Assembly (NCBI GenBank): GCA_000433915.1
Contig: HF993646.1
Location: 133,357 to 197,356 of the forward strand
Length of the DNA: 64,000 bases
From: Clostridium sp. CAG:793
GTDB taxonomy: Bacteria > Bacillota > Clostridia > TANB77 > CAG-508
Direction: 5' to 3'
Positions 1-64,000 of this stretch are shown in pieces. Positions within the stretch are counted from its first letter, which is position 1. Every line of letters begins with the position of its first letter. The position numbers and the translations under genes are program-made. Under the pieces are notes generated by a model that was not told where the DNA came from, searched no databases, and worked only from the letters and a program-made list of their open reading frames with translations.

Positions 1-52
1 CAGAAACTAAAAGTATTACAATAATAAATACATATAACCAATTATCTTTCAT
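1..52 (-). CDS. 5' end of a CDS that runs off the left edge (MKDNWLYVFIIVILLVS..., hydrophobic N-terminus)
   Basis: ATG at 52..50 is preceded by AAAGGAG (complement of 64..70). The frame stays open to the window edge, but only 17 codons are visible. Confidence 0.3.
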   Translation of the reverse strand, partial: MKDNWLYVFIIVILLVS

Positions 53-119
53 TAGTATGTGTACTCCTTTCACGATATAGTATTGCAAAATAAAAGCAAA
101 TTATGCACTATCTAAACTA

Positions 120-148
120 TTGACAAATATTATTAAATTACATATAAT
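120..148 (+). promoter_or_regulatory. sigma-A type promoter (TTGACA-17-TATAAT)
   Basis: TTGACA at 120..125, a 17-nt spacer, then TATAAT at 143..148. It lies about 37 nt upstream of the small ORF at 185. Confidence 0.55.
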
Positions 149-184
149 AAAGATTATAGATAAATAGGAAGAAGAGGAGCAATA

Positions 185-358
185 ATGGCAGGAAAGGTAT
201 GGAAGCAACTACTTTTAGTTATATTGATAGTAGCATGTTTATTTAATATAGTAACAAAATTAGTAAAAAGAAATTCTTTAAAGAACGAATTGCAAGCAAC
301 TGTTGATTATTTTACTAATTCTCAACAATCTGAAAATACAAGTGATGTACAACAATAA
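185..358 (+). CDS. small membrane protein, 57 aa (MAGKVWKQLLLVILIVACLFNIV...), below the ORF-track cutoff
   Basis: GAGGAG lies 5 nt before the ATG. There is one predicted TM helix, and a strong terminator follows the stop. Confidence 0.5.
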   Translation: MAGKVWKQLLLVILIVACLFNIVTKLVKRNSLKNELQATVDYFTNSQQSENTSDVQQ

Positions 359-377
359 TATTCATAAAGAAATAATT

Positions 378-428
378 TCGCCTAATTACAACTTAAGTCT
401 GAATATAAGTTGTGATAGGCGATTTTTT
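378..428 (+). terminator. intrinsic terminator abutting the RBS of the next gene
   Basis: Stem TCGCCTA..ACAACTT / AAGTTGT..TAGGCGA is followed by TTTTTT. AGGAGA and the ATG at 443 come immediately after. Confidence 0.7.
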
Positions 429-442
429 AGGAGATAGAACAA

Positions 443-2131
443 ATGAACAAAATTTTTAACAAGAATAAATTAATACCATATTTTATTATAGCATTAATAT
501 CATTAATTTCACTTATTCCATTTTTTTCAATGAATTTATCATTTTGCAATGAAGCGAGAATCCATATTGCAAGAATAGTGTCTGTAAAGCAGATAATTTC
601 AGAAGGAGTATTTCCACCATTTATAAGTTATAAGCACATGTGTGGATTTGGATACGCACTAAATATATTTTATGGAGCTCTCACAACATATATCCCAATT
701 ATAATATCATATATTACTAAATCAGAGATAATTGCATTAAAGGTGTATACATTACTAGTTGTTGCATTATCAGGATTTACAATGTTTAATTTCGTAAAAT
801 ATATAGTTAAGGATGATAAGAAGTCTAGCTTAATTGCTTTAATTGCTGCAATTATATATATTTTAGCGCCATATAGACTTACAAATATTTATTCGAGAAA
901 TGCAGTTGGAGAATATACAGCATTTATATTTATTCCAATGGTATTTCAGGGGTTATATTCATTACTAAATAGCAAAAAAGATAGAAAAGAATATTATATA
1001 GCGATTGGTGCAATTGGACTAATACTAAGTCATACCATTACAACGATATATGTTGCAGTATTCTCAGTAATATATATTATAATTAATTTCAAGAAAATCA
1101 AGAATTTAAATGTATGGAAAAAAATATTTATAAATATATTAATCATATTGTCAATTACAGCATTTTATACAGTTCCGCTTCTAGAACACAAGCTATATGG
1201 TGACTATTGCATATATGATAATGCTGAAATGGGAGCAACAGGGGAAAATGTACAAGCTACCACAGTAGGGTTAAAAGAATGGCTTTCATCAGAATTTTCT
1301 AATAATGAGATAAATCTTTCATTAGGAATAATTATGATATGGGGATTATTATTAACCTGTGTTACATATAAAAAAAGTAAAGACAAAGAAGAGTATACTA
1401 CATTTGGATTATTGGCAATAATTGCACTATTTATGTCTAGCAAGCTATTTCCATGGTTTGCTATGCCAAGATTTTTAAATATAATACAGTTTGCTTGGAG
1501 ATTAAGTGGATTTTTTATATTTTTTGCATCATATATATGTGCTGTAAATATTGTTCAATTTTCAAGTAGGTTTAAAGATAAACATAATGTGCTAGCTATT
1601 ACGTGTATAGTTTTGTCATGTATATTTACTGTAATATCTACAATGAATTATTGGGATACATTGAATATGAAAGAAGAAACTGATTTTGAAAATCAAATAA
1701 AAAATGCTAGTAAAATAGGACCATATTCTATTAATCGAGAATATTTGCCTATAAGGTCATTAGAAAATCTTAAGTATATTCAGGATAGAGAAGATAAGAC
1801 ATATGTAGTGTCAGGTGAGGCAATTATATTAAATGAGAATAAGGAAAAATTACACGATGTTATGGATGTTACTGAGGTAAAGGATGCAACATTAGAACTT
1901 CCATATATTTATTATCATGGATATACAGTAGCCATAAATGGAAAAAAAGTTGATGTCCATGAATCAGATAAAGGATTCATAGAAATTAATATTAATGAAT
2001 CCGGAAAAATTGAAGTTGCATATACGGGAACTATTACAGAAAAATGTGGAATGATAATTTCATTAGTAAGTGCAATAATTTGCGTATGTATTTACTTGTT
2101 TAAAAGGAGAGTATATGAAACTAAAGAATAA
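443..2131 (+). CDS. large polytopic membrane protein, GT-C-like (YfhO/ArnT/PMT-type glycosyltransferase candidate), paralogue 1
   Basis: 562-aa ORF with AGGAGA SD. It has about 11 N-terminal TM segments, an extracytoplasmic C-domain and a final TM. The fold assignment is a by-eye inference. Confidence 0.8.
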   Translation: MNKIFNKNKLIPYFIIALISLISLIPFFSMNLSFCNEARIHIARIVSVKQIISEGVFPPFISYKHMCGFGYALNIFYGALTTYIPIIISYITKSEIIALKVYTLLVVALSGFTMFNFVKYIVKDDKKSSLIALIAAIIYILAPYRLTNIYSRNAVGEYTAFIFIPMVFQGLYSLLNSKKDRKEYYIAIGAIGLILSHTITTIYVAVFSVIYIIINFKKIKNLNVWKKIFINILIILSITAFYTVPLLEHKLYGDYCIYDNAEMGATGENVQATTVGLKEWLSSEFSNNEINLSLGIIMIWGLLLTCVTYKKSKDKEEYTTFGLLAIIALFMSSKLFPWFAMPRFLNIIQFAWRLSGFFIFFASYICAVNIVQFSSRFKDKHNVLAITCIVLSCIFTVISTMNYWDTLNMKEETDFENQIKNASKIGPYSINREYLPIRSLENLKYIQDREDKTYVVSGEAIILNENKEKLHDVMDVTEVKDATLELPYIYYHGYTVAINGKKVDVHESDKGFIEININESGKIEVAYTGTITEKCGMIISLVSAIICVCIYLFKRRVYETKE

Positions 2132-3791
2132 GAATACTATTACTTTTATAATTATATTAATTGTATCATTGTTTGTGGCAATTCCTAGCATAAAAATGAA
2201 CATACAATATGATGATGGAATCCAGCATGTGTGTAGATTGATTGGAACAGAAAGATCAATAAAAGAAGGAAATATATTTTCTACAATAATAAGTAACCTA
2301 TGTAATAATTTCGGATATTCATGGAATCTATTCTACAGTCCTTTAACAGCATATTTACCATTGATATTCAGAATATTCGGATTTTCGTATGGAGATTGTT
2401 TACGATTGTTTTTACTATTTTGCTCAATAGCATCAGGATATTCTATGTACTTTTTTGTAAAGAAAATCTTGCAGAAAAAAGATATTGATAATGATAAAAA
2501 ATACTATATAGCATTACTTGCCGCTTCTTTTTATATATGTGCACCATACAGAATAAGTGATATGTATATAAGGGTTGCTATTGCTGAAGTTGCTTCATTT
2601 ATATTTATTCCGATAATATGGAATGGGATATATTCGATTTTTAATTATAAGGAATTTACGAGCCGTAAATATGTATTATGCTTTGGAATAGTAGGATTAA
2701 TGCTGTCACATACACTAATTACTTTTTATATGGCAATTATATGTGCTATATATGTTATATGCAATTATAAAAAAATTGATAAACATGTAATTATTCAGCT
2801 AGTAAAAAATATTTTATTAGCATTAGCAATAACAGCATTTTATTGGATACCTCTTGTTGAAAGCAAGCTATTATGTGATTATGAAGTATTTAATCAATCA
2901 CACATGGTTAGAGAAAATGTACTTGTTAAATTAAAAGTTAGCCTGATTGAACTAATATGGCTTAAAGATGATAGAATGGCATATTTCTTAGAAATTCCGC
3001 TTCTATTAGGGATTATGCTTACTATTAATATAGTAAAGAAGAAAAAAATACAAGATTTGCAGTCATATTTTTTCTTCCTGATTACAGGAATAATAGGCGT
3101 TATACTTACTATGGATTTTATACCTTTTGAGAAGTTTCCTAGTTTTATGAAAATGATGCAATTTTCGTTTAGACTATTGGAGTTTTCATCATTTTTCTTA
3201 TCAGTGATAGCTGCAATAAACATAGGATTGTTTTTTAAAGAGTTCACCTTTGCAAAAATGCTGATAATAGTACTTGTAATAATGGATTTGATTATTCCGA
3301 TAAGCAAAAATATAGATTATCAAAATGGATATATTTCTGAAAATGATCTTATTCAAGGAGTTCGAGTAACAAGTAGTACTGGAAGAGTACATGCTGGTTG
3401 TGCTAGTTTTGAGTATTTGCCAAGTAAAGCTTTTAATAATAGAAAATATATTGAAGATAGGGAAGATGTACCTATCGCATATAATAATCAGACAATAAGT
3501 AATTACGAGAAAAATGGACTTACAATGAAATTTGCTATGGAAGGTACAGGAGAAGTTGAGCTTCCATATATATACTACATAGGATATTGTGTACGTGTAA
3601 ATGGAGTAAAAGTTAAAACTAAGGAAAGTGATAATGGATTTATAAAGATTAATGTTACTGAAGAAAAATCAAGTGTTACAGTAGATTATGAAGGAAGTAC
3701 TTTAATGAAAATATCACTAATAATTTCTATTATATCATTATTAAGTATATTCGTTAAAAAAATAATAGATTTGAGACAGAAAAAAGATTGA
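2115..3791 (+). CDS. large polytopic membrane protein, GT-C-like, paralogue 2
   Basis: 558-aa ORF with AAGGAGAG SD. Its start overlaps the upstream gene by 17 nt. It shares blocks with paralogue 1, for example ELPYIYYIGYCVRVNGVKVKTKESDNGFIKINV versus ELPYIYYHGYTVAINGKKVDVHESDKGFIEINI. Confidence 0.8.
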   Translation: MKLKNKNTITFIIILIVSLFVAIPSIKMNIQYDDGIQHVCRLIGTERSIKEGNIFSTIISNLCNNFGYSWNLFYSPLTAYLPLIFRIFGFSYGDCLRLFLLFCSIASGYSMYFFVKKILQKKDIDNDKKYYIALLAASFYICAPYRISDMYIRVAIAEVASFIFIPIIWNGIYSIFNYKEFTSRKYVLCFGIVGLMLSHTLITFYMAIICAIYVICNYKKIDKHVIIQLVKNILLALAITAFYWIPLVESKLLCDYEVFNQSHMVRENVLVKLKVSLIELIWLKDDRMAYFLEIPLLLGIMLTINIVKKKKIQDLQSYFFFLITGIIGVILTMDFIPFEKFPSFMKMMQFSFRLLEFSSFFLSVIAAINIGLFFKEFTFAKMLIIVLVIMDLIIPISKNIDYQNGYISENDLIQGVRVTSSTGRVHAGCASFEYLPSKAFNNRKYIEDREDVPIAYNNQTISNYEKNGLTMKFAMEGTGEVELPYIYYIGYCVRVNGVKVKTKESDNGFIKINVTEEKSSVTVDYEGSTLMKISLIISIISLLSIFVKKIIDLRQKKD

Positions 3792-3874
3792 ATTTTCAAG
3801 AAATATATAGTAAAATACTGTAAGAAAAGTTGCTGTAATAATGCAAATAATAATTAACAAGAAGAGGTGAAGAA

Positions 3875-5206
3875 ATGGCTAGACCAACAGTTGCAATAGT
3901 AGGAAAACCTAATGTAGGTAAATCAACTTTTTTTAATTACCTTATTGGTGAAAGAAAATCGATTGTTGAAGATACTCCAGGTGTTACTCGTGATAGAGTT
4001 TATGGTGAGACAAATTGGAGAGGAAGAAAATTTACTTTAATTGACACAGGTGGTATTGAGGAAAAGTCTCAAGATGTAATTGCAAGTCAGATGAGAATAC
4101 AAGCAGAAATTGCAATAGAATTATCTGACGTAGTTGTATTTATGACAGATGTAACTACTGGGATTACTCCTACTGATAAGGAAATTGCTCTTATGCTAAA
4201 AAGAGCGAAAAAGAAAGTAGTACTTGTATGTAATAAAGTAGATGATTTTAAGAAATTTGAAAATGATGTATATGAATTTTATAATTTAGGATTTGGTACA
4301 CCTAATCCAGTGTCATCTGCTAATGCTAAAGGTATAGGTGATGTATTAGATAAGATATATGAAGAATTACCAGAAGAAACTGCTGATGAACAAGATGATG
4401 ATAAAATAAAGGTTGCAGTTATTGGAAAGCCTAATGTAGGTAAATCTTCATTAATCAATAAAATCCTTGGAGAAAACAGATTAATTGTAAGTAATATTGC
4501 AGGTACTACAAGAGATGCAATTGATTCAGAATTTGAAAATCAATATGGAAAATACATGTTTATAGATACAGCAGGACTTAGAAGACATAGCAAAGTTGAA
4601 GAAAATATTGAAAAATATAGTGTACTTAGAACAAGCTTGGCTGTTGAAAGAGCTGATGTTTGTATTCTTATGATAGATGCAAATGAAGGTGTTACAGAAC
4701 AAGATACTAAGATTGCAGGACTTGCTCATGAATCAGGAAAAGGTGTAATTATAGCAATTAACAAATGGGATGAATATGAGAAAGAAAATGGTACTTTGGA
4801 GCAATATACAAAAGATGTATATAACAAATTAGCATATTTATCTTATGCTCCAATTATATTTATTTCTGCTAAAACAGGACAAAGAGTTGAAAAAATATTT
4901 AATCTAATAAATGAAGTTGCTAATAATAATGCTTTTAGAATTAGCACAAGCAATCTTAATGAATTATTAGCAGAAGCGGTTGCTATGGTTCAACCTCCAA
5001 CAGATAAAGGAAGAAGATTAAAAATCTTTTATATGACTCAGGTTGGAACTAAACCACCAACATTTGCTGTATTTGTAAATAGCAAGAAATTATTCCATTT
5101 CTCATACGAGAGGTATTTGGTAAATAAGTTAAGAGAAGAATACGGATTTAAAGGAACACCAATAAGAATGCTTGTAAGAGAAAAGATTGACAAAGATGGA
5201 GATTAA
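3875..5206 (+). CDS. der: ribosome-associated GTPase Der/EngA
   Basis: Two tandem GTPase domains (GKPNVGKS twice, DTGG/DTAG, NKVD/NKWD) plus a KH-like C-terminus. GAGGTG SD. Confidence 0.95.
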   Translation: MARPTVAIVGKPNVGKSTFFNYLIGERKSIVEDTPGVTRDRVYGETNWRGRKFTLIDTGGIEEKSQDVIASQMRIQAEIAIELSDVVVFMTDVTTGITPTDKEIALMLKRAKKKVVLVCNKVDDFKKFENDVYEFYNLGFGTPNPVSSANAKGIGDVLDKIYEELPEETADEQDDDKIKVAVIGKPNVGKSSLINKILGENRLIVSNIAGTTRDAIDSEFENQYGKYMFIDTAGLRRHSKVEENIEKYSVLRTSLAVERADVCILMIDANEGVTEQDTKIAGLAHESGKGVIIAINKWDEYEKENGTLEQYTKDVYNKLAYLSYAPIIFISAKTGQRVEKIFNLINEVANNNAFRISTSNLNELLAEAVAMVQPPTDKGRRLKIFYMTQVGTKPPTFAVFVNSKKLFHFSYERYLVNKLREEYGFKGTPIRMLVREKIDKDGD

Positions 5207-5227
5207 TATAAGAAAGGAAGAATTGAA

Positions 5228-5866
5228 ATGTTAAATTATATTGTGATAGCAGTTGTAGCATATTTAATTGGAAGTATAAGTTTTTCAATTATTTTTACTA
5301 AAAAATTTGCTGGATTTGATGTTAGAGAAAAAGGAAGTGGAAATGCTGGTTCAACTAATGTTCTTAGAACAGCAGGCAAGATTCCAGCACTATTAACTTT
5401 AATATGTGATACTTTAAAAGGTGTTGTAGCAGTTGCTATAGGATTACTAATTGGTGAAATGGTTAAAGCTGATGCAAATACAAGAGCAATATTAGTTGAA
5501 ATTGCTGGTGCATTTGTTATAATTGGACATACATTTCCAATATTTTTTGGATTTAAAGGTGGAAAGGGTGTTGCAACAGCATTAGGGGTACTTTTAATTA
5601 CAAATTGGAGAATTGGTCTTATATGCTTAGTATTTGCATTAATAATAATGGCTGTATTTAAAATGGTTTCATTAGGATCAATTGCAGCAGCTATATTGTT
5701 CCCAGTATTATGTTTATTTACTAAAACTGGATACATTGTTGGAGATGAAAATGCTCATATGACATATGTTATATTTGCTATAGTATTAGCTTGTATAGTA
5801 ATATTTAATCATAGAAGTAATCTTAATAGATTAATACATGGAACAGAAAATAAACTAAAATTTTAG
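5228..5866 (+). CDS. plsY: glycerol-3-phosphate acyltransferase PlsY
   Basis: 212-aa polytopic protein with GSGNAGSTN and FKGGKGVAT motifs. It sits in the conserved der-plsY-gpsA order. Confidence 0.93.
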   Translation: MLNYIVIAVVAYLIGSISFSIIFTKKFAGFDVREKGSGNAGSTNVLRTAGKIPALLTLICDTLKGVVAVAIGLLIGEMVKADANTRAILVEIAGAFVIIGHTFPIFFGFKGGKGVATALGVLLITNWRIGLICLVFALIIMAVFKMVSLGSIAAAILFPVLCLFTKTGYIVGDENAHMTYVIFAIVLACIVIFNHRSNLNRLIHGTENKLKF

Positions 5867-5870
5867 AAAA

Positions 5871-5900
5871 TATGAGTATAGCTAATAAGTTATACTCATA
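5871..5900 (+). other. perfect 10-bp hairpin between plsY and gpsA
   Basis: TATGAGTATA, a 10-nt loop, then TATACTCATA. No clean U-tract follows, so the function is unclear (weak terminator or processing/stability element). Confidence 0.5.
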
Positions 5901-5927
5901 TATAATTTAAGAAGAGAGGTAAAACAA

Positions 5928-6920
5928 ATGAGTAAAACAATTGCAATTATAGGAAGCGGAAGTTGGGGAGTTGCTTTAGGTAACCACCTTGGTGAGGCTG
6001 GAAACAAGGTAAAAATATGGTCTTTTGCAGAAGAAGAAAGAGATATCATAAATAATAAACATACATGTATGTTTATTCCAAATATACGAATAAATGAAAA
6101 TGTGTATTGTTCTTGTGATATAAAAGAAGTGGTTCAGGGTAGTGATTTCATTATTCATGTTACACCATCTAAGTTTACTAGAAATATTTTTAAATCATAT
6201 AAGGATTATGTAGGAAGTAAACCTATAATAATATGCTCTAAAGGATTAGAAGATAGCACATTGTCTACATTAGATAAAGTATTTAAGGAAGAAAAGCCAG
6301 ATGTTAGATTAGCTGCTTTATCTGGCCCAAGTTATGCAACAGAAGTATGTGATCATATTCCGACAGCTGTTATACTTGCTTCTGAAGATGATGATATATT
6401 AGATGAAATTCCACCAGTATTGTCAAACGAATATATGAGAATATACAAGTCAAGAGACATTATTGGAGTTGAAGTTGGAGGAGCTTTAAAAAATATAATT
6501 GCTTTTTGTGCAGGAATATGTGCAGAGCTTAATTTTGGAACAAATGCACAATCTGCATTAATTACTAGAGGACTTGCTGAAATAGCAAGACTTGGTGTTA
6601 AGATGGGAGCAAAATCTGAAACTTTTTATGGATTATCTGGATTAGGAGATTTGATACTTACATGTTCAAGTGATGAAAGTAGAAATCGTAGAGCAGGAAG
6701 ATTAATTGGGAGAGGACTAAGTATTGATGAGGCAAGAAAAGAAATAGGAATGACAATTGAAAGTGTTGACAATATTAATACAGCCAAAAAGTTAATTGAA
6801 AAATACGATGTTGATATGCCAATAGTTAATGCAGTATTTGAAGTTTTATATAACGGATTAGATCCAAAGGATGCTGCTAAAATGCTTATGACACGTAGCC
6901 TAAAATTTGAAAATGACTAA
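5928..6920 (+). CDS. gpsA: NAD(P)H-dependent glycerol-3-phosphate dehydrogenase
   Basis: N-terminal GSGSWG Rossmann motif and family-typical GALKNIIA and GLSGLGDLILTC blocks. Confidence 0.95.
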   Translation: MSKTIAIIGSGSWGVALGNHLGEAGNKVKIWSFAEEERDIINNKHTCMFIPNIRINENVYCSCDIKEVVQGSDFIIHVTPSKFTRNIFKSYKDYVGSKPIIICSKGLEDSTLSTLDKVFKEEKPDVRLAALSGPSYATEVCDHIPTAVILASEDDDILDEIPPVLSNEYMRIYKSRDIIGVEVGGALKNIIAFCAGICAELNFGTNAQSALITRGLAEIARLGVKMGAKSETFYGLSGLGDLILTCSSDESRNRRAGRLIGRGLSIDEARKEIGMTIESVDNINTAKKLIEKYDVDMPIVNAVFEVLYNGLDPKDAAKMLMTRSLKFEND

Positions 6921-6986
6921 AACAATATGAATAAAAATTTCCATTTTACAAATAATAAGAAAAAATTGTAAAAGGAAATATGTTCT

Positions 6987-7958
6987 ATGAAAAAAGAAAT
7001 TGGAAAATATATTGCTATATTTTTAGGAATCGTGTGTATTATATTAATTACAGTTCTAATTTATATAAAAAGTACAAATGTGAGTTCAGATACGGCTTCT
7101 AAAAATTTAAAGAGTAAAACACTTGAGGAGATACGCTATCTGGACTCTAATATAATTGAAGTAATGAATAGAGTAAATAATATTACAGTTATAAATTATA
7201 AAGTATATACACGAGAAGTTAACGAAAGAACTAATTCTGGTACTAATAAGTCTAGTTCATCTCAATCAGAACAAAGTAGCAATATGGAACAGCAAAAAGG
7301 AAAAAGTTCAAGTGGTTCTAGTTCAGATAGCGAATCAGATGATTCGGATGAAAATAGTCCTAATAATGCAGGAGAAGAAACATCGAACACTCGTTCGAAG
7401 ACCACAACCGTATCAGATTTAGTACCAAATGTAACTTTGAATAATAATACTAATGATATTAATTGGGATGAGATATCATTTACTATTGAGAATATTTTTG
7501 GGACATGGCCTACGATAAATCTCGACATGCAAGAAAACGGTATTTCAAATGACGATATTAATAATTTCTCAGCTTCTTTAAATGGAGTAATACAGTCTGT
7601 AAAGAATAGAGATAAAAACAATACTTTAATAAATCTGTATAATATGTATACTATAATTCCAAGGATTTTATCAAATGTGACTGATGACAATAATATAATT
7701 AATATGTATAACACAAAGCTATGTATATTAAATTCATATGTTCTTGCAACAACGGGAGATAATTGGAATGAAATAATCTCTAATATACAAGGAGCAAAAG
7801 GATATTTTAATAATATAGTAGAGCAGTCTTCACAAAATACTAATACACGAAGAGCATATATTATAATTGACAATCTTGAAAATATTGCACAATTAAATGA
7901 CAAAGACATATTTTTCATGGGATACAAAAATGTGATTCAGCAATTAGAAACACTATAA
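6987..7958 (+). CDS. hypothetical membrane-anchored protein with a Ser/Asn-rich low-complexity linker
   Basis: 323-aa ORF with AAGGAA SD. It has an N-terminal TM and no recognised domain. Confidence 0.7.
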   Translation: MKKEIGKYIAIFLGIVCIILITVLIYIKSTNVSSDTASKNLKSKTLEEIRYLDSNIIEVMNRVNNITVINYKVYTREVNERTNSGTNKSSSSQSEQSSNMEQQKGKSSSGSSSDSESDDSDENSPNNAGEETSNTRSKTTTVSDLVPNVTLNNNTNDINWDEISFTIENIFGTWPTINLDMQENGISNDDINNFSASLNGVIQSVKNRDKNNTLINLYNMYTIIPRILSNVTDDNNIINMYNTKLCILNSYVLATTGDNWNEIISNIQGAKGYFNNIVEQSSQNTNTRRAYIIIDNLENIAQLNDKDIFFMGYKNVIQQLETL

Positions 7959-7982
7959 AATGATAAACAAGAGAGGGTAAAT

Positions 7983-10139
7983 ATGAATATTATAGAAACA
8001 ATAGCAAATGAGCTTAATGTAAAACAAAGTCAAGTAGAAAAAACAATAGAGTTAATTGATGGAGGAAATACAATTCCGTTTATTGCAAGATACAGAAAAG
8101 AAGTAACAGGAAATTTAAGTGATGAACAATTACGTAATTTGAATGATAGATTAACTTATTTAAGAAACTTAGAGCAAAGAAAATCAGAAGTAACAACATC
8201 TATTGAAAATCAAGGAAAGCTAACAGAAGAAATAATAAATGACTTAGAAAAAGCAGTAACACTAGCAGAAGTAGAAGATATATATAGACCATATAAACAA
8301 AAGAAAAAGACAAGAGCAATTATTGCTAAACAACGTGGATTAGAGCCTTTAGCAACAACTATATTAGAACAAAAATGTGAATCAGTTATAGATTGTGCTA
8401 AAGAATACATATCAGAAGAAGTTCCAACAGAGCAAGATGCTATTCAAGGAGCTAAAGACATAATTGCAGAAATGATTTCAGATGATCCAGATTTCAGAAA
8501 GAAAATAAAGAGTATCTATTATAGAGAAGGTATTATAGAGACTGCAGCTACTAAAGAAGATGAAAAATCGCCTTATGAAATGTATTATAAATTTACAGAA
8601 AAGATTTCAACAATCCCTAGCCATAGAATACTTGCAATAAATAGAGGAGAAAAAGAAGAGTCTTTAAAAGTAAAAATTAATAAGCCAGAAGATAAGATAT
8701 TAGACATTATATGTAGAAAATTAATACATTCAGAAGGAGAATGTGCTGATCTTATAAGAGAAGCGGCAGAAGATAGCTTTACAAGATTAATTGAACCATC
8801 AGTAGATAGAGAAATACGTTCTGATTTAACAGAAAAAGCTGATGAACAAGCCATAAAGGTATTTGGAAAAAATGCAAAACAATTATTATTAGGTGCACCT
8901 TTAAAAGGCTTGACAGTTCTTGGATTTGATCCAGCATATAGAACAGGTTGTAAATTGGCTGTAATTGATGAAACTGGTAAAGTGCTTGATACTGGAGTTG
9001 TATATCCAACAGAACCACAGAATGATATTGAAGGAGCTAAAAAAGAGTTAATCCGTTTGATTGTAAAAGACAAGATAAATATGATTGCTATAGGAAATGG
9101 TACAGCATCACGCGAATCAGAAATGTTTGTATCAGATACTATAAAGGAAGTAAAAGAAAAGCTTGGATTAGATGTATATTATGCTATTGTAAGTGAAGCG
9201 GGAGCATCTGTATATTCTGCTTCAAAATTAGCAACAGAAGAATATCCTGATCTAAATGTATCTTTAAGAGGTGCAATATCTATTGCACGTAGATTACAAG
9301 ACCCTCTTGCTGAATTTGTTAAGATCGACCCTAAAGCAATAGGTATAGGACAATATCAACATGATGTAGATCAAAAGAAATTAACAGAAAGCTTAGGTGG
9401 AGTTGTAGAAGATGCTGTAAACGAAATTGGAGTAGATGTTAATACGGCAACACCATCACTTTTATCTTATGTTTCAGGAATAAATTCAGGTATTGCTAAA
9501 AACATTGTTAAGTATAGAGAAGAAAACGGTAAATTTACAGAAAGAAAACAATTATTAAAAGTTCCTAAGCTAGGCAAAGTGGCATTTGAGCAATGTGCAG
9601 GATTTATACGTATACCAGATGGAAAAAATCCTTTAGAGATTACAGCAGTGCATCCAGAAAGTTATGTTGCAACTGAGAAATTATTAGATACTATTGGATA
9701 TAAGAAAGAAGACATACTTGATAAAGAAAAATTAGTAAGTATAAAGCAAAAGTTAATGTCTTTAAATGTTAAGAAAGTATCAGAAGAATTACAAATAGGA
9801 GAAATAACACTACAAGATATTATTTCAGAACTATGCAAGCCAGGAAGAGATCCTAGAGAGGATATGCCTAAGCCTATATTAAGAAGTGATGTATTAAAAT
9901 TTGATGATTTAAAAGAAGATATGATATTAACAGGTACAGTTAGAAATATAACTGATTTCGGAGTATTTGTTGATGTTGGAGTTAAACATGATGGACTAGT
10001 ACATATATCAGAGATGAGTGACAAATTTGTTAAAAAGCCATCAGACATAGTTTCTATTGGTGATATAGTTAAGGTTAGAGTAATAGGTATAGATACAGAA
10101 AAACAAAAAGTTAAATTATCAATGAAGAATGTAGGATAA
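7983..10139 (+). CDS. tex: Tex-family transcription accessory protein (YqgF-like/HhH/S1 domains)
   Basis: 718 aa. The N-terminus IPFIARYRKEVTGNL and the C-terminal S1 domain (GTVRNITDFGVFVDVG) are family-typical. Confidence 0.93.
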   Translation: MNIIETIANELNVKQSQVEKTIELIDGGNTIPFIARYRKEVTGNLSDEQLRNLNDRLTYLRNLEQRKSEVTTSIENQGKLTEEIINDLEKAVTLAEVEDIYRPYKQKKKTRAIIAKQRGLEPLATTILEQKCESVIDCAKEYISEEVPTEQDAIQGAKDIIAEMISDDPDFRKKIKSIYYREGIIETAATKEDEKSPYEMYYKFTEKISTIPSHRILAINRGEKEESLKVKINKPEDKILDIICRKLIHSEGECADLIREAAEDSFTRLIEPSVDREIRSDLTEKADEQAIKVFGKNAKQLLLGAPLKGLTVLGFDPAYRTGCKLAVIDETGKVLDTGVVYPTEPQNDIEGAKKELIRLIVKDKINMIAIGNGTASRESEMFVSDTIKEVKEKLGLDVYYAIVSEAGASVYSASKLATEEYPDLNVSLRGAISIARRLQDPLAEFVKIDPKAIGIGQYQHDVDQKKLTESLGGVVEDAVNEIGVDVNTATPSLLSYVSGINSGIAKNIVKYREENGKFTERKQLLKVPKLGKVAFEQCAGFIRIPDGKNPLEITAVHPESYVATEKLLDTIGYKKEDILDKEKLVSIKQKLMSLNVKKVSEELQIGEITLQDIISELCKPGRDPREDMPKPILRSDVLKFDDLKEDMILTGTVRNITDFGVFVDVGVKHDGLVHISEMSDKFVKKPSDIVSIGDIVKVRVIGIDTEKQKVKLSMKNVG

Positions 10140-10151
10140 GGAGAGTAACTT

Positions 10152-10592
10152 ATGCTTATAGAAATTATTGATAAAGATACTTTAAAAAAATGGACTGAAT
10201 ATAAACTATTATGGATGAATGAATTAAAAGAATATGCGTATGAAGCGGGTATACAAGATTTAGCTGTAATGGATGTCACGTTTGATAAAGCTATAATACA
10301 TGTAGGAGATGAGAGCTTTTTTCAAAAACTTATAATGTTTGATGGAGAAGTTGTTGGAGGAGTTGAATATCATAATGAGATTTCATACATAGACAATAAA
10401 TCCATAATATGCATTGATATGATATACATAGATGAAGATTGCAGAAATGAATTTTATGATATAAAAGTAATTGATGAGATACGACATTTATATGGCAAAG
10501 AAGTAGAAACTATATCATGGTATAATAGTAATCAACATAAATCATTTGAAACAATGAAAATGAAGAAGTTATTTGCAAAATATAGAATATAA
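10152..10592 (+). CDS. hypothetical protein, 146 aa
   Basis: AAGGAGAG SD, starting 12 nt after the tex stop. No recognised motif. Confidence 0.65.
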   Translation: MLIEIIDKDTLKKWTEYKLLWMNELKEYAYEAGIQDLAVMDVTFDKAIIHVGDESFFQKLIMFDGEVVGGVEYHNEISYIDNKSIICIDMIYIDEDCRNEFYDIKVIDEIRHLYGKEVETISWYNSNQHKSFETMKMKKLFAKYRI

Positions 10593-10607
10593 GAAGGAGC
10601 AGCTATT

Positions 10608-11381
10608 GTGAAAAAACTTATTGCATTAGACTTGGATGGTACATTATTAGATGAAAATAGTATTGTTCCTGAGAGTACGAGAGAATATTTGATAAAATTA
10701 AAAGAAAAAGGAAATATAATATCTATAGCAAGTGGAAGAACTGTACAAAGTGCTATTGATGTGACAGATGGTGCTGAATTTGCTAACTATATAATAGCCG
10801 ACACAGGAGCAATTATATTTAATAGAGAATATAACAAAATAGAAGATGCTAGATACATAAACAAAAATGAAGCTTACAAAATGTTTGGTGATATACAGAA
10901 TGATGAGAATGTATTATTTAGAATATTTAATGAAGATAGTAAGTTATATGAATATAGAAAAGGTGAAATTAATACTATTCCAAATGATTTCTGGAGTAAA
11001 AAAGAAAATATTTTACATATAGCGATGCACAGCAGAAGCGGAATTGATGAATTTTATAATGAAAATCATAATAAATATGAATCGACTAGAATGCTTGTTA
11101 TGAAAGATTCCTTTTCGGACTATAGATGGCTTGAAATATTAGAAAAAGAAGTAGATAAATGGAATGCTGTAAATAATCTGGCTAATATGCTTGAAATTAA
11201 GAATGAAGACATAATATGTTTTGGCGATGCATCAAATGACTTAGAGATGATAAAAAATGCCGGAGTTGGAGTTGCGATGTATAATGCAGATAGAGTTGTA
11301 AAAAGTATTGCTAAATGCGTAACTGATAGTAATAAGGACAAAGGTGTTGAAATGTGGCTTAGGAAGAATTTGACTTTTTAG
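10608..11381 (+). CDS. Cof-type HAD-IIB phosphatase
   Basis: GTG start with AAGGAG SD. Contains the DLDGTLL, SGR and GDASNDLEM motifs. Confidence 0.88.
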   Translation: MKKLIALDLDGTLLDENSIVPESTREYLIKLKEKGNIISIASGRTVQSAIDVTDGAEFANYIIADTGAIIFNREYNKIEDARYINKNEAYKMFGDIQNDENVLFRIFNEDSKLYEYRKGEINTIPNDFWSKKENILHIAMHSRSGIDEFYNENHNKYESTRMLVMKDSFSDYRWLEILEKEVDKWNAVNNLANMLEIKNEDIICFGDASNDLEMIKNAGVGVAMYNADRVVKSIAKCVTDSNKDKGVEMWLRKNLTF

Positions 11382-11398
11382 AACTTTGGTGCTATAAT
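11370..11398 (+). promoter_or_regulatory. sigma-A promoter with extended -10 (TTGACT-17-TGcTATAAT); a second TGgTATAAT lies at 11404..11412
   Basis: Read directly from the sequence. It lies upstream of the ORF at 11473. Confidence 0.6.
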
Positions 11399-11472
11399 TC
11401 GTGTGGTATAATTCAGAAGCTGCTATTGTAATAGTGGCGAACACATAACATATTTATTAAGGAGAGACAACT

Positions 11473-11910
11473 ATGGAGAACGACATCAAACAGACCGAAA
11501 ATGAATTTGTGAAGAAAGCATTAGTATTAGCCATGGATAATGAACATTCTACAATCAGTGTTGATAAAATTAACGCTATGTACAATCAATTACATGCTGC
11601 AAAATGTTATACAACAAGATTGAAAAATATATTCTTGGATTGGTGGGAGTTTATGTGCCCGAATCCATCAAGTGAAGATGTTAGACTACGGTCGCAGTAT
11701 ACAGTAAAACTGATTGAGGAAGTGCTACGGATTGGCTACCAATGGGATGAATTTCCTAAGCTACGAAGAGCAGTAGATACTCTAGCACTGAAACTTCGAA
11801 CTCAGATCATACAGTGTGAGCAGATTGATAAAAATGATATTGGTTTGTTTTGTAGTTTGTGTACAGAGCTTAAGGCTCTTGAAAGCAGACTGGCTGTATG
11901 CAATGATTAG
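11473..11910 (+). CDS. hypothetical Cys-containing protein, 145 aa, compositionally atypical
   Basis: AAGGAGAG SD. It uses CTG, CGG, CCG and GCC codons that are rare in neighbouring genes. It is flanked by a consensus promoter and a terminator. Confidence 0.7.
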   Translation: MENDIKQTENEFVKKALVLAMDNEHSTISVDKINAMYNQLHAAKCYTTRLKNIFLDWWEFMCPNPSSEDVRLRSQYTVKLIEEVLRIGYQWDEFPKLRRAVDTLALKLRTQIIQCEQIDKNDIGLFCSLCTELKALESRLAVCND

Positions 11911-11949
11911 AATGATAATTACTATGCTAAAAAAGAATTGCTTAATTCT

Positions 11950-11980
11950 CCTCCAGTAAAATGGAGGTTCTTTTTTATTT
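11950..11980 (+). terminator. intrinsic terminator
   Basis: CCTCCA, a 6-nt loop, TGGAGG, then TTCTTTTTTATTT. Confidence 0.75.
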
Positions 11981-12015
11981 AAGCATAAAACAAACATAAG
12001 TTTGTAAAAATATCA

Positions 12016-12044
12016 TTGACAAAAACAACGAAATGTTATAAAAT
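12016..12044 (+). promoter_or_regulatory. sigma-A promoter of rnpB (TTGACA-17-TAAAAT)
   Basis: TTGACA at 12016..12021 and TAAAAT at 12039..12044. The predicted start falls at the P1 helix 5' end, about 12051. Confidence 0.6.
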
Positions 12045-12050
12045 AAATAA

Positions 12051-12397
12051 GTAGTTAATTAAATGGTTGCGTAGTGTCAATACCGAAAGGTGACATACGA
12101 GGAAAGTCCGGGCCCCATAGAGCAAGGATGCTTGATAACGTCAAGTGAGGGTAACCTTAAGGAAAGTGCAACAGAAAATAACCGCAAGATTTATCTTGTA
12201 AGGGTGAAAAGGCGAGGTAAGAGCTCACCGTAGGAATAGTGATATTCCTAGCCGTGTAAACCCCATCCGGAGCAACACCGAAGCTTGGAGGCTAATGACT
12301 GCTCGTCACTCCTAAATTTGGTGGCATGAGATATATAGCAATATATGTACTAGATAAATGACCATTCTCGACAGAACCCGGCTTATAGATTAACTAC
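12051..12397 (+). ncRNA. rnpB: RNase P RNA, bacterial type A
   Basis: Universal blocks GAGGAAAGUCCGGGC, GGUAAGAGCUCACCG, GUAAACCCCAUCCGGAGCAA and ACAGAACCCGGCUUAU are present. P1 pairs GTAGTTAAT (12051..12059) with ATTAACTAC (12389..12397). Confidence 0.95.
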
Positions 12398-12413
12398 ATA
12401 AATTATATAATAG

Positions 12414-12445
12414 AGATCTAGTTTTATAATTAGGTCTTTTTCTTT
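12414..12445 (+). terminator. terminator after rnpB
   Basis: AGATCTA, a 10-nt loop, TAGGTCT (one G-U pair), then TTTTCTTT. Confidence 0.55.
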
Positions 12446-12610
12446 ATTTAAATAATTTTAATTATGCAAATCATAAAACAGAGAATGTAGAAAATACATG
12501 CAAAATATGCCGACTTATGCTGTAATAATTGGCATATAAATTTTTAACTAATCATAAAAAAGAAATAGTGTTTAAATCTCAATACGCAAACAGATGAATT
12601 GAGTCTGGGG

Positions 12611-13468
12611 CTATTTTATAATATTAGATATATCTTCTGGTATAGGTGCATAAATATCTATTACTTTTTTATTAATTGGGTGAATAAGCCTTAAATGATA
12701 TGAATGCAGTGCTTGTCTATTTATTAGATTAGAAGTGCTACCATACAAAGTGTCTCCAAGTATTGGAGATAATTTATTGGCAAGATGTACTCTAATTTGA
12801 TGTGTCCTGCCAGTCATGAGGGTGCATTTTACAATTGATAAATTGTATTCAGATATATTCTTTATAACTTCATATTCTGTAATAGCAGAATCTCCATTTT
12901 CATAGTCAATACATCTTTCAATTATACTTCCATTTTTTCTTCCTATAGGAAGATCTATTATCCCATTACCACTAAAAATACCATTTATGATAGCAATATA
13001 TTCTTTGCAAATTGGCTTGAAATTTTCTTGTGCATATTCATTTTTTGCGAATACCACGATTCCAGAAGTATCTTTATCTAATCTATTAACTGGCCTAATT
13101 TTTTTGTGCAAATGAATGCTGTCAAAATAAGTTTTAACGCCATTCGAAAGACTATCTGTATAATGTTCCATTGAAGGATGGATTGGCATATTAGAGGGTT
13201 TATTTATAATAATATATAATTCATCTTCATATAGTATATCAAGCTTGATTTGAGGGTTGGAAACAATGTTACTGTTATCTTCAGTATAGTTAAAATCAAC
13301 ACAAACAATATCACTAGGTTGTACGGTAGAATTAACTGAGCAATGAGAACCATTAAGATATAAATGGTTATATTTAATTTTAGTAATTAATCTCGAAGAC
13401 ATACTCAAACTTTTTCTTAATACTTCTTTAATATTTAATTCATTTCTTACATTATATATAATTTCCAT
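12611..13468 (-). CDS. RluA-family 23S rRNA pseudouridine synthase
   Basis: 285 aa with an S4-like N-terminus. Contains HRLDKDTSG-like NRLDKDTSG and GRTHQIRVHL catalytic-core motifs. Confidence 0.88.
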   Translation of the reverse strand: MEIIYNVRNELNIKEVLRKSLSMSSRLITKIKYNHLYLNGSHCSVNSTVQPSDIVCVDFNYTEDNSNIVSNPQIKLDILYEDELYIIINKPSNMPIHPSMEHYTDSLSNGVKTYFDSIHLHKKIRPVNRLDKDTSGIVVFAKNEYAQENFKPICKEYIAIINGIFSGNGIIDLPIGRKNGSIIERCIDYENGDSAITEYEVIKNISEYNLSIVKCTLMTGRTHQIRVHLANKLSPILGDTLYGSTSNLINRQALHSYHLRLIHPINKKVIDIYAPIPEDISNIIK

Positions 13469-13579
13469 AAAATTATTTTACCAAATAATCACCATTTTTT
13501 CAATCATAGAGCTTGTACTTTTGAATGATTTTGTATATAATACAGGTATCAAATAGAACATAAGAAAGGAAATATTATT

Positions 13580-14590
13580 ATGGGATTTATTGATAATATA
13601 AAAGAAAGAGCAAGAAAAAGCATTAAGACAATAGTATTGCCAGAGAGTGAAGATATTAGAACTCTTAAAGGTGCTGAAATTGTTATCAGAGAAAAATTTG
13701 CAAAAATTATTTTGCTTGGAAATGAAGAAGAAATAAAGAAATTAGCATCTGAAAATAATGTAAGCCTAGATGGAATAGAAATAATTAATCCAGTTAAATC
13801 AGAAAAATTAGACCAATATACACATGAATTATATGAATTACGAAAAAATAAAGGAATGACATTAGAGAATGCAGAAGAAATTTTAAAAACAAATTCAAGA
13901 TATTTTGCTACAATGATGGTTAAATTAGGAGATGCAGATGGATATGTATCAGGAGCTTCACATCCAACTGCAGATACTTTAAAACCAGCTTTGCAGATAA
14001 TAAAAGGCGCACCTGGAGTACGCACTGTATCAGCATTTTTCATAATGTGTCTAAAAGATAAAGAATTTGGAGAAAATGGAGTATTCATTTATGCAGATAG
14101 TGGAATGAATGAAAATCCAACAGCTGATCAATTATCAGATATAGCAATTACGTCTAGTAAGTCATTTTATGAGTTGGTTAATGCAGATGGTGTTCCTAAA
14201 ATTGCAATGCTTTCATATTCTACAAAAGGAAGTGCTCATTCTGAATTAACGGAAAAAGTTGTTGAAGCAACAAAATTAGCTCATGAAAAAGCACCTGATT
14301 TGTGTTTAGATGGAGAGCTTCAACTTGATGCAGCTGTAATTCCGGAAGTTGCAGAAAGAAAGGCACCGGGAAGCAATGTAGCAGGTCATGCTAATATATT
14401 AGTTTTCCCAGATTTGAATGCAGGAAATATAGGATATAAACTTACTCAAAGATTTGCACATGCAGAAGCATATGGTCCATTATGCCAAGGATTAGATAAA
14501 CCAGTAAACGATTTATCACGTGGTTGTAGTGCGGAAGATATAGCTGGAGTTGTTGCTATTACTGCTGTTCAAGCACAAGAAAATAAATAA
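13580..14590 (+). CDS. pta: phosphate acetyltransferase
   Basis: 336 aa with the family-typical short-Pta layout, followed by acetate kinase genes. Confidence 0.92.
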   Translation: MGFIDNIKERARKSIKTIVLPESEDIRTLKGAEIVIREKFAKIILLGNEEEIKKLASENNVSLDGIEIINPVKSEKLDQYTHELYELRKNKGMTLENAEEILKTNSRYFATMMVKLGDADGYVSGASHPTADTLKPALQIIKGAPGVRTVSAFFIMCLKDKEFGENGVFIYADSGMNENPTADQLSDIAITSSKSFYELVNADGVPKIAMLSYSTKGSAHSELTEKVVEATKLAHEKAPDLCLDGELQLDAAVIPEVAERKAPGSNVAGHANILVFPDLNAGNIGYKLTQRFAHAEAYGPLCQGLDKPVNDLSRGCSAEDIAGVVAITAVQAQENK

Positions 14591-14639
14591 AAAGGAGGGA
14601 ATGGGTTTGCTCTAAATTGCAAGCTCATGCTAAAGAATT

Positions 14640-15836
14640 ATGATTATTTTAGTTTTAAATTCAGGAAGTTCATCTCTTAAATATCAACTAATCAATACAC
14701 AAACTAAGCTTCTTCTTGCAAAAGGAAATTTTGAAAGAATTGGACAACAATCAGCTTTTTTAACACATAAAATTGGAGAAGAAAAGCACAAATTTGAAAT
14801 GGATGTACCAGACCATGAAATGGCACTTAATATTATACTTGGAAAGCTTACAAGTAAAACATTTGGAGTTATCTCTGGAGTAGATTGCATTGATGCAATT
14901 GGACATAGAATTGTGCACGGGGGAGACAAATTTACATCGTCTGTACTTATTAATGATGAAGTTATAAAACAGATTGAGGAATGTATACCTTTAGCACCAT
15001 TACATAATCCTGCAGCTCTTGAAGGGATTAAGGCATGCATGGAAATATTGCCTGGAAAGCCTAATGTAGCATGCTTTGACACTGCCTTTCATCAAACTAT
15101 GGCTAAAGAGCAATATATATATCCAATTCCATATAAATATTATGAAAAATATAAAATAAGAAAATATGGTTTTCATGGAATATCGCATGACTATGTATCA
15201 CATAGAATTGCGAGCCTTAAAGGCGTTTCAATTGAAGATTTGAGAATAGTAAATTGTCATTTAGGTCAAGGTGCTAGTATATGTGCAATAAATAAAGGAA
15301 AATCTGTAGAAACATCAATGGGATTTACACCAGTTGCCGGCATACCTATGGGAACAAGATCAGGAGATCTAGATCCTTCTGTTGTAACATATATAATGAA
15401 AAAAGAAAATTTAAATCCTGATGAAATGGATAGAATTCTTAACTATCAATCAGGAATTTATGGCGTATCAGGTGCTTCAGTAGATTTTAGAGATGTAGAA
15501 GCTGAAGCTGCTGCGGGAGATCATAGATCAGATTTAGCAATGAAAATATTTTTATATGATGTAGCTCAAAAGATTGCAGAATATGCAGTTGCAATGCAAG
15601 GAATCGATGTAATTACATTTACAGCAGGAGTAGGGGAAAAGGGCATGGAAGATAGAGAAGCAATATGCGAATATTTGAAATGCTTTGGTGTAAAAATAGA
15701 TAAAGAAATAAATAATCATAAAAATATAGAAGCTAAAATATCAACATCAGACTCAAAAATTGAAGTTTGGGTTGTACCTACTAACGAGGAATTATTAATT
15801 GCAGAAGATACAGAAAGAATATTAAGAATGTATTAA
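14640..15836 (+). CDS. ackA: acetate kinase, copy 1
   Basis: 398 aa with NSGSSSLKY, GHRIVHGG, GFHGISH, RSGDLDP and PTNEEL catalytic blocks. There is no good SD directly upstream. Confidence 0.88.
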   Translation: MIILVLNSGSSSLKYQLINTQTKLLLAKGNFERIGQQSAFLTHKIGEEKHKFEMDVPDHEMALNIILGKLTSKTFGVISGVDCIDAIGHRIVHGGDKFTSSVLINDEVIKQIEECIPLAPLHNPAALEGIKACMEILPGKPNVACFDTAFHQTMAKEQYIYPIPYKYYEKYKIRKYGFHGISHDYVSHRIASLKGVSIEDLRIVNCHLGQGASICAINKGKSVETSMGFTPVAGIPMGTRSGDLDPSVVTYIMKKENLNPDEMDRILNYQSGIYGVSGASVDFRDVEAEAAAGDHRSDLAMKIFLYDVAQKIAEYAVAMQGIDVITFTAGVGEKGMEDREAICEYLKCFGVKIDKEINNHKNIEAKISTSDSKIEVWVVPTNEELLIAEDTERILRMY

Positions 15837-15862
15837 AAGATTAGAAAGGATTATTAGAAATT

Positions 15863-17053
15863 ATGAAAATATTAGTTATTAATTGTGGCAGTTCATCATT
15901 AAAATATCAATTAATTGATATGGACGGTGAAAAGCTTATAGCAAAAGGAACATACGAAAGAATTGGAGAAGCATCATTTTTAACACATAAAATAAATGGT
16001 CAAAAATATGTATTGCAACATCCAGCCAAGACTCACAAAGAAGCTCTTGATTTTGCAATTCAACAATTACTAAACAAAGATTATCCTGCAATATCAAGCT
16101 TAGATGAGATTGGGGCTATTGGACATAGAACTGTTCATGGAGGTGAATATTTTAAAGAATCAGTAATAATTGATGACGAAGTTATTAAGAGAATTGAAGA
16201 ATGTTCAAGTCTTGCTCCAGTTCATAATCCATGTTCTTTAATAGGAATACGTGCTTGTCAAGAATTAATGCCAGGAAAACCAATGGTTGCAGTATTTGAT
16301 ACAGCATTCCATCAAACTATTCCAGAAGAAAGATATATATATCCAATTCCATATAAATATTATGAAAAATATAAAATAAGAAAATATGGATTCCATGGAA
16401 CTTCACATTATTATGTATCACATAGAATTGCAGAAGTTTTAGGGAAACCAATCGAAGATTTAAAAATAGTAAATTGCCATTTAGGTCAAGGTGCTAGTAT
16501 ATGTGCAATCCAAGGAGGAAAATCAGTAGAGACTTCTATGGGATTAACTCCAATATCAGGTATACCAATGTGTTCTCGTTCAGGTGATTTAGATCCATCA
16601 ATAGTAACATTCTTAATGAAAAATGAGAATATGACAGCAGATGATATTGACAATATGTTAAATAAAGATTCTGGAATTTGGGGAATTTGTGGTGTTTCAA
16701 AAGATGTAAGAGACATAGAAGCAGCTATTGATGAAGGAAACGAAAAAGCAAAACTTGCGCTAGAACATTACAAATATAAAATTGCAGAATTTATAGCTAA
16801 ATATGCAGTAGCAATGCAAGGAATTGATGTTATCACATTTACAGCAGGCGTTGGCGAAAATCAAGTTAGAGTAAGAAAAGGAATATGTGAATACTTAAAA
16901 TTCATGGGAGTAAAAATTGATGATGAGAGAAATAAAGTAAAAAGTGAAGAAGCTCTTATATCAACAGATGATTCATCTATCCCAGTATGGGTTATTCCAA
17001 CAAATGAGGAACTTGTAATTGCTCGTGATACATTAAGACTTGTTACGAAATAA
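15863..17053 (+). CDS. ackA: acetate kinase, copy 2 (tandem paralogue)
   Basis: 396 aa with NCGSSSLKY, GHRTVHGG, GFHGTSH, RSGDLDP and PTNEEL blocks, all intact. Confidence 0.9.
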   Translation: MKILVINCGSSSLKYQLIDMDGEKLIAKGTYERIGEASFLTHKINGQKYVLQHPAKTHKEALDFAIQQLLNKDYPAISSLDEIGAIGHRTVHGGEYFKESVIIDDEVIKRIEECSSLAPVHNPCSLIGIRACQELMPGKPMVAVFDTAFHQTIPEERYIYPIPYKYYEKYKIRKYGFHGTSHYYVSHRIAEVLGKPIEDLKIVNCHLGQGASICAIQGGKSVETSMGLTPISGIPMCSRSGDLDPSIVTFLMKNENMTADDIDNMLNKDSGIWGICGVSKDVRDIEAAIDEGNEKAKLALEHYKYKIAEFIAKYAVAMQGIDVITFTAGVGENQVRVRKGICEYLKFMGVKIDDERNKVKSEEALISTDDSSIPVWVIPTNEELVIARDTLRLVTK

Positions 17054-17067
17054 TGGAAGGAAATAAT

Positions 17068-17715
17068 ATGAAAAAAACTAACTCTAATAATTGGGATATG
17101 GTTTATAAAAAATGTAACCATAATAGATATAGTAAATTTAATGGAGTAAAAAATCCTGTAGAATTAAAATCAAATTTTGCAAATCTTCTAAAAAACTGTT
17201 ATATTGCAATTATTGCTTTTTTAATAATTGCATTGGTATTACTTATTTATACATTTAAATCTAATCCTATGATTATTGTATATTGTTTAATATTTTTAGC
17301 TGGATTATTTGTATATGCTGTATACAACAGTACATATAATTTGAAAATAGATAGCGATAAATTAACTCTATCGGCTAATTTTCAGAAAAATGTCATAAAA
17401 ACTAATACCATATCAAATATATATTTATCAAGAAGAAAATCATATATATTATTTTTTCCAATATACACATATTCGGTAAACATTATATATGATTCAAATG
17501 ACAATCAATTATTGCTTGCATTGCCAGTAATAATGCTTGAAAAAAAGCAACTTTTAAAGTTTTTTAATAATATAGATATTATAAAACTTAAGGAAGATGA
17601 AGAGAAAGAAGAACTTGAGGAAAAGAGCAAAAGAACTGTAATTAGAGTTATTATATCGTTAGTTGTATTAATCTTAATTCTTGTAGCTATAATATATACA
17701 ATTGCCAATAGATAA
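17068..17715 (+). CDS. hypothetical membrane protein (2-3 TM segments, Glu/Lys-rich segment)
   Basis: Start moved from the track's 17053 to the ATG at 17068, which has GGAAGG 7 nt upstream. Confidence 0.65.
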   Translation: MKKTNSNNWDMVYKKCNHNRYSKFNGVKNPVELKSNFANLLKNCYIAIIAFLIIALVLLIYTFKSNPMIIVYCLIFLAGLFVYAVYNSTYNLKIDSDKLTLSANFQKNVIKTNTISNIYLSRRKSYILFFPIYTYSVNIIYDSNDNQLLLALPVIMLEKKQLLKFFNNIDIIKLKEDEEKEELEEKSKRTVIRVIISLVVLILILVAIIYTIANR

Positions 17716-17807
17716 TTTTCAAAGAAAGAGCTTATTTATAAGTTCTTTTTTTGATATAAACTGAATATAATAAATTATGTGCTAGATATTAGAAAAGGAG
17801 GTATATT

Positions 17808-18113
17808 ATGATTAATGAGGATTATAATAAAACTGCTCAGAAAAAAGATGTCGTGCAAAATATAATTTTAGAAAATAGAAATAAGCTGTCAATTTCAGGA
17901 GTAAATGATGTATTAAGCTTTGATGATCAAATTGTAATCTTGGAAACTGATTTAGGGATGCTTACTGTTAAAGGAGATGATTTGAGAATAAATAAACTTA
18001 GTATTGATACAAGTGAAGTTGTTGTTGAAGGAAATATATATAATCTCAGTTACAGTGAAAAACAAGCTCATAAATCTACTGGTGGCAGTTTGCTAGGAAA
18101 AATATTTAAATAA
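17808..18113 (+). CDS. yabP: sporulation protein YabP
   Basis: 101 aa with an LSISGVNDVLSFDDQIVILET..LTVKGDDLRI pattern. AAGGAGG SD, and yabQ lies immediately downstream. Confidence 0.88.
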   Translation: MINEDYNKTAQKKDVVQNIILENRNKLSISGVNDVLSFDDQIVILETDLGMLTVKGDDLRINKLSIDTSEVVVEGNIYNLSYSEKQAHKSTGGSLLGKIFK

Positions 18114-18127
18114 AGGAGTCTTAAAGA

Positions 18128-18592
18128 TTGACAAGTTTTATAAATAATACTCAGTTAGGACTTTTTATTATGTATGTTGCATCTGGTATGCTAATAAGTC
18201 TTTTTTTTGATTTTTTTAGAGTTTTAAGAAAATCAATAAAAACACCAAATACGATAACGTATATAGAGGATTTTTGCTTTTGGATAGTAGTAGGTATATT
18301 TATTATATGGGAAATCTTCAAATTTAGCTATGGCGAATTACGTAGTTATATATTTATAGGAATAATAACAGGAGTTTTAATATATGGATTAACGATTAGT
18401 AAATATTTTGTAAAAATCAATGTTCGAATATTATTGTTTTTTAAAGAAATTATTTTTATGCCGATTTTTAGAATTGTGAAAAAACCGATCTATTTCATCC
18501 TTATAAATCTAAGACAAATTAAAAGGAAAACTAAGAAGAAAAATATGTCGAATTCTAAAATATCTTTTCATAAAAAGAAGGATTTTTCATAA
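18128..18592 (+). CDS. yabQ: spore cortex biosynthesis protein YabQ-like membrane protein
   Basis: TTG start with AAGGAG SD. Multi-TM protein in the conserved position between yabP and divIC. Confidence 0.75.
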   Translation: MTSFINNTQLGLFIMYVASGMLISLFFDFFRVLRKSIKTPNTITYIEDFCFWIVVGIFIIWEIFKFSYGELRSYIFIGIITGVLIYGLTISKYFVKINVRILLFFKEIIFMPIFRIVKKPIYFILINLRQIKRKTKKKNMSNSKISFHKKKDFS

Positions 18593-18632
18593 TTTTGTAG
18601 AAATAATATATAGATGATTTTGAGGAGTTAAA

Positions 18633-18899
18633 ATGAAGATTATTTTAAAACGTATATTGCTTCTTGCTATATCTGTATATGTTGTATATACTCTAGTTTC
18701 TCAGCAAAAATTACTTAATACTTATGCCAAAGAAACAGAAGAATATGCTAACCAGATTGAACAAGCAACACAAAACCAAACTGAATTAAATGAAACTTTA
18801 GAAAGTTTAAATTCAACTAATTTCATAGAAGGAATTGCTCGAGACAAATTAGATATGTATTTGACTAATGAAAGAGTTTATATAGATATAACTAAATAA
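18633..18899 (+). CDS. divIC: septum formation initiator (DivIC/FtsB family)
   Basis: 88 aa with an N-terminal TM followed by a coiled coil. GAGGAG SD and conserved position after yabQ. Confidence 0.8.
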   Translation: MKIILKRILLLAISVYVVYTLVSQQKLLNTYAKETEEYANQIEQATQNQTELNETLESLNSTNFIEGIARDKLDMYLTNERVYIDITK

Positions 18900-18939
18900 G
18901 CTTAAATACTATTTCATAGTGTTTATGGCTTATTTTTTT
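18896..18939 (+). terminator. terminator after divIC
   Basis: Nested stems ATAAGC/GCTTAT and ACTAT/ATAGT, followed by TTTTTT. Confidence 0.5.
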
Positions 18940-18952
18940 GTACTTATATGTA

Positions 18953-18982
18953 TTGACAAAATAAACCATATTGTGATAAAAT
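18953..18982 (+). promoter_or_regulatory. sigma-A promoter upstream of rho (TTGACA-18-TGaTAAAAT)
   Basis: Read directly from the sequence. It implies a leader of about 90 nt before the rho start. Confidence 0.5.
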
Positions 18983-19077
18983 TATTTTATGTATAATTTT
19001 TTTATTATATTCAAGAATATTTACAATCTATTTTATTCCAATAACTAATTATAAAATTAAAGAGAAAGGACAAATTT

Positions 19078-20463
19078 ATGAATTTAGAAGATTTTACACT
19101 AGTTGAATTAAGGCAATTAGCTAAAGAAAAAGGAATCAAAGGTGTGTCAAAGTTTAAAAGAGATGAACTTATAGAGCAATTAAATAATGCTGAAAGAATG
19201 GATGATGAGAAGGAGAAATCTGATAATACTGAGACTAATGTTTCTGCACGTGCTGAGAAAGCTAAAGAAGAAATAACAGAATCAGAAAAAGAAAATGCTA
19301 ACATAGTTCAAGAAGTAAAAGTGGTAGACGGATATACTTTAAGCGCTGGAGATAGAATTGCAGAAGGTATATTGGAAATACTACCTGATGGATATGGATT
19401 TTTAAGAGGAAAAAATTATTTATCAACTCAAGATGATATATACATATCTCCTATACAAATTAGAAGATTTAAACTAGATAATGGTGATAAAATAAAAGGT
19501 ATTGCACGAAATCCTAAAGAAGGAGAGAAATTTCCTGCATTAATCTTTGTTGGAGAAGTTAACGGACAAGCTCCAGAATTGGCGTATAGAAGAAGAAAGT
19601 TCGATGAACTTATTCCTATATATCCTAATGAGAAAATTAAAATGGAAACAACTTCGGATGAATATGCTATGAGAATGATTGATTTAATTTGCCCTATTGG
19701 AAAAGGACAGAGAGGAATGATTGTTGCTCCACCTAAGGTTGGAAAGACAACATTACTTAAGAAAATTGCCCATAGTATTACTTTTAATAATCCTGAGATA
19801 GAATTAATTGTCCTTCTTATTGATGAAAGACCAGAGGAAGTAACTGACATGAGAAGATCAATTAAGGGAGATGTCATTTATTCTACTTTTGATGAACTTC
19901 CTGAACATCATGTAAAAGTTGCTGAAATGGTTCTAGAACGTGCTAAAAGGCTTATAGAGCAAAAAAAGGATGTAGTTATTTTATTAGATAGTATTACAAG
20001 ACTTGCAAGAGCTTATAACTTAACAATACCCGCATCAGGAAGAACATTATCAGGAGGTCTTGATCCGGCAGCATTACATAAGCCTAAAAAATTTTTTGGA
20101 GCAGCAAGAAATATTGAAAATGGAGGAAGTTTAACTATACTGGCTACTGCACTAGTTGATACAGGAAGTAGGATGGATGAGGTTATATTTGAAGAGTTTA
20201 AGGGTACAGGCAACATGGAAGTTGTACTTGATAGGAGTCTTTCGGAAAAACGCATATTCCCAGCTATTGATATTAATAAATCTGGAACGAGGAGGGAGGA
20301 TCTACTTCTTTCTAAAGATGAGTTAGAAACTGTATATGCTCTAAGAAAAGCATTATCATCTAGACCTCAATCAGAAATAACTGAAGATTTATTAAATCAA
20401 ATGATGAATACTAAAAATAATGAAGAATTAGTTGAAAAATTAAAAAATATATTTAAACTTTAA
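19078..20463 (+). CDS. rho: transcription termination factor Rho
   Basis: 461 aa. It has a Rho_N motif ([28 protein letters not shown]), an acidic insertion, a CSD-like RNA-binding domain and the Walker [19 protein letters not shown]. Confidence 0.96.
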
Positions 20464-20486
20464 AAATAAATATAAATTATAAAAAT

Positions 20487-20514
20487 AAGAATCAGAAATT
20501 TAATTCTGGTTCTT
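20487..20514. terminator. bidirectional hairpin terminator after rho
   Basis: AAGAATCAGAA, a 6-nt loop, TTCTGGTTCTT. A/T runs flank it on both sides. Confidence 0.5.
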
Positions 20515-20559
20515 ATAAATTTTTATTAAATAATATAAAAAGAATGGGGAGAATATTTA

Positions 20560-20588
20560 TTGACATTTTAAATTTATTATTATACTAT
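20560..20588 (+). promoter_or_regulatory. orphan sigma-A-like promoter (TTGACA-17-TACTAT) firing into an ORF-free spacer
   Basis: Read directly from the sequence. There is no ORF of 60 aa or more downstream on this strand. Confidence 0.4.
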
Positions 20589-20647
20589 ACTAACAACAAT
20601 TGATATAAAAGTACATTATTTATATTGAGAGAGTAGGGATAAGCTAT

Positions 20648-20675
20648 ATTTTATCAATTATAAATGAAATGACAA
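20648..20675 (-). promoter_or_regulatory. orphan minus-strand promoter (TTGTCA-16-TGaTAAAAT) facing the promoter at 20560
   Basis: Complement of TGACAA at 20670..20675 and ATTTTA at 20648..20653. The predicted RNA would begin near 20641 with a C-rich 5' end and could stop at the rho hairpin. Confidence 0.35.
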
Positions 20676-21585
20676 GTTGCGTGAAATCAAAGTTTCATGC
20701 AAATAAAGAGAGGGATAAAATATAAAACCATACATATATGGTCCTACCCGCAAAATCTTGCAATTCCTTGCTATTACTAGTATTTAAGCTATTTATCCTA
20801 ACAACAAACTATATTACTTTCTTATAAAACTCTCTTAAATTTGATTCTGAAGCCTCATTATTTTTAATTATTCTTGCTTGGATTTTTTTTCATTATTGTA
20901 ACCACATATTTAAAAAAATTTATATAACTTTAGATTATTTTTATCCAAATATCACAAATCCCCAGATTTCAGTATTTTGCTCAATTATTTAAACAACAAG
21001 TTATATGCCTAAAAAATAAAAACGCCTTAAAATCGATTCTTATGTATCTATATTTATGATTTATTTTAGGTTGCAAATTATAATTCTAATAGATTTTTTT
21101 ATGATATATGAATTTAATTTTTAATAAACTACTAATTTTAAATATTAAAAAGAAAAATTTTATTTTTGTGAAAGTTAAACAAAAAAATGTTTGGTTTTAA
21201 ATTTTATATAAAATTTTGCACAAAATCCAAGTTCAAATTATTGTATAAATTTTAATTATAAAAAAATTGTTTTATGTGATTATTTTTTCATTAAATTTCT
21301 TTTTATTATAATTTTAAAATTATTAACAATCTTTTAAGTAAATTATTTTTTAATTTTATTTACTTAATTTTGTATTTGTATTATTATATTATAAATAATT
21401 TTTGCTTTATACTCCCCCTACTCCCTCTCGGCTTTTTATATAAGAACTTCATTTATATATAATTATCTTCATTTTATTCTCGTTCAATAGAAAGTTCCTA
21501 TTTTATTTCTACAATTCTATGTACAATTATTTTATCATCCTTTTAAAAATTTTACTCATCTTATTATTTCCTTAATATCGTCTTA

Positions 21586-21614
21586 GATAAAAAATGTGAG
21601 CTAAATGCTCACAT
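21586..21614 (-). terminator. intrinsic terminator of the MATE-fusion gene
   Basis: ATGTGAGC, a 5-nt loop, GCTCACAT, starting 2 nt after the stop, followed by a U-run on the minus strand. Confidence 0.75.
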
Positions 21615-21615
21615 T

Positions 21616-23607
21616 CTAGTTATGATTTTTTACGAAATCACATATTAAATTAACTGCATTGTCTATGCCAATGGCATCGCTATTTATACATATATCATAG
21701 TTTGATGGATCATTCCATGTTTGTTCAGTATAGTATTCATAGTGATTTGCACGCAATTTGTTTATTCTCGTTATTTCTTTTTCAGCTTTTTCTTTGTCAA
21801 AGCCATAAAATTTTGTAGCTCTTTCTATTTTATTTTCAAGACTATTATTTATAAATATCGTAATTACATTTTTTCTGTCTTTTAGTATGTAATTAGCACA
21901 TCTTCCAACTATTACGCAAGATCCTTGTTCTGCAATTTCTTCTATTAATTTTGATTCTTTTATAAACAAATCATCTGAGTTATTTAATCCAGCATAGTAT
22001 CCTTGATTAAAGTTATCAAATATCGTTCTTTTTTGTTCATTGTCTTTTATGTATTCTGATGAAAGGCCTGTACTTTCAGACATTAGTTCAATTATGTTTT
22101 TATCATATAGTTTGATTCCTAATTTTTCTGCAACTAATTTTCCAATATATCTTCCGCCTGATCCGTATTCCCTTGCAATTGTTATTATTACATTTGAATT
22201 GTTCTCTTTCTCATTTTTAATTTTTGAAGTATGTTCTTGTATTTGTTTTGAATTTGGCTTTAATTGATGAACTTCAACACTTAATAATATTACTGCTAAT
22301 ACGAAAGCTATTCCGTCAGCGACTGGTCCTGCAACTAATACACCTATTATTCCATATATTGAGCTTAAAATTATCATTGCCGGGATTAGTATAATAATTT
22401 GTCTTGATAGTGAAAGTATTGCACTTTTTGTACTTTTTCCAATAGCTTGAAAGAATATTCCAGAAGGAATTTGTACACCATTGCATATACATAATAATAA
22501 ATATGTTCTAAAGGCTGTACATGCAAATTCGATATAATTTGCATCACCACTACCAAATATTAAAATTAATTTATCCGGAATTGTTTGAAATAGTATAAAG
22601 GCAATTGTACTTATTACAAGACTTGAACCTAATACAATTTTTAAAGTTTGTTTTACTCTATCAAATCTTTCAGCTCCATAGTTATATCCTAATATAGGCT
22701 GACTTCCAGCAGCTATTCCAATAATAATGCTATTCAATATCTGATTTATTTTCATTACAATACCAAGTACTGTAATTGGTATTTCTGCTCCATATTTACT
22801 GCTAGCACCATATTTTCCAAGTAAATTATTTTCAGCAGTCATAACACATACTATACTCATCTGAGTTATAAAACTACTAATTCCAAGCATAGCTATTCTT
22901 TTGCAAACACTTGCTTTTAGTTTAAAACATTCTTTAGTAATTTTTATTGATTTAAATTTCTTTATATAAATTATATTTAATATAAAAGTAACTATCTGGC
23001 TTATAACTGTTGCAATTGCTGCTCCTGCAACACCTTTATGAAATACAAATATGAATATTGGATCTAGTATTGTATTTAATACGGCTCCTGCTACCATACT
23101 TGTCATTGCATATTTAGGACTTCCATCAGCTCTTATTATTGAGTTTAATGTTGTTCCTATCATTGAGAAAGGAAATCCTATTGCTATTATCATTCCATAA
23201 GTTGTTGCAAGTTCTCTTAAATTATCTGTGCAACCAAATATTGTAAGGAATTGTTGTAAAAATATTAATGTAATTACGCTAAATAATACTGATACTATGC
23301 TAGAAATTACTATTCCATTTCCTATTCCTTGTTCTGCTTCTTTTTTCTTCTTTTCTCCTAACTTTAAGCTTAGGTATGCTGATGCACCATCACCAAACAT
23401 TAGAGAAAATGCTAATCCTATCATAACTAGAGGAAATACTACGTTTGTTGCTCCATTTCCTAGATATCCTACACCTTGTCCAATGAATATTTGGTCTACT
23501 ATATTATATAATGAGTTTACCAACATTGATATTATACAAGGTATTGAGAATGCTCTGATTAATTTTCCTACTTTTTCTGTTCCAAGTATGTTTTCTTCTT
23601 GTTCCAT
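21616..23607 (-). CDS. fusion protein: MATE-family efflux transporter (N-terminal, about 450 aa) plus a cytidylate-kinase-like domain (C-terminal, about 200 aa)
   Basis: 663 aa with GGAGG SD. The N-terminus is a 12-TM MATE pattern (SLYNIVDQIFIGQGVG). The C-terminus reads IITIAREYGSGGRYIGKLVAEKLGIKLYDKNII, typical of the cytidylate kinase-like family. Confidence 0.85.
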   Translation of the reverse strand: MEQEENILGTEKVGKLIRAFSIPCIISMLVNSLYNIVDQIFIGQGVGYLGNGATNVVFPLVMIGLAFSLMFGDGASAYLSLKLGEKKKKEAEQGIGNGIVISSIVSVLFSVITLIFLQQFLTIFGCTDNLRELATTYGMIIAIGFPFSMIGTTLNSIIRADGSPKYAMTSMVAGAVLNTILDPIFIFVFHKGVAGAAIATVISQIVTFILNIIYIKKFKSIKITKECFKLKASVCKRIAMLGISSFITQMSIVCVMTAENNLLGKYGASSKYGAEIPITVLGIVMKINQILNSIIIGIAAGSQPILGYNYGAERFDRVKQTLKIVLGSSLVISTIAFILFQTIPDKLILIFGSGDANYIEFACTAFRTYLLLCICNGVQIPSGIFFQAIGKSTKSAILSLSRQIIILIPAMIILSSIYGIIGVLVAGPVADGIAFVLAVILLSVEVHQLKPNSKQIQEHTSKIKNEKENNSNVIITIAREYGSGGRYIGKLVAEKLGIKLYDKNIIELMSESTGLSSEYIKDNEQKRTIFDNFNQGYYAGLNNSDDLFIKESKLIEEIAEQGSCVIVGRCANYILKDRKNVITIFINNSLENKIERATKFYGFDKEKAEKEITRINKLRANHYEYYTEQTWNDPSNYDICINSDAIGIDNAVNLICDFVKNHN

Positions 23608-23779
23608 TTCTTCCTCCTTCGACTTTTTGTTGTAACCAACTAATCTATTTTATATCTAAACCGTCAAAAAGTCAATTACTCATAGGGAAAAAAAATTGAC
23701 TCTAAAATTATAAAAAGACTTAACAAATAAAATTTGTTATGGTATGATATTTATATATTTTAACAAAGGAGGATTTGTC

Positions 23780-24352
23780 ATGGTAGATTACATTAAAAAG
23801 ATTGTTAGAACATCTATATTTATATCTATATTGCTTTTAGTTCTTTCTGTATTTATGGTTACTAGACCTATAGGAACTGTTAATATACTACTTATGTTTT
23901 TTGGATATATTTTAGTTGTTGATGGTATTTTGCATTTCATCTCTTATTTCTCAATGAAAGATGAATACAGATTTTTTAGCTTTGAATTAGCTCAAGCTAT
24001 AGTATACATCATTGCTGGATTCACTATTGTATGCAATGTAAATGTTGTTACTCAATCTCTTGCTATAATTGTTGGTGTATGGATTGTATTTGAAAGCATT
24101 ATAAAGCTTCAAATTGCAGTTAATATCAAAGATTATAGAGGTGTTAATTGGGGAATCATGCTTTTCATGTCAATTTTATCAGCAATTTTAGGTGTTGTAC
24201 TTATTTTAAAACCTTTTGCTTCAACAGAAATTTTAATTAGATTTACAGGTGCAATATTAACAATAAGTCAATTAATTGAAATATATGATGATATATATGT
24301 TTTAAATCAAGTTGGCAAGGCTGAAAAAATTATTGAAGAAGAAACAAAATAA
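23780..24352 (+). CDS. HdeD/DUF308-family membrane protein
   Basis: Start moved to the ATG at 23780, with AAAGGAGG 7 nt upstream. It has repeated TM hairpins typical of DUF308. Confidence 0.7.
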   Translation: MVDYIKKIVRTSIFISILLLVLSVFMVTRPIGTVNILLMFFGYILVVDGILHFISYFSMKDEYRFFSFELAQAIVYIIAGFTIVCNVNVVTQSLAIIVGVWIVFESIIKLQIAVNIKDYRGVNWGIMLFMSILSAILGVVLILKPFASTEILIRFTGAILTISQLIEIYDDIYVLNQVGKAEKIIEEETK

Positions 24353-24359
24353 TAAAACA

Positions 24360-24396
24360 AAAATGAGATTTAATTGAGTTTAAATCTCATTTTTTA
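24360..24396. terminator. bidirectional terminator between convergent genes
   Basis: AATGAGATTTAA, a loop, TTAAATCTCATT, flanked by A- and T-runs. It includes the last codons of the recombinase gene. Confidence 0.7.
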
Positions 24397-25387
24397 TAAA
24401 TGTTTGTGGATGTGAAAGTGGATTTGATTCCACTGCATTTCTAACTTGTTCATTGTCAACATGTGTATAAATTTCAGTAGTTGATATGCTTTGATGTCCT
24501 AATAATTCTTGCAATGCACGTATGTCTACTTGACCATATTTATACATTAATGTTGCTGCTGTGTGTCGCAATTTATGTGTTGAATATTTTGTTGTATCTA
24601 GTCCAGCTTTTTGAAGTTCTCTCGCTACTACATTTTCGACTGTTCTCTTACTTATTCGTTGCCTATAACTACTTAAAAATAAAGCTTTGTCTGAATTTTT
24701 AGAATCTTTTTTTGCATTATTAGGACGTACACTTAAATATGAATTTACTGCATCAATACATGCTTTATTTAGATATATTGTTCTTTCTTTATTTCCTTTT
24801 CCTATAACGGTTAATCTGTAATCATCAAACTTAATATCTGATATATTAATTCCAATCAATTCTGACAAACGTAATCCACAGTTTAGGAATAGTGTGATGA
24901 TAGCAAAATCTCTTTCTTTATTTTTATTTTCTTCATCATTTGCTGACACATTTAGTAATTTTTCACTATCTTCCAATGTCAAATATTTAGGAAGTCTTTT
25001 ATTCAATTTAGGTGTTTCTAGATTCTGTGCAGGATTATTCGGTATCATATTAGTTGTTATTGTAAGGTATTTAAAAAATATTCGTATTGTTGATATCCTT
25101 TTTGCGCAAGTTGCTGGGCCACATCTTCTATTGATTGATAAATATGTTATAAAAGTATGAATATCTTCTTGAGTAATTCTTTTTAAATCTTCAATGCTGA
25201 AATCTTTTATTTGTATTAGTTCGAAATCTTTTTCATCAGTTAATTTAAAATGGTATTTCATATATCTTAAAAACATTACTAAATCACAATTATATTGCTC
25301 TACTGAATTTGGTGATTTTCTTTGATATGCTAATGAGTATTCTAAGAATGAATTTAAGTAAGCTGGATTTTCTTCTGTTCTAATCAT
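24380..25387 (-). CDS. tyrosine recombinase, XerC/XerD-like
   Basis: 335 aa with a complete catalytic set: GLRLSEL (Arg), HKLRHTAAT (His-x-x-Arg) and LGHQSISTTEIYTHV (Tyr). It starts 15 nt downstream of prfB. Confidence 0.85.
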   Translation of the reverse strand: MIRTEENPAYLNSFLEYSLAYQRKSPNSVEQYNCDLVMFLRYMKYHFKLTDEKDFELIQIKDFSIEDLKRITQEDIHTFITYLSINRRCGPATCAKRISTIRIFFKYLTITTNMIPNNPAQNLETPKLNKRLPKYLTLEDSEKLLNVSANDEENKNKERDFAIITLFLNCGLRLSELIGINISDIKFDDYRLTVIGKGNKERTIYLNKACIDAVNSYLSVRPNNAKKDSKNSDKALFLSSYRQRISKRTVENVVARELQKAGLDTTKYSTHKLRHTAATLMYKYGQVDIRALQELLGHQSISTTEIYTHVDNEQVRNAVESNPLSHPQTFIKNEI

Positions 25388-25402
25388 ATATTTTTCCTTT
25401 CT

Positions 25403-26512
25403 TTACGAATCATGTACTTGCTTTTTTAAGTATGCATAAATAAAATCGTTTAAATCACCGTTCATAACTTTTTGAACGTCACCTACTTCGTATCCTGTTC
25501 TATGGTCTTTTACTAATGTATATGGGCAAAAAACATATGAACGAATCTGGCTTCCCCATGCTATGTCCATTTGAATACCTTTTAGATCTTCTATTTTTTC
25601 TTTGTTTTCTTTTTCTTTTAAGTTTACAAGTTTTGATTTTAGCATTTTCATTGCAGTGTCTTTATTTTGAAATTGACTTCTCTCAGTTTGACATGCCACA
25701 ACTATTCCGGTTGGAATATGTGTTAATCTAACTGCTGATGATGTTTTATTTATATGCTGTCCACCGGCTCCAGATGCTCTATATACATCCATTTTTATAT
25801 CATCTGGATTAATATATACATCTGCATCATTCGATATTTCTGGTAATACTTCAACAGAAGCAAAAGATGTGTGTCTTCTGCCTCCGCTGTCAAATGGTGA
25901 AATTCTTACTAATCTATGAACTCCGTGCTCAGATTTTAGATATCCATAAGCATAATCACCTGAAACTAAGAACGTTACGCTTTTTAGTCCTGCTTCTTCA
26001 CCATCTAAATAATCTAATTCTTCTATTTTAAATCCATTCTCTGTTCCCCATCTTGTATACATTCTGTAAAGCATTTCAGCCCAATCTTGAGCTTCTGTTC
26101 CTCCTGCTCCTGGGTGAATCGTTATTATTGCATTATTTTTGTCATATTTGCCTGATAATAATGTTGCTATCTCAAGACTTTCTAAATCCTTATCAATCTT
26201 TTCCGAGGATTTTTGAATTTCTTTTTCAATCTCATCATCCTGTTCTACTGACAATAATTCTAACATTTCTTTGACAGTCTCTATTTCATTTTTTACATTT
26301 GCATATTGTGTTATTTTCTTTTTTAATTCAGTTATCCTAGCAAGTTTTTTACTAGAGCTTTCTGCTTCATTCCAAAAAGACTGATCTTCAGTTTCTTTTT
26401 CAAGAGCTTTTAATTCCTGTTCAAGACTCTCTATATTAATTGAATTACCTATGTCTTCAATTTTATGTATTTGTTCATTATTAACTCTAATATTTTCTTC
26501 TAAGTCAAACAT
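25403..26512 (-). CDS. prfB: peptide chain release factor 2, encoded as one uninterrupted ORF
   Basis: 369 aa with an SPF tripeptide (RISPFDSGGRRHTSF) and GGQ (ASGAGGQHINK). The N-terminus is contiguous and there is no in-frame UGA. Confidence 0.95.
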   Translation of the reverse strand: MFDLEENIRVNNEQIHKIEDIGNSINIESLEQELKALEKETEDQSFWNEAESSSKKLARITELKKKITQYANVKNEIETVKEMLELLSVEQDDEIEKEIQKSSEKIDKDLESLEIATLLSGKYDKNNAIITIHPGAGGTEAQDWAEMLYRMYTRWGTENGFKIEELDYLDGEEAGLKSVTFLVSGDYAYGYLKSEHGVHRLVRISPFDSGGRRHTSFASVEVLPEISNDADVYINPDDIKMDVYRASGAGGQHINKTSSAVRLTHIPTGIVVACQTERSQFQNKDTAMKMLKSKLVNLKEKENKEKIEDLKGIQMDIAWGSQIRSYVFCPYTLVKDHRTGYEVGDVQKVMNGDLNDFIYAYLKKQVHDS

Positions 26513-26532
26513 TATATAACTCCTAAGCTTAA

Positions 26533-27240
26533 TTATTTTTGATATGGGACTCTTTTGAATTCTTCTAATCTAATTTTATATGCTTCAATACAATTTTCTT
26601 CAAAAGCCAATGTCGTGTCTTCTGCTCCCATTAATTTTAATAATTTCTTTGTAAAGTATGGATTTAATACCAGGATTGGCCCTGTTAGATATGTTCCAAA
26701 GAAATTATGATCTTTTATTCCTTCTAACTTACTTTCAGGATTAATTCCTATCCCCTTTTCTACTTCTAAGAAATATGAATTATTATTATTTCCATACATC
26801 ATACTAAATTGGCTTTTAAAGCCTACTACTTCTATGTCTTCAAACTTTCCGATACATAAACTATTATGTCTATGCATCATATCTCTTTTGGCGTAAACAT
26901 CAAAGATGCCTAATCCTTCAATTTTGCTACCATCTTCATTTTCAATATATTTTCCTAAAACCTCTAAAGCATTTCCTGTAAATAAAAATACGGTACCTTT
27001 GTTTATTAGCTCAATTATTCTTTCTTTATAAGGCTGTAGTTTATTTATTACTTTTTCTTGAGTTCTTTCAGTCATAGGACCTAAGTAAATTAAGTTTACA
27101 TCTTCTTTTACAAATGCTGGTTCTTGGTCTATTGATGAGTCTATAAATTCTGCATCTGGCAAACATTTTTTTAAATATTTTATATTACTTATATCTCCAA
27201 ATAGATTGCAAAATTCAGGAAACAATGTTTCTATTTTCAT
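26533..27240 (-). CDS. gatD: GatD-like (CobQ-type amidotransferase) partner of MurT, with the catalytic Cys and His positions substituted
   Basis: 235 aa, starting 24 nt after murT. It is collinear by eye with S. aureus GatD, but reads LFTGNALEVLG and GTYLTGPIL where CGG[YF]Q..LG and GTYLHGPIL are expected. Confidence 0.75.
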   Translation of the reverse strand: MKIETLFPEFCNLFGDISNIKYLKKCLPDAEFIDSSIDQEPAFVKEDVNLIYLGPMTERTQEKVINKLQPYKERIIELINKGTVFLFTGNALEVLGKYIENEDGSKIEGLGIFDVYAKRDMMHRHNSLCIGKFEDIEVVGFKSQFSMMYGNNNNSYFLEVEKGIGINPESKLEGIKDHNFFGTYLTGPILVLNPYFTKKLLKLMGAEDTTLAFEENCIEAYKIRLEEFKRVPYQK

Positions 27241-27264
27241 TTCTAATTTCCTCTCTTTTAGTTA

Positions 27265-28641
27265 TTAATCATGACATTCATTTGCCATTTTTTCTACGTC
27301 TTTTTTGATTTGATTCATTAAATGAATAGTATATATGTCATAAAGAATAAATACTGTATCAACATCTTTAATATTTAAATTTTTAGTTGAGTCTAGTTCA
27401 TTTCGTGTATGAACTATTTTTTCTTCTGGGACTCCTGCTAGTTCTAGTCGTATATAAGTATCCCAATGTCTTGCTCCTGCCGTAATTACTTGTTTTATTG
27501 AATTATCATTTAAAAATTCATAATCTGTATCATAATGCCATGTTATATTTTCTGAGCTATTATGTGCATCATGAAAATCATCTAATATAAGTATTACTGC
27601 TTTTTTTCCTGGTTCTTTTCTTATATAATCAAATACTCTTGAACATGCAATTGGGTTCATTCCTTTTGCTAAATGATTTATTATCTTTTTTCCATTTATA
27701 GTTTCTTCTGAATATCTAGTTTCAACAATCTTTTGCTTTTTTAAAGTATTATTGATTTGCTCTGCTGGCATTCCAAATTCTCTAAGTAATGTTATTACAG
27801 CTAACATGTTGTAAATATTAATTATATTATCTGTTATTAAATCATATTCTTCTTTATTTCCATGATACATTAATGTCATTTTTCTTGCTGGTATATCAAG
27901 GTTTGTTACTTCATAATCTATTTCAGGAGAGCCATAATCACACTTTGGACAATGAGCTCGTCCAATATGATTGTAACGGACATAATCATATTTTAATTTT
28001 GTATTGCATTTTGGACATACAACTATATCTCTTACAATGTTTTGACATTCATCTGTATCAGTATCTAGTCTATCTATTCCAAAATATACTCTTTTATTTC
28101 CTTCTGCTAAATGACATGATATTAAATCATCTCCATTTAGAATAAGTTTTGTCTCTTTTGGAATATATTTATTTAATATTCCTGCAATAAACTCTGAATG
28201 AGCATTTCTTATCATTGAATCTCTAAATAAATTTGTGCAAATTAGATATGTTGGAGTTAAATATGGATATACTTTATTAGCACTACGTTCATCTATTTCT
28301 AATACTGCTATTTTCTTTTTAGTCTTTCCTAAAAGATTAGCACCTTTAATTAATGTTGTTGCAACTCCTGAATTTACATTTGATCCTAAGCTATTATCTA
28401 TTATGTCATAATTATTTGCTTTAAGTACATCTTCTATCATATTGCTTACAGTTGTTTTTCCATTTGTTCCTGTAACTGCGATTATTGTTTCTGGTTTGTC
28501 AATCATGCCAATAAAATCTGGGCATATTGAAACAGCAAATTTTCCAGGAAAATATGATGCGTTACGTTTTAGTATTTTTAATAAAACATTTCCTGCTTTA
28601 GCTCCCCATAGTGCTATATAAAATCTTAAACTTTTTCTCAT
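27265..28641 (-). CDS. murT: MurT-type Mur ligase (lipid II isoglutaminyl synthase subunit family)
   Basis: 458 aa with the VTGTNGKTT P-loop and a CPKC...CPKC zinc ribbon characteristic of MurT. A GatD homologue follows. Confidence 0.85.
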   Translation of the reverse strand: MRKSLRFYIALWGAKAGNVLLKILKRNASYFPGKFAVSICPDFIGMIDKPETIIAVTGTNGKTTVSNMIEDVLKANNYDIIDNSLGSNVNSGVATTLIKGANLLGKTKKKIAVLEIDERSANKVYPYLTPTYLICTNLFRDSMIRNAHSEFIAGILNKYIPKETKLILNGDDLISCHLAEGNKRVYFGIDRLDTDTDECQNIVRDIVVCPKCNTKLKYDYVRYNHIGRAHCPKCDYGSPEIDYEVTNLDIPARKMTLMYHGNKEEYDLITDNIINIYNMLAVITLLREFGMPAEQINNTLKKQKIVETRYSEETINGKKIINHLAKGMNPIACSRVFDYIRKEPGKKAVILILDDFHDAHNSSENITWHYDTDYEFLNDNSIKQVITAGARHWDTYIRLELAGVPEEKIVHTRNELDSTKNLNIKDVDTVFILYDIYTIHLMNQIKKDVEKMANECHD

Positions 28642-29891
28642 TATCCAATTACCTCTTGTATTGATTCTTTTACAATATTTAAACCTTTTAATAATAATTC
28701 ATCTTCAATTACTAATGATGGCATTATTTTTAGAACAGAGTCATAGCTTCCTGCAAGTTCAATTATTAGTTTCTTTTCAAAACATTTATCTAATACTGCC
28801 CTTGCTAGTTTTCCATCATTAAATTCTATTCCCCATGATAGACCTATTCCTCTAATTTCCATTTTGCCTTTTAGTAAAGGTTTAATCTCTTTATCTAGAT
28901 ATTCTTTTACGATTTTCTCTTTTCTTCTTACTTGTGCTGGTATGTCTTGCTCAACAGTCATTTCAAGAGCAGCTAGTCCTGCTACCATTGAAAGCTGGCA
29001 TCCTCTAAATGTTCCATTATGTTCTCCTGGTTTGAATACATCAAGTTCTTTTTTAAATAGTGTTACTGCAAATGGTATGCCATATCCCCCTATTGATTTT
29101 GACATGCATACTATATCAGGTACAATGTCAGCTCTTTCAAATGAGAAGAAAGTACCACTTCTTGAGCATCCTATTTGTACTTCATCACAAATAAGTAGGA
29201 TATCATATTTATCGCATAAAGCTCGTAAATCTTTTAAAAATTCTTTGCTAAATACGTGTATTCCACCTTCTTGCTGAACAGTTTCTATTATTATTGCTGC
29301 TGGTTTTTCATATCCAGAATGATCATCACTTAATAATTGTTCCATGTATGCAATAGAGTCAAAATTTCCACCCATTGAATATGGTGCTGGAATGTGTACT
29401 GTGTAATTAAGTGGAACTCCTGCAGCTTTACGAGCAGCTGATTCTGTTGTTAAAGCTAAAGCTCCTAATGTCATTCCATGGAATGCTCCTGTAAATGCCC
29501 ATATATATGGCCTTTGCTTTACTTTACGTGCCAATTTTAATGCAAGCTCTATAGAATTTGTTCCTGTTGGACCAGGAAATGCAATTTTATAGTCTAGTTT
29601 TCTTGGCTTTAATATTTTCTCTTCAAAATAATTTATAAAATTTTCTTTTGGAACTGTATACATATCAAGTGCATGTACAATTCCATCGCTTTCTAAATAT
29701 TTTATTAATTTTTCTTTGATATAATCAGGATTGTGTCCATAATTTAATGCTCCTGCTCCATCAAAAAAATCTATATATTCATTGCCTTCTGTATCTTTAT
29801 AAATAGAGCCTTTAGCAGATACAAATTCAACAGGCCATTTTCTGCAATAACTTCTTATATTTGATTCATATTTTTCAAATGTTTCGTTCAT
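28641..29891 (-). CDS. class-III aminotransferase, diaminobutyrate-2-oxoglutarate transaminase (EctB/Dat) family
   Basis: 416 aa that tracks EctB along its length by eye: YESNIRSYCRKWPVEF, IDFFDGAGALNYGHN, PGPTGTNSIE, ICDEVQIGCSRSGTFFSFE, SKSIGGYG. Its stop overlaps the murT start (TAATG). Confidence 0.85.
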   Translation of the reverse strand: MNETFEKYESNIRSYCRKWPVEFVSAKGSIYKDTEGNEYIDFFDGAGALNYGHNPDYIKEKLIKYLESDGIVHALDMYTVPKENFINYFEEKILKPRKLDYKIAFPGPTGTNSIELALKLARKVKQRPYIWAFTGAFHGMTLGALALTTESAARKAAGVPLNYTVHIPAPYSMGGNFDSIAYMEQLLSDDHSGYEKPAAIIIETVQQEGGIHVFSKEFLKDLRALCDKYDILLICDEVQIGCSRSGTFFSFERADIVPDIVCMSKSIGGYGIPFAVTLFKKELDVFKPGEHNGTFRGCQLSMVAGLAALEMTVEQDIPAQVRRKEKIVKEYLDKEIKPLLKGKMEIRGIGLSWGIEFNDGKLARAVLDKCFEKKLIIELAGSYDSVLKIMPSLVIEDELLLKGLNIVKESIQEVIG

Positions 29892-29984
29892 AGTTTATAT
29901 CCTTTCTTTTCTGTTCTAATCGATTACATTTTATTACAAATTTGTAATGAATACAAGACTTTATAATAAAAAACTTCTAATAGA

Positions 29985-30011
29985 AAAAGTAGCATTTTAA
30001 GTGCTACTTTT
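29985..30011. terminator. bidirectional hairpin terminator
   Basis: AAAAGTAGCA, a 7-nt loop, TGCTACTTTT. Confidence 0.65.
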
Positions 30012-30115
30012 ATCCTATTTTTCTTTTTTGAGCTATATTTGTAAGAACTATAAATATTATTGCAAATCCTATCATTATTACCATGTTTGTAATTATTGGT
30101 TTTAATGTTTCGAAA

Positions 30116-30412
30116 TTAAACATTAGTATAGTACAAAATTTCTTTTCCAAGTTTTTTAGCATATTCAATTTCCAGTTTTGTACTTTCTCCTATATAGTTA
30201 TTTACATTTACTACAAAAATAGCATCTGATAATTCTATCTTTTTAAAATGAGCTTCCCTTAGTTTTATTAATTGCTCTTTAGTCCTTACACTATTCTCAG
30301 ATGTTGGGTAGACTGGTGTAAGAACACAATCTCCTAATAAAGCCAAGTTTTCTGCTACTTCCATCATTTCTTTTTTAAATCTTAAACTCCCACATAAAGT
30401 TACTATTTTCAT
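30116..30412 (-). CDS. hypothetical 98-aa protein
   Basis: ORF with an AAAGGA SD-like element, 15 nt downstream of the hydrolase gene. No confident family call. Confidence 0.6.
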   Translation of the reverse strand: MKIVTLCGSLRFKKEMMEVAENLALLGDCVLTPVYPTSENSVRTKEQLIKLREAHFKKIELSDAIFVVNVNNYIGESTKLEIEYAKKLGKEILYYTNV

Positions 30413-30427
30413 AAAATTTACTGTCCT

Positions 30428-31417
30428 TTATTTTAAAAATTCAAATATTTTATTATAATATGTTTCAGGCTCTTTATATCTTGATTCAGTATGTCCTGCG
30501 CCTTGTATAATTAGTTTTTCTTTCTTACAATTAGCCGCATTATATAATTGTTCACACATATATTCAGGAACAAAATCGTCGCTATCTCCATGTATAAACA
30601 ATATTGGAATGTTTGCTTTTTTCACTTGTTCAAGTGCAGATGCTTTTTTTATATCATATTTTGCTCTAAAATTTGCAACTATTTCAAACATATTTAATAC
30701 TGGAAACTCTGGTAATCCAAATCTAACCTTCGCTTCTGATGCAAATATATCCCATACTGATGTATATCCACTATCTTCAATTATTGCTTTTACGTTACTT
30801 GGTAAATCATCTCCTGATGCCATTAATACTGTTGCAGCTCCCATTGATGATCCATGTAATACGATATTGGCATTATTATTTTGCTCTATAATTTTATTTA
30901 TCCAGCATTGCAAATCATCTTTATCTAGCCATCCCATTCCAATGTATTCGCCTTCGCTTTCTCCTGTTGCTCTCATATATGGAATTAGCACATTATAACC
31001 TTCTTCTGAAAAATGTCTTCCTATAGATATTACTGAGTCTGGGCTTGAACGATAGCCATGTAAAATAATTGCCCAGTCATTTGATTTCTCATCTTTTATG
31101 TACTCTGTTCCTTTTAAAATAATTCCATCTTTTGCAGTAACTTCAACTTTTTCGCTATTTATAGTTTCTATCCATTGTTCTGCAAGTTGTTTTTCTTCTG
31201 TGCGATTATTATTAATTATTTTTTCTGCTTCATTGTCTATATTGGCAACTTCTATTGAATCTTTGTTTTTTACTTCTCTATCTCCACCGTTTCCGGTTCT
31301 TAAAATTGCATAATTAACAAAATAATTTCCAACACAAACTGTTATTATTATGCTAATTATGATTATAGCCAATATGACAATTAATATTCTTTTTAATACC
31401 TTTGATTTATTATTCAT
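30428..31417 (-). CDS. membrane-anchored alpha/beta hydrolase
   Basis: N-terminal TM, nucleophile elbow GSSMG, and IHGDSDDFVP and GAGHTES motifs. AAGGAG SD. Confidence 0.85.
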   Translation of the reverse strand: MNNKSKVLKRILIVILAIIIISIIITVCVGNYFVNYAILRTGNGGDREVKNKDSIEVANIDNEAEKIINNNRTEEKQLAEQWIETINSEKVEVTAKDGIILKGTEYIKDEKSNDWAIILHGYRSSPDSVISIGRHFSEEGYNVLIPYMRATGESEGEYIGMGWLDKDDLQCWINKIIEQNNNANIVLHGSSMGAATVLMASGDDLPSNVKAIIEDSGYTSVWDIFASEAKVRFGLPEFPVLNMFEIVANFRAKYDIKKASALEQVKKANIPILFIHGDSDDFVPEYMCEQLYNAANCKKEKLIIQGAGHTESRYKEPETYYNKIFEFLK

Positions 31418-31500
31418 ATGAGTCTCCTTTTATAAATTTTTGTACATTGTATCATAAAATTTATATTATTGTTTAAATTTGACCCACTAGTATAAATACA

Positions 31501-32133
31501 TTATTTTATTAAAATTACACCTTTTATTTCTGAATTTAAAAGATTTATAAAATTTCTAGCATCTTGCTCTGTTCCAACTATACTTCCATAATGTATTGGA
31601 ACTGCTATTTTAGGCTTTATTTCATTTATTAGTTGTGCAGCTTCTTTAAAGTCCATTGTGTATGTTCCACCAACCGGAACAAAAGCTACATCACATTTTA
31701 CTTTTCTATTTTCATCAGTTATATCTGTATCTCCTGCAACATAATATTTAACATTATTTATTGTAATAATATACCCTAACCAGTTATTTTCCTTTGGGTG
31801 GAATTTTTTATTTATATTGTATGCAGGTATAGTATTAAAATTAATTCCTTGCGTTTCATATTCTTTATTTGGTTCTGCTACAATTATTGCATTTTTATTT
31901 ATTCCTTTTTTTAATAATTTTTTTAATAAATCTTTAGATATTACAATAGTTGTGTCTTCTTTTATAACTTTGTCTATATCTTCTTCTGAATAATGGTCGT
32001 AATGATCATGTGTTATAAAAATAATATCCGCATCATTATAGTTTTTGTTTATTTTAAATGGATCTATGTAGATTACTTTTTCTTTATTAATTCTTATACT
32101 ACTATGGCATAAAACTTCTATGTTTTCTAACAT
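31501..32133 (-). CDS. MBL-fold metallo-hydrolase
   Basis: ITHDHYDHY metal-binding motif. 210 aa with AAGGAGAG SD. Confidence 0.85.
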   Translation of the reverse strand: MLENIEVLCHSSIRINKEKVIYIDPFKINKNYNDADIIFITHDHYDHYSEEDIDKVIKEDTTIVISKDLLKKLLKKGINKNAIIVAEPNKEYETQGINFNTIPAYNINKKFHPKENNWLGYIITINNVKYYVAGDTDITDENRKVKCDVAFVPVGGTYTMDFKEAAQLINEIKPKIAVPIHYGSIVGTEQDARNFINLLNSEIKGVILIK

Positions 32134-32163
32134 TATAGCTCTCCTTTTATTTGCTCTATATAT

Positions 32164-32802
32164 TTATTTTTCTATTATGAATTTATTAACCGCGCTTATG
32201 AATATAACTAGATATGATATTGAAATAAGAAATCCACCTAAAACATCACTTGTGTAATGTACTCCTAAATAAATTCTACTTATTCCAATTGTACATATTA
32301 ATAGACTTAAAACTACAATAGAAATCCATTTGATATATTTATTTTTTACATATTTATAAATCAAATATATTAAATATCCGTAAAAAGCCATGCTTATCAT
32401 GGAATGTCCTGATGGAAAACTATATCCTGTTTCTTCAATTATTCTATATTCTGTTGGTCTTGGTCTTTGTAATATTCCTTTTAATAATTGATTTAGTATT
32501 GTTACTATAACTAAGTTTGAAAATATTGATACTCCTATTTTCTTATTTTTTATCACTACAAACAATACTATTGTTAGTACTATTAAAAATATTGCTCCTC
32601 CAAAGTTGGTGATAAACTTTGCTATTGGTGTTACAAAATCTGATATTAAAAATTTGGATATTATCTCATATCCTATTATATCACCATTCATTATTTCTTT
32701 GTGAAATACATCTTCTGCTAGAGCTAAAAATCCAATTAAGCAAATAAATAATATGATCCATTTTAAATTTTTTGTAATAAATTCTTTTATTTTGTCTTTC
32801 AT
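32164..32802 (-). CDS. PAP2-family phosphatase (membrane)
   Basis: KGILQRPRP, PSGH and SRIYLGVHYTSD signature motifs. Confidence 0.88.
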   Translation of the reverse strand: MKDKIKEFITKNLKWIILFICLIGFLALAEDVFHKEIMNGDIIGYEIISKFLISDFVTPIAKFITNFGGAIFLIVLTIVLFVVIKNKKIGVSIFSNLVIVTILNQLLKGILQRPRPTEYRIIEETGYSFPSGHSMISMAFYGYLIYLIYKYVKNKYIKWISIVVLSLLICTIGISRIYLGVHYTSDVLGGFLISISYLVIFISAVNKFIIEK

Positions 32803-32926
32803 TTTTACCTCTTATAATCTTTTTGTTATTAATATATTATCATAAATGCTTAACTTCTTTCAAGATTATTTAGCTATTAATTCATTCGTAAAAAAATCAG
32901 CTCCATTTTTTATTGGAGCCAACTTC

Positions 32927-33481
32927 TCATTCTATATTTATAGTCTTTATAATTTTAATTATCTCGTCATTATCATTTTTCTGTAGATTTCGATTAATTA
33001 TTGCTATATTATGATTCATCTCTGCGAATGAAATATCTATCCATTCATCACTATTTCCATAATATCCTACAACTGCTTGTTTTCCGTTGTTCAATGTTAT
33101 ATTTTTGGATGTTCTTTCACTTCCGCAAACGCCGAAATTCTCTTTATAAAAATATAATATCGCACATTGTTCTTCATTACTTTTGAATAACTTTAAAGCA
33201 TATATATAGTCATCATTTTCTGCTGCTTGAATCTCTTTATAATTCCAGCCATTCATAATATCCAGTTCTATTGTAGTATCTCCAACTGTTTTAGAATATT
33301 TTTGATAATTTTCTTCAGTTGCATTATCATTTTGATTTGTTTTTACTATTGCTGAATATTTTTTACCCCAAGTTCCGAATATTACTTCTTCTCCATTTTT
33401 CATTTTGTTGAAGTCAATTAAATACATTGTTACGACGATTCCTATCAGTATAATTACTAGTATAATTATTATTTTTTTCAT
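32927..33481 (-). CDS. hypothetical membrane-anchored extracytoplasmic protein, co-transcribed with the sigma factor
   Basis: Start moved to the ATG at 33481 (AGGTGG 5 nt upstream), 21 nt after the sigma gene stop. Confidence 0.7.
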   Translation of the reverse strand: MKKIIIILVIILIGIVVTMYLIDFNKMKNGEEVIFGTWGKKYSAIVKTNQNDNATEENYQKYSKTVGDTTIELDIMNGWNYKEIQAAENDDYIYALKLFKSNEEQCAILYFYKENFGVCGSERTSKNITLNNGKQAVVGYYGNSDEWIDISFAEMNHNIAIINRNLQKNDNDEIIKIIKTINIE

Positions 33482-33502
33482 ATATGCCACCTAACCTTTC
33501 TA

Positions 33503-34369
33503 CTATTTAGACAAATTTTTCTTAAGTTTTAGTTGGTATTTTGCAAAAATAATTGAAAAAATTATCGTTAGCATTAAAAATACTGTTGAAATTCCCATCA
33601 ATCCTATTGCAGGGTAATTTACTTCATTTTCATTAGTTTCTTCGATAATAGTTGTATTAATTTCTTCTTGTGAATTTTGTTGTGTATTCTCACTTTTTTC
33701 ATATTGCTGTTTTTGATTTTCATCAGCAGCAATTACAATATTCTCTATTACATTTTCTTCTTGAATTGGAGATATAATTTTTTTTGTGCTTTTTAAAGCA
33801 TATATGCTTGATATAAATGAAATGATAAACATAGTCAGATTGCTTAATAGCAATTTTAATGTATTTATTGCTTTATAATATCTCCATTTTACTGTTCCTG
33901 TTGGCATATTTAAAATTTTGCCTATTTCTTCAAATGAAAAGTTTGAAATTATTTTTAGTGAAATAATTTCTTTTTCATTATCATTTAGTTTACTAATTAA
34001 TCTGTTATAATTTTCTTGATCGATTATTTTACTTATTTCTTGATTATTGTCTTCAATTTCATATATATCGTCTAAATTAATATTATTCCTATTGCTTTTA
34101 AAATAATTTAATGTTTCGTTTTTAGTAACAGAATATATCCAACTAGTCTCATTTTTTGTAGGAAGATTTTCTTTATCCATTGAATATATTTTTTCAAATA
34201 CAAGTTGCATTACATCTTCTGCGTCGCTTTTATTTTTTAATATACTATACGCAATTTTATATATTAATTTACTGTATTTACTATAAAGTTCTTCAAATGC
34301 AGTATTGTTATTATTTTTTATTTTTGCAAATAAATTTTTTAACTCTTTTACATTTATTTTTTCTGACAT
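33503..34369 (-). CDS. ECF-type sigma-70 factor fused to a C-terminal membrane-spanning extension
   Basis: Start moved to 34369 (GAAAGGA 6 nt upstream). Region 2 reads DAEDVMQLVFEKIY and region 4 reads SFEEIGKILNMPTGTVKWRYYKAINTLK. Two hydrophobic segments are separated by an acidic/Gln-rich linker. Confidence 0.8.
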   Translation of the reverse strand: MSEKINVKELKNLFAKIKNNNNTAFEELYSKYSKLIYKIAYSILKNKSDAEDVMQLVFEKIYSMDKENLPTKNETSWIYSVTKNETLNYFKSNRNNINLDDIYEIEDNNQEISKIIDQENYNRLISKLNDNEKEIISLKIISNFSFEEIGKILNMPTGTVKWRYYKAINTLKLLLSNLTMFIISFISSIYALKSTKKIISPIQEENVIENIVIAADENQKQQYEKSENTQQNSQEEINTTIIEETNENEVNYPAIGLMGISTVFLMLTIIFSIIFAKYQLKLKKNLSK

Positions 34370-34425
34370 ATGTAGTCCTTTCATTTTTTATATTTATAGC
34401 ATATCTCAAAAATAGTATTTTACAT

Positions 34426-35622
34426 TTATAAATCGTTCTCATTTTTTATTATCATTCCATTTTTATCAATTCTAAAATTTCTATGAAACATCATATTTAT
34501 GGTAAGAAATTGATATATTGATGATGTCACTTGTCCTATCCCAGTACAATATGGTGTTTTTAATAGTGACATTATCATTCTTAAAATTCCAGCAAATAAT
34601 TTGTTAGATGTTACTTTTATTTCAAACTTTTCTAACTGCAAATAACATGTTTTTATACTATAAACTGGATACAATACAAAATTAAGCAATTCAAAGCTTA
34701 AATAAATAGCAGTAATTTTTAAATCCAAATTATAATATCTAAAAGAAACTACAAGCATTATGAAAACAGTTGTAAGTAAAATGCCTAATAATTTATATGC
34801 ATTTACTTTATGATCTTTATAATAAAATTGTTCTTTACTTATATCTATTTTTGCAACAGTTTTTATAGCCTCAAATGAATCCCATTGTGTATCCGTTATT
34901 AATGCCACAAAATTTAATGCCAGCATATATTTTTCTCCAAATTTTAATGCATTACTTAGTCCAAATAGAAATATTAGAAAAAATAGTATATTATTGCATA
35001 TTTCAACGGATTCATACTTACAGCAATTTAAAATATTAATTTGAAACTTAAACTTTTTATACTGTTTTATTATAACATAAACCGTATATATTAATATTGC
35101 TATTAGTGTAGTAACTACTATTTGTATCTTATCTTTTAATATTATTGAGGATAAGATCAATATCACAAAATTTAATAAATTGAATCTCATGCAATATTTA
35201 TTAGCCAATTTTTCTTTATTTTCAAAGTATAGTTTTTCTAATACAGAAGAAAATATCAAATGTATATATAATTGCAAAATTGAATATACAGCAAATTCTT
35301 TATATGTATCATAATCCATATTCATAAATTCTACATATTTTTTCACATTGATAGCAAATATTCCAAATACAACAAATCCTACTATTATTCCAAGTGTCAT
35401 TCCTGATAATACAGCATTTTCATTTTTATCTTTTTCTTTACTTATATTTGCTCCCGTTGCAAATATACTTTTCATCAATGCCCATATAAATTGTAGTGGA
35501 TATGTAAGTGTAAATACATTTACTAAATTTTTGTCTACAAGTAATCCTAACATAAACCATGACAATATTGGTATCAAAGAAAATATTGCGGAGTTAAAAC
35601 TGATTCTTAATAGTCTTTTCAT
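34426..35622 (-). CDS. polytopic membrane protein, MOP/Wzx-flippase-like
   Basis: 398 aa with about 12 TM segments. AAAGGTAG SD. The family call is weak. Confidence 0.7.
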   Translation of the reverse strand: MKRLLRISFNSAIFSLIPILSWFMLGLLVDKNLVNVFTLTYPLQFIWALMKSIFATGANISKEKDKNENAVLSGMTLGIIVGFVVFGIFAINVKKYVEFMNMDYDTYKEFAVYSILQLYIHLIFSSVLEKLYFENKEKLANKYCMRFNLLNFVILILSSIILKDKIQIVVTTLIAILIYTVYVIIKQYKKFKFQINILNCCKYESVEICNNILFFLIFLFGLSNALKFGEKYMLALNFVALITDTQWDSFEAIKTVAKIDISKEQFYYKDHKVNAYKLLGILLTTVFIMLVVSFRYYNLDLKITAIYLSFELLNFVLYPVYSIKTCYLQLEKFEIKVTSNKLFAGILRMIMSLLKTPYCTGIGQVTSSIYQFLTINMMFHRNFRIDKNGMIIKNENDL

Positions 35623-35663
35623 AATTTTCTACCTTTTAAAATTTCATTTTTTGTTCTATATGA

Positions 35664-36242
35664 CTAAATTTCTTTTTCTATTTCACACATAATATCATTT
35701 AAAACTTGTTCTCTATTCTCTGATGTATCATAATATTTAATCCTATATTCAGGGCATTCTTTTTTTAACATTTCGTTTGCAGAATACCAATCAATAGCAT
35801 GTTTTTTTAGATATTCTCTTGACAATCCAAATGTCCAATCCTTTTCAATATCGTGTTCAATACAAAGTTCTACCATTTCATCTACATTTAAATTACCAAG
35901 TCCAAGACATACAACAATAGTTTTTTTAAAATCAATCATTTCTTTAACTATTTTAGGATGTAATTGCCCACTTTCTAATATATAACCATAATGATTTTTA
36001 TCTTTTGAAATAGAAGAATTAAAAAACTCTAATAATGTTTTTTGAAAATATTCTCCGTGTTCAAACTCTTTTTGTTTATCAACATTGGTCCTGTAATATT
36101 TTTCTTTGTCTTCTGCTCTAATCATTGCCCATTTTAGTGAATCACTATGTATTAAGTTATAACTATTGTATTTATCTTTTAACATCTCGCTTAATGTAGT
36201 TTTTCCTGCTCTACCTATTCCCATTATTAAGATATTTTTCAT
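35664..36242 (-). CDS. P-loop NTPase / small-molecule kinase-like protein
   Basis: Start moved to 36242 (MKNILIMGIGRAGKTT). Its GGAG SD lies across the stop codon of the upstream MFS gene. Confidence 0.75.
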   Translation of the reverse strand: MKNILIMGIGRAGKTTLSEMLKDKYNSYNLIHSDSLKWAMIRAEDKEKYYRTNVDKQKEFEHGEYFQKTLLEFFNSSISKDKNHYGYILESGQLHPKIVKEMIDFKKTIVVCLGLGNLNVDEMVELCIEHDIEKDWTFGLSREYLKKHAIDWYSANEMLKKECPEYRIKYYDTSENREQVLNDIMCEIEKEI

Positions 36243-36254
36243 ATTCTTCATCTC

Positions 36255-37478
36255 CTAACTTTCTTGTATCATTCTATATAAATATAAACTAATAAATATT
36301 TCAATAACTGATAAAATTATTAAAATTATTATTACTACAATCATTGGATTATTAACCAAAATTACTGTAAAACTTAAACTCATAATTGCTCTTACAATTT
36401 TTCTTAATAAATCTAATGTAGTAAGTAATGATTGTTGTTGTTCTTTTTCTGCTTTTTTTAAGGCTAAATCTTGCATATATACCTTAAAAGGATCTCTTAT
36501 AAATAAAATTATAATATATCCCAAACTCATAATTAATATTTTCAAAATAATTGAGTATGTGATTAAATATCCTCCTACCATTAAGCAAAGAGATAACGAT
36601 AATAAGAATGGTAATAAAAATCCTACTTTGTCTTTGTATTTTTTATGTATTTTATTAAATGAAATATTTGAAATCACTCTCACTATTCTTGATATGCACA
36701 ACATTCCACCTATTATCAATGCAGTTTTTTCAACATTGAAATTTTTTAGCAATTCTTGTTGTATAAATAATTTTCCATTTGATTGTCCTGAATTGACGAT
36801 TGGATAAAAAAGTCCATAGGATATTATTATAGATAAAACAATTTTTGAATAATTTATTTTTTTCAGCTTGTCCTTATTTTCTTTATAAATTTTACTTTTA
36901 ATACAATTATTATTTGAATAATCAATCATATTGAAAGATAACACAAAACAAACAAAGCAAAACGTTATGCAGCCTATCATTGGTAAATAATTATTTATGT
37001 TAAACATAAAACTCGCAACAAACGATATTATCATTGTTGCTATTGCATATATTGTGTTAGCATTGGTTCTAAACTTTATATATTCATTTTCTCTATTTTG
37101 TAATTCCAAATTATTTTTTAATACAACATTTATCATATTTTGAAATGTAAATGCCACTTCATACAATATTTTTCCTATTACTACAATAATGTAATCTGTA
37201 CCTAAAGTTAATAAAATACTTGATATTAAAAGTAATAATGAGCCTAATCTTACAGACTTTGTATTTCCTATTTTCTTGATTATATTAAGTAAAGGTATCT
37301 GAAGTAGTATGCAAGTTATTAGAGAAATGGACGTTAGTGATACAATTTGTGAAGCATTAAAATTTTTAACAACAGTTAAAAACAAAGTATCTATTGCAGC
37401 CCAAAATAATAAATCTCCAGATAACCCTGCAAACCACGGAAATAATTTATTAAATTTTATTAAATTTTGTTCGTTCAT
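36255..37478 (-). CDS. MFS-type transporter
   Basis: About 12 TM segments. The ATG at 37478 is preferred to the track's TTG at 37490, but the start remains uncertain. Confidence 0.75.
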   Translation of the reverse strand: MNEQNLIKFNKLFPWFAGLSGDLLFWAAIDTLFLTVVKNFNASQIVSLTSISLITCILLQIPLLNIIKKIGNTKSVRLGSLLLLISSILLTLGTDYIIVVIGKILYEVAFTFQNMINVVLKNNLELQNRENEYIKFRTNANTIYAIATMIISFVASFMFNINNYLPMIGCITFCFVCFVLSFNMIDYSNNNCIKSKIYKENKDKLKKINYSKIVLSIIISYGLFYPIVNSGQSNGKLFIQQELLKNFNVEKTALIIGGMLCISRIVRVISNISFNKIHKKYKDKVGFLLPFLLSLSLCLMVGGYLITYSIILKILIMSLGYIIILFIRDPFKVYMQDLALKKAEKEQQQSLLTTLDLLRKIVRAIMSLSFTVILVNNPMIVVIIILIILSVIEIFISLYLYRMIQES

Positions 37479-37535
37479 ATCTATACACAATTCTTTCTAT
37501 TTCTAGTAAAATTCCTGTTTCTTCGCTTGTTAATT

Positions 37536-38060
37536 TCATAATTCATACTCCTTTATCTGACAATTTTTTAATCCTCTATTTAAAAATTTGCCATCAGCTA
37601 TCCCATTAAAATAACAGCTAAACGCTTTTGATACTCCACTATGAGCTACTATGAGCACATTTCTGTAGTCTTTTGTTTTTAGTTCATCTAAAAAGCTATA
37701 AACTCTATTAAAAAACACTTTAATATTTTCACTTGTACCATATTGAATAGTTGTATAGTAATTCCAATATTCTTCTCGATTTGTTACTTCAATAGGATGT
37801 CCATTTAAACTACCCGGATCTCGTTCTTTAAGTCTATAATCTATTACTATGTCTTTATTCTCAATATTAATAATATTCGCAGTATGTTTTGCTCTTAATA
37901 ATGGAGAAGATATAATAGTATCATATTCAATATTCTTTATTTTTTCTCTTAATTTTTTAGCTTGTTTCATTCCTGTTTCATTTAAATCTTCATCTTCTCT
38001 ATTATATAGTCCATATAAATTATGATTTACTTCTCCATGTCTTATTAGATATACTTTCAT
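37536..38060 (-). CDS. histidine phosphatase family protein (phosphoglycerate mutase-like)
   Basis: Start moved to 38060 (GGAGA 8 nt upstream). Contains the LIRHGE motif and a distal VAHSG motif. Confidence 0.85.
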   Translation of the reverse strand: MKVYLIRHGEVNHNLYGLYNREDEDLNETGMKQAKKLREKIKNIEYDTIISSPLLRAKHTANIINIENKDIVIDYRLKERDPGSLNGHPIEVTNREEYWNYYTTIQYGTSENIKVFFNRVYSFLDELKTKDYRNVLIVAHSGVSKAFSCYFNGIADGKFLNRGLKNCQIKEYEL

Positions 38061-38344
38061 AAAACTTTTCTCCAAATCTATATATATTTCATCTACATTT
38101 CTTTTGTTGTCTTGATGTAAAAGATAATCCCCTTTCCCATTTCTAATATTTTTTCAAATCTGGCACTTTTAAATTTTTGCAATATATAATCTTCTATATT
38201 ATTTGTTGCATTTTGGTCATTTTATCATAGAATATCCAAAAAAGAAAGCTTATACCTTTCTTTTTATATAATTTATTCTACTTAATTTTCTTTCTTGTTT
38301 TTACATAGTATCTATGCTATAATTACAAACAACCCTTTTTATAA

Positions 38345-38629
38345 GGATATTATTATAGGAGGTCTTCAGATAAACAAAATAGTGGCAGAAAAAAAGGAAA
38401 AATAAGTGCAGGGAGTTATATTGAATTAATAGGAAAAGATTATAAAAGTGTAGAAGCACACTTAAAAGCAGCGGGGTTTACTAATATTGAATTAATTGAG
38501 TTAAATGATTCGGGAATTATGTTCTGGAACAATGGAAAGGTAGAAACTATTTCCATTGGTGGAAATACATGCTTCGATACTACTAGTTATTTTAATAAGG
38601 ACATAAAAATTATTATATCATACCATTAA
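38345..38629 (+). pseudogene. start-less C-terminal gene fragment (...SAGSYIELIGKDYKSVEAHLKAAGFTNIELIELND...IIISYH)
   Basis: The frame is open from the stop at 38342, with no start codon before the domain-like sequence begins. Confidence 0.5.
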
Positions 38630-38683
38630 TAAAAGAGTCGTACCATCTATTCAGAAAATACAACTCTTTTATTGAGAATGATA

Positions 38684-39729
38684 TCACTCCCGACCTTCGA
38701 AGAACTTGCTCATCGCAAAGCATGCGATAGACTTTGCAAAGTTGCTGTCATCGAATTTTACCTCGCTGATGTTTAAAGCTTTAAAGTCAGAATAGACAAA
38801 ACTGGAAACATCTTCACTAGCTAGTGCTCCTCCGACGATTAAAACGGAGGGATGTACAAAATGCATAAAAGGAATAATTTTTCGCAATACGATGTCTTTC
38901 GCCTCAAAGAGGCTAATTGAATCTGTGTTATGCTCAAAGAGAGTACTGATAGCCTCTTTCTCACATGTGTCAAGAGTAATTAATCCCTTGGCGGGACTAA
39001 TTGTGCACTAATTGAATCTGTGCTATGCTCAAAGAGAGTACTGATAGCCTTTTTTTCACATGTGTCAAGAGTAATTAATCCCTTGGCGGGACTAATTGTG
39101 TCATTTGATAACAGATAAATGGCTTCATTGCCAACATACAGATACCACATGTCATCTAGAAAGTGATCTGATTTCAATATGTAGTAATTAGCTCGTACTG
39201 CCTCGAAAAGTGTACATTTGTCTAGAAACGAAGAACTGTTCAATGATAAATGTGAATTGGAGATAGTGACATCACCTGAGAGAGTTATTGTCCCCTGAAT
39301 AGAAATGCCGACATTTAAGATTTTGTCCTCTTGAGAGAAGAGATGAACTAAAAATGTAATTCTAGACAAAAGACTAAGGTTAGTGTTATTAATGATTGCA
39401 ATAAAACTATCATAGTTTTCCTTAGAGAGCACTTCACTTAATTCAACAGTTTCTTGGGCTAGATTCAGTGCAATGCAGTTAATGTTAATTCCATCAGAAT
39501 AAATGCCAATAAATAATGATGTGTCCGAAATATCAGGATTGATCTTATAAGAATCTCCTCCGTTAATTATTATTCCTTCGTTAAGCAAAGAGCCTACCTT
39601 TTTATTCACAGTAGGCCAACTTACGCCGAGTTTGATTGCGATAGAAAGCTTATTAACTGTTTTCGCACGTACTACTCCTGACATGAAAACATAATCTCCC
39701 TTTAATATTTCGAGTTGCCGTTCTGTCAT
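38684..39729 (-). pseudogene. ROK-like wHTH regulator gene disrupted by a 95-bp tandem duplication
   Basis: The track ORFs 38980..39729 and 38684..38887 join into one frame if one repeat copy is removed. N-terminal wHTH plus ROK-like GI..G / GISIQG / IVGGAL blocks. G/C-richer codons than the surroundings. Confidence 0.6.
38913..39102. repeat. 2 x 95-bp direct tandem duplication
   Basis: Copies at 38913..39007 and 39008..39102 are near-identical, differing at a handful of positions. CTAATTG microhomology occurs at the unit boundaries. Confidence 0.95.
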
Positions 39730-39799
39730 TATGTTACCATCCTTTCAAAAAATTGTTTGTTGCAAACTGAAAAAATTATACCACAAATTACAACTAAAG

Positions 39800-40685
39800 T
39801 CAATTGAAATGTAGATGCATACTGATGTTTTGGGTTTTCCGAGCATTGACAAGAGTATCTCCTATTGCAATAGTTCTTCTACTTTGTGGATTTTTACATT
39901 CTCCATAATACCATGTTCCAACAGAATGTCCGTTTGTTATGCATTTTCTTTTTGGAAGTCCAAATTGATTTCTTTTTATAACATTTTTGTTAATAGTTAA
40001 TGTTTTATTCTCAAAATCTACACAATCCCAAGTTAATCCATATACTTCAGATACTCTCATACCTGTATAATATGCTGTAAGAAATGAATAATATATTAAA
40101 TGATTTTTCTTAAATCTATTTAATATCCTTTCTAATTCTTCCTTTGTATATATATGTGCAGGATCACTATTTATTTTATCTATTCTAGGTAAATGCACAT
40201 GTTCGGCAGGATTTGAATTGATATAGTTCAAAGTATAACATGCATATTTGAGTGAACCTTTAATTACTTTTAATATACTATGCATAAATTTTTTTGAAAA
40301 AGCATATTCAACATATATGTTGTTAATAAACTCCTGTAATAATCTTGTATCTAATTGGCTTAATGTATAGAATCCAATTTTTGGTTTAACATGATTTTTT
40401 ATAATATTAAGATAAGATATCGTAGTCGAATATTTTAGATTGAAATTAGCATAAGTATCTATCCAATAGTCTAAAAAATCTGCATACGACATATTTTCTT
40501 TTAGTTGAACTTTCTTACCTCCATAATAAAAATCATTATAGGCTTTTGCGCCTTCTTTAAAAGCCTCTGCTTTTGTTGGATACCCTGACTTTGTTATCCA
40601 TTTTCTTGTTCCCTCAACTGTTGCAATTTCAAATCGGTATTCATATACCTTTCCACGTTTTCTTACGCTTACCATAGTTATCTCT
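39800..40685 (-). pseudogene. tyrosine integrase (phage/ICE type) lacking the C-terminal catalytic third
   Basis: Start at 40685 (GGAGAG SD; MVSVRKRGKVYEYRFE arm-binding N-terminus). Catalytic Arg (GMRVSEVYGLTW) and the beta-hairpin Lys region are present. No His-x-x-Arg or Tyr motif occurs before the stop. Confidence 0.65.
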
Positions 40686-40753
40686 CCTTCATTATAAAAC
40701 TTAATGAAACGGAAAAATGCCAGCATTTCGAATGCTGACATTTTATATAACTA

Positions 40754-40869
40754 TGTCCACAATAATTGTCCACGTAGATTTTTTATTGATTTTTATGGGG
40801 TTTCCTCGATTCTGTCCACATTATTTATGCTATGTGGACAAATCGTGGACAAATTGTCATCTGTGGACA
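40754..40869. promoter_or_regulatory. cluster of six TGTCCAC/GTGGACA motifs (three forward, then three inverted as GTGGACAAAT)
   Basis: Forward copies at 40754, 40767 and 40813. Inverted copies at 40834, 40845 and 40863. The cluster lies between the secA stop and the integrase start. Confidence 0.7.
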
Positions 40870-40924
40870 AATTTATCATTTTTTCTATTTTTAACAATTC
40901 CTTATTTTATAAGGGTTTGCGAGG

Positions 40925-43666
40925 TTATTTACCACAACAGTTTTTGTACTTTTTACCACTTCCACATGGACATGGATCGTTTCTTCCAACCTTTGGTTCT
41001 TCGTTAACTATTGTTTTGTTAACTCCGCCTTCTTTTGGAGATAATTTTCCGTCTACAAGTTCTATTGCTGCTTTTTCTTGCAATTTAGCATCAGTTATTT
41101 TAGCTGTCTCTTTTCTTGATTGTCCTTCATCTCTCTTTGTTGCGTGCATTAGAAGTTTTGCAACATCAAATTTGATATCAACTATCATTTCATCAAACAT
41201 GTTTGAACCTTCTTCTCTGTATACAACAATTGGATCTTTTTGACCATATGCACGAAGTCCAACTCCACGTTTTAATTCGTCCATGTTGTCTATGTGTTCC
41301 ATCCATTTTTGATCAACTACTTTAAGCATTACAACTCTTTCAAGTTCTCTTAATGTATCGCCAAATTGTTCGCATTTGTCTTCATAAATTGCTGTTGCTT
41401 TCTCTTGGATTTCTTTTAATATATCATTTGCTGTTGATTTTGCATTATCAAGACTGTCCAATTTTTCGATTCCATAGATATTCTCTACTTCTTGCATTAG
41501 TCCTTCTTCGTCTTTTGTATGTTCATTTACGTATGTTGGAACAATAATTTCAGCAACTGATTTTATCATTGACATTATGTCATCCTTTAGATTTTCGCCT
41601 TTTAATACTTCTCTTCTTTGAGCATATATAGTCTCTCTTTGTCTGTTCATAACATCATCATATTGAAGTACGTTCTTTCTTATGCTAAAGTTTCTTCCCT
41701 CAACTTTCTTTTGAGCTGATTCAACTGCTCTTGATAAAATCTTTACTGATATAGGTGTATCTTCATCTACTCCTAGTGTGTTGTAAGCTCTTGTTATTGC
41801 TCCACCACCAAAAATCTTCATCAAATCGTCTTCTAATGATATATAGAATCTTGATTCTCCTGGGTCTCCTTGACGTCCAGCACGTCCTCTTAACTGGTTG
41901 TCGATACGTCTTGATTCGTGTCTTTCTGTACCAATTATTTTTAATCCACCAGCATCAATTACCTTTTTCTTTTCGTCTTCAATTCCCTTGTCGTATTTCT
42001 TTACAAGATCTCTGAATTCTTTTCTTCTTGCAATTATTTTTTCATCGTCTGTCTCATTATATGCTGTTGCTTCTTCGATTTCTTCATAAGTGTATTTATT
42101 GCGCATTTCTTGTTTTGCAAGATATTCGCTATTTCCACCTAGCATGATATCAGTACCACGTCCTGCCATGTTAGTTGCAATTGTTACAGCTTTATATTTT
42201 CCAGCTTGTGCTATGATCTCAGCTTCTTTTTCATGGAATTTAGCATTTAATACTTGGTGTGGAATTTTTTCTTTATCAAGCATTTGGCTTAATTTTTCTG
42301 ATTTGTCTATTGAAACTGTACCAACTAATACTGGTTGACCTTTGCTATAACTTTCTTTTATGTCTTTTATTACAGCTCTGAATTTTCCATTTTCAGTTTT
42401 GTATATAACATCTGGATGATCTTTTCTGATCATTGGTTTGTTTGTTGGAATTTCTATTACATCTAATTTGTAGATTTCTTCAAATTCCTCTTCTTCAGTC
42501 ATTGCTGTACCAGTCATACCAGAAAGTTTTTCATACATTCTAAAGTAGTTCTGGAATGTGATGTTAGCTAATGTCTTTGATTCATCAGCAACTTTAACAT
42601 GCTCTTTAGCTTCGATTGCTTGATGTAATCCGTTGTTGTATCTTCTTCCATACATTATACGTCCAGTAAATTCATCTACTATTAATACTTCACCGTTTTT
42701 TACAATGTAGTCAACATCTTTTTTCATTATTCCATGAGCACGTAAAGCTTGGTTTACAGCATGAACTAATTCAGAGTTTTCAATATCGTTGAAATTCTCA
42801 AGTCCAAATTCTTCTTCTGCTTTTTCAATACCTTTTTGAGTAAGTGTTGCAGCCTTTGCTTTTAAGTCTACAATGTAATCATATTTTTCGTTATCTTCTT
42901 CTTGAGCTTCGTCTTTTACATCTTCTTCAATTATTGTTTTTGACTCTAGTTTGCTAACAAATCTATCAGCTTTCTTATAAATATCTGATGCTTGATTAGC
43001 TCTACCAGATATAATAAGTGGCGTTCTAGCTTCATCTATTAAAATACTATCAATTTCATCTACTATAGCATAATGTAAATCTCTTTGAACAAGTTGGTTT
43101 TCATAAACTACCATGTTATCTCTTAAGTAGTCAAATCCAAATTCATTGTTTGTTCCATATGTTATATCACAAGCATAAGCTTCTTTCTTTTCATTAGGTT
43201 TCATTCCACTGATTACTAATCCAACAGATAGTCCTAAGAAATTATATAATTTTCCCATCCATTCACTATCTCTTTTTGCTAAGTAATCATTTACTGTAAT
43301 TACATGAACTCCTTTTTCAGTTAAAGCATTTAGATATGCTGGTAGAGTTGCAACTAAAGTTTTACCTTCACCAGTTTTCATTTCTGCTATTCTTCCTTGG
43401 TGTAATATAATACCACCAATTAATTGAACATCAAAATGTCTCATTCCTAATACTCTTTTTGAAGCTTCTCTTACAACTGCGAATGCTTCTGGAAGTATGT
43501 CATCTAATGATTTGCCTTTTTCAAGTTGTTCTTTGAAATAAGGTGTTTTAGCTTTTAATTCTTCATCTGTTAATTTCTCAATTTCAGGTTCTAAAGAGTT
43601 GATTTTCTCTACAATTGGTCTAACTCTTTTAACTTCTTTTTCGCTATAAGATTTAAATAGTTTCAT
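40925..43666 (-). CDS. secA: preprotein translocase ATPase SecA
   Basis: 913 aa with DEAD-like motor motifs ([28 protein letters not shown]) and a C-terminal zinc finger [15 protein letters not shown]. Confidence 0.97.
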
Positions 43667-43756
43667 TTAATTTCCTCTTTTCTGTGTATTAAATATTTGT
43701 TTCCATCATTTGGATTATAATATTTCTCTTTTTTTAGTTTGCAAAATTACATATGT

Positions 43757-43785
43757 AATATATCACTTTATTTCGTATTTGGCAA
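43757..43785 (-). promoter_or_regulatory. candidate secA promoter (TTGCCA-17-TATATT)
   Basis: Complement of TGGCAA at 43780..43785 and AATATA at 43757..43762. Confidence 0.4.
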
Positions 43786-43820
43786 GATTTTGGCGGAAAA
43801 TTTTCATTATTCATTTAAAT

Positions 43821-43851
43821 ATAAAAAATGAAGGAAATAATCTCCCTTCAT
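43821..43851 (-). terminator. intrinsic terminator of the 1044-aa/248-aa gene pair
   Basis: ATGAAGG, a 10-nt loop, CCTTCAT, then a U-run on the minus strand, just after the stop at 43857. Confidence 0.7.
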
Positions 43852-43856
43852 TTTAC

Positions 43857-44603
43857 CTATTTTAAAATATTTTTTAATGCCACTTCTGATTCAATATTTG
43901 AAAAAGGATTGCAATTAAAATATACTTTTTTATTTTCTAATTTATCTGATATGTCAATTGTGTTTAATTGATTTTTAGTTAATATTAAAGCAATATTTCC
44001 GCTATCGTATTTATTGGCTTCATTCACAAAATCGTCTATTGATTCGTTTTTATGAATATTTACTCCTATAAATTTTTGATTACAATAATCATATATTGTT
44101 TCTGTTAGAGAAGATAGTTCATCTGAATCTGTATATAAATCAATGTTTAATAATGATGCATATCTAACTTTTATTTTTAATTCATCTCTTAAGAAATAAT
44201 ATTTGCTTCTATCATCTATTACAACTATATCATCCGCTTCTGCATGAATAAAATCTCTTGGCGACATGTATTCAGTTAACTTCGGACCTTCGTCCTGGAA
44301 ATGCAAGTTAAATATTTTTACTATAGTTTCATTTAGGCATGGCATTGTATTTTGTATGTTTATATTTAATTTCACATCCTGAGATATTGCTTGCATACAT
44401 AATATTATTGTGATATATGGATTGCCATTTGTAACAGCTATAGCTTTCTTGCTTATAAAAGATGCGTGAAAACTTTTAAACTGTTCTAATATTTCTATAG
44501 CTTTGTTAAAATTAAATTTAAATTCACACTCATCTATTTTATTTGCCATATATAGATTTCTCTCATTATTTTTAAATGATTGTATTATATCATTAAGATT
44601 CAC
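43857..44603 (-). CDS. degenerate gamma-glutamyl phosphate reductase (ProA)-like protein, probable pseudoenzyme
   Basis: GTG start with GGAGG SD, 21 nt after the upstream stop. Blocks AIAVTNGNPYITIILCMQAI and GNIALILTKNQ..KKVYFNCNPF line up by eye with ProA [21 protein letters not shown] and HSDAILTRD..SAVYVNASTRF. The catalytic Cys region is absent. Confidence 0.6.
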   Translation of the reverse strand: MNLNDIIQSFKNNERNLYMANKIDECEFKFNFNKAIEILEQFKSFHASFISKKAIAVTNGNPYITIILCMQAISQDVKLNINIQNTMPCLNETIVKIFNLHFQDEGPKLTEYMSPRDFIHAEADDIVVIDDRSKYYFLRDELKIKVRYASLLNIDLYTDSDELSSLTETIYDYCNQKFIGVNIHKNESIDDFVNEANKYDSGNIALILTKNQLNTIDISDKLENKKVYFNCNPFSNIESEVALKNILK

Positions 44604-44624
44604 TTCTTTCCTCCTCTCTAAATA

Positions 44625-47600
44625 TTAGTCATCAATGTCAATATCATCGCTTTCTTGTTTTTTATCTTTTTTATCTTCAATATCAATTGTTGGTGTTTTT
44701 GTCTTTTTAGGTTTCTTAGTTATTAATTCAAGCTTTGTTTTTAATTTTTCTTTCCATCTATCTTCAGTAGTATGTAAGCATTTTGTAACGCCTGGTGTAT
44801 GTTCTCTATATAGTTGTGTTATTCCAGGCCAATCTACACTTAATGTTCCATTTCTGTTTATACTTAGGCAATAATTTTGTACTTTTTCGTAAATGTTATT
44901 TCCTTTTATATTGGTACTTTTAAATGCCTCATCTGTAATAATATATGTTGCATATTTTGTGTCTAAATTATTTCCACTTGCTGATGAACGATATAACTCT
45001 TCAACTACAACTGCATTATAATTTTTAAAATATACTATATATGAGCCTGATGCTTTCATGTGTTCATGATTTGGATCTATATATCTAAATGCTTTAAATT
45101 TACGGCCAAATGTAAATACTTCTTGCTCAGAACTTTTTTCTCTTTCCGCTTCTTTATGAGTACCATTTGTGCTATATCTTTTATAAGATGTTCTATTTCC
45201 TCTATTGCTTTCTCTTTCTTCTACTGCATATTCAAGATATTGTGATAAGAATTTTACTCTTTGTACTGATATAGGATCACTTTCTTTATATACACCTGCT
45301 AATAGGTTAATTTTCTGATCTTCATTTAGTCCATAATTATCTATTATTGATGCTAGTCTTAGATACTTCTTTCCTGTCATTGAATCATCTCTAAATAATT
45401 TTTCTTCATCTTCGGAACTTAACACTCCTGCTTTTATCATTTGAGCAATAAGAGCATTGTCTTTATCACTATCTAATACATCTATATTAATAAGTCTTCT
45501 TGAATACATATCTAGCAAATCAGATACTCGTGCATTTTTTCCACCAATTTGTTTGTATTCTCTCATTTGAGTTTCTTCACTTGGCATTCCCACGAAAGCT
45601 GTATATGCATCAACATATCTAGCATAATCATCTCTATATTTTCCGTTAGTAACAAGTGCTATTTGCTTTATCTTAGCTACAAGAGTTTTATCATCAAATA
45701 CTGATGCTAATTCATTTCCTTCTGCAAATGCTTTTAATGCATCTAACGTACATCTTCCTTTCATGTATAAATCTAGTATTTTCTTTTTATTAATAACTCC
45801 ATTTTCTTCGAATCTTATAATGTCTCCTGCACTTAGTTCTACATCTGAGTTATCTATTACGTATTTTGCTTCTGAATCTTGTAGTTCTCCAGAAAGTAAT
45901 AAATCTGCTGCAAGTTTACTATTTAACTCATATAATGTTTTTATTGTTATTAATCCATTTTTATGTATTGCTCCTAATATACGATCGTCAAATACTAAAT
46001 TATCAAACTCATCTAATAATTCATCGGTTTTGCTTAAATTATTTACGAAACCATATCTATCAAATAATGTTTTTTGAGCAATATACATTTGTGTTGACAT
46101 ATTTAAGTGTTCTTTTTCTTCTTCTGAAAGACTAGGTTTATTTTCAAGTACGTAAGTCACATAAAATGAATTTGCTAAATCTTTTGTTCTATATATTGAT
46201 TGTATCTTTTCTATGCCAAATAGATCTTCTAATAGGTCTATTGATTTTGTATATCTATATATTACTCTTTGCATCGTATCTTGTGAAATTAAGTTTTTCT
46301 TTTTAAGTACTTCTATATCACTTCTTGCTATTTCACTAAATTCACTATTTTGAGTAATTTCATTTAAAGCTTTTAAAACATAATAGTCAGCCATTGATTC
46401 ATTAAGTATTTGCCAGATTTCTTCTTGATTTAAAGTCTTTGAAAATAGTATCTTAGGATCTCTTAGTCTTTCATAAATATCAATAAAGCCTTCATCATTT
46501 GGTTTGTACTCTTCATCATCTATGCTATCTTCACTTCTTAATTGACTAGGTTCTAATCCATGTTTATTAATTATTTTCTCTAGCACGATGTATTTATTGT
46601 TTAGCTTAAACCATAAAGCATATTCTCTATATCTATCTAGGTCTTCTCCTTTTGACTGAACGAATGTTTTAAATTCATCAAATGTAATTTTGCCAGCCTG
46701 ATATACACTAAACATATATGCACATTTTGCATCTTCATCTATTTGTTCTGTTAGTTTTATTGCATTTTCTCTTTTTAATAACCTTATAAGCTCTGGATTG
46801 TATATTTGAATAGGATTTTTATTTATAAAGTTCTGTCCTAATTTGTCTAATGTATCTTCTACTCTTTTCTTAAAATCTTCCGAAATTGACTCTTTTTGTT
46901 CATCATCATAGCTTATTTTAAAATTTGTTTTTGATGCTGTCACACAATTAATTAATTTATGTAATAAGTCATTTACTTCTATTAACCCGTCAATTCCAAG
47001 CTCCATGATGTTATTATCAGTTGCATACACTAAAGTATTATATATACGTACAGCACATATAGCATATAAGTATGTTTCATTTACTTTGTTAGATATTCCT
47101 GGTGTCGTTATTAATTTTAGTGCATTTCTCGCAATATTTATCTTGTCAATTTCAAATCCTTCGCCTGTATTTGCTATTTTTTCTATCTGACCTCTATTAT
47201 ATCCTAAATCAGCTAGTCCATTATATGTTAAAGATGATATAGCTGTTTGAGCTAATTGTTCATCTTTAAATATTTGGTCATAATCGCTTATACTTAATGC
47301 ACTTACTAGTGTATTTAGGTTATCAAGTAATTTGTATTCTCTTTGAGGCATTTTTTTGCCATATACATAAACCTTTGACGAAACTGCTTCAATGATATAT
47401 TCATTTTTTCCATTATCAACGCTTCCTATATATATTGTTATATCATCATTTTCTTTTATGTATCTTTTGCATTTTTCAGTTAGCATTTGAACTAATTTTC
47501 TTGAATATTCATTTGGAATACCTGCTTCTTGTTTCTTTATCTCATATAATCCATAAAGCAAGAATTTTCTTATATCTATATCTTGAAAATTATATCCAAT

Positions 47601-47759
47601 AAATTCTGATGTAGATTTTCCTTTATAAAATAAATCCTCAGGATCTTTTCCATCCTTTAATAATAGACTTGCCATTATAGATGTAGGTGTATATGCAGCA
47701 ATTAATTCTGGATACTCTTTAAATATTCTTAATATATCTTTTTTCTCTTCGAAATTCAT
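44625..47759 (-). CDS. 1044-aa hypothetical cytoplasmic protein, no recognisable domain
   Basis: AAGGAG SD. No TM segment or signal peptide, no P-loop, and no nuclease or protease motif that I can see. A long helical region is followed by a charged linker, a C-terminal globular part of about 150 aa, and a Lys-rich then Asp-rich tail. Confidence 0.85.
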   Translation of the reverse strand: MNFEEKKDILRIFKEYPELIAAYTPTSIMASLLLKDGKDPEDLFYKGKSTSEFIGYNFQDIDIRKFLLYGLYEIKKQEAGIPNEYSRKLVQMLTEKCKRYIKENDDITIYIGSVDNGKNEYIIEAVSSKVYVYGKKMPQREYKLLDNLNTLVSALSISDYDQIFKDEQLAQTAISSLTYNGLADLGYNRGQIEKIANTGEGFEIDKINIARNALKLITTPGISNKVNETYLYAICAVRIYNTLVYATDNNIMELGIDGLIEVNDLLHKLINCVTASKTNFKISYDDEQKESISEDFKKRVEDTLDKLGQNFINKNPIQIYNPELIRLLKRENAIKLTEQIDEDAKCAYMFSVYQAGKITFDEFKTFVQSKGEDLDRYREYALWFKLNNKYIVLEKIINKHGLEPSQLRSEDSIDDEEYKPNDEGFIDIYERLRDPKILFSKTLNQEEIWQILNESMADYYVLKALNEITQNSEFSEIARSDIEVLKKKNLISQDTMQRVIYRYTKSIDLLEDLFGIEKIQSIYRTKDLANSFYVTYVLENKPSLSEEEKEHLNMSTQMYIAQKTLFDRYGFVNNLSKTDELLDEFDNLVFDDRILGAIHKNGLITIKTLYELNSKLAADLLLSGELQDSEAKYVIDNSDVELSAGDIIRFEENGVINKKKILDLYMKGRCTLDALKAFAEGNELASVFDDKTLVAKIKQIALVTNGKYRDDYARYVDAYTAFVGMPSEETQMREYKQIGGKNARVSDLLDMYSRRLINIDVLDSDKDNALIAQMIKAGVLSSEDEEKLFRDDSMTGKKYLRLASIIDNYGLNEDQKINLLAGVYKESDPISVQRVKFLSQYLEYAVEERESNRGNRTSYKRYSTNGTHKEAEREKSSEQEVFTFGRKFKAFRYIDPNHEHMKASGSYIVYFKNYNAVVVEELYRSSASGNNLDTKYATYIITDEAFKSTNIKGNNIYEKVQNYCLSINRNGTLSVDWPGITQLYREHTPGVTKCLHTTEDRWKEKLKTKLELITKKPKKTKTPTIDIEDKKDKKQESDDIDIDD

Positions 47760-47919
47760 ATAGTCTCCTTATATTTTTATTTAACTGTGTACTCTTAATT
47801 ATACTACATAATTATGTTAATTTCAAGTGCTTTGTTTTCTTTTTTCTACCATTTTGTGATATTGTACGAGCTGTATTAATACATTTTATTAATGTTATAG
47901 TGAAATGGAGATTGCTTGT

Positions 47920-48429
47920 ATGTTTATCTATAATTTTAAATTTGATAAAAGAAAATTTTCAAAGTTCATAATCGTTGTACTGACTCTTATTGCAGTTTCT
48001 CTTATAATTGCATCAGCATGTACTATTTATCAGGCTTCTGTTTCTGTAAAAAATGATAGCCTAGCTTCTATCAGTATATCAAATGATAATTTTACTGAAT
48101 TTTTAAAAGACTGTCATGAAAACATTGATTCTTATGTTGGATATAATGTTGAATTATCTGGATATGTTTATAGAATGAATGATTTTAATGATAGTCAATT
48201 TGTACTTGCTAGAACTATGATATTAGATTCATCTAATAATGCTGTTGTTGTCGGAATCCTTTCTGAATGTAATAATGCAGCAAACTTTAAAGATAATGAT
48301 TGGGTTAGTATTCATGGAGTTATTACTAAAGGATTTTATCATGGTGATATCCCAGTTGTTAAAGTAACTGATGTTCGTAAATGTGATAGGCCTGATGATG
48401 AATATGTATATCCACCAGGTATGGATTAA
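47920..48429 (+). CDS. TIGR03943/DUF1980-like membrane-anchored protein (degenerate)
   Basis: Start moved to 47920 (GGAGA 8 nt upstream). N-terminal TM and a C-terminal domain ending DDEYVYPP, as in that family. The Cys-Cys motif is not present. Confidence 0.6.
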   Translation: MFIYNFKFDKRKFSKFIIVVLTLIAVSLIIASACTIYQASVSVKNDSLASISISNDNFTEFLKDCHENIDSYVGYNVELSGYVYRMNDFNDSQFVLARTMILDSSNNAVVVGILSECNNAANFKDNDWVSIHGVITKGFYHGDIPVVKVTDVRKCDRPDDEYVYPPGMD

Positions 48430-49523
48430 TCATCTCTATCAAATATGCTTCTTAGTACTCCTTTATCGATCATTGGTGTGTATATTTCTTTTAGTACAAT
48501 TAAAAATATTGGACCTAAAATCATACCAGTTACTCCAATTATTTTATATCCTGTGAACATAGATATTAGAGTAAATACTGGATGAATCCCAATGTGTTTG
48601 CTTACTAGCTTTGGTTCTAAGAAATTGCGTACTGCTCCCATTATAGCCCATAATATAATTATTGCTATTCCAAGTTTTATATTTCCATTTAGAGCTTCTA
48701 TTATTGCCCATGGGGCCATTGCTGCTCCTGATCCTAATATCGGCAATGCATCTACAAATGATATTCCTATGCTTACTAATAGTGGAAATCCTACATTTAA
48801 TCCTAACATATTAAATATTGTAAATCCAATTAATGATATTATAAATGATATAAAAATTAGTGTTGCTTCTGCTTTTAAATAATGTCCAAGTTTTTGAATT
48901 ATTGCATGTAAATGCTTTGATATTTTCTTTGTCCATATATCTGGAAGATGATGCTCTAGTTGATCTATCATATAGATCTTGTCTGTACACATAAAGTATA
49001 ATGCAATAAAGCCAAATACTATTGACATTACAAGATTAGGAATCTTTAATATCCAATCTTTTATTCCAACTAGTATATTCGTTATCCCATTATTTATTGA
49101 TTCGAACAATTGTTTTTGTGCATTTTGCATACTTGATAATATCTCTGATGGTAGCTTTTGCGTTAATGTTTGGTTCTGGGTAAATTGATTTATTAATTCT
49201 TGTATTTTTTGATAATATTCATTTGAATTTGACAATAAATTACTAGCTTCATTAAATAGTGTTATTGTTCCCCAAGCTATAATTGAAAAGATAATTATTA
49301 TAGATATAGTTATGACTATAATTGAACTTGCTCGTCTTGTCCATTTGCATTTTTTCATAAAAAATTTTATTATTGGTTCGAAAAAAAGAGCTAATACAAA
49401 GGCTATTAAAAATGGTAGATAAAAGACAGATAATTTTAAGATTATAAATAAGAGTAATAGCGTAAGTATAAGACTGAAAATTCGCTTCGCTACTTTGCTC
49501 CAATAATTCATATCTGTAACCAT
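48426..49523 (-). CDS. AI-2E family transporter, YtvI-like
   Basis: 365 aa with about 8 TM segments and GGAGAA SD. The family-typical C-terminal PILGSGAAMAPW..G block is present. Confidence 0.8.
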   Translation of the reverse strand: MVTDMNYWSKVAKRIFSLILTLLLLFIILKLSVFYLPFLIAFVLALFFEPIIKFFMKKCKWTRRASSIIVITISIIIIFSIIAWGTITLFNEASNLLSNSNEYYQKIQELINQFTQNQTLTQKLPSEILSSMQNAQKQLFESINNGITNILVGIKDWILKIPNLVMSIVFGFIALYFMCTDKIYMIDQLEHHLPDIWTKKISKHLHAIIQKLGHYLKAEATLIFISFIISLIGFTIFNMLGLNVGFPLLVSIGISFVDALPILGSGAAMAPWAIIEALNGNIKLGIAIIILWAIMGAVRNFLEPKLVSKHIGIHPVFTLISMFTGYKIIGVTGMILGPIFLIVLKEIYTPMIDKGVLRSIFDRDD

Positions 49524-49583
49524 TTTGTTCTCCTTCGCATTAGCTGTTATTATTATATGCTGGATTTTGGTTTTTATACGTTT

Positions 49584-50900
49584 TTATTTTCGAATATATA
49601 TATCTTTTTGTGTATATTCATCAGGCTCTAATCCTAGTCGTGTACTCATGTATAAAGCTAAGATAAATGTTACAATTATTAATATAACTCCTGCTGCAAT
49701 TATTGCAATGTCAACATTGCATATTGTTAATATTAATGATCCTATTCCTGTAATGAATGTTCTCCATAAATTGTCTGACATTGATTTTGCTGCATATATT
49801 GATGATATGACTTTATGATTTGCAAAATTGTTCATGTATTTTTTTGCTAGTATTTGCTCTATTGCATTTATTCCTCCCATAGTTAATATGCATATTACTA
49901 TTACAGTTAGTTTGATTGGGAAGCTTATATTTAGTATTGCCATGATTCCACACATAATCATTCCAAATGAGAATATTAGTAGTATATTTGTTAATGATTT
50001 GTTACCAAATGCTTGATTAAATTTTGGTGCTAATCTTGAGAATATTGCTCTTGATATTTCATACATTGCAAATACTATTCCTATTATGAATGATGATGTT
50101 CCTATGTCTTGTAACAATGCTAATTGATATACATCTATTAGTGTTATTATTCCCCAGGCAACTCCTGTTGTTAATAATAATGCACGCAATCTTTTTGAAT
50201 TTACTGTGAATTTCATTGCTTGTTTAAATTCTTTTAAATAATCTTTTAATATTATTTTGTTTTTCTTAGGCTCTTCAATATCTGAAAAATTAAATGCTAT
50301 AAATGTTGCAATTAGGCAACTTACTAAACATAAGCATATTGGAATATATGGATTTACATCATATATATATCCTGCAAATACTGTTGTTGCTGCTGACATA
50401 AAACAATATCTTGAATATGCTACTTTGTCTATTTTAGTAAATGTATCACTTGCATTCTCGCCTTCTGGAATTGATGATGATAGGATATTTGCATCTGATA
50501 CATTTTTTAAAGCTAATCCTACAGCACTTATAAATTGGGCTATTGTTAATCCTATAAAGTTATTTATGAAAAACATGGATATCATGCATAAACAGTTGAA
50601 TATGTTTCCTAGTATTGCTCCATATTTTTTTCCTACTTTAGTTACTATCAATGTTGCTGGTAGCTGTAATGCTACTGTAAATATTGCATATAGTGATGAT
50701 GATAGCATTATTTGTGCATTTGTGAATCCTTTTACTTGTGAGAAAAACATTACTCTTATTCCATAAAAGAATAATAGGTCAAATCCCATCATTATATATA
50801 TTGGATATAATTTCATGTTGTGTTTTCTTCTTTTAGCTAAAATTTGTTCTTTTTCATTAGCTTTTTCTTCTTTTGTTTTTAATTTCTTTTCAGAATCCAT
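49584..50900 (-). CDS. MFS transporter
   Basis: 438 aa with a 12-TM pattern. Confidence 0.8.
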   Translation of the reverse strand: MDSEKKLKTKEEKANEKEQILAKRRKHNMKLYPIYIMMGFDLLFFYGIRVMFFSQVKGFTNAQIMLSSSLYAIFTVALQLPATLIVTKVGKKYGAILGNIFNCLCMISMFFINNFIGLTIAQFISAVGLALKNVSDANILSSSIPEGENASDTFTKIDKVAYSRYCFMSAATTVFAGYIYDVNPYIPICLCLVSCLIATFIAFNFSDIEEPKKNKIILKDYLKEFKQAMKFTVNSKRLRALLLTTGVAWGIITLIDVYQLALLQDIGTSSFIIGIVFAMYEISRAIFSRLAPKFNQAFGNKSLTNILLIFSFGMIMCGIMAILNISFPIKLTVIVICILTMGGINAIEQILAKKYMNNFANHKVISSIYAAKSMSDNLWRTFITGIGSLILTICNVDIAIIAAGVILIIVTFILALYMSTRLGLEPDEYTQKDIYIRK

Positions 50901-51020
50901 TTTACTTTTGTTCCTTATATATATTTAGGTTTTTACTAATTAGGTTACCTATAAACCTATAAATATTATGTCTCTTTTGCTAATTTTATATAAACATTTT
51001 ATTTTTGTCAATGGGCCTTT

Positions 51021-51749
51021 TTATGCTTCTTCTGGATATGGCATATCAAAATAACTGTTTCTATTTTGCACCCCGCCTATTCTTGGCATTGGTCCATACA
51101 TATGTGGACGTGGTTGTGGTGGTGGTGGAAGCGGCATTGGCCTATTAGGTGACATTGGTGGCATTGGTGGTGGTAGAATTGGTCTATTTCCATATAGTTT
51201 ATTTAATATCATTATTTTTATTAAATCTCTTAATAATGGGTTAGAGCATCCTGGACATGGAGCTGCTACTTCTACTGCTTTTTCTTCTTTTTTATTTATT
51301 GTATTAGCTTGCGTTATATTGCTTGATACTTGTTTACTTTGATATTGTGGCTGCATATTGTTTTTATTATTCAAATTTTGTGCATTGTTTGAATTAGATG
51401 TATATAATTTATGTGCATTTAGTCCTGAATTTTGATTGTCCTTTAATAAATTGTTTTCTGAGCTTTTTGTCTTTGATGGTTCTTCTACTTCTAAAGCATT
51501 ATAAATGTCTAATGTCATTTTTTCTAAAGTATCATTGTCTAAGTTATTCGTATTATACCTTTCTAATGTTGTATCTATCATTGGTAATATTACTATATAT
51601 ATGTCTGGATATAATTTTCGTATATTCGAATCATTTTCAAATTGCATTTGAGGATATATGTAGCTATTATTTATTGAATTCCAGCTTGACATTTGTGCCT
51701 GTTGATAATCATTTCCTAGTACATTTCTCATATAGTCTTCATAAATCAT
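51021..51749 (-). CDS. hypothetical protein with an Asn/Gln-rich centre and a Pro-rich C-terminus
   Basis: Start moved to 51749 (GGAGG 7 nt upstream). The C-terminus reads PILPPPMPPMSPNRPMPLPPPPQPRP. Confidence 0.65.
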   Translation of the reverse strand: MIYEDYMRNVLGNDYQQAQMSSWNSINNSYIYPQMQFENDSNIRKLYPDIYIVILPMIDTTLERYNTNNLDNDTLEKMTLDIYNALEVEEPSKTKSSENNLLKDNQNSGLNAHKLYTSNSNNAQNLNNKNNMQPQYQSKQVSSNITQANTINKKEEKAVEVAAPCPGCSNPLLRDLIKIMILNKLYGNRPILPPPMPPMSPNRPMPLPPPPQPRPHMYGPMPRIGGVQNRNSYFDMPYPEEA

Positions 51750-51793
51750 AAAAATACCTCCTGGCATACAATATGCCAGAAGATACAATTATG

Positions 51794-53203
51794 TTACAAT
51801 TTATATACTTCTTCTTTGAATTTATTTCCTCTGTCTTCAAAATTTTTAAATAAGTCAAAACTTGCACTGGCTGGTGAGAATAATACTACTTCTCCTTCTC
51901 TTGCAACTTCTTTTGCTTTGTTTACTACTTCTTGTAGATTTAAGCATCTGTATATTGGCAAAGTTTTTCCTTCCTTTAGTAATTCATCTTTTACAGCCTT
52001 TTCAATTTTATCAGCAGTTGCTCCCATTAATATAAGTTTTGATACATTTTTTACAATTGGCTTTGCTATTGGTGCATAATCCAAATGTTTATCATATCCA
52101 CCAGCAATTAATACTATTTTTTCTTCAAATGAGTTTAATCCTGCTATTGTTCTTGTTGGGCTAGTTCCTATTGAATCATTAAACCATTTTACTCCATCTA
52201 TTTCTTTTACAAATTCTATTCTATGTTCTACTCCACCAAAGTTCTCTATTGTTGATACACATTTGTCTTCATTTACTAAGCCTAATGTGGCTGCTATTGC
52301 TGCACAAGCATTTTCACAATTATGCTCTCCTCTTAGTTTCATATCTTTTTGTTTTATTAGATGTTTTCTTACTCCATCTTCACAAAGCTTTATAGTTGAA
52401 TCTCTTTCGTCAAATATAACACCATTGTCTAGCAATTCTTTATGACTAAAATATCTAACTTTTCCTGGAGCGTCTTTATAAAATTCTTTTGTTATATCAT
52501 TATCTTTATTTATTACTAATATTCCTTTTTCATTCTGATGTAAATAGATTTCCTTTTTACTATCAATATATTCTTGATAATCTTTATGTACATTTAAATG
52601 GTTTGGAGATATATTTGTTATTACTGATATTTGTGGACTAACTTTCATGCCCATTAATTGAAAACTACTTAATTCAAGTACAACATAATCTTCTGGTTTC
52701 ATATCTTTTATTTGTGTAAATAGCGGTGTTCCAATATTTCCTCCTAAAAAACATGTATATCCTTGTGCTTTTAATATTGTATATATTAGTGTTGTTGTTG
52801 TCGTTTTTCCATCACTTCCAGTTACACCAATTATTGTACTTGGTGTAAGCTTTAGAACTTGCTCTATTTCTGATGTTACAATAGCACCTCTATTAGCTTC
52901 TTCTACTAGTTCTGGTGTTGTTGGTAAACAGCTTGGTGATCTAAATATATAGTCAAATCCTTTTAGATTTTTTAGGTTATCTTTGCCTAAATATGCTTTT
53001 ATATGATATTCTTGTAATTCATTTATTACATCTGAATCTATTTTGTCTTCTTCTCTATTATCAAATACTGATATAGAGCTTCCTAAGTCATGAAAATATT
53101 TTATTAGTGGTATATTACTTGTTCCAAGTCCTATTATAGCAACTCTTTTTTTAGAAATTTCTGTATTAAATTTTTGTAATTTTTCATTTATATATGTATC
53201 CAT
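51794..53203 (-). CDS. murD: UDP-N-acetylmuramoyl-L-alanine--D-glutamate ligase
   Basis: 469 aa with an N-terminal Rossmann-like VAIIGLGTSN motif and the GVTGSDGKTTTT P-loop. Confidence 0.92.
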   Translation of the reverse strand: MDTYINEKLQKFNTEISKKRVAIIGLGTSNIPLIKYFHDLGSSISVFDNREEDKIDSDVINELQEYHIKAYLGKDNLKNLKGFDYIFRSPSCLPTTPELVEEANRGAIVTSEIEQVLKLTPSTIIGVTGSDGKTTTTTLIYTILKAQGYTCFLGGNIGTPLFTQIKDMKPEDYVVLELSSFQLMGMKVSPQISVITNISPNHLNVHKDYQEYIDSKKEIYLHQNEKGILVINKDNDITKEFYKDAPGKVRYFSHKELLDNGVIFDERDSTIKLCEDGVRKHLIKQKDMKLRGEHNCENACAAIAATLGLVNEDKCVSTIENFGGVEHRIEFVKEIDGVKWFNDSIGTSPTRTIAGLNSFEEKIVLIAGGYDKHLDYAPIAKPIVKNVSKLILMGATADKIEKAVKDELLKEGKTLPIYRCLNLQEVVNKAKEVAREGEVVLFSPASASFDLFKNFEDRGNKFKEEVYKL

Positions 53204-53221
53204 TTTCTAGCCTCCATTATT

Positions 53222-53911
53222 TTATAGATTTATTAATCCTTTTTCTTTAGCAGTTTTTAATATCTTTTCAGCCGCTTCTTTAGCATTTTTACTTTCTGTT
53301 ACATCAACAGTTATTGTTTTAGCACCTTTTTTATTAAATCCTGATTGTTCATGTAGCTTATCTCTGCTTTCTATCATTTTTGTTATTTCTTCTACTGTAT
53401 ATTTTCCATTATATTGTGCATATCTTCTTTTAATTCTTTCTTCTAGTGATGCTGTTACAAACACATGACAATCCATATTAGGATATATATCTAATAATTC
53501 TCTTGCTGATACAATTATATTATATTTTTTCTTATATTGTTCAATTATATTTCTTGCAAATGTAAATAAATGTGAATTATCAGATGTATTAGCCATTTTT
53601 GATACTTCCACTGCATTATGTGCATTTTGTATAATATCCTCTGATATTTTGTTGCCAGCTATATATATTTCTGTCATTTTATTTTCTATTTTGAACTCAA
53701 CTTTTAATTTTTTCATTATCTCTAATGGATCTAAATCTTTTCCCATTTTAGTTGGCTCTATATGTGCTAATGCAAGTGCTTCTACTATTCCTCTGTATAT
53801 GTTTCCACCATCTATAAATATGCTATTTGGAATCATATTTACTAGCTCTTTGCATATAGATGTTTTTCCTGATGCAACTTGCCCTTCTATTCCTATTACT
53901 ATATTATTCAT
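53222..53911 (-). CDS. cmk: (d)CMP kinase-like protein
   Basis: Start moved to 53911. GIEGQVASGKTS P-loop and an IDGGNIYRG nucleotide-binding block. Confidence 0.65.
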   Translation of the reverse strand: MNNIVIGIEGQVASGKTSICKELVNMIPNSIFIDGGNIYRGIVEALALAHIEPTKMGKDLDPLEIMKKLKVEFKIENKMTEIYIAGNKISEDIIQNAHNAVEVSKMANTSDNSHLFTFARNIIEQYKKKYNIIVSARELLDIYPNMDCHVFVTASLEERIKRRYAQYNGKYTVEEITKMIESRDKLHEQSGFNKKGAKTITVDVTESKNAKEAAEKILKTAKEKGLINL

Positions 53912-53986
53912 ATATATTACTTCCTTTGCATTTATTTTCACGCTTATTATATAACAATTTATTTTTAATTACAACTTATTTATTAT

Positions 53987-54015
53987 GTATAATTGTAATT
54001 ATGTTGGAAATACTA
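53987..54015 (+). promoter_or_regulatory. forespore-type (sigma-F/sigma-G-like) promoter candidate: GTATA-14-GGAAATACTA
   Basis: Matches the B. subtilis-derived sigma-F consensus GYATA-N14/15-GGnnAnAHTR by eye. It lies 33 nt upstream of the ATG at 54048. Confidence 0.35.
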
Positions 54016-54047
54016 ATACCACATCATTTTGAATGGAGGTGTTAGCT

Positions 54048-54140
54048 ATGGCAAAGAATTCTAAAAAGCAAAAAAATTCTAGTAAAGGTACTAAATCCGG
54101 AAATAACGAATCTACACAAAATCCAGAAGTTAAAGAATAA
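54048..54140 (+). CDS. 30-aa hydrophilic basic peptide (MAKNSKKQKNSSKGTKSGNNESTQNPEVKE)
   Basis: GGAGG lies 8 nt before the ATG and a strong terminator follows directly. It is below the ORF-track cutoff. Confidence 0.5.
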   Translation: MAKNSKKQKNSSKGTKSGNNESTQNPEVKE

Positions 54141-54146
54141 TATAAT

Positions 54147-54184
54147 AAAAAGCTTATAGTAGTTTATCTATTATAAGCTTTTTT
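54147..54184. terminator. bidirectional terminator (small ORF and uvrA converge here)
   Basis: AAAAAGCTTATA, a 13-nt loop, TATAAGCTTTTT. Confidence 0.75.
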
Positions 54185-54226
54185 ATGTAATAGGAAAGTC
54201 TGGTTGGCTTTTCTATTTGTTATTAT

Positions 54227-57049
54227 TTATTTTTCTAAATATGGTTTTAAGAATTTGCCTGTATAGCTTCTTTCATTTAAACATATTTTTTCTGGAGTTC
54301 CTACTGCAATTATCTCTCCACCCTTGTCTCCACCTTCTGGTCCAAGGTCTATTATATAATCGCATGTTTTTATTAAATCTAAATTATGTTCAATTACTAA
54401 TACTGTATTTCCATTGTCAGCTAGTCTTTGTAAAATATCTACTAGTCTATGAACATCATCTATATGAAGTCCTGTTGTTGGCTCATCAAGTATATATAAA
54501 GTTTTGCCTGTTGATCTTTTTGACAATTCTGTTGCAAGCTTTATACGCTGTGCTTCTCCTCCTGATAGTGTTGTTGATGGTTGTCCTAATTTTATATATC
54601 CTAGACCTACATCGTATAATGTTTGTATCTTTTGCTTTATTCTTGGTACATTTTCAAAGAATGTAAGTGCTTCTTCAACAGTCATGTCTAATACATCTGC
54701 AATTGATTTTCCTTTATATTTTACCTCTAATGTTTCTCTATTATATCTTTTGCCTTTACATACTTCACAAGGTACATATACATCTGATAAAAAGTTCATT
54801 TCAATTTTTATTATTCCATCACCATGACAAGCTTCGCATCTTCCGCCTTCAACATTAAAACTGAATCTTCCTTTTTCATATCCTCTCATTTTAGCTTCAT
54901 TAGTTGTTGCAAATATGTCCCTTATAAAATCAAATACTCCTGTATACGTTGCCGGATTTGAGCGTGGAGTTCTTCCAATTGGTGATTGATCTATATTTAT
55001 TACTTTGTCTATATTTTCAATTCCTTTAATTTCTTTGCATTTTCCAGCTCTGTCATTTGATTTATTTAAAATCTTATTTACATTTTTAAATAGTACTTCA
55101 TTTACTAATGTACTTTTACCTGATCCAGATACTCCTGTTACACACACAAATTGTCCTAACGGTATTTTTACACTAATGTTTTTTAAATTATGCTCTGTTG
55201 CTTTTACTATTTCTAAATATTTTCCTGTAAGTTTTCTTCTATGCTTTGGAACTTTGATTTGCTTTCTTCCACTTAAGTATTGTCCTGTTATTGAATCTTT
55301 AACTTTTGATATTTCCTCTGCCGTTCCTTGAGCCATCACATTTCCACCATGTACTCCTGCTCCTGGTCCTATGTCAATTACTTGATCTGCTGCATACATT
55401 GTATCTGTATCATGCTCAACTACTATAACAGAGTTTCCTAAGTCGCGTAATTTCTTAAGTGTAGCTATTAATTTGTCATTGTCTCTTTGATGTAATCCTA
55501 TACTTGGTTCATCTAATATATACATTACTCCTGTAAGTCCTGATCCAATCTGAGTTGCTAGTCTTATTCTTTGAGATTCTCCTCCTGATAAAGTAGCAGC
55601 ACTTCTTGATAACGTTAAATAATCTAATCCAACATCTATTAAGAATTGAAGCCTTTTGTTTAATTCTTTAAGTATTTGATCTGCTATAATTGAGTCTTTC
55701 TCACTTAGTGTTAAACTATTTATATATTCTTTTATATGAATTATTGGCATATCTGTTAATTCATTTATATTTTTGTCTCCTACTTTTACTGCCAAAGATT
55801 CTGGTTTTAATCTTGCACCATGACAAGTAGGACATTCAGCCTCACTCATATACATTTCATAGAATTGCATCATTCCTTGTGATTTAGTTTCTCTATGACG
55901 TCTTTCTAGTGTAGGGATTACTCCTTCAAATGCGGTTTTCATTTTTCTTGTTCCAAATGGAGATGAATATTCAAAATCTATAAGTTCATCACCTGTACCA
56001 TATAATATCTTATCTAGGAATTTTCTTGGTAAATCTTTTATTGGCTTACTTATATCTACTCCATAATGCTTTCCAATAGCTTCAAAATACATCTTAGCCA
56101 TTGTCTCGCCTTTTTTCATTGTACTAGCTCCAAAAGCTTTTACTCCATTATATAGTGTAAGATTCTTATCTGGAATTATTAAATCTTCGTCCATCTTCAT
56201 CAAATATCCTATGCCTGTACATTCTGGACAAGCTCCCATAGGATTATTGAAAGAAAACATTCTTGGTGATAGCTCTTCAAAGCTTATTCCACAATCAGGA
56301 CAAGCATAATTTCCGCTATAAAGTCTCTCTTTTCCTCCAACTATATCTACTCTTACTAGATTGTCGGCATACTTCATTGCTGTTTCTATTGATTCTGTAA
56401 GCCTTGATCTTATATCTTCTTTGATCACTAATCTATCTATTAAAATATCAATGTCATGCTTTTTCTTTCTATCTATGTCAATATCATCTGTAAGTTCTTG
56501 CACTACACCATCTATTCTCGCACGTACAAAACCTTCTTTTTGATAATTTTCAATTAACTTTTTGTATTCGCCCTTTTTACCTCTTATTACTGGCGCTAGT
56601 ATTTGAATCTTAGTCCCTTCTTCAAGTTTCATAATACTATCAACTATTTGATCTATTGTCTGCTTTTCTATCTTTTTCCCACACTTAGGGCAATAAGGAA
56701 CTCCTATACGAGCATATAAAAGTCTAATGTAATCATATATTTCTGTGACGGTTCCTACTGTTGAACGAGGGTTCTTTGACGTTGTTTTCTGGTCTATTGA
56801 TATAGCAGGTGATAATCCTTCTATTGATTCTACATTGGGCTTATCCATAATTCCTAAGAATTGTCTTGCATATGATGATAAACTTTCTACATATCTTCTT
56901 TGTCCCTCTGCATAAAGTGTATCAAATGCTAGAGATGATTTTCCAGAGCCTGATAGTCCTGTTATTACTACTAATTTATCTTTTGGTATTGTAATATCAA
57001 TATTTTTTAAATTGTGTTCCTTTGCACCTTTTATTACTATATTGTCCAT
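54227..57049 (-). CDS. uvrA: excinuclease ABC subunit A
   Basis: 940 aa with two ABC ATPase modules ([18 protein letters not shown]; [16 protein letters not shown]) and zinc-finger Cys clusters. Confidence 0.97.
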
Positions 57050-57094
57050 AATTATACCTCATAATATTTTTATTTTAACCTGTATCGTTATTAT

Positions 57095-57108
57095 AAAACA
57101 TTTGTTTT
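57095..57108. promoter_or_regulatory. perfect palindrome AAAACA-TT-TGTTTT in the uvrA upstream region (weak SOS-box-like)
   Basis: Read directly from the sequence. It resembles the Firmicute LexA box GAAC-N4-GTTC, but with A and T replacing the outer G and C. Confidence 0.25.
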
Positions 57109-57134
57109 GTATTGTCAATACTATTTGTAGATAT

Positions 57135-57163
57135 TTACATTATTAATTATATTGTGCTATAAT
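57135..57163 (+). promoter_or_regulatory. sigma-A promoter (TTACAT-17-TGcTATAAT) for the ORF at 57188
   Basis: Read directly from the sequence. Confidence 0.5.
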
Positions 57164-57187
57164 TAGTAAAAATATTAGGAGGATTTT

Positions 57188-58498
57188 ATGAATAATAATA
57201 TTATTGAAGAAAATTCAGCTGATAGAATAGATTCTTTAAAATTTGAAGATTTGAATACTAAAGATCAATTGTCAAAGTTAGAATCTGTATATGGTGAATT
57301 GTCTAAAAAGTTTTTAGAAGAATATAATGATGATGTAATTCGTGGAAATTTATTTATATCTGATGTTTCTTTTGCCAGAACTTCTGATAATAGACCTATT
57401 TTTATTTTATCGATTGTTAGTAGAGATGGAAAAGAATTTACAAAATATTATGATAATGAATTAAATAAGATTGATATATGTCAAGAACAAATTGATGCTT
57501 TAAAAATTCTCAATGCTGACACAACAGATTTGCAAAAGGAATACGACGAGCTTAAAAGTTTAAATACTAGTCCTGATAAAGTTTCTTTAAAGGATTTAAA
57601 AGAAATTGACAATCAAATTTCAGCTACTTGTAAAGAAACTGGACTTTCAAAAGATGAAGTTGCTGATGCTGCTATAATTCAAGGTAATCAGCCTTTAAAA
57701 TTTGATACACGCAAACTTGGTGGAATCCAAAGTGAAACTATTAGTGGAAATGAGAAGGTAAGTACACATTATACTGTAAATAATGCTATTGGTCAGCAAT
57801 ATGTTTCTTATCAAATTATTAAAACTAATTCTGGCGTTCCTCTTATATTTGGAATTAATCAAGATGGTTCTGCTGAAGAGATTAGTTCTAAGAATTTTGA
57901 ATATATTAATGGTTCACAATCTTTAACTTTAATGAAAAGTAATGGTCAAGCAAGAGATGCTCACGTAGTATGTGCCTTTAGAATAAAATCTTCTAGTTCT
58001 ATTGATAATGATCAAGTTATTGGTATATGTAATGATGGAACTAATAAGATGTCTTCATTTTATGCACGTGGAGCTATATCAGCTGAGAAAATGGTTGGAA
58101 TTGATGTACCTGCAAAATCATATTCTGCTGGAACTCGAATCAGACAAGAAGAAATTATGGATACTAAGACTAATAGTGACATATCGCAAGAATCTGATTC
58201 TTTAAGTCATAGAACTTCATCAGGTAATGCCTTTGATTCTTCTAAAGCTGATCCTGACGAGGACAAATTACTTGATACTTATGCGTACATATATGGAGTT
58301 GATGTTGATGTTCTTGGGGAAGAAGCGGCTGAAAATTTCGAAAATCCTGAAAATTCAGATAAAGATTCTGAAGAAGTAATTGAGCAAACTGCTCAAGAAT
58401 TAGCAGATGAGCAAGATAATAAAGATAATAATCATCCTGATGGTAAAGAACATGATCGTCAGCCTGGTGGCAAAGGTCACGGTACACCTTGGGGTTAA
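57188..58498 (+). CDS. 436-aa hypothetical acidic protein
   Basis: AGGAGG SD. No signal peptide or TM segment, and no recognised domain. Acidic C-terminal third. Confidence 0.8.
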   Translation: MNNNIIEENSADRIDSLKFEDLNTKDQLSKLESVYGELSKKFLEEYNDDVIRGNLFISDVSFARTSDNRPIFILSIVSRDGKEFTKYYDNELNKIDICQEQIDALKILNADTTDLQKEYDELKSLNTSPDKVSLKDLKEIDNQISATCKETGLSKDEVADAAIIQGNQPLKFDTRKLGGIQSETISGNEKVSTHYTVNNAIGQQYVSYQIIKTNSGVPLIFGINQDGSAEEISSKNFEYINGSQSLTLMKSNGQARDAHVVCAFRIKSSSSIDNDQVIGICNDGTNKMSSFYARGAISAEKMVGIDVPAKSYSAGTRIRQEEIMDTKTNSDISQESDSLSHRTSSGNAFDSSKADPDEDKLLDTYAYIYGVDVDVLGEEAAENFENPENSDKDSEEVIEQTAQELADEQDNKDNNHPDGKEHDRQPGGKGHGTPWG

Positions 58499-58511
58499 AA
58501 TTTAGATATAT

Positions 58512-58552
58512 AAAAAAGAACAATAGCTAAATAAATAGTTATTGTTCTTTTT
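58512..58552. terminator. bidirectional terminator (57188 ORF and uvrB converge here)
   Basis: AAAGAACAATA, a 14-nt loop, TATTGTTCTTT, with flanking A/T runs. Confidence 0.75.
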
Positions 58553-58555
58553 ATA

Positions 58556-60514
58556 TTATGCTTCACCTGTTAGTTGTTTTATTTGGTCACGTATTTCAGC
58601 TGCTTTTTCAAATTCAAGATTTTGCGCATATTTAAGCATTTCCTCTGTTAATCTGTTTACAGCATCTTCAACTGTTTCGCCTTTCTTAATATTTAGTTCC
58701 TCTTGATTGTCTGATACTTGATATGTCGCTTTTATTGTCTCTCTGATTGCTTTTTTTATTGTTGTTGGAGTAATATTATGTTCTGCATTATACTCTTGCT
58801 GGATTTTTCTTCTTCTGTTTGTTTCTGTAATAGCTTTGTCCATTGATTCAGTTAATTCATCAGCATACATTATAACTTTTCCATCTGTATTTCTTGCTGC
58901 ACGCCCTATTGTTTGTATTAATGATCTTTCTGAACGTAAAAATCCTTCTTTATCCGCATCTAATATTGCAACTAATGATACCTCTGGTATGTCCAATCCC
59001 TCTCTTAATAGGTTGATTCCTACTAAGACATCGAATTTGCCCATACGTAAATCTCTTATTATTTCCATTCTTTCTAATGCTTTTATATCAGAGTGCATAT
59101 ATCGTACTTTTATATCTAATCCTGTTAGATATTTTGTTAAATCTTCTGCCATCTTTTTAGTTAAAGTTGTTACTAAAATTCTTTCATTTCTTTCCGTTCT
59201 CTCACGAATCTGTTTTATTAAATCATCTACTTGATTTTCTACTGGTCTAACTTCGATTTTTGGATCAAGTAATCCTGTTGGTCTAATTATTTGTTCAACT
59301 ACTCTTTCTTTAGAATGTTCTTTTTCATAATCTCCAGGTGTAGCACTTACGAATACTACTTGATTTATTCTTTCCTCAAATTCTTCAAATTTTAAAGGTC
59401 TATTATCAAATGCTGATGGTAGTCTAAATCCGTAATTTACAAGTGTTTCTTTCCTTGCTCTATCTCCATTGTACATAGCTCTTACTTGTGGAATAGTTGC
59501 ATGTGATTCATCTATTAATAATAGGAAATCTTTTGGAAAATAATCGAATAATGTAAATGGTGCACTTCCTGGTTCTCTTCCGCTTATATGTCTTGAATAG
59601 TTCTCAATTCCTTGGCAAAATCCCGTTTCTTTCATCATTTCCAAGTCAAAATTTGTTCTTTCTTCTATTCTCTGAGCTTCTAGCAATTTTCCATTATCTT
59701 TGAAGTATTTTACTCTTTCTTTAAGCTCCTCTTGTATCGTAGTTATTGCTCTTTCCATTTTATCAGCGGTTGTTACATAATGTGAATTAGGGAATATCAT
59801 TACATGATTTCTACTTCCTTCAACCTTTCCTGTAAGAGCATTTATGCTATCTATCTTTTCTATTTCATCTCCCCAAAAGCTAACTCTCACAGCAGTTTCA
59901 CTTTCGTCAGATGGATAGATTTCAACTACATCTCCTTTTGCTCTAAAAGTTCCTCTCTTGAAATCAAGCTCATTTCGTGTGTATTGCAAACTTATTAACT
60001 TTTTTAAAAGCTCATTTCTGTCTTTTTGCATTCCTGGTCTTAATGATATAATCATATTTTCATAGTCAATTGGGTCTCCTAAACCGTATATACATGACAC
60101 AGATGCAACTACTATTACGTCTCTAGTTTCAAATAGTGATGCTGTCGCTGAATGTCTTAATTTATCAATCTCATCATTAATTGATGCATCTTTTTCTATA
60201 TATGTATCTGATGATGGAACATAGGCTTCCGGTTGGTAATAGTCGTAATAAGATACAAAGTATTCAACTCTATTCTCTGGGAAAAATTCTTTAAATTCTG
60301 AATATAGCTGTCCTGCTAATGTTTTGTTGTGTGCTAAAACAAGAGTTGGTCTTTGCGTTTTTTCTATTATATTTGCCATTGTAAATGTCTTACCAGAACC
60401 AGTAACACCTAAAAGTGTCTGAAACTTTTTTCCATCTTCAATTCCTTTACTCAAATATTCTATTGCCTGAGGTTGGTCGCCTGTTGGCTTATATTCTGAA
60501 TGTAATTTAAACAT
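58556..60514 (-). CDS. uvrB: excinuclease ABC subunit B
   Basis: 652 aa with helicase motifs ([12 protein letters not shown]) and a C-terminal UVR domain ([11 protein letters not shown]). Confidence 0.97.
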
Positions 60515-60537
60515 TTTTCCTCCCCTTTATGATATAT

Positions 60538-60753
60538 CTAAGATTTATTGTACTCAACACATTTCTCTTCTAATAATTTAAAATTACAACATCTTTTCCT
60601 TATATTTTCCGGTAATTTTCCATTAGTATATAATTGATATAGTTTGAGCGATTTACTTTTTATTTGTTTATAGTTTGCATTTAACCATTCTAGTTGTTCT
60701 CTTAATAATTTTTGGTACTTTAATTCTGCAATAGTCTGTATTAACTCTAACAA
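60538..60753 (-). CDS. doubtful 71-codon ORF upstream of uvrB
   Basis: The only start is a TTG without an SD, and there is no internal Met. It may be non-coding leader or a gene remnant. Confidence 0.25.
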   Translation of the reverse strand: MLELIQTIAELKYQKLLREQLEWLNANYKQIKSKSLKLYQLYTNGKLPENIRKRCCNFKLLEEKCVEYNKS

Positions 60754-60826
60754 TTTTTAAATTTATAATCAATATATTTTACCTTCATAATTTTTAATTA
60801 TATATTAAAGTTTATAAAAATACAAT

Positions 60827-60859
60827 AATATAAAAGGATTAGAGTATAATCTCTAATCC
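60827..60859 (-). terminator. intrinsic terminator downstream of the 36-nt repeat array
   Basis: GGATTAGAG, a 6-nt loop, CTCTAATCC (9 perfect bp), then UUUUAUAUU on the minus strand. Confidence 0.75.
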
Positions 60860-60873
60860 CAAACTTTTTCAAA

Positions 60874-60981
60874 TTCCAATTTAATGGCTGGAAACACCGC
60901 TTTTTTTAGTTCCAATTCAATGGCTGGATTCACCGCTTTTTTCAGTTCCAATTTAGTGGCTGGATTCACCAACTTTTTTGC
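60874..60981. repeat. 3 x 36-bp head-to-tail tandem repeat
   Basis: Units at 60874..60909, 60910..60945 and 60946..60981. Consensus TTCCAATTYAATGGCTGGAWWCACCGCTTTTTTNAG, with a few substitutions per unit. Confidence 0.95.
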
Positions 60982-61480
60982 TATTTCTAGCAATAATATT
61001 ATATGCTAATTATATAAATTTATTGCTTTCTGTATTATAATATAACATAATTTTGGGTAATAATCAATATTTTTTGAAAAATTTTAGTAAAAAAATGACA
61101 TTAGAAGTAGTAGAATAAAAGGGGATGTTTAAAAACACAAATACCTACTTCCAATGTCGATTATATTATAACAACTGATTATGAATTTTTTGTGAATGTT
61201 TTATATTTTTTGGTTGTTTTATATTGCTTTTCCATTTACATATAGTTTATATCCATGTCAGATTCTATATAACCACCATGAGTTGCATCTAGTTCTCTTG
61301 CTGATGCACTTCCTGTTGTGATAATTTTTGAATCACTTGATGTACTTGAAGAATCTTGTATTCCTTAATTATTGTTTGATGTTTGACTTGTATTCATATT
61401 TTTATATAATACTAATCCTCCTGCTAGTTTTCTTTATTTTTTCGTTTTTATTTTAATATTTAAACATTAAAATAAGCTTA

Positions 61481-61515
61481 AAAAAATAAAAAACTTGGTA
61501 TTATTTTTTACCAAG
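61481..61515 (-). terminator. intrinsic terminator of mutL
   Basis: CTTGGTA, a 9-nt loop, TACCAAG, overlapping the last mutL codons, then a long U-run on the minus strand. Confidence 0.75.
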
Positions 61516-63201
61516 TTTACCTTCTATAAATTCTTTTGATATTTTTATTGTTGTAGGTCTTCCATGTGGACATGTGTATGGGTTATTTAAAGTAAGTAAA
61601 TTTTGTATCAAACTATCAACTTCAGTTCGTGATAAATCCATATTTGCTTTTACTGCTGCTTTACATGCAACTGTTGCGATAAATCTTTCTTCAACATCTT
61701 TTATTGATGTTCTTCCATCTGAAATCATTTCATCTAATGTATCTAAAAATACATTTTTAGTTTTAGATTTATATTCCAAATCTGGAATTGAATTTACTTT
61801 TATTGTATTATCTCCAAATAATTCTACATCAAATCCTGTATTTTCAATTAAGTCCTTATTTTCTTCAACAAATTTGTACTCTCTATATGGTAATGTTATT
61901 ATATCTGGTACTAATAACATTTGACTATCATGCTTAATTTTGTTTTTGTAATGTTCTTTTATCTGTTCGTATAAAAGTCTTTCATGAGCGGCATGTTGAT
62001 CTATAAGATATAATTCATTTTTTATTTCTACAACTATATAAGTTTTGAACAAAATTCCTATATATCTGTATTCTACTTTTCTTTTTTCTTCTCTTCTAAT
62101 TAATGTACTTTCTTGATTTTTTTTAGTAAATCCCGCTTCATCTGTCAAAAATTCATATTCATTTTTTATATATTCATTATTTTCTTTTTCTTCTTCATGA
62201 TTTCCTAGAAATTCTGCTGTTAGCATCGCTTTTTTTATCGCATGATATATGATTCTACATATCATGCTTTCATCTTTAAATCTAACTTCTATTTTACTAG
62301 GATGTACATTCACATCATAAAAATTTGCAGGCATTTCAATTTCTAATACAAATAGTCCATATTTTCCTATACCAGTTGCGCCTTTGAATGCTTGATCAGC
62401 ACTTGATGTTAAGGCTGCATTTTTTATGTATCTATGGTTTAGAAAAAATATCTGGCTCTTTCTATTTTCTCGTGCAACCATTGTATTTCCTATTATTCCA
62501 GTTACATGAATGCCCTGCTCTTCATAATCAACTAGAACTAAATTTTCTTTTATTTCTTTGCCAAACATTTTGTAAATTACATCATTTATATTTCCATTGC
62601 CATTTGAATCAAATATTACTTTGTCATTATTAATTAATCTAAATGATATTTGAGGATTTGATAATGAAGCATTTTGTATCCATTCTTTTATGTATCGTGT
62701 TTCTGTTGCATCATTTTTTAAGAATTTATATCTAACAGGCACATTATAGAAAAGATTTTCTACGATTATTGTAGTTCCTGCCTGAGCTCCGCATTCTTCT
62801 ATCTCTTCAATATCTCCTGCCTGAACTACCATTTTATTTCCTAGCATGTCGTCTTGTTTTCTTGAAATCATTGTAAGTCTTGACACTGCTGCAATACTTG
62901 CCAAAGCTTCTCCTCTAAAACCCATCGTGTATGTATGATCAAGGTCTTCAACTTTTCTTATTTTACTCGTTGCATGTCTTTCTATTGATAGTTCCATATC
63001 ATCTTTGGCAATCCCTTTTCCATTGTCAGTTACTTTTATAAATGTTTTTCCACCATTTTTTATTTCAACTATTATTCGTGTTGCTTCTGCATCTATTGCA
63101 TTGTCTACAAGCTCTTTTACTGCATTTGCTGGTCTTTCTACAACTTCACCTGCTGCCATTTGGTTAATAGTTAAATCATCTAATAATACAATTTGTCCCA
63201 T
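61501..63201 (-). CDS. mutL: DNA mismatch repair protein MutL
   Basis: 566 aa with a GHKL ATPase N-terminus (AAGEVVERPANAVKELVDNAIDA, DNGKGI, GFRGEAL) and a C-terminal dimerisation domain. Confidence 0.95.
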   Translation of the reverse strand: MGQIVLLDDLTINQMAAGEVVERPANAVKELVDNAIDAEATRIIVEIKNGGKTFIKVTDNGKGIAKDDMELSIERHATSKIRKVEDLDHTYTMGFRGEALASIAAVSRLTMISRKQDDMLGNKMVVQAGDIEEIEECGAQAGTTIIVENLFYNVPVRYKFLKNDATETRYIKEWIQNASLSNPQISFRLINNDKVIFDSNGNGNINDVIYKMFGKEIKENLVLVDYEEQGIHVTGIIGNTMVARENRKSQIFFLNHRYIKNAALTSSADQAFKGATGIGKYGLFVLEIEMPANFYDVNVHPSKIEVRFKDESMICRIIYHAIKKAMLTAEFLGNHEEEKENNEYIKNEYEFLTDEAGFTKKNQESTLIRREEKRKVEYRYIGILFKTYIVVEIKNELYLIDQHAAHERLLYEQIKEHYKNKIKHDSQMLLVPDIITLPYREYKFVEENKDLIENTGFDVELFGDNTIKVNSIPDLEYKSKTKNVFLDTLDEMISDGRTSIKDVEERFIATVACKAAVKANMDLSRTEVDSLIQNLLTLNNPYTCPHGRPTTIKISKEFIEGKLGKK

Positions 63202-63282
63202 TTTTCTATCTTCTTTTTATTATTTTCAAATATATATTATCATAAAAAAAATGATTAAGCAAGCTTGATACTTGCTTAATTT

Positions 63283-64000
63283 CTATCTAAGTAGTCTAAA
63301 CCATTTTTGATAAATTTCCGAAATCATTGATATTACTCCATATTTTTCAATATCTTCATTAGCAATTAAATCTATTGTTGCAATATCACTATCTCCATTA
63401 TTAAATCTAACTTCACCTATCTTCTGCCCTTTATGTACTGGTGCATGTATGTTATTAAAAATCTCTATGTTTTGAGTAATCTCATTTGAGTTTGATTTAG
63501 ATAATATTACTCCATAATTTTCTTTTAAAATTGCATTTGTTTCCTTTTTTATTCCTTTTTCAACCTCTACTGTTCCAACGGTATCACCTTTTGTAGCTAA
63601 TTGTCTATACTGATAATTTGAAAATCCATAATCTAATAATTTCCTTGCTTCATTAAATCTTATCTTACTTGTTTCAGCTTTCATTATTACTGCTATAAGT
63701 GATAATCCATTTCTTGTTGCACTAGCTGATAAATTAAATAATGCAACCGATGTTGAACCTGTTTTTAGCCCTGTGCATCCTTCATAATTTCTAACTAGTT
63801 TATTTGTATTTACAAGTTGTGATTTTCCATCCCTTAAAGAGTCCATATATATTGTAGTGTAGTTTGTGATTGTTTGATGTTTTGTTAGCAGTTCTCTTGA
63901 CATTAAAGCAATATCATAAGGAGATGTTTCATGTCCGTCTTCATCTATTCCATGGCAGTTTTTAAATGTGGTATCATTCATCCCGAGTTCTTTAGCTTTT
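63283..64000 (-). CDS. D-alanyl-D-alanine carboxypeptidase (PBP5/DacB-DacF type), C-terminal part; the N-terminus lies beyond the right edge
   Basis: The frame stays open to the window end (...AKELGMNDTTFKNCHGIDEDGHETSPYDIALM). A KTGST-type box (LKTGSTSVA) and a PBP5 C-terminal domain are present. Confidence 0.8.
   Translation of the reverse strand, partial: KAKELGMNDTTFKNCHGIDEDGHETSPYDIALMSRELLTKHQTITNYTTIYMDSLRDGKSQLVNTNKLVRNYEGCTGLKTGSTSVALFNLSASATRNGLSLIAVIMKAETSKIRFNEARKLLDYGFSNYQYRQLATKGDTVGTVEVEKGIKKETNAILKENYGVILSKSNSNEITQNIEIFNNIHAPVHKGQKIGEVRFNNGDSDIATIDLIANEDIEKYGVISMISEIYQKWFRLLR

Follow-up and report, generated by a model that had tools for sequence, protein, structure and literature searches.

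The locus described here, from a gut Clostridia bacterium, raises the question of what a MurT-type ligase attaches to its substrate when its GatD-like partner carries neither the catalytic Cys nor the catalytic His of a glutaminase, and why a diaminobutyrate (DABA) transaminase is encoded in the same operon. The pair in the window (the whole 64,000-nt stretch of DNA that was analysed) probably attaches something other than glutamine-derived ammonia to the wall peptide.

Organisation and boundaries of the operon

Three genes lie head to tail on the minus strand. The first encodes an EctB/Dat-type L-2,4-diaminobutyrate:2-oxoglutarate transaminase of 416 aa (28641..29891), and is followed by a MurT-like Mur-type ligase of 458 aa (27265..28641) and a GatD-like pseudo-glutaminase of 235 aa (26533..27240). 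The stop codon of the transaminase overlaps the start of the murT-like gene (ggaTAATGaga), and a spacer of 24 nt, containing the ribosome-binding site AGAGAGGAAA, precedes the GatD-like gene. A further 20 nt separate the latter from prfB (RF2, with PCRF and RF-1 domains; 25403..26512, minus strand). This packing had been described in the sequence-only reading, and the ORFs and their junctions bear it out in every detail. A sequence scan found no terminator between the GatD-like gene and prfB, and prfB is probably co-transcribed with the operon, in the source species only. It is missing at the corresponding position in 80/80 related genome loci and is outside the conserved module.

At the 5′ end, a hairpin with a 12-bp stem followed by a minus-strand T-run (29985..30011) was found by sequence scan. 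It is likely the terminator of the gene upstream and would therefore mark the operon boundary. A promoter-like element read from the sequence, TTGTAT-17 nt-TAAAAT (29928..29956, minus strand), lies 37 nt upstream of the transaminase ATG and contains a 16-bp palindrome, ATTACAAATTTGTAAT, at 29933-29948. It is put forward as a predicted promoter only, because the scan for the whole consensus was not enriched over shuffles. The window yielded no ectA or ectC, no Orr-like racemase and no second MurT/GatD pair, and no DABA decarboxylase was found near the transaminase; the absence of ectA, ectC and the decarboxylase had been claimed at the outset. None of the three operon proteins matched PADLOC defence-system models (0/3).

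The transaminase and the MurT-like ligase

The transaminase scores 238 bits against Pfam Aminotran_3. Its earlier assignment to the EctB/Dat type holds against NCBIfam PRK09264 (DABA--2-oxoglutarate transaminase; 576 bits, cut-off 438) and falls just short for the EctB equivalog TIGR02407 (546.8 bits, cut-off 552.2). The closest solved relative is EctB 6RL5, matched along its full length with 378 bits, the next family scoring 188 bits. However, in contrast to EctB, the gene has no ectA, ectC or DABA decarboxylase nearby and is coupled to a Mur-type ligase or, at one locus, to murE. Both ectA and ectC are absent from every transaminase-linked locus examined, as they are from the window.

The MurT-like protein has the architecture of MurT: a Mur middle domain (Mur_ligase_M), a MurT_C domain (DUF1727, PF08353, 82 bits) and no N-terminal UDP-binding domain. 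The match to S. aureus MurT (7Q8E/6GS2) has E=6e-53. The ATP-binding P-loop GTNGKTT, read from the translation at residues 58-64 (28450..28470, minus strand), aligns with GTNGKT/K59/T60 of S. aureus MurT and starts at the same residue number, 58. The motif EIDE, which holds the Mg-binding Glu (Glu108 of MurT), occupies residues 115-118; P-loop and EIDE are each kept in at least 95% of the family (n=81). The Cys4 zinc ribbon, CPKC(209-212)...CPKC(231-234), is encoded at 27940..28017 (minus strand), and its four Cys are invariant in an alignment that includes canonical MurTs. The P-loop and ribbon named in the sequence-only reading were both located. As judged from P-loop, EIDE, ribbon and MurT_C, ATP-dependent ligase chemistry is kept.

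The C-terminal part is remodelled. The loop DDFHDAHNSSEN (residues 354-365; 27547..27582, minus strand) replaces the canonical DNAAD...D349 block and exceeds its counterpart in solved MurTs by 3-4 residues, the DNAAD motif itself becoming DDFHDAH with a 3-4 residue insertion. Asn365, in ENITW, occupies the site of the triad residue Asp349 (MurT motif G-x-D-x-S-W), a placement supported by a MAFFT alignment as well as by three independent pairwise ones. The block had been called divergent, which is correct for Asp349 and DNAAD, but an acidic residue, Glu364, remains directly before the former Asp site and is conserved in the family.

The former glutaminase site

The nearest known counterparts of the window pair are the lipid II isoglutaminyl synthases MurT/GatD, such as those of S. 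aureus (SA1708/SA1707), S. pneumoniae, S. pyogenes and M. tuberculosis (Rv3712/Rv3713). It shares with them the two-gene order, murT then gatD, and they are its best matches in sequence and in fold. The GatD-like protein scores 44 bits against GATase_3 (PF07685, cut-off 27), has the GATase_3 fold with the extra C-terminal helix, and its gene directly follows murT. In a Foldseek search with its AlphaFold model, whose mean pLDDT is only 65.5, the nine top matches were all GatD chains (TM 0.55-0.64), and the fold likeness includes the MurT-contacting GTYLxGP loop. GATase_3 and the extra helix are also common to the CobQ/CobB (cobyric acid synthase) family; however, those enzymes have retained the Cys/His pair and carry, as a fusion, an ATPase domain whose fold is different. 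No cobalamin-related genes were found in the context of the GatD-like gene. The pair reaches only 16-25% of the equivalog cut-offs: 198.9 and 195.3 bits for the NCBIfam MurT models (cut-off 800), and 71.6 and 68.8 bits for the GatD models NF052463 (cut-off 450) and NF045636 (cut-off 400).

Alignments to the S. aureus, S. pyogenes and S. pneumoniae proteins put Gly89 (codon 26974..26976, minus strand; family motif TGN[AS]xE) at the site of the catalytic Cys94, on the T-I-C-G-G elbow of S. aureus GatD, or Thr88 if the register is moved by one. The catalytic His189 of GTYLHGP aligns with Thr186 (GTYLTGP; 26683..26685, minus strand), where the register is secure because the flanking GTY and GP are conserved. 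The claim that this GatD homologue lacks both catalytic residues is therefore upheld, and it extends across the family: the Cys/His pair is absent in 81/81 species-level loci and in all 150 family representatives at 50% identity. The Cys94 column holds Gly in 81/81 loci and, in the representatives, Gly (132), Ser (13) or Ala (3) and never Cys; in P0182, one of the representatives, a Cys lies in a neighbouring column. The His189 column holds Ile, Leu or Thr in 81/81 loci and His in 0/150 representatives. With such consistency, the loss is due neither to chance nor to sequencing error. Moreover, no Cys or His column anywhere in the GatD-like family is conserved at 85% or above. Of the two oxyanion-hole glycines of GatD (PMC5871853), Gly60 is replaced by Pro, Thr, Ala or Ser in the family, with Pro or Thr in the 81/81 loci, and Gly95 by Asn in 81/81 loci. 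The window residue R124 (Arg, 93% conserved) lies one column off the glutamine-sequestering Arg128, within an indel-containing loop.

In place of the lost residues, the family has signatures of its own. A TGN[AS]xE signature marks the 81 loci and the 150 representatives, R.N is likewise conserved, the Asn and the Glu/Asp at the former active-site elbow are nearly invariant, and the motifs R.NS and RNAH and a longer DD...E.W loop also set the family apart from MurT/GatD. In S. aureus, C94G/S/A, H189A and D349N mutants had no activity with glutamine (PMC3266927, PMC6113224, PMC5871853). With the triad Cys94/His189/Asp349, Gly60, Gly95, FENHGG and DNAAD all replaced, the pair cannot be a glutamine-hydrolysing one, and the earlier proposal that it no longer draws ammonia from glutamine is, as far as the known mechanism goes, strongly supported by these alignments.

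Distribution and conservation of the family

The MurT-like and GatD-like genes adjoin in 80/80 loci, often overlapping, and natural fusions exist. The GatD-like ORF is intact in 81/81 species-level loci; its mean pairwise identity is 65.9%, against 62.0% for the MurT-like protein, and it is the better conserved of the two in 68% of pairwise comparisons. In one lineage (four contigs) a 1-nt insertion splits the GatD-like gene, the transaminase and ligase being intact there. The pair is near-universal across one order-level group of small-genome gut Clostridia and is carried by a cultured organism, Vescimonas fastidiosa MM35; canonical Cys/His GatD is present in other Clostridia. Usually rlmN and the genes for a PP2C phosphatase and a PASTA kinase directly follow the pair. 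In 18 loci a gene for a polysaccharide deacetylase lies upstream of it, and murE, PBP1, MurJ-like and SLH genes are near the pair in others. Literature searches returned nothing on a glutaminase-dead MurT/GatD family. Very probably these pairs, found in gut and other Clostridia, make up a large family that is sister to MurT/GatD and had no name before, with a conserved pseudo-glutaminase as the GatD subunit.

Linkage of the transaminase to the pair

A link between the pair and DABA, as suggested in the sequence-only reading, receives a divided answer. The lack of co-conservation which that reading named as a refutation is seen in part: the transaminase is found within 10 kb of the pair in only 7/81 species-level genome loci. 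The loss of the glutaminase residues therefore predates the DABA link and is spread far more widely. However, the linkage occurs in six distinct genomic arrangements in at least three clades of the pair's tree and, in the reverse direction, 26/27 informative loci with a transaminase at least 67% identical have the pair adjoining. Two divergent operons (L110 and L122) encode the transaminase, the MurT-like protein, the pseudo-GatD and, as the terminal gene, an ornithine-racemase-like racemase, which matches Orr (NCBIfam NF040742) along its full length with 338 bits but is below the cut-off of 480; the window has no such gene. In two further lineages the pair is flanked by genes of the alanine-racemase family. 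Two pairs that have diverged (52% and 56% identity) share a single contig, and just one of them is linked to a transaminase. At another locus (L109) the transaminase is translationally coupled to murE, the genes overlapping, and in the L016 group murE is 2 kb downstream. ATP-grasp ligases occur near the pair in L110 and L123. The coupling of transaminase and murE in L109 agrees with DABA being destined for stem position 3.

Identity between linked and unlinked pairs is 65-77%, with very few differing positions; these differences are small for a switch of nucleophile. Among the positions that discriminate transaminase-linked pairs is residue 358 (Asp vs Glu), in the loop equivalent to DNAAD, to which the reading of stem position 3 is attributed. 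Thr at the former His site tracks the upstream transaminase in close relatives (7 loci, one without transaminase), but not in distant members.

Proposed role and alternatives

It is likely that the MurT-like subunit activates a carboxylate of the lipid-linked stem peptide with ATP and keeps the dead GatD as a needed partner, the latter presumably being retained because the ligase requires it. The target would most likely be the alpha-carboxyl of D-isoglutamate, as in MurT. For the nucleophile in the window operon, the best reading, which we hold tentatively and at somewhat less than even chances, is L-2,4-diaminobutyrate or its D-form, joined to the stem D-Glu alpha-carboxyl in place of glutamine-derived ammonia. 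The EctB-type transaminase would make DABA from aspartate semialdehyde, and attaching it would yield a D-Glu-alpha-DABA branch; where family members lack the transaminase, their nucleophile would be a different amine or free ammonia. Counting for this reading are the TAATG coupling, the six arrangements, the 26/27 reverse linkage, the L110/L122 racemase, the two-pair contig and the flanking alanine-racemase-family genes. Counting against it are the 7/81 linkage, the few linked-versus-unlinked differences, the failure of Thr at the former His site to track the transaminase in distant members, the L109 murE coupling, the C94G ammonia precedent and the split GatD-like lineage.

The main alternative, which has a realistic but minority share of our belief, is an amidation of lipid II that depends on ammonia and yields ordinary D-isoglutamine, with the dead GatD only as an obligatory structural or allosteric partner and the transaminase feeding another wall step, such as MurE at position 3. 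Transaminase and pair would then cluster only because both serve peptidoglycan. Ammonia/ammonium is abundant in the gut, no amine-supply gene is near the pair in most family members, and the murE arrangements of L109 and the L016 group and the position of residue 358 all suit such a role. There is also a laboratory counterpart: the dead GatD(C94G) of S. aureus, which has the nucleophile-site substitution of the natural family, supports ATP-dependent MurT amidation with free ammonia at pH 8.5, and MurT, which needs GatD physically, is inactive alone with any donor (Münch et al. 2012). Since MurT with GatD-C94G still amidates lipid II in this way, a simpler mechanism than DABA attachment exists. 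The free-ammonia option had also been raised in the sequence-only reading, and the C94G work is a direct experimental precedent for it. However, the S. aureus enzyme had no ammonia activity at pH 7.5, and the natural family, unlike that mutant, lacks the His, the Asp and the oxyanion hole as well, and its site has acquired new conserved residues; ammonia use gives no reason for the nearly invariant Asn and Glu/Asp at the former elbow. Nor does it account for the racemase of L110 and L122, since MurE adds L-centres, for two diverged pairs in one genome, or for an accessory transaminase that is nearly always at the pair and not at murE.

Action on a carboxylate other than that of the stem D-Glu (another wall polymer, a capsule/teichoic-type polymer or a small metabolite, possibly giving a DABA amide or polymer) is unlikely. 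Only MurT and GatD come up as nearest relatives, by sequence as by fold; the domains are arranged exactly as in MurT, zinc ribbon and lack of a UDP-binding domain included; and a pair that is near-universal in an order-level group of small-genome gut Clostridia sits among core housekeeping and cell-wall genes with no biosynthetic island. Pointing the other way are the scores far under the MurT and GatD equivalog cut-offs, the remodelled C-terminal substrate loop, the ATP-grasp ligases of L110 and L123, and the non-wall substrates of the Mur-family enzymes CapB, cyanophycin synthetase and FolC (PMC11915815). We give hardly any credence to a glutamine-dependent amidotransferase with other catalytic residues, such as a Thr88 nucleophile. 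The residue preceding the former Cys is Thr in 129/151 sequences and, with the strand of the AlphaFold model running only to residue 87, Thr88 could lie on the nucleophile elbow; but that site holds Val, Ile, Leu or Phe in part of the family, the protein has no conserved His or alternative general base at any position, both oxyanion glycines are gone and S. aureus C94S is inactive. That the GatD-like gene is a decaying, functionless relic beside a self-sufficient ligase is just as improbable: the one lineage with a split gene would suit it, but the ORF is intact in every species-level locus, changes less than its partner in most comparisons, and always adjoins, often overlaps and is sometimes fused to the ligase, and S. 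aureus MurT does not work alone.

Implications for the cell wall

The D-Glu alpha-carboxyl reportedly carries a range of substituents in other bacteria, among them the D- or L-diamino-acid cross-bridges of B-type walls (with D-DABA in type B2gamma), glycine in Micrococcus luteus, D-Ala-amide, and cadaverine or putrescine in Selenomonas and Veillonella. We know of no enzymes assigned to these substituents, and literature searches found nothing tying MurT-like genes to D-Glu alpha-carboxyl modifications. The reaction proposed here resembles them in that an ATP-dependent amide would be formed between the D-Glu alpha-carboxyl of a lipid intermediate and a non-ammonia amine and, by this analogy, the pair may be related to such modifications. 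DABA together with a diamino-acid racemase is exactly what a B2gamma-type wall requires. If the D-Glu-alpha-DABA branch is real, its chemistry would be that by which B-type (2-4 cross-linked) peptidoglycan, and other alpha-carboxyl substituents, are defined.

Organisation of the operon

Three minus-strand ORFs lie head to tail, encoding a transaminase (28641-29891, 416 aa), a MurT-like ligase (27265-28641, 458 aa) and a GatD-like protein (26533-27240, 235 aa), and are followed by prfB (25403-26512). The close packing of these genes described in the sequence-only reading was borne out at each junction: the transaminase stop and the MurT-like start overlap (ggaTAATGaga), the 24 nt spacer between the MurT-like and GatD-like genes contains a strong ribosome-binding site, and 20 nt separate the GatD-like gene from prfB. 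Identical copies of the locus are present in human gut metagenome assemblies.

Upstream of the operon, a hairpin with a 12-bp stem and T-run (29985-30011) probably marks the end of the preceding gene. A promoter-like element, TTGTAT-17-TAAAAT, 37 nt before the transaminase ATG, was read from the sequence and is not a statistical call; a promoter scan upstream of the operon gave no enrichment relative to shuffles. Within this element is a perfect 16-bp palindrome, ATTACAAATTTGTAAT (29933-29948, minus strand), a candidate operator for some regulator. No Rfam element was matched at the operon, and a riboswitch or leader upstream of it was rejected on that basis. PADLOC returned no match to any defence-system model, and a defence role was therefore dropped. 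A 98-aa ORF upstream of the operon (30116-30412), with weak sub-threshold matches to nucleoside 2-deoxyribosyltransferase and DUF4406, is absent from some otherwise identical contigs (L089, L090).

The window has a G+C content of ~28%, with local values up to ~0.32 between 38000 and 42000 around an integrase-like ORF (39800-40741) and an HTH-like ORF (38980-39729); this stretch may be an integrated-element remnant. A second tyrosine-recombinase gene (24380-25387) is found after prfB. Further cell wall genes in the window are murD (51794-53203), a PAP2-family phosphatase (32164-32802) and the C-terminal part of a PBP5-type D-Ala-D-Ala carboxypeptidase (63283-63981). Also present are a class A bacterial RNase P RNA (12051-12401, 279 bits) and, at 13580-17053, a gene that by eye reads as phosphotransacetylase, with two neighbouring acetate-kinase-like paralogues (398 and 396 aa) after it.

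Identity of the three proteins

The transaminase scored 576 bits against NCBIfam PRK09264 (cut-off 438) and 546.8 against the EctB equivalog (cut-off 552.2). Among solved structures EctB 6RL5 matches best (378 bits), the next aminotransferase family reaching 188 bits. These matches assign it to the EctB/Dat-type diaminobutyrate (DABA) transaminases, as had been proposed. Judged by its domains, the second protein has the architecture of MurT: a Mur middle domain bearing GTNGKTT (residues 58-64) and EIDE, a ribbon of the form CPKC...CPKC and a MurT_C domain, the N-terminal UDP-binding domain being absent. On the MurT equivalog it reaches only 199 bits (cut-off 800). The third is a GATase_3 protein whose sole close structural relatives are GatD chains, and its GatD equivalog score of 72 bits lies below the cut-off of 450. 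Its AlphaFold model is of moderate quality (mean pLDDT 65.5, residues 127-189 below 50), and served for fold assignment only and not for residue placement.

Loss of catalytic residues

Both proteins were aligned pairwise with those of S. aureus, S. pyogenes and S. pneumoniae, and in multiple alignments that included canonical clostridial pairs from Ruminococcus albus 7 and Monoglobus. Pairwise and multiple alignments agreed on the catalytic positions. The GatD nucleophile Cys94 (S. aureus numbering) is replaced by Gly89, or by Thr88 if the register is shifted by one residue, His189 is replaced by Thr186 within a conserved GTYLxGP, and the oxyanion glycines have become Pro and Asn. In the MurT-like protein Asn365 takes the place of Asp349 and has Glu364 as its neighbour; the loop containing them exceeds that of solved MurTs by 3-4 residues. 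The sequence-only reading was therefore correct that the GatD homologue lacks the glutaminase Cys and His, and that the MurT region is divergent. In S. aureus, the substitutions C94G/S/A, H189A, R128A and D349N abolish or severely impair glutamine activity (PMC3266927, PMC6113224, PMC5871853), so the window carries natural versions of these inactivating changes. Glutamine hydrolysis by the known route is impossible for this pair, which keeps an ATP-dependent ligase core and a two-subunit organisation. Thr88 was considered as a substitute nucleophile but discarded, since some members have a hydrophobic residue there and the family has no conserved general base.

Extent and conservation of the family

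Scanning a single genome for each species gave 80 loci, every one from uncultured gut Clostridia (CAG-245, CAG-508, CAG-780 and relatives), and in all of them (80/80) the MurT-like gene is directly followed by the GatD-like gene. With the window included, the Cys position is Gly in all 81 GatD-like proteins, the His position is Ile, Leu or Thr in all 81, and the Asn and Glu of the motif TGN[AS]xE are invariant (81/81). A search of 1.84 billion 50%-identity representatives yielded 210 clusters below E=1e-30. In the best 150 of these the Cys/His pair is missing throughout, and conservation of ≥85% is reached by no column of Cys or His; a single representative (P0182) contains a Cys, one column off, and its His is absent. 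A few members are MurT-GatD fusions of ~730 aa. No description of a Cys-less GatD was found in the literature searched.

One carrier is in culture. The human-gut strain Vescimonas fastidiosa MM35 contains a Cys-less pair at 49.6% identity (pMM35_01 record, 141530-143583), annotated in RefSeq as ‘Mur ligase family protein’ and, for the GatD-like gene, ‘hypothetical protein’, with an oligosaccharide flippase gene just upstream. No second MurT/GatD pair was found in the 64-kb window or in the 861-kb Vescimonas replicon.

In a sister lineage the GatD-like gene is broken by a 1-nt insertion into ORFs of 113 and 128 aa, a change shared by four contigs of different sample origin (L095 9085-9100; also L093, L096 and L111). 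The transaminase, 88-90% identical to that of the window, and the MurT-like gene are intact there; the split gene could be a real pseudogene or a split gene. Another GatD-like gene (L110 2884-3726) has a ~45-aa tandem duplication across the TGNA motif, either real or an assembly artefact.

Genomic neighbourhood of the pair

In most relatives the gene order is aspS, mnmA, a small ORF, murT-like, gatD-like, rlmN, a PP2C phosphatase, a PASTA kinase, rsgA and rpe, often with a polysaccharide deacetylase just upstream. At other loci the neighbours are a class A PBP, a MurJ-like flippase, an SLH-domain protein or murE. Taken together, these surroundings indicate a link with the cell wall. In 62 loci (for example L005 8249-8494) a conserved coiled-coil ORF of 81 aa, without a Pfam match, lies immediately upstream of the MurT-like gene; it is missing from the window operon. 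An ATPgrasp_ST-type ligase recurs beside or near distant pairs (L123 951-1964, L110 6188-7186; 36% identity between copies). Two loci (L129 3673-7856 and L130) have an operon-like arrangement of SLH-domain protein, MurT-like, GatD-like (P0182) and alanine racemase. SLH domains bind polyamine-modified D-Glu in Selenomonas, so the SLH neighbour is suggestive. A branched-chain aminotransferase adjoining a fused MurT-pseudoGatD (L124) is probably coincidental, since an indolepyruvate oxidoreductase gene lies alongside.

Association with the transaminase

The sequence-only reading had taken co-conservation in relatives as its own yardstick for the role of the transaminase. A transaminase lies within 10 kb of the pair in only 7/81 genome loci, and by that yardstick the two are therefore not co-conserved. 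Even so, the association is non-random, and takes six forms: ahead of prfB (this species); as an insertion in the standard synteny (two separate clades); adjoining hsp20 and murE; following rplU-rpmA, where the transaminase lies downstream of its pair; and in two divergent metagenome operons of transaminase, MurT-like, pseudo-GatD and an ornithine-racemase-like racemase. Metagenome contigs were also queried in reverse with the transaminase, loci being counted as informative where it was ≥67% identical (n=27). The pair was directly beside it in 26 of the 27, the sole exception being a transaminase overlapping murE. Moreover, one MAG contig contains two pairs, only 52% and 56% identical, and the transaminase accompanies just one. 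Genes of the alanine-racemase family flank the pair in two more lineages.

Across the 81 loci the former His position (Thr vs Ile/Leu) is the only GatD-like position that separates those with an upstream transaminase. As a marker of DABA linkage, Thr fails in distant Thr-type members with no nearby transaminase and in three linked loci that have Leu (L079, L110, L122). It is not general in distant members and was thus treated as a local signal, the correlation possibly being phylogenetic.

One contig (L109 165-8049) carries an alanine-racemase fragment, an ATP-grasp ligase, a glutamine-dependent AsnB and a DABA transaminase that overlaps murE; murF lies on the other strand. This is a cluster of peptidoglycan side-chain genes. 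Its MurE has EDVR in place of the DNPR of DAP-adding enzymes; MurE of the L016 group has DDPH.

Discussion

The existence of a MurT/GatD family with a dead glutaminase, joined in the window to a DABA transaminase, is confirmed. The earlier interpretation, a ligase that no longer draws on glutamine and might use ammonia or a DABA-derived amine instead, is partly supported: the loss of the glutaminase stands, and the transaminase accompanies the pair in only 7/81 loci.

The MurT-like subunit probably still activates the D-Glu alpha-carboxyl of the lipid-linked stem peptide, which leaves the choice of nucleophile. The reading we favour, quite possible if short of probable, is that in transaminase-linked operons DABA itself is ligated to give a D-Glu-alpha-DABA branch. 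Such a branch is B-type wall chemistry, and a D-DABA-forming racemase would complete the route. Its main rival, only slightly less likely, is that free ammonia is the nucleophile and that the transaminase feeds DABA to MurE. Münch et al. found that lipid II is still amidated with ammonia at pH 8.5 when MurT is partnered by GatD-C94G and that MurT by itself has no activity, which would neatly explain why a dead GatD is kept. Use of free ammonia also accounts for the unlinked pairs, which are the majority, but leaves the racemase-containing operons and duplicated pairs unexplained.

Rather doubtful is the broader proposal that the whole Cys-less family comprises the missing ligases placing amino compounds other than ammonia on the stem-peptide D-Glu alpha-carboxyl. 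D-/L-DABA, ornithine or lysine would then give B-type (2-4) cross-bridges, and other lineages could attach D-alanine, glycine or polyamines. The amine would be read by the former glutamine site or the remodelled MurT loop, and the amine available would be set by the adjacent transaminase or racemase genes. The links of the pair to B-type walls, to glycine, D-Ala-amide or polyamine substituents and to the Selenomonas diamine transferase come from the older literature, and we take them as leads, not as tests; our literature search found nothing tying MurT to DABA, cadaverine or B-type walls. Decay of the GatD-like gene is a minor alternative, and it is opposed by a mean pairwise identity over the 81 loci of 65.9% for GatD-like vs 62.0% for MurT-like proteins. 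GatD-like is the better conserved partner in 68% of comparisons, and the dead subunit shows no decay. Minor too are cryptic glutaminase activity, set beside a family in which neither Cys nor His is kept, and a substrate other than peptidoglycan, set beside a neighbourhood of wall genes.

In staphylococci, pneumococci and mycobacteria MurT/GatD is essential to the wall and has been validated as a drug target; its defining trait is an inter-subunit Cys-His-Asp triad. Here a large natural family has discarded the whole triad with both subunits under strong selection. It amounts to at least 210 clusters at 50% identity, or thousands of sequences, and gut Clostridia of humans and animals commonly carry it. 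Should the dead subunit prove to be a scaffold that ammonia-dependent amidation cannot do without, it would be a clean natural pseudoenzyme kept for allostery. Retargeting of the ligase to other amines would have larger consequences. Its recurrent association with a DABA transaminase and with racemases of diamino acids or alanine provides candidate genes for D-Glu alpha-carboxyl substituents and B-type cross-bridges, whose enzymes, to our knowledge, have been without assignment since the 1970s. The cultured carrier V. fastidiosa MM35 makes the question directly testable, and predictions of the NOD1/NOD2-relevant muropeptides released by abundant gut Clostridia would change.

Follow-up and report, generated by a model that had tools for sequence, protein, structure and literature searches.

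A shortened ProA-like protein and a large solenoid-like partner encoded beside secA in a clade of uncultured gut Clostridia

The analysis of a 64,000-nucleotide stretch of the Clostridium sp. CAG:793 genome (hereafter, the window) revealed two adjacent genes near secA which, with about an even chance in our estimation, comprise a clade-specific chromosomal module in which a ProA-derived, non-redox ligand-binding or adaptor subunit is joined by an accessory solenoid partner. The two minus-strand open reading frames, referred to below as the big gene (1044 aa, ATG start) and the small gene (248 aa, GTG start), are separated by 21 nt, and both products are labelled 'unknown [Clostridium sp. CAG:793]' in their database entries. 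The bicistronic arrangement proposed in the first-pass annotation, with its short gap, two Shine-Dalgarno sequences and terminator, was recovered in full:

44625..47759, minus strand: big gene, encoding a cytoplasmic protein of 1044 aa (120.7 kDa, pI 5.2), identical to CCZ00180.1
43857..44603, minus strand: small gene, encoding a truncated ProA/ALDH-fold protein of 248 aa (pI 5.0), identical to CCZ00179.1
47798..47826, minus strand: promoter-like site TTGAAA-17-TATAAT upstream of the big gene (11/12 matches, the top score in the region)
47765..47770, minus strand: Shine-Dalgarno sequence AAGGAG of the big gene, as read from the sequence
44610..44615, minus strand: Shine-Dalgarno sequence AGGAGG, located in the 21-nt gap ahead of the small gene
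43825..43854, minus strand: intrinsic-terminator-like hairpin with T-run, separating the small gene from secA
47905..48429, plus strand: DUF1980_C gene, divergent neighbor of the big gene

The hairpin is formed by 13 pairs followed by the T-run and is the sole terminator-like hairpin in the region. The promoter-like site lies in a 145-nt divergent intergenic region common to the big gene and the DUF1980_C gene, in agreement with the earlier suggestion that the unit has an upstream region of its own; since the promoter-like sites in total were not above those of shuffled sequences, TTGAAA-17-TATAAT is to be taken as a consensus match only. Both are real genes under purifying selection, with dN/dS values against a 94%-identical strain of 0.13 for the big gene and 0.05 for the small gene, the neighboring genes ranging from 0.03 to 0.10.

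The AF2 model of the small protein (pLDDT 83.5, pTM 0.72) retrieved chains of ProA (gamma-glutamyl phosphate reductase or GPR, which also forms a domain of P5CS) first in Foldseek (4ghk, 8zoo, 7f5u, 1vlu, 2h5g, and 4jbe; prob 1.00, E about 1e-5, TMq 0.5-0.58), with ALDHs coming after. This confirmed, for the predicted structure, a gamma-glutamyl-phosphate-reductase/ALDH fold that is partial since large segments are absent, and it bore out the likeness to ProA previously recognized by eye. At the sequence level, the resemblance is statistically weak and not significant, and the assignment draws on the fold search together with motif collinearity: Pfam Aldedh (PF00171) reached 13.6 of the 23 bits required and covered only residues 183-238; the sole NCBIfam match was SSADH at E 0.13, the protein falling below the thresholds of the ProA/ALDH models; and a PDB sequence profile search found no ProA. 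The alignment of the small family to a 5-sequence ProA profile with hhalign gave an E of about 0.007, in which residues 1-245 were collinear with ProA residues 26-390 with internal deletions.

The secondary-structure elements of the small protein follow the same order as in ProA, and the collinear blocks (ProA/small protein) comprise IYE(A/S)RPNVT/VTNGNPYIT, IYVD/LYTD, LDDAI..H/IDDFV..N, AILT/LILT, VYVNASTRF/VYFNCNPF, and GAEV/ESEV. With 248 aa against about 415 aa in ProA, the small protein is about 170 aa shorter (about 60% of the length), lacking the N-terminal 25-50 residues or so, about 30 residues at the C-terminus (HARGP...), and, beyond the Cys loop, some 55-65 catalytic-domain residues. 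The RPN and PRGG-type motifs are indeed replaced, as had been noticed at first reading, their counterparts being NPY and IDDR/K, and LRGG is likewise exchanged for NIQN; in the RPN loop, Arg became Asn, Pro was kept, and the oxyanion Asn became Tyr. The replacement of the RPN and PRGG-type motifs makes ProA chemistry implausible for this protein. The genomic association differs as well, given that ProA associates with proB (glutamate 5-kinase), whereas the small gene pairs with the gene of a 1000-aa solenoid protein; no amino-acid-kinase (proB-type) gene was found among the called neighbors at any fetched locus, and the big protein has no similarity to ProB.

Human ALDH16A1 is a non-catalytic member of the ALDH superfamily (a pseudoenzyme) thought to act through binding partners. 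Similarly to such pseudoenzymes, the small protein exhibits an ALDH fold from which residues for NAD(P)-dependent catalysis have been lost; ALDH16A1-type proteins, however, are eukaryotic and full-length or enlarged, whereas the small protein is bacterial, drastically shortened, apparently ProA-derived, and provided with a dedicated operon partner. Two earlier publications treat ALDH pseudoenzymes (PMC10650815, PMC10211241).

The strictly invariant residues of the small family fall in the ProA-conserved blocks, and the positions most relevant to a possible activity are encoded as follows:

44415..44426, minus strand: codons for the invariant G60-N61-P62-Y63, counterpart of the ProA RPN loop
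44082..44084, minus strand: codon for C174 (Y-C motif), possible equivalent of the catalytic Cys in ProA, present in 22/23 family members
43902..43916, minus strand: codons for N230-C-N232-P-F, counterpart of ProA 'NASTRF', with N230 and N232 invariant

ALDHs are able to hydrolyze esters through their Cys without NAD, and with C174 and E238 largely conserved, the small protein may have remained enzymatic instead of becoming a pseudoenzyme. We regard it as possible, if doubtful, that it acts through its Cys and without a cofactor, as a (thio)esterase, acyl-phosphate hydrolase or transferase derived from ProA, on a glutamyl-type or other acyl substrate whose presentation or regulation would fall to the big protein. 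The catalytic Cys of ProA is located in a T-C-N loop (Cys255 in T. maritima, PMC4271523; Cys253 in E. coli), and a register based on secondary-structure order, with one deletion, brings C174 in its Y-C-(N/S) context next to this loop. In addition, E238 aligns in the HH register with Glu383 of E. coli ProA, a residue near the active site and at most 9 Å from the catalytic Cys (PMC4271523), and the invariant GNPY stands in place of the RPN active-site loop. Against an enzymatic role, the ProA Cys aligns in the HH register with the invariant L138 instead of a Cys; as the two registers differ, the absence of the Cys segment claimed in the first-pass annotation can be taken as no more than a possibility. 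Moreover, the most divergent family member (L034) has Ala at the C174 position and a Cys at i-3, an invariant Tyr stands where ProA has the oxyanion Asn, and the catalytic-domain residues and the C-terminal HARGP segment mentioned above are absent.

The AF2 model of the big protein (pLDDT 79.9) matched the plan formerly drawn by eye, namely a helical portion of about 850 aa, a Ser/Arg/Lys linker, a compact domain, and a Lys/Asp tail, in the following layout:

45237..47759, minus strand: residues 1-841, alpha-helical solenoid body with about 45 helices and a beta-hairpin at 108-127 (AF2)
45360..46817, minus strand: residues 315-800 approximately, internal helix-turn-helix hairpin repeats in at least five copies (hhalign between sub-alignments)
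45111..45230, minus strand: residues 844-883, disordered Ser/Arg/Lys/Glu-rich linker (pLDDT below 50)
44733..45110, minus strand: residues 884-1009, compact alpha/beta C-terminal domain (AF2)
44628..44720, minus strand: residues 1014-1044, disordered tail rich first in Lys and then in Asp, without conservation across the family

The internal repeats, exemplified by VYQAGKITFDEFKTFV, IHKNGLITIKTLYEL, FEENGVINKKKILDLY, and MIKAGVLSSEDEEKLF, were aligned with a probability of up to 97% and an E of 9e-11. The family alignment shows E920 and H996 of the C-terminal domain to be invariant and A937-T938-Y939 and W1002 to be near-invariant. As initially described, the big protein has neither a TM segment (maximum 19-residue hydropathy of 1.0) nor a Walker A motif; HExxH was also absent, the motif scan recognized no nuclease, ATPase or NTPase motif, and neither the big nor the small protein shows a membrane-targeting feature. 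The big protein matches no known family or fold, which upholds the original view of an orphan: Pfam gave no match, whether for the protein itself, for 16 members of its family or for single repeat units, the profile of its C-terminal domain had no match in PDB or Pfam, and a fold search with the solenoid produced generic alpha-solenoid matches only (TM about 0.1, E above 1e-3). The all-helical repeat body resembles that of alpha-solenoid scaffolds (HEAT/ARM/TPR-like proteins, such as FANCI, karyopherins, and the condensin HEAT subunits), from which the big protein differs by its own hairpin repeat unit and its unique C-terminal alpha/beta domain. A SHOCT-like match (E 0.018) was observed in a single member of the big family.

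Both families were found solely in one narrow clade of gut Clostridia, uncultured bacteria of human, mouse, and rabbit whose genomes are low in GC. The big family comprises about 20 representatives or clusters of about 950-1100 aa, and the small family 47 clusters of 246-264 aa. The big family is fast-evolving, with a mean pairwise distance of 0.73 against 0.15 for SecA. The locus is syntenic and lies among housekeeping genes (uvrB, uvrA, cmk, murD ... secA), having been vertically inherited within the clade. The first-pass annotation regarded the pair as unexpected beside secA and the site as a variable slot; this does not hold for this clade, nearly all of whose members carry the small gene immediately upstream of secA.

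This neighborhood raises the possibility, which we consider unlikely, that the module takes part in cell-envelope biogenesis or protein export, either as a regulator or scaffold sensing a peptidoglycan precursor or glutamate-derived metabolite (MurD being the D-Glu-adding ligase) or as an accessory of SecA-dependent export. Apart from the proximity of the small gene to secA, one subgroup (L024/L026/L030) exhibits the continuous order murD-(15 nt)-big-(25 nt)-small-(about 100 nt)-secA, in which no terminator precedes the promoter-like site of secA itself, and a ProA ancestry would imply a pocket shaped for glutamyl compounds. In the CAG:793 window, however, a terminator stands between the small gene and secA, and murD and the big gene have four genes between them; the pair lies apart from both murD and secA in L022, L032, and L034; synteny within a single clade is weak functional evidence; and the lack of membrane-targeting features also speaks against this role. 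A bolder proposal, to which we attach quite a small likelihood, is that the pair forms an unrecognized cytoplasmic machine in which a ProA-derived domain, no longer redox-active, senses or handles a metabolite of glutamyl or acyl-phosphate type and, together with a repeat-built solenoid bearing a new Glu/His domain, tunes cell-wall precursor synthesis or export, which, if true, would explain the murD-big-small-secA linkage.

A small-family gene adjoins the big-family gene in 16/16 distinct big genes examined, with tight gaps of 13-25 nt. The big gene precedes the small one in 14 of these 16 cases and follows it in the other two (L022 and L034); the pair is followed by secA in 11 cases and by unrelated neighbors in three (L022, L032, and L034). 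This adjacency, kept across changed order and neighborhood, supports a functional pair. Co-occurrence is complete from the side of the big gene, but not from that of the small gene, which is found without the big gene, and fully conserved, in five lineages (L004, L008, L009, L012, and L016). At least three losses of the big gene are required by this distribution, one of which left an unrelated pilin-like gene in its place (L004), and the conservation of the small gene where the big one was lost indicates that its function does not need the big protein. It could be argued from these solitary small genes, from the confinement of all carriers to one narrow clade, and from a mirror-tree test that detected no co-evolution signal between the families beyond phylogeny (partial r = -0.09) that the two genes are functionally unrelated and merely share inherited synteny; we deem this very unlikely, in view of the adjacency outlasting both the order inversion (L022, L034) and the full change of flanks (L022, L032, L034), the tight gaps, and no big gene having been seen without an adjoining small one.

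The suggestion of an uncharacterized anti-phage defense or stress module in a variable slot, which would draw on the very fast evolution of the big family, its repeated loss, the pilin-like replacement in L004, and the combination of a large uncharacterized protein with a pseudoenzyme-like partner, is the least probable reading, given that PADLOC-DB had no match for the window proteins or for 16 big and 16 small family members, that PHROG had none for the big protein and only weak ones for the small protein (families of unknown function, best E 0.0026), that no relatives were found in viral contigs for the small family, in the phage and plasmid collections for the big protein or in the plasmid collection for the small one, that no nuclease, ATPase or NTPase motif was recognizable, that the families occupy the same core-genome position between housekeeping genes across the clade with no patchy spread over distant taxa and form a murD-big-small operon in one subgroup, and that the big gene is not diversifying at a dN/dS of 0.13 and the small gene is universally retained. 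Placement in a defense island or variable slot was rejected in view of the conserved core-genome synteny, the restriction to one clade, and the lack of mobile links in the searches run.

For the clade-specific module that we favor, the following scenario is proposed. The small protein would descend from gamma-glutamyl phosphate reductase, of the ALDH superfamily, by the loss of about 170 residues, including the NADPH-binding and oxyanion motifs, and would no longer carry out the ProA reaction. The loops of the former active-site cleft (GNPY, LYT, N-x-NPF, and E238) appear to have been kept, and the small protein may serve as the conserved core component, in the role of a non-redox ligand-binding or adaptor subunit. 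The big protein would be its accessory partner, whose repeat-built alpha-solenoid could offer a docking platform and whose alpha/beta domain, carried on a flexible linker, may use the invariant Glu and His for catalysis or binding. The two would be translated from a shared transcript and probably assemble into a complex in the cytoplasm. The reality of the genes, the operon signals, the fold, the motif loss, the conserved adjacency, the lack of mobility or defense signatures in the searches run, and the dispensability of the big gene were observed, whereas the physical complex, ligand binding, and any connection with envelope biogenesis (murD) or secretion (secA) are inferred.

The main yield of this analysis is to correct a tempting 'defense system' label, and its practical value is modest for now. 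It defines two protein families whose public entries read 'unknown' and for which neither Pfam nor NCBIfam offers a model, and it points to residues for testing, namely the GNPY loop, C174, and E238 in the small protein and E920 and H996 in the big protein. Very few lineage-specific functions of the carriers are understood. In these bacteria, a shortened ProA relative has taken up a fixed place beside secA and acquired a dedicated scaffold-like partner, and it would represent an example of the repurposing of an enzyme into a non-enzyme or a new enzyme, in which ProA was cut to about 60% of its length and its cofactor-binding motifs are gone.

The two genes under study encode proteins of 1044 and 248 amino acids, hereafter the big and the small protein, and the positions assigned to them in the first-pass annotation coincide exactly with called ORFs in the following arrangement:

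44625..47759, minus strand: big gene, 1044 aa, ATG start (ORF call)
43857..44603, minus strand: small gene, 248 aa, GTG start (ORF call)
40925..43666, minus strand: secA, downstream of the small gene
47905..48429, plus strand: DUF1980_C gene, divergent from the big gene, with a 145-nt region between
12051-12401, plus strand: bacterial RNase P RNA class A (Rfam, 279 bits), the sole Rfam match in the window

The big stop codon lies 21 nt from the small start codon with an AGGAGG inside this gap, and the big gene is itself preceded by AAGGAG. Within the 145-nt spacer, TTGAAA-17-TATAAT (11/12 matches) is the top-scoring promoter-like sequence of the region, and a terminator-like hairpin, the sole one within 43.4-48.2 kb, is located 3 nt past the small stop codon; therefore, the two genes read as a bicistronic operon terminating before secA. 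The Rfam scan of the window, whose G+C content is about 28%, detected no riboswitch or leader near this unit. Both genes are real. In a comparison with L020, a strain with a 94% identical big protein, dN/dS was 0.13 for big and 0.05 for small, with 0.03-0.10 in six neighboring genes, and both proteins have exact matches in GenBank (CCZ00180.1 and CCZ00179.1, 'unknown [Clostridium sp. CAG:793]'). The neighboring DUF1980_C protein is short and bears an N-terminal TM helix; its gene is divergent from big in several lineages and occupies the same position in the relative loci L001, L023, L028, and L033. Directly after murD lies a 255-aa ORF (51021-51788, minus strand) without a Pfam match, whose C-terminus is rich in proline (…PPPMPPMSPNRPMPLPPPPQPRPHMYGPMP…); L020, L008, and L016 carry a gene of 241-318 aa at this place.

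Scans against Pfam, NCBIfam, PADLOC, and PHROGs produced nothing above threshold for either protein, the Pfam Aldedh profile reaching 13.6 bits on the small protein against a cut-off of 23 and covering residues 183-238 only. The homologs of the small protein comprise 36 clusters (47 with a broadened profile), all of 246-264 aa, none of them named or carrying a Pfam domain, and sequence searches of the PDB, whether by individual protein or by family profile, returned no match. The AlphaFold2 model obtained from the family alignment (pLDDT 83.5, pTM 0.72) exhibits two Rossmann-like alpha/beta halves. In the PDB, it best matches gamma-glutamyl phosphate reductases (ProA/GPR), namely 4ghk (B. thailandensis), 8zoo (E. 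coli), 7f5u and 2h5g (P5CS GPR domains), 1vlu (yeast), and 4jbe, after which generic aldehyde dehydrogenases (ALDH) are ranked; matches to GPR/ALDH structures showed E ~1e-5, probability 1.00, query TM 0.5-0.58, and 10-12% identity. At the sequence level, hhalign gave only weak similarity to ProA, with E 0.13 for the E. coli protein by itself and 0.007-0.008 for a profile of five ProA sequences. The alignment path is nonetheless collinear, pairing small residues 1-245 with ProA 26-390, and it anchors on the very blocks that had been aligned with ProA by eye.

About 170 ProA residues are absent from the small protein. In E. coli numbering, R122-P-N124 corresponds to an invariant N61-P62-Y63, LRGG(142) is replaced by N-I-Q-N and PRGG(199) by I-D-D-(R/K), VYVN367ASTRF is matched by VYFN230-C-N232-P-F, and GAE383V by E238-S-E-V. 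Residues that are strictly invariant in the family (D24, G60, N61, P62, Y63, N91, L138, Y157, I207, L208, N230, and N232) fall almost entirely within blocks conserved in ProA too. The small protein scores below the ProA HMM threshold and lacks the cofactor motifs, the length, and the proB linkage of ProA. It is a much reduced ALDH-fold protein derived from ProA and is predicted to be unable to act as an NADPH-dependent reductase. The most fitting description is a new and minimal branch of the ALDH superfamily that arose from ProA.

The catalytic Cys of ProA is Cys253 in the E. coli enzyme and Cys255 in that of T. maritima (PMC4271523). In the one-to-one register of secondary structures, which requires a single deletion, LYTD of the small protein corresponds to the ProA IYVD strand and Y-C174-(N/S) to the T-C-N loop, and C174 was kept in 22 of 23 diverse family members; an alternative, low-confidence HH path places the invariant L138 at the Cys position. 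In locus L034, which harbors the most divergent member (gene 825-1613), C174 is replaced by Ala and a Cys occurs three residues earlier, that is, one helical turn, which could represent a shifted functional Cys or a sign that the Cys is not essential. The small protein may be catalytically dead or may support a new cofactor-independent chemistry.

The big protein (pI 5.2, maximum 19-residue hydropathy 1.0) contains no TM segment, Walker A, or HExxH motif in its sequence and is in no described family. A word-indexed search retrieved a 94% relative only, and an exhaustive HMMER scan of 1.84 billion representatives detected only 20 proteins at E up to 1e-3 and nothing outside the big family, with full-length matches of about 950-1100 aa, five short fragments, and one protein of 768 aa. 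No Pfam match recurred among all 16 big-family members. The AlphaFold2 model (pLDDT 79.9, pTM 0.49) is composed of four parts:

residues 1-841: all-helical body with one beta-hairpin
residues 844-883: disordered linker
residues 884-1009: alpha/beta domain
after the alpha/beta domain: disordered tail

Foldseek searches of this model against PDB and BFVD yielded generic alpha-solenoids only (FANCI, karyopherins, condensin HEAT subunits, and ankyrin proteins) at TM ~0.1 and E above 1e-3. By profile comparison of sub-alignments, we observed an internal repeat, in which segments ~315-380, 475-515, 590-640, 640-680, and 743-795 match one another (probability up to 97%, E 9e-11). The unit is a helix-turn-helix hairpin, 'h-x3-G-h-I-(S/T)-x3-h-x2-L-h', for which there is no Pfam family; a SHOCT-like or EF-hand identity was not supported when the repeat was searched against Pfam. 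In the C-terminal domain, E920 and H996 are invariant and A937-T938-Y939 and W1002 near-invariant, and its profile matched nothing in PDB or Pfam. An unnamed Tetrahymena protein, the best match of this profile at E 0.007, was judged a chance hit, and the possibilities that the domain supplies the missing piece of the reduced ProA or is ProB-like were rejected at hhalign E above 0.3; on profile comparison, it is unrelated to ProA, ProB, and the small protein. Mean pairwise distance across the clade amounts to 0.73 for big, 0.51 for small, and 0.15 for SecA, the big protein being extremely divergent across the clade, yet under purifying selection at short range.

At species level, genome matches of the small family came exclusively from rabbit and mouse gut MAGs with the title 'uncultured Clostridia bacterium'. 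Further loci were obtained from ENA, Logan, and NCBI metagenome assemblies, and a metagenome pattern scan contributed one extra locus only, from the same species. Local HMMs run on all fetched loci covered 16 distinct big-family genes (the window species, L001, L007, L011, L013, L015, L018, L022, L023, L024, L026, L028, L030, L032, L033, and L034), and a small-family gene directly adjoins the big gene in all 16, the very divergent small homologs being confirmed by hhalign (E 1e-23 to 4e-41) or hmmsearch (E 1e-43 to 1e-106). Big precedes small in 14 of these; the order is reversed in L022 and L034, the latter with an inter-gene gap of 13 nt. The pair is followed by secA in 11 cases, and unrelated flanks were found in L022 (PDDEXK_2 and PBP), L032 (an HD-like protein), and L034 (an activase-like protein). 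That the two genes stay adjacent despite inversion and relocation speaks for a functional connection between big and small. The L024/L026/L030 subgroup exhibits the layout murD-(15 nt)-big-(25 nt)-small-(about 100 nt)-secA, with no terminator-like site before secA, which has its own promoter-like site. A mirror-tree test of big versus small with secA controlled gave a partial r of -0.09, that is, no co-evolution signal, and added no support for joint action. The inheritance of the pair is chromosomal, vertical, and clade-restricted.

The small gene, by contrast, stands without big in L004, L008, L009, L012, and L016. In L008, L012, and L016, big is cleanly missing from an otherwise intact backbone (murD ... 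MFS, AI-2E, DUF1980_C on the minus strand, small, secA), and in L004 an unrelated 1018-aa pilin-like protein takes its place. In the small-protein tree, all deep lineages carry big, and genomes without it branch inside the subclade to which the window belongs, a nesting that implies at least three recent losses of big. Conservation of the small protein is undiminished in the big-less genomes; the big gene is dispensable and the small gene is not. The 1018-aa L004 protein (4803-7859, plus strand) fills the slot upstream of small, next to a gene for an HTH regulator; its hydrophobic N-terminal helix is prepilin-like, and it gives faint matches to Big_3_2/CHB_HEX_C. A link to immunotherapy response has been described for pilin-like proteins from uncultured gut Clostridia (TANB77) (PMC11680825).

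The earlier suggestion of a defense module is not supported by these analyses: PADLOC gave no match for any protein of the two families, the pair is embedded among housekeeping genes (uvrB, uvrA, cmk, murD, transporters, and secA), and 72,556 plasmids contained no relative of the big or small protein. A mobile-element origin was rejected as well, since, besides the plasmids, IMG/VR contigs held no small-family relative and 50,697 phage records no relative of the big protein. The truly variable part of the neighborhood is the far side of secA from the pair, where secA and prfB, adjacent in L001, are about 14 kb apart in the window:

25403-26512, minus strand: prfB
39800-40741, minus strand: integrase-like ORF next to secA, with Phage_int_SAM_3 and only part of the catalytic domain

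This secA-prfB block is probably an integrated island, and its secA-proximal end (38767-40900) recurs at 97-99% identity in L035, a second sample from this species. Between 26500 and 40900, it carries genes for a 249-aa unknown, His_Phos, MFS, ECF-like sigma factor, PAP2, MBL-fold, and alpha/beta-hydrolase proteins, and G+C falls to 23-24% at 32-38 kb. At about 20 kb (~18000-22000), GC skew turns from positive to negative exactly where gene orientation switches from plus to minus, a pattern compatible with terminus-like convergence of replication or with a major boundary in operon orientation.

The small and big proteins would act together, probably as a complex. The small protein would form the core, binding a ligand or serving as an adaptor, or possibly acting as a new enzyme that depends on Cys, and the big protein would be an accessory scaffold. 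Only synteny hints at a role close to protein export or to the synthesis of cell-wall precursors. No described system matched this co-oriented, tightly spaced pair, which joins a ProA fold without cofactor or oxyanion motifs to a repeat solenoid ending in a novel domain and remains adjacent through rearrangements. Taken together, the evidence fits known kinds of protein, an ALDH-fold pseudoenzyme or neo-enzyme with a scaffold of helical repeats, better than a machine of demonstrably new type. The pair is one among very many clade-specific unknown gene pairs; its analysis corrects a tempting defense-system label and provides a clean, testable case of enzyme repurposing from an uncultured gut lineage.

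What the first reader, a model, noticed from the sequence alone, without database searches (positions are those of the whole stretch)
60827..61067. Promoter-to-terminator unit containing three tandem 36-nt modules: candidate modular sRNA upstream of uvrB
On the minus strand the elements line up as a self-contained transcription unit of about 200 nt:
- TTGATT-17-TGtTATATT promoter (61067..61039).
- A 7-bp hairpin, GCAATAA/TTATTGC.
- Three head-to-tail 36-nt repeats (60981..60874).
- A 9-bp perfect hairpin terminator with a U-tract (60859..60827).

Each module reads (C/G)UNAAAAA(A/G)(GCG/UUG)GUG(AA/UU)UCCAGCCA(U/C)U(G/A)AAUUGGAA. It can form a short UCCAG/UUGGA stem and presents a GGA triplet after an A-rich spacer. 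That repetitive layout is reminiscent of protein-titrating sRNAs.

The repeat period is a multiple of 3, and one frame is open across it (..AKKLVNPATKLE LKKAVNPAIELE LKKAVFPAIKLE FEKVWD*). Its stop lies in the terminator stem. However, the only possible start is a TTG without an SD, so I favour a non-coding RNA. It is not a CRISPR array because there are no spacers.
Basis: partly seen in the sequence, partly recalled or inferred. Interest (0 to 1): 0.6.

Follow-up and report, generated by a model that had tools for sequence, protein, structure and literature searches.

The report
Antitoxin RNA array, toxin gene deleted
The three 36-nt repeats are the RNA-antitoxin half (ToxI) of a well-known ToxIN toxin-antitoxin cassette whose toxin gene was wrecked by a deletion, so this is an ordinary, decaying copy of a known system and not a new kind of small RNA.

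Summary
Window 60871-60978 (minus strand) holds three head-to-tail 36-nt units, with a sigma-70-like promoter, a leader hairpin and a strong terminator.

It is a ToxI-type antitoxin RNA array of a type III toxin-antitoxin (ToxIN/AbiQ) cassette.
- In related genomes the same promoter-leader-repeats-terminator block is followed by a 165-170-aa ToxN gene (Pfam PF13958 E 6e-50; PDB 4ATO E 2.6e-24).
- In the window, toxN keeps 15 N-terminal codons and its last 60-70 codons. A 272-nt deletion between two GACTATTG direct repeats removed the catalytic core and shifted the frame.
- The genome holds no other ToxN.
- Same-species metagenome contigs carry other toxN-killing deletions at this site. One of them has only two repeats.

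Across 27 related loci the repeat period is 34-38 nt, so the array does not code for a peptide. The units share a covarying hairpin and a 3-bp pseudoknot. Named ToxIN loci of B. thuringiensis, L. lactis and F. polymorphum plasmids show the same design.

It missed the toxin remnant, and the CsrA/Hfq idea fails.

This scan has met ToxIN cassettes and orphan ToxI arrays many times on other DNA.

The parts
61039..61067 (-). Candidate promoter P1 of the cassette: TTGATT, 17-nt spacer, TG-extended TATATT
   Evidence: Consensus scan. The block aligns with the promoters of intact cassettes L005, L006 and L007. No transcript data.
60998..61003 (-). Second candidate -10 box (TATAAT), inside the conserved motif CATATAATATTATT. 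In the diverged cassette L021 this motif is the -10 of a TTGACA-17-TATAAT promoter
   Evidence: Read from the sequences. The -35 here is poor. Which promoter is used is not known.
60978..61026 (-). 5' leader: hairpin A (GCAATAA 61026-61020 with TTATTGC 60996-60990), overlapping hairpin B (UUGCUA-GAAA-UAGCAA, 60993-60978)
   Evidence: Hairpin A is in the minimum-free-energy fold. The leader is conserved in L005, L007, L008, L010 and L012, with different loop sequences in hairpin B. Its function is unknown.
60943..60978 (-). ToxI-like unit R1 (36 nt)
   Evidence: Covariance-model hit, 54.2 bits.
60907..60942 (-). ToxI-like unit R2 (36 nt)
   Evidence: Covariance-model hit, 60.1 bits.
60871..60906 (-). 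ToxI-like unit R3 (36 nt). GAAAAAG follows at 60870-60864 and supplies the A-run that closes the last unit
   Evidence: Covariance-model hit, 57.6 bits; sequence.
60825..60860 (-). Intrinsic terminator between the array and the toxin gene: 10-bp stem, 6-nt loop, T-run
   Evidence: It aligns with the terminators of intact cassettes.
60728..60786 (-). toxN 5' remnant: weak SD GAAGGT (60786-60781), TTG start (60772-60770) and 15 codons MIINLKIVRVNTDYC. It ends in the deletion junction GACTATTG (60736-60729)
60538..60727 (-). toxN 3' remnant in another frame (..AELKYQKLLREQLEWLN..RCCNFKLLEEKCVEYNKS*). It lies 23 nt from the uvrB start codon at 60514
   Evidence: PF13958 positions 98-159, E 8.6e-12; PADLOC AbiQ, E 1.2e-11.

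Best explanation
The locus is a decayed ToxIN (type III toxin-antitoxin / AbiQ-like abortive-infection) cassette, and the three 36-nt modules are its ToxI antitoxin RNA array.

How an intact cassette works (established for the family):
- One promoter transcribes the array.
- A leaky terminator lets a minority of transcripts continue into toxN.
- The ToxN endoribonuclease cuts the precursor in the A-run between units.
- Each freed unit folds as a pseudoknot, bridges two ToxN molecules and blocks their active sites.

What is shown here:
- A 272-nt deletion between two 8-bp direct repeats (GACTATTG) has inactivated toxN. It removed codons 16 to about 106, including the region homologous to the catalytic Lys33/Thr52/Ser53/Lys55 of E. 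coli ToxN, and it shifted the frame.
- The genome has no other ToxN.

What is inferred:
- The array is most likely still transcribed as an unprocessed RNA. Its length would be about 205 nt from promoter P1, or about 165 nt from the second candidate -10.
- With no partner left to neutralise, it is probably a recent relic on its way to loss.
- The cassette is a mobile 0.8-kb unit that landed in front of uvrB.
For: The downstream gene is ToxN:
- In relatives the same promoter-leader-repeats-terminator block (81-89% DNA identity) is followed by a 163-170-aa ORF.
- That ORF matches PF13958 ToxN_toxin at E 6.4e-50 over the full profile and PADLOC AbiQ at 5e-37. Its best PDB matches are 4ATO (ToxN of B. 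thuringiensis, 2.6e-24), 2XD0, 7D8O and 4GLK (AbiQ).
- Plasmid homologues are annotated 'type III toxin-antitoxin system ToxN/AbiQ family toxin'.

The window copy is broken:
- The window aligns to the first 15 codons and to the last 60-70 codons of these genes. About 272 nt are missing in between.
- A same-species contig (L062, 99% identical flanks) still has the missing piece and shows GACTATTG at both ends of it.
- A whole-genome search finds no other ToxN. The only other match, at 16 bits, lies in an MBL-fold hydrolase gene.

The repeats are ToxI-like:
- 27 of the 41 ToxN loci examined carry an upstream array of about 3.2 copies, with a period of 34-38 nt.
- The units share an A-run, GCGGUG, a 4-5-bp hairpin and a 3-bp pseudoknot (GGY with RCC).
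- Compensatory changes occur in the hairpin (UCCA/UGGA, CCCA/UGGG, UCCG/CGGA, CCUC/GAGG, CUCC/GGAG, GCCU/AGGC) and in the pseudoknot (GGU:GCC, GGU:ACC, GGC:GCC, AGC:GCU).
- The same design is present upstream of annotated ToxN genes on B. thuringiensis (34 nt x 3.1), L. lactis pCV56A (36 nt x 3.1) and F. polymorphum (37 nt x 3.4) plasmids.

Fit to the published definition:
- The layout (promoter, tandem repeats, terminator, toxin) matches the published criteria for type III loci (PMC3401426, PMC5086642, PMC8860590).
- The A6 run fits the A/AAAA specificity reported for ToxN_Bt (PMC5086642).

Decay and mobility:
- Three further same-species alleles carry other toxN-inactivating deletions. One has only two repeats.
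- The cassette sits at different chromosomal sites in other genomes.
- Its non-coding part is more similar across families (86/84/81% in G006/G058/G047) than uvrB is (81/74/74%).
Against: - Promoter use, RNA ends and read-through are inferred.
- Rfam's ToxI model RF02519 does not hit the array. That model recognises only the Bacillus-type array; it also misses the intact relatives and the L. lactis and F. polymorphum arrays.
- Within the close family, covariation is modest. Two of the 7 pairs show double changes, and the control with partners slid by -1 column scores nearly as high on the covariation measure. The wider covariation comes from a hand-fitted alignment.
- The three units are nearly intact (54-60 bits against a maximum of 64). 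This could mean recent decay or continued selection, and the data cannot tell which.
Confidence: 0.92

Rival explanations
1. The array is an orphan ToxI that selection keeps after the toxin was lost. It could act as trans-acting immunity against homologous ToxN toxins brought in by mobile elements (anti-addiction), or as a promoter and leader that now helps to drive uvrB.
For: - All three units, the promoter and the terminator are well preserved while toxN was hit.
- Three same-species alleles keep the array although toxN is gone.
- ToxN cassettes are very common in this order: 109 of 301 genomes, with up to 11 copies in one genome. Incoming cognate toxins are therefore plausible.
- The toxN remnant ends 23 nt before the uvrB start codon.
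- Earlier notes of this scan describe orphan ToxI arrays in front of housekeeping genes. These are leads, not evidence.
Against: - The flanks of the same-species contigs are 98-99% identical. Preservation of the array (2 differences in 240 nt) is what neutrality predicts.
- One allele has already lost a repeat, and another shows unrelated sequence where the array should be, at its contig end.
- Among relatives, shrunken single-unit arrays mostly go with broken toxN, which points to joint decay.
- A strong terminator stands between the promoter and uvrB.
Confidence: 0.15
2. The repeats encode a 46-aa repeat peptide (MLEIAKKLVNPATKLELKKAVNPAIELELKKAVFPAIKLEFEKVWD).
For: The frame is open across the array, and the period is a multiple of 3 in this copy.
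Against: - 17 of 27 homologous arrays have periods of 34, 35, 37 or 38 nt. A repeat peptide cannot be conserved across them.
- The start is TTG with no SD.
- There is no Pfam match.
- Variation follows base-pairing, not codons.
Confidence: 0.01
3. The RNA is a CsrA- or Hfq-titrating sRNA that displays GGA motifs.
For: Each unit has a GGA after an A-rich stretch.
Against: - The GGA is base-paired with UCC in the conserved hairpin.
- In homologues it is replaced together with its partner by GGG, GAGG, GGAG or AGGC.
- No Rfam CsrB/RsmY-type match lies in the region.
- The linked gene in relatives is ToxN, the known protein partner of such arrays.
Confidence: 0.02
4. The repeats act at the DNA level, as iterons, regulator-binding sites or a neutral VNTR with no RNA role.
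For: - The copy number varies between strains (3 and 2).
- The array lies upstream of a DNA-repair gene.
Against: - Orientation and position are fixed relative to the promoter, the terminator and toxN in dozens of loci.
- Compensatory changes indicate an RNA structure.
- The homology is to arrays of experimentally characterised RNA antitoxins.
Confidence: 0.02

Closest known systems
ToxIN of Bacillus thuringiensis pAW63 (ToxI_Bt 34 nt x 2.9; ToxN_Bt; PDB 4ATO; Rfam RF02519)
   Same: - ToxN_Bt is the best solved-structure match of the relatives' ToxN (E 2.6e-24).
- The layout is the same: promoter, about 3 tandem units, terminator, toxin.
- A B. thuringiensis plasmid array (AAAAUUGGUGUAGCCUUACCGUAGUAGGCACAAA) has the same design as the units here: A-run, GGUG, stem, ACC, loop, stem.
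- The A-run fits the reported A/AAAA cleavage specificity (PMC5086642).
   Different: - The unit is 36 nt, not 34, and the stem and loop sequences differ.
- The Rfam model built on the Bacillus type gives no hit here.
- The protein is only about 36% identical.
- The cassette is chromosomal, in an uncultured small-genome gut Clostridia lineage.
- The toxin gene is deleted in this copy.
- A conserved 5' leader hairpin precedes the array.
ToxIN of Pectobacterium atrosepticum pECA1039 (ToxI 36 nt x 5.5; PDB 2XD0/2XDB/2XDD)
   Same: - It is the archetype of the architecture and mechanism.
- The unit length is the same, 36 nt.
- ToxN is homologous (E 3.9e-20).
   Different: - It has 5.5 repeats against 3.
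- Its cleavage site is AA/AU.
- The RNA sequences are unrelated.
- It is plasmid-borne in a proteobacterium.
AbiQ/antiQ of Lactococcus lactis (pSRQ900; PDB 4GLK) and the ToxIN locus of L. lactis pCV56A
   Same: - The pCV56A array (36 nt x 3.1, AAAAGCGGUGAAUCUCCACCAUCAAGUGAGAAUCAA) shares the AAAAGCGGUGAAUC 5' half almost letter for letter with the window's unit.
- PADLOC files the relatives' toxin as AbiQ.
   Different: - The stem sequence differs (UCUC/GAGA against UCCA/UGGA).
- The toxin is 43% identical.
- The lactococcal loci are intact and plasmid-borne.
Intact same-family cassettes in related gut Clostridia genomes (L005/G006, L006/G058, L007/G047)
   Same: - Promoter, leader, three 36-nt units and terminator are 81-86% identical in DNA.
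- These are the direct intact counterparts of the window's locus.
   Different: - They keep a full 167-174-aa toxN.
- They sit at other chromosomal sites.

Membership tests
Type III toxin-antitoxin locus, ToxIN family (criteria of Blower 2012 PMC3401426, Goeders 2016 PMC5086642, Manikandan 2022 PMC8860590) | Promoter with -35 and -10 elements upstream of the array | tested here: met
   TTGATT-17-TG-TATATT at 61067-61039, aligned with the promoters of intact relatives. This is a consensus match only; no transcription start site data.
Type III toxin-antitoxin locus, ToxIN family | [quoted passage not shown] | tested here: met
   3.1 copies of 36 nt; three covariance-model hits of 54-60 bits.
Type III toxin-antitoxin locus, ToxIN family | Hairpin terminator between the repeats and the toxin gene | tested here: met
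   10-bp stem plus T-run at 60860-60825.
Type III toxin-antitoxin locus, ToxIN family | Intact ToxN-family ORF (PF13958) directly downstream on the same strand | tested here: not met
   Only remnants are left: 15 N-terminal codons and, in another frame, a fragment matching PF13958 positions 98-159. A 272-nt internal deletion lies between them. The criterion is met in relatives. The window therefore holds a relic of a ToxIN locus, not a working one.
ToxI antitoxin RNA | Each unit folds as a pseudoknot | tested here: inconclusive
   The proposed hairpin (15-18 with 29-32) and 3-bp pseudoknot (9-11 with 19-21) are paired in 97.7% of cells, and 2 pairs show double changes. Many further compensatory changes appear across diverged and named loci in a hand-fitted alignment. 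No tertiary structure was solved or modelled.
ToxI antitoxin RNA | A-rich toxin cleavage site between the units | tested here: met
   An A5-A7 run separates all units here and in all 27 arrays. This matches the A/AAAA and A/AAA specificities reported for ToxN_Bt and AbiQ (PMC5086642). Cleavage itself was not tested.
ToxI antitoxin RNA | Match to the Rfam model RF02519 (ToxI) | tested here: not met
   No hit at the locus. The model scores only the B. thuringiensis-type array (59, 47 and 39 bits). It also misses the intact relative L005 and the L. lactis and F. polymorphum arrays, so it is too narrow to decide membership.
ToxI antitoxin RNA | Neutralises its cognate ToxN and is processed by it | not testable with these tools
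   This needs co-expression and cleavage assays.
CsrB/RsmZ-type protein-titrating sRNA | Many conserved single-stranded GGA motifs, typically in hairpin loops | tested here: not met
   The GGA is the paired 3' arm of the stem and is not conserved as GGA in homologues. No Rfam match.

The most novel reading that the evidence does not exclude
The toxin-less ToxI array is not a mere relic. Selection keeps it as a stand-alone RNA, either to disarm homologous ToxN toxins arriving on mobile elements or phages, or as the promoter and leader now feeding uvrB. The repeated, independent loss of toxN in this species would then mark domestication of the antitoxin half.
Probability: 0.12. Interest if true: 0.45.

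Novelty: new member of a known kind. Interest (0 to 1): 0.2.

Why it matters
[quoted passage not shown] Rfam's ToxI model also misses this class, so such loci go unannotated or are misread as new sRNAs, peptides or VNTRs.
- **Abundance.** ToxIN cassettes are very common in this order of small-genome gut Clostridia: 109 of 301 genomes, with up to 11 copies per genome.
- **Turnover.** At this one site, four alleles of one species are all toxin-dead, by at least two independent deletions. This is a small, clean example of toxin-first decay of a toxin-antitoxin module.

None of this changes what is known about how ToxIN works.

Tried and rejected
- **Rfam.** A scan of window 60000-62000 at E up to 10 found nothing at the locus. 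RF02519 run over the whole genome gave only chance hits elsewhere.
- **Peptide reading.** There is no Pfam hit for the 46-aa ORF or for the 34-aa N-terminal junk ORF. The period varies from 34 to 38 nt in homologues.
- **Second ToxN.** A weak PF13958 match (16 bits, below the cut-off) at window 31474-31809 lies inside an MBL-fold hydrolase-like ORF, so it is chance.
- **Other array copies.** A weak covariance-model hit at window 29361-29419 (11 bits, E 0.19, with a long insertion) was taken as chance.
- **Empty site.** Comparing the regions upstream of uvrB in five relatives failed. Only uvrB itself aligns, because synteny upstream is not conserved.
- **MAFFT alignment.** The alignment of the repeat units (A2) put the 3' arm out of register for the 34-35-nt units. 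I replaced it with a covariance-model alignment (A5) and a hand-fitted one.
- **Published ToxI sequences.** The supplementary tables of Blower 2012 are not held. I read arrays from annotated plasmids instead. I did not fetch the C. botulinum plasmid hits.

Full report
**1.
- On the minus strand, Tandem Repeats Finder reports a 36-nt period with 3.1 copies and 86% matches at window 60865-60979.
- The 25-nt core GGTGWWTCCAGCCAYTRAATTGGAA occurs three times, against 0.00 expected in shuffles. It occurs nowhere else in the 1.26-Mb, 99%-complete genome.
- The promoter-like site TTGATT-17-TATATT with an upstream TG (61067-61039) and a 10-bp terminator hairpin with a T-run (60860-60825) are both found by the scans.
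- The promoter is only a consensus match in AT-rich DNA: 13 sites were found against 9.2 expected. Terminator-like sites are rare: 3 found against 0.3 expected.
- The leader hairpin GCAATAA/TTATTGC (61026-60990) is part of the minimum-free-energy fold. The whole 216-nt stretch folds better than shuffles (z = -3.0).
- The 46-codon open frame with a TTG start is there as described.

**2. What follows the terminator decides the case.**
- A DNA search of 60 related genomes found the whole block (promoter, leader, repeats, terminator) at 81-89% identity. The hits are a same-genus genome (G006) and genomes of other families of the order (G058, G047, G010, G015, G041).
- In these loci the terminator is followed, after an SD, by a 163-174-aa ORF beginning MIINLKIV(R/K)(I/V)D..YCDYLRKFDNKV.
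- That protein matches Pfam PF13958 (ToxN_toxin) at E 6.4e-50 over the full profile and PADLOC AbiQ at 5e-37.
- Its best solved structures are ToxN of B. thuringiensis (4ATO, 2.6e-24), ToxN of Pectobacterium (2XD0), ToxN of E. coli (7D8O) and AbiQ (4GLK).
- Plasmid homologues are annotated as type III toxin-antitoxin system ToxN/AbiQ family toxins.
- Promoter, short tandem repeats, Rho-independent terminator, then a ToxN gene on one strand is the published definition of a type III toxin-antitoxin locus (PMC3401426, PMC5086642, PMC8860590).

**3. The window's toxN is broken.**
- Only about 310 nt separate the terminator from uvrB.
- The alignment with intact relatives shows the first 15 codons (MIINLKIVRVNTDYC, TTG start at 60772). 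It then jumps to ..AELKYQKLLREQLEWLNANYKQIKSKSLKLYQLYTNGKLPENIRKRCCNFKLLEEKCVEYNKS*, in another frame.
- The C-terminal piece still hits PF13958 positions 98-159 (E 8.6e-12).
- A same-species metagenome contig (L062, 99.2% identical over uvrB and the toxN 3' end) retains the missing 272 nt. It shows GACTATTG at both ends of that piece. The window's allele therefore arose by deletion between two 8-bp direct repeats, with the junction at 60736-60729.
- The lost segment contains RPF..FAPLSSPKPK. This aligns with the catalytic Lys33/Thr52/Ser53/Lys55 region of ToxN (alignment; residues from PMC8860590).
- 272 is not a multiple of 3, so the rest of the gene is out of frame.
- The genome has no other ToxN. 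The only other PF13958 match scores 16 bits and lies within an MBL-fold hydrolase-like gene.

**4. The locus is decaying in the species.** Four alleles were seen at the same site next to uvrB.
- **Window allele:** three units, terminator and toxN start codon present, and the 272-nt internal deletion.
- **L062:** the central part of toxN is intact. A 37-nt deletion between two TTAAAAATT direct repeats removed the SD and the first codons. Unrelated sequence replaces the 5' arm of the terminator in the last 55 nt of this low-coverage contig.
- **L063:** three units, differing from the window at 2 of 240 positions. Only the last 83 nt of toxN are left (junction AAAAATTATG|ATGGAAAATT).
- **L064:** the same large deletion as L063, and only two units.

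The window and L062 alleles each keep what the other lacks, so at least two inactivations were independent. No intact allele was seen, but only four contigs were available.

**5. The repeats are RNA, not a peptide, and are homologous to characterised ToxI arrays.**
- ToxN is present in 109 of 301 genomes sampled from the order, with up to 11 matches in one genome.
- Of the 41 ToxN-bearing loci in hand, 27 have an upstream array of about 3.2 copies. The period is 36 nt in 10 of them, 35 in 8, 34 in 4, 37 in 4 and 38 in 1. A conserved repeat peptide is therefore impossible.
- All units read A5-7, GCGGUG, 2-3 nt, a 5' stem arm, RCC, a 6-9-nt loop, a 3' stem arm, then ACUU.
- I built a covariance model from the 36-nt class. 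It found 63 strong units in 26 sources, including the window's three at 54-60 bits.
- On that alignment, the hairpin (columns 15-18 with 29-32) plus a 3-bp pseudoknot (9-11 with 19-21) is paired in 97.7% of cells. Double changes occur at two hairpin pairs (UA to CG in 5 sequences, AU to GC in 1). At the pseudoknot pair 11-19, UG becomes UA or CG.
- Sliding the partners by one column lowers pairing to 43-70%.
- Within this close family the covariation is modest, and the -1 slide scores nearly as well on the covariation measure. I therefore rate the fold as supported, not proven.
- A hand-fitted comparison across diverged classes adds many compensatory stems (UCCG/CGGA, CCCA/UGGG, UUCC/GGAA, CCUC/GAGG, UCUC/GAGG, CUCC/GGAG). 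It also adds the pseudoknot variants GGC:GCC and AGC:GCU.
- The same design is found upstream of annotated ToxN genes on named plasmids:
  - B. thuringiensis: 34 nt x 3.1, stem GCCU/AGGC.
  - L. lactis pCV56A: 36 nt x 3.1, stem UCUC/GAGA, with a 5' half nearly identical to the window's unit.
  - F. polymorphum: 37 nt x 3.4.
- Rfam's ToxI model RF02519 recognises only the Bacillus array (59, 47 and 39 bits). It misses all the others, including the intact same-genus locus.

**6. Mobility.**
- In G006, G058 and G047 the cassette lies on contigs other than the one holding uvrB, next to unrelated genes such as rpsB in G058.
- Its non-coding part is 86/84/81% identical to the window, while uvrB is 81/74/74% identical.
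- This fits horizontal spread of a 0.8-kb unit.
- Homology to the other cassettes begins about 20-30 nt upstream of the -35 box (about 61090) and ends at the toxN stop codon (60538).

**7. Mechanism.**
- *Established for the family (cited papers):* the array is transcribed. Terminator read-through gives low toxN expression. ToxN cuts the precursor in the A-rich linker. Single pseudoknotted units bridge ToxN monomers into a closed, inactive complex. The antitoxin has the shorter half-life, so the toxin acts when antitoxin supply falls, as proposed for phage infection (abortive infection).
- *Shown here:* the array, the terminator and the toxin homology; the deletion that removes the catalytic core; the absence of any other ToxN.
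- *Inferred:* the array is probably still made as an unprocessed RNA of about 165-205 nt and has nothing to neutralise.
- Which of two candidate -10 boxes is used is unknown. One is TATATT at 61044-61039. The other is TATAAT at 61003-60998, inside a motif that serves as the -10 box in the diverged cassette L021.
- The role of the conserved 5' leader hairpins is also unknown.

**8. Rivals.**
- **Domesticated orphan antitoxin, or a promoter-leader for uvrB.** This is not excluded, and I give it 0.12-0.15. The good state of the array is what neutrality predicts at 98-99% strain identity. One allele has already lost a unit. Among relatives, single-unit arrays mostly accompany broken toxN genes (L008, L009, L015, L041).
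- **Peptide, CsrA/Hfq sponge and DNA-iteron readings.** These are rejected on the period variation, the paired and covarying GGA, and the fixed linkage to ToxN.

**9. Comparison, novelty and limits.**
- This is a new, decayed member of the ToxIN family. It belongs to a ToxI sequence class closest to the L. lactis pCV56A and B. thuringiensis types.
- This scan has already reported complete homologous cassettes, single-unit cassettes and orphan ToxI arrays on other genomes. I reached my reading before those look-ups, and they did not change it.

Noticed in passing
window 61255-61396, minus strand: A small ORF lies after a GGAGG, between mutL and the cassette. It is interrupted by an in-frame TAA: MNTSQTSNNN*GIQDSSSTSSDSKIITTGSASARELDATHGGYIESDMDINYM*. 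It may be a broken small gene or just noise.
   Followed up: no
L014 (G042:C1) about 1500-1560; L011 (G039:C138) about 1500-1640: L014 holds a solitary ToxI unit (63 bits) with a terminator, directly after a HIT-family gene and before a sigma-factor-like gene, with no toxN. L011 holds a cassette leader with one degenerate unit and no toxN. Both are further relics of the same cassette family.
   Followed up: partly
L008, L009, L015, L041 against the three-unit loci: Single-unit arrays of this family mostly accompany truncated, frameshifted or stop-containing toxN genes. L010 and L051 appear intact with a single unit. Nineteen loci with three units have full-length toxN. The array seems to shrink together with toxin decay.
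   Followed up: partly
order-wide search, e.g. G329 and G224: ToxN (PF13958) is present in 109 of 301 sampled genomes of this small-genome order. One genome has 11 matches and another has 8, which is unusually dense for genomes of 1-2 Mb.
   Followed up: no
G130:C11, G317:C32, G187:C3, G191:C6, G160:C11; L065 589-1461: Some ToxN matches lie in open frames of 371-393 aa. The F. polymorphum plasmid ToxN is annotated as a 290-aa CDS. These may be ToxN proteins with long C-terminal extensions or fusions.
   Followed up: no
L056 (G006) and L057 (G010), uvrB: In these two same-genus genomes (69-75% complete) the uvrB reading frame is split or lacks its N-terminus. This could be a frameshift or an assembly error.
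   Followed up: no
L005 954-1181, minus strand: A T-box leader (95 bits, just above the gathering score of 93) lies next to the intact cassette of G006. It is only a neighbour and is unrelated to the finding.
   Followed up: no
window 60529-60557, minus strand: A promoter-like site TTGAGT-17-TATCAT lies inside the 3' end of the toxN remnant, just upstream of the uvrB SD. It could be the present uvrB promoter. No Gram-positive LexA (Cheo) box was noticed by eye upstream of uvrB.
   Followed up: no
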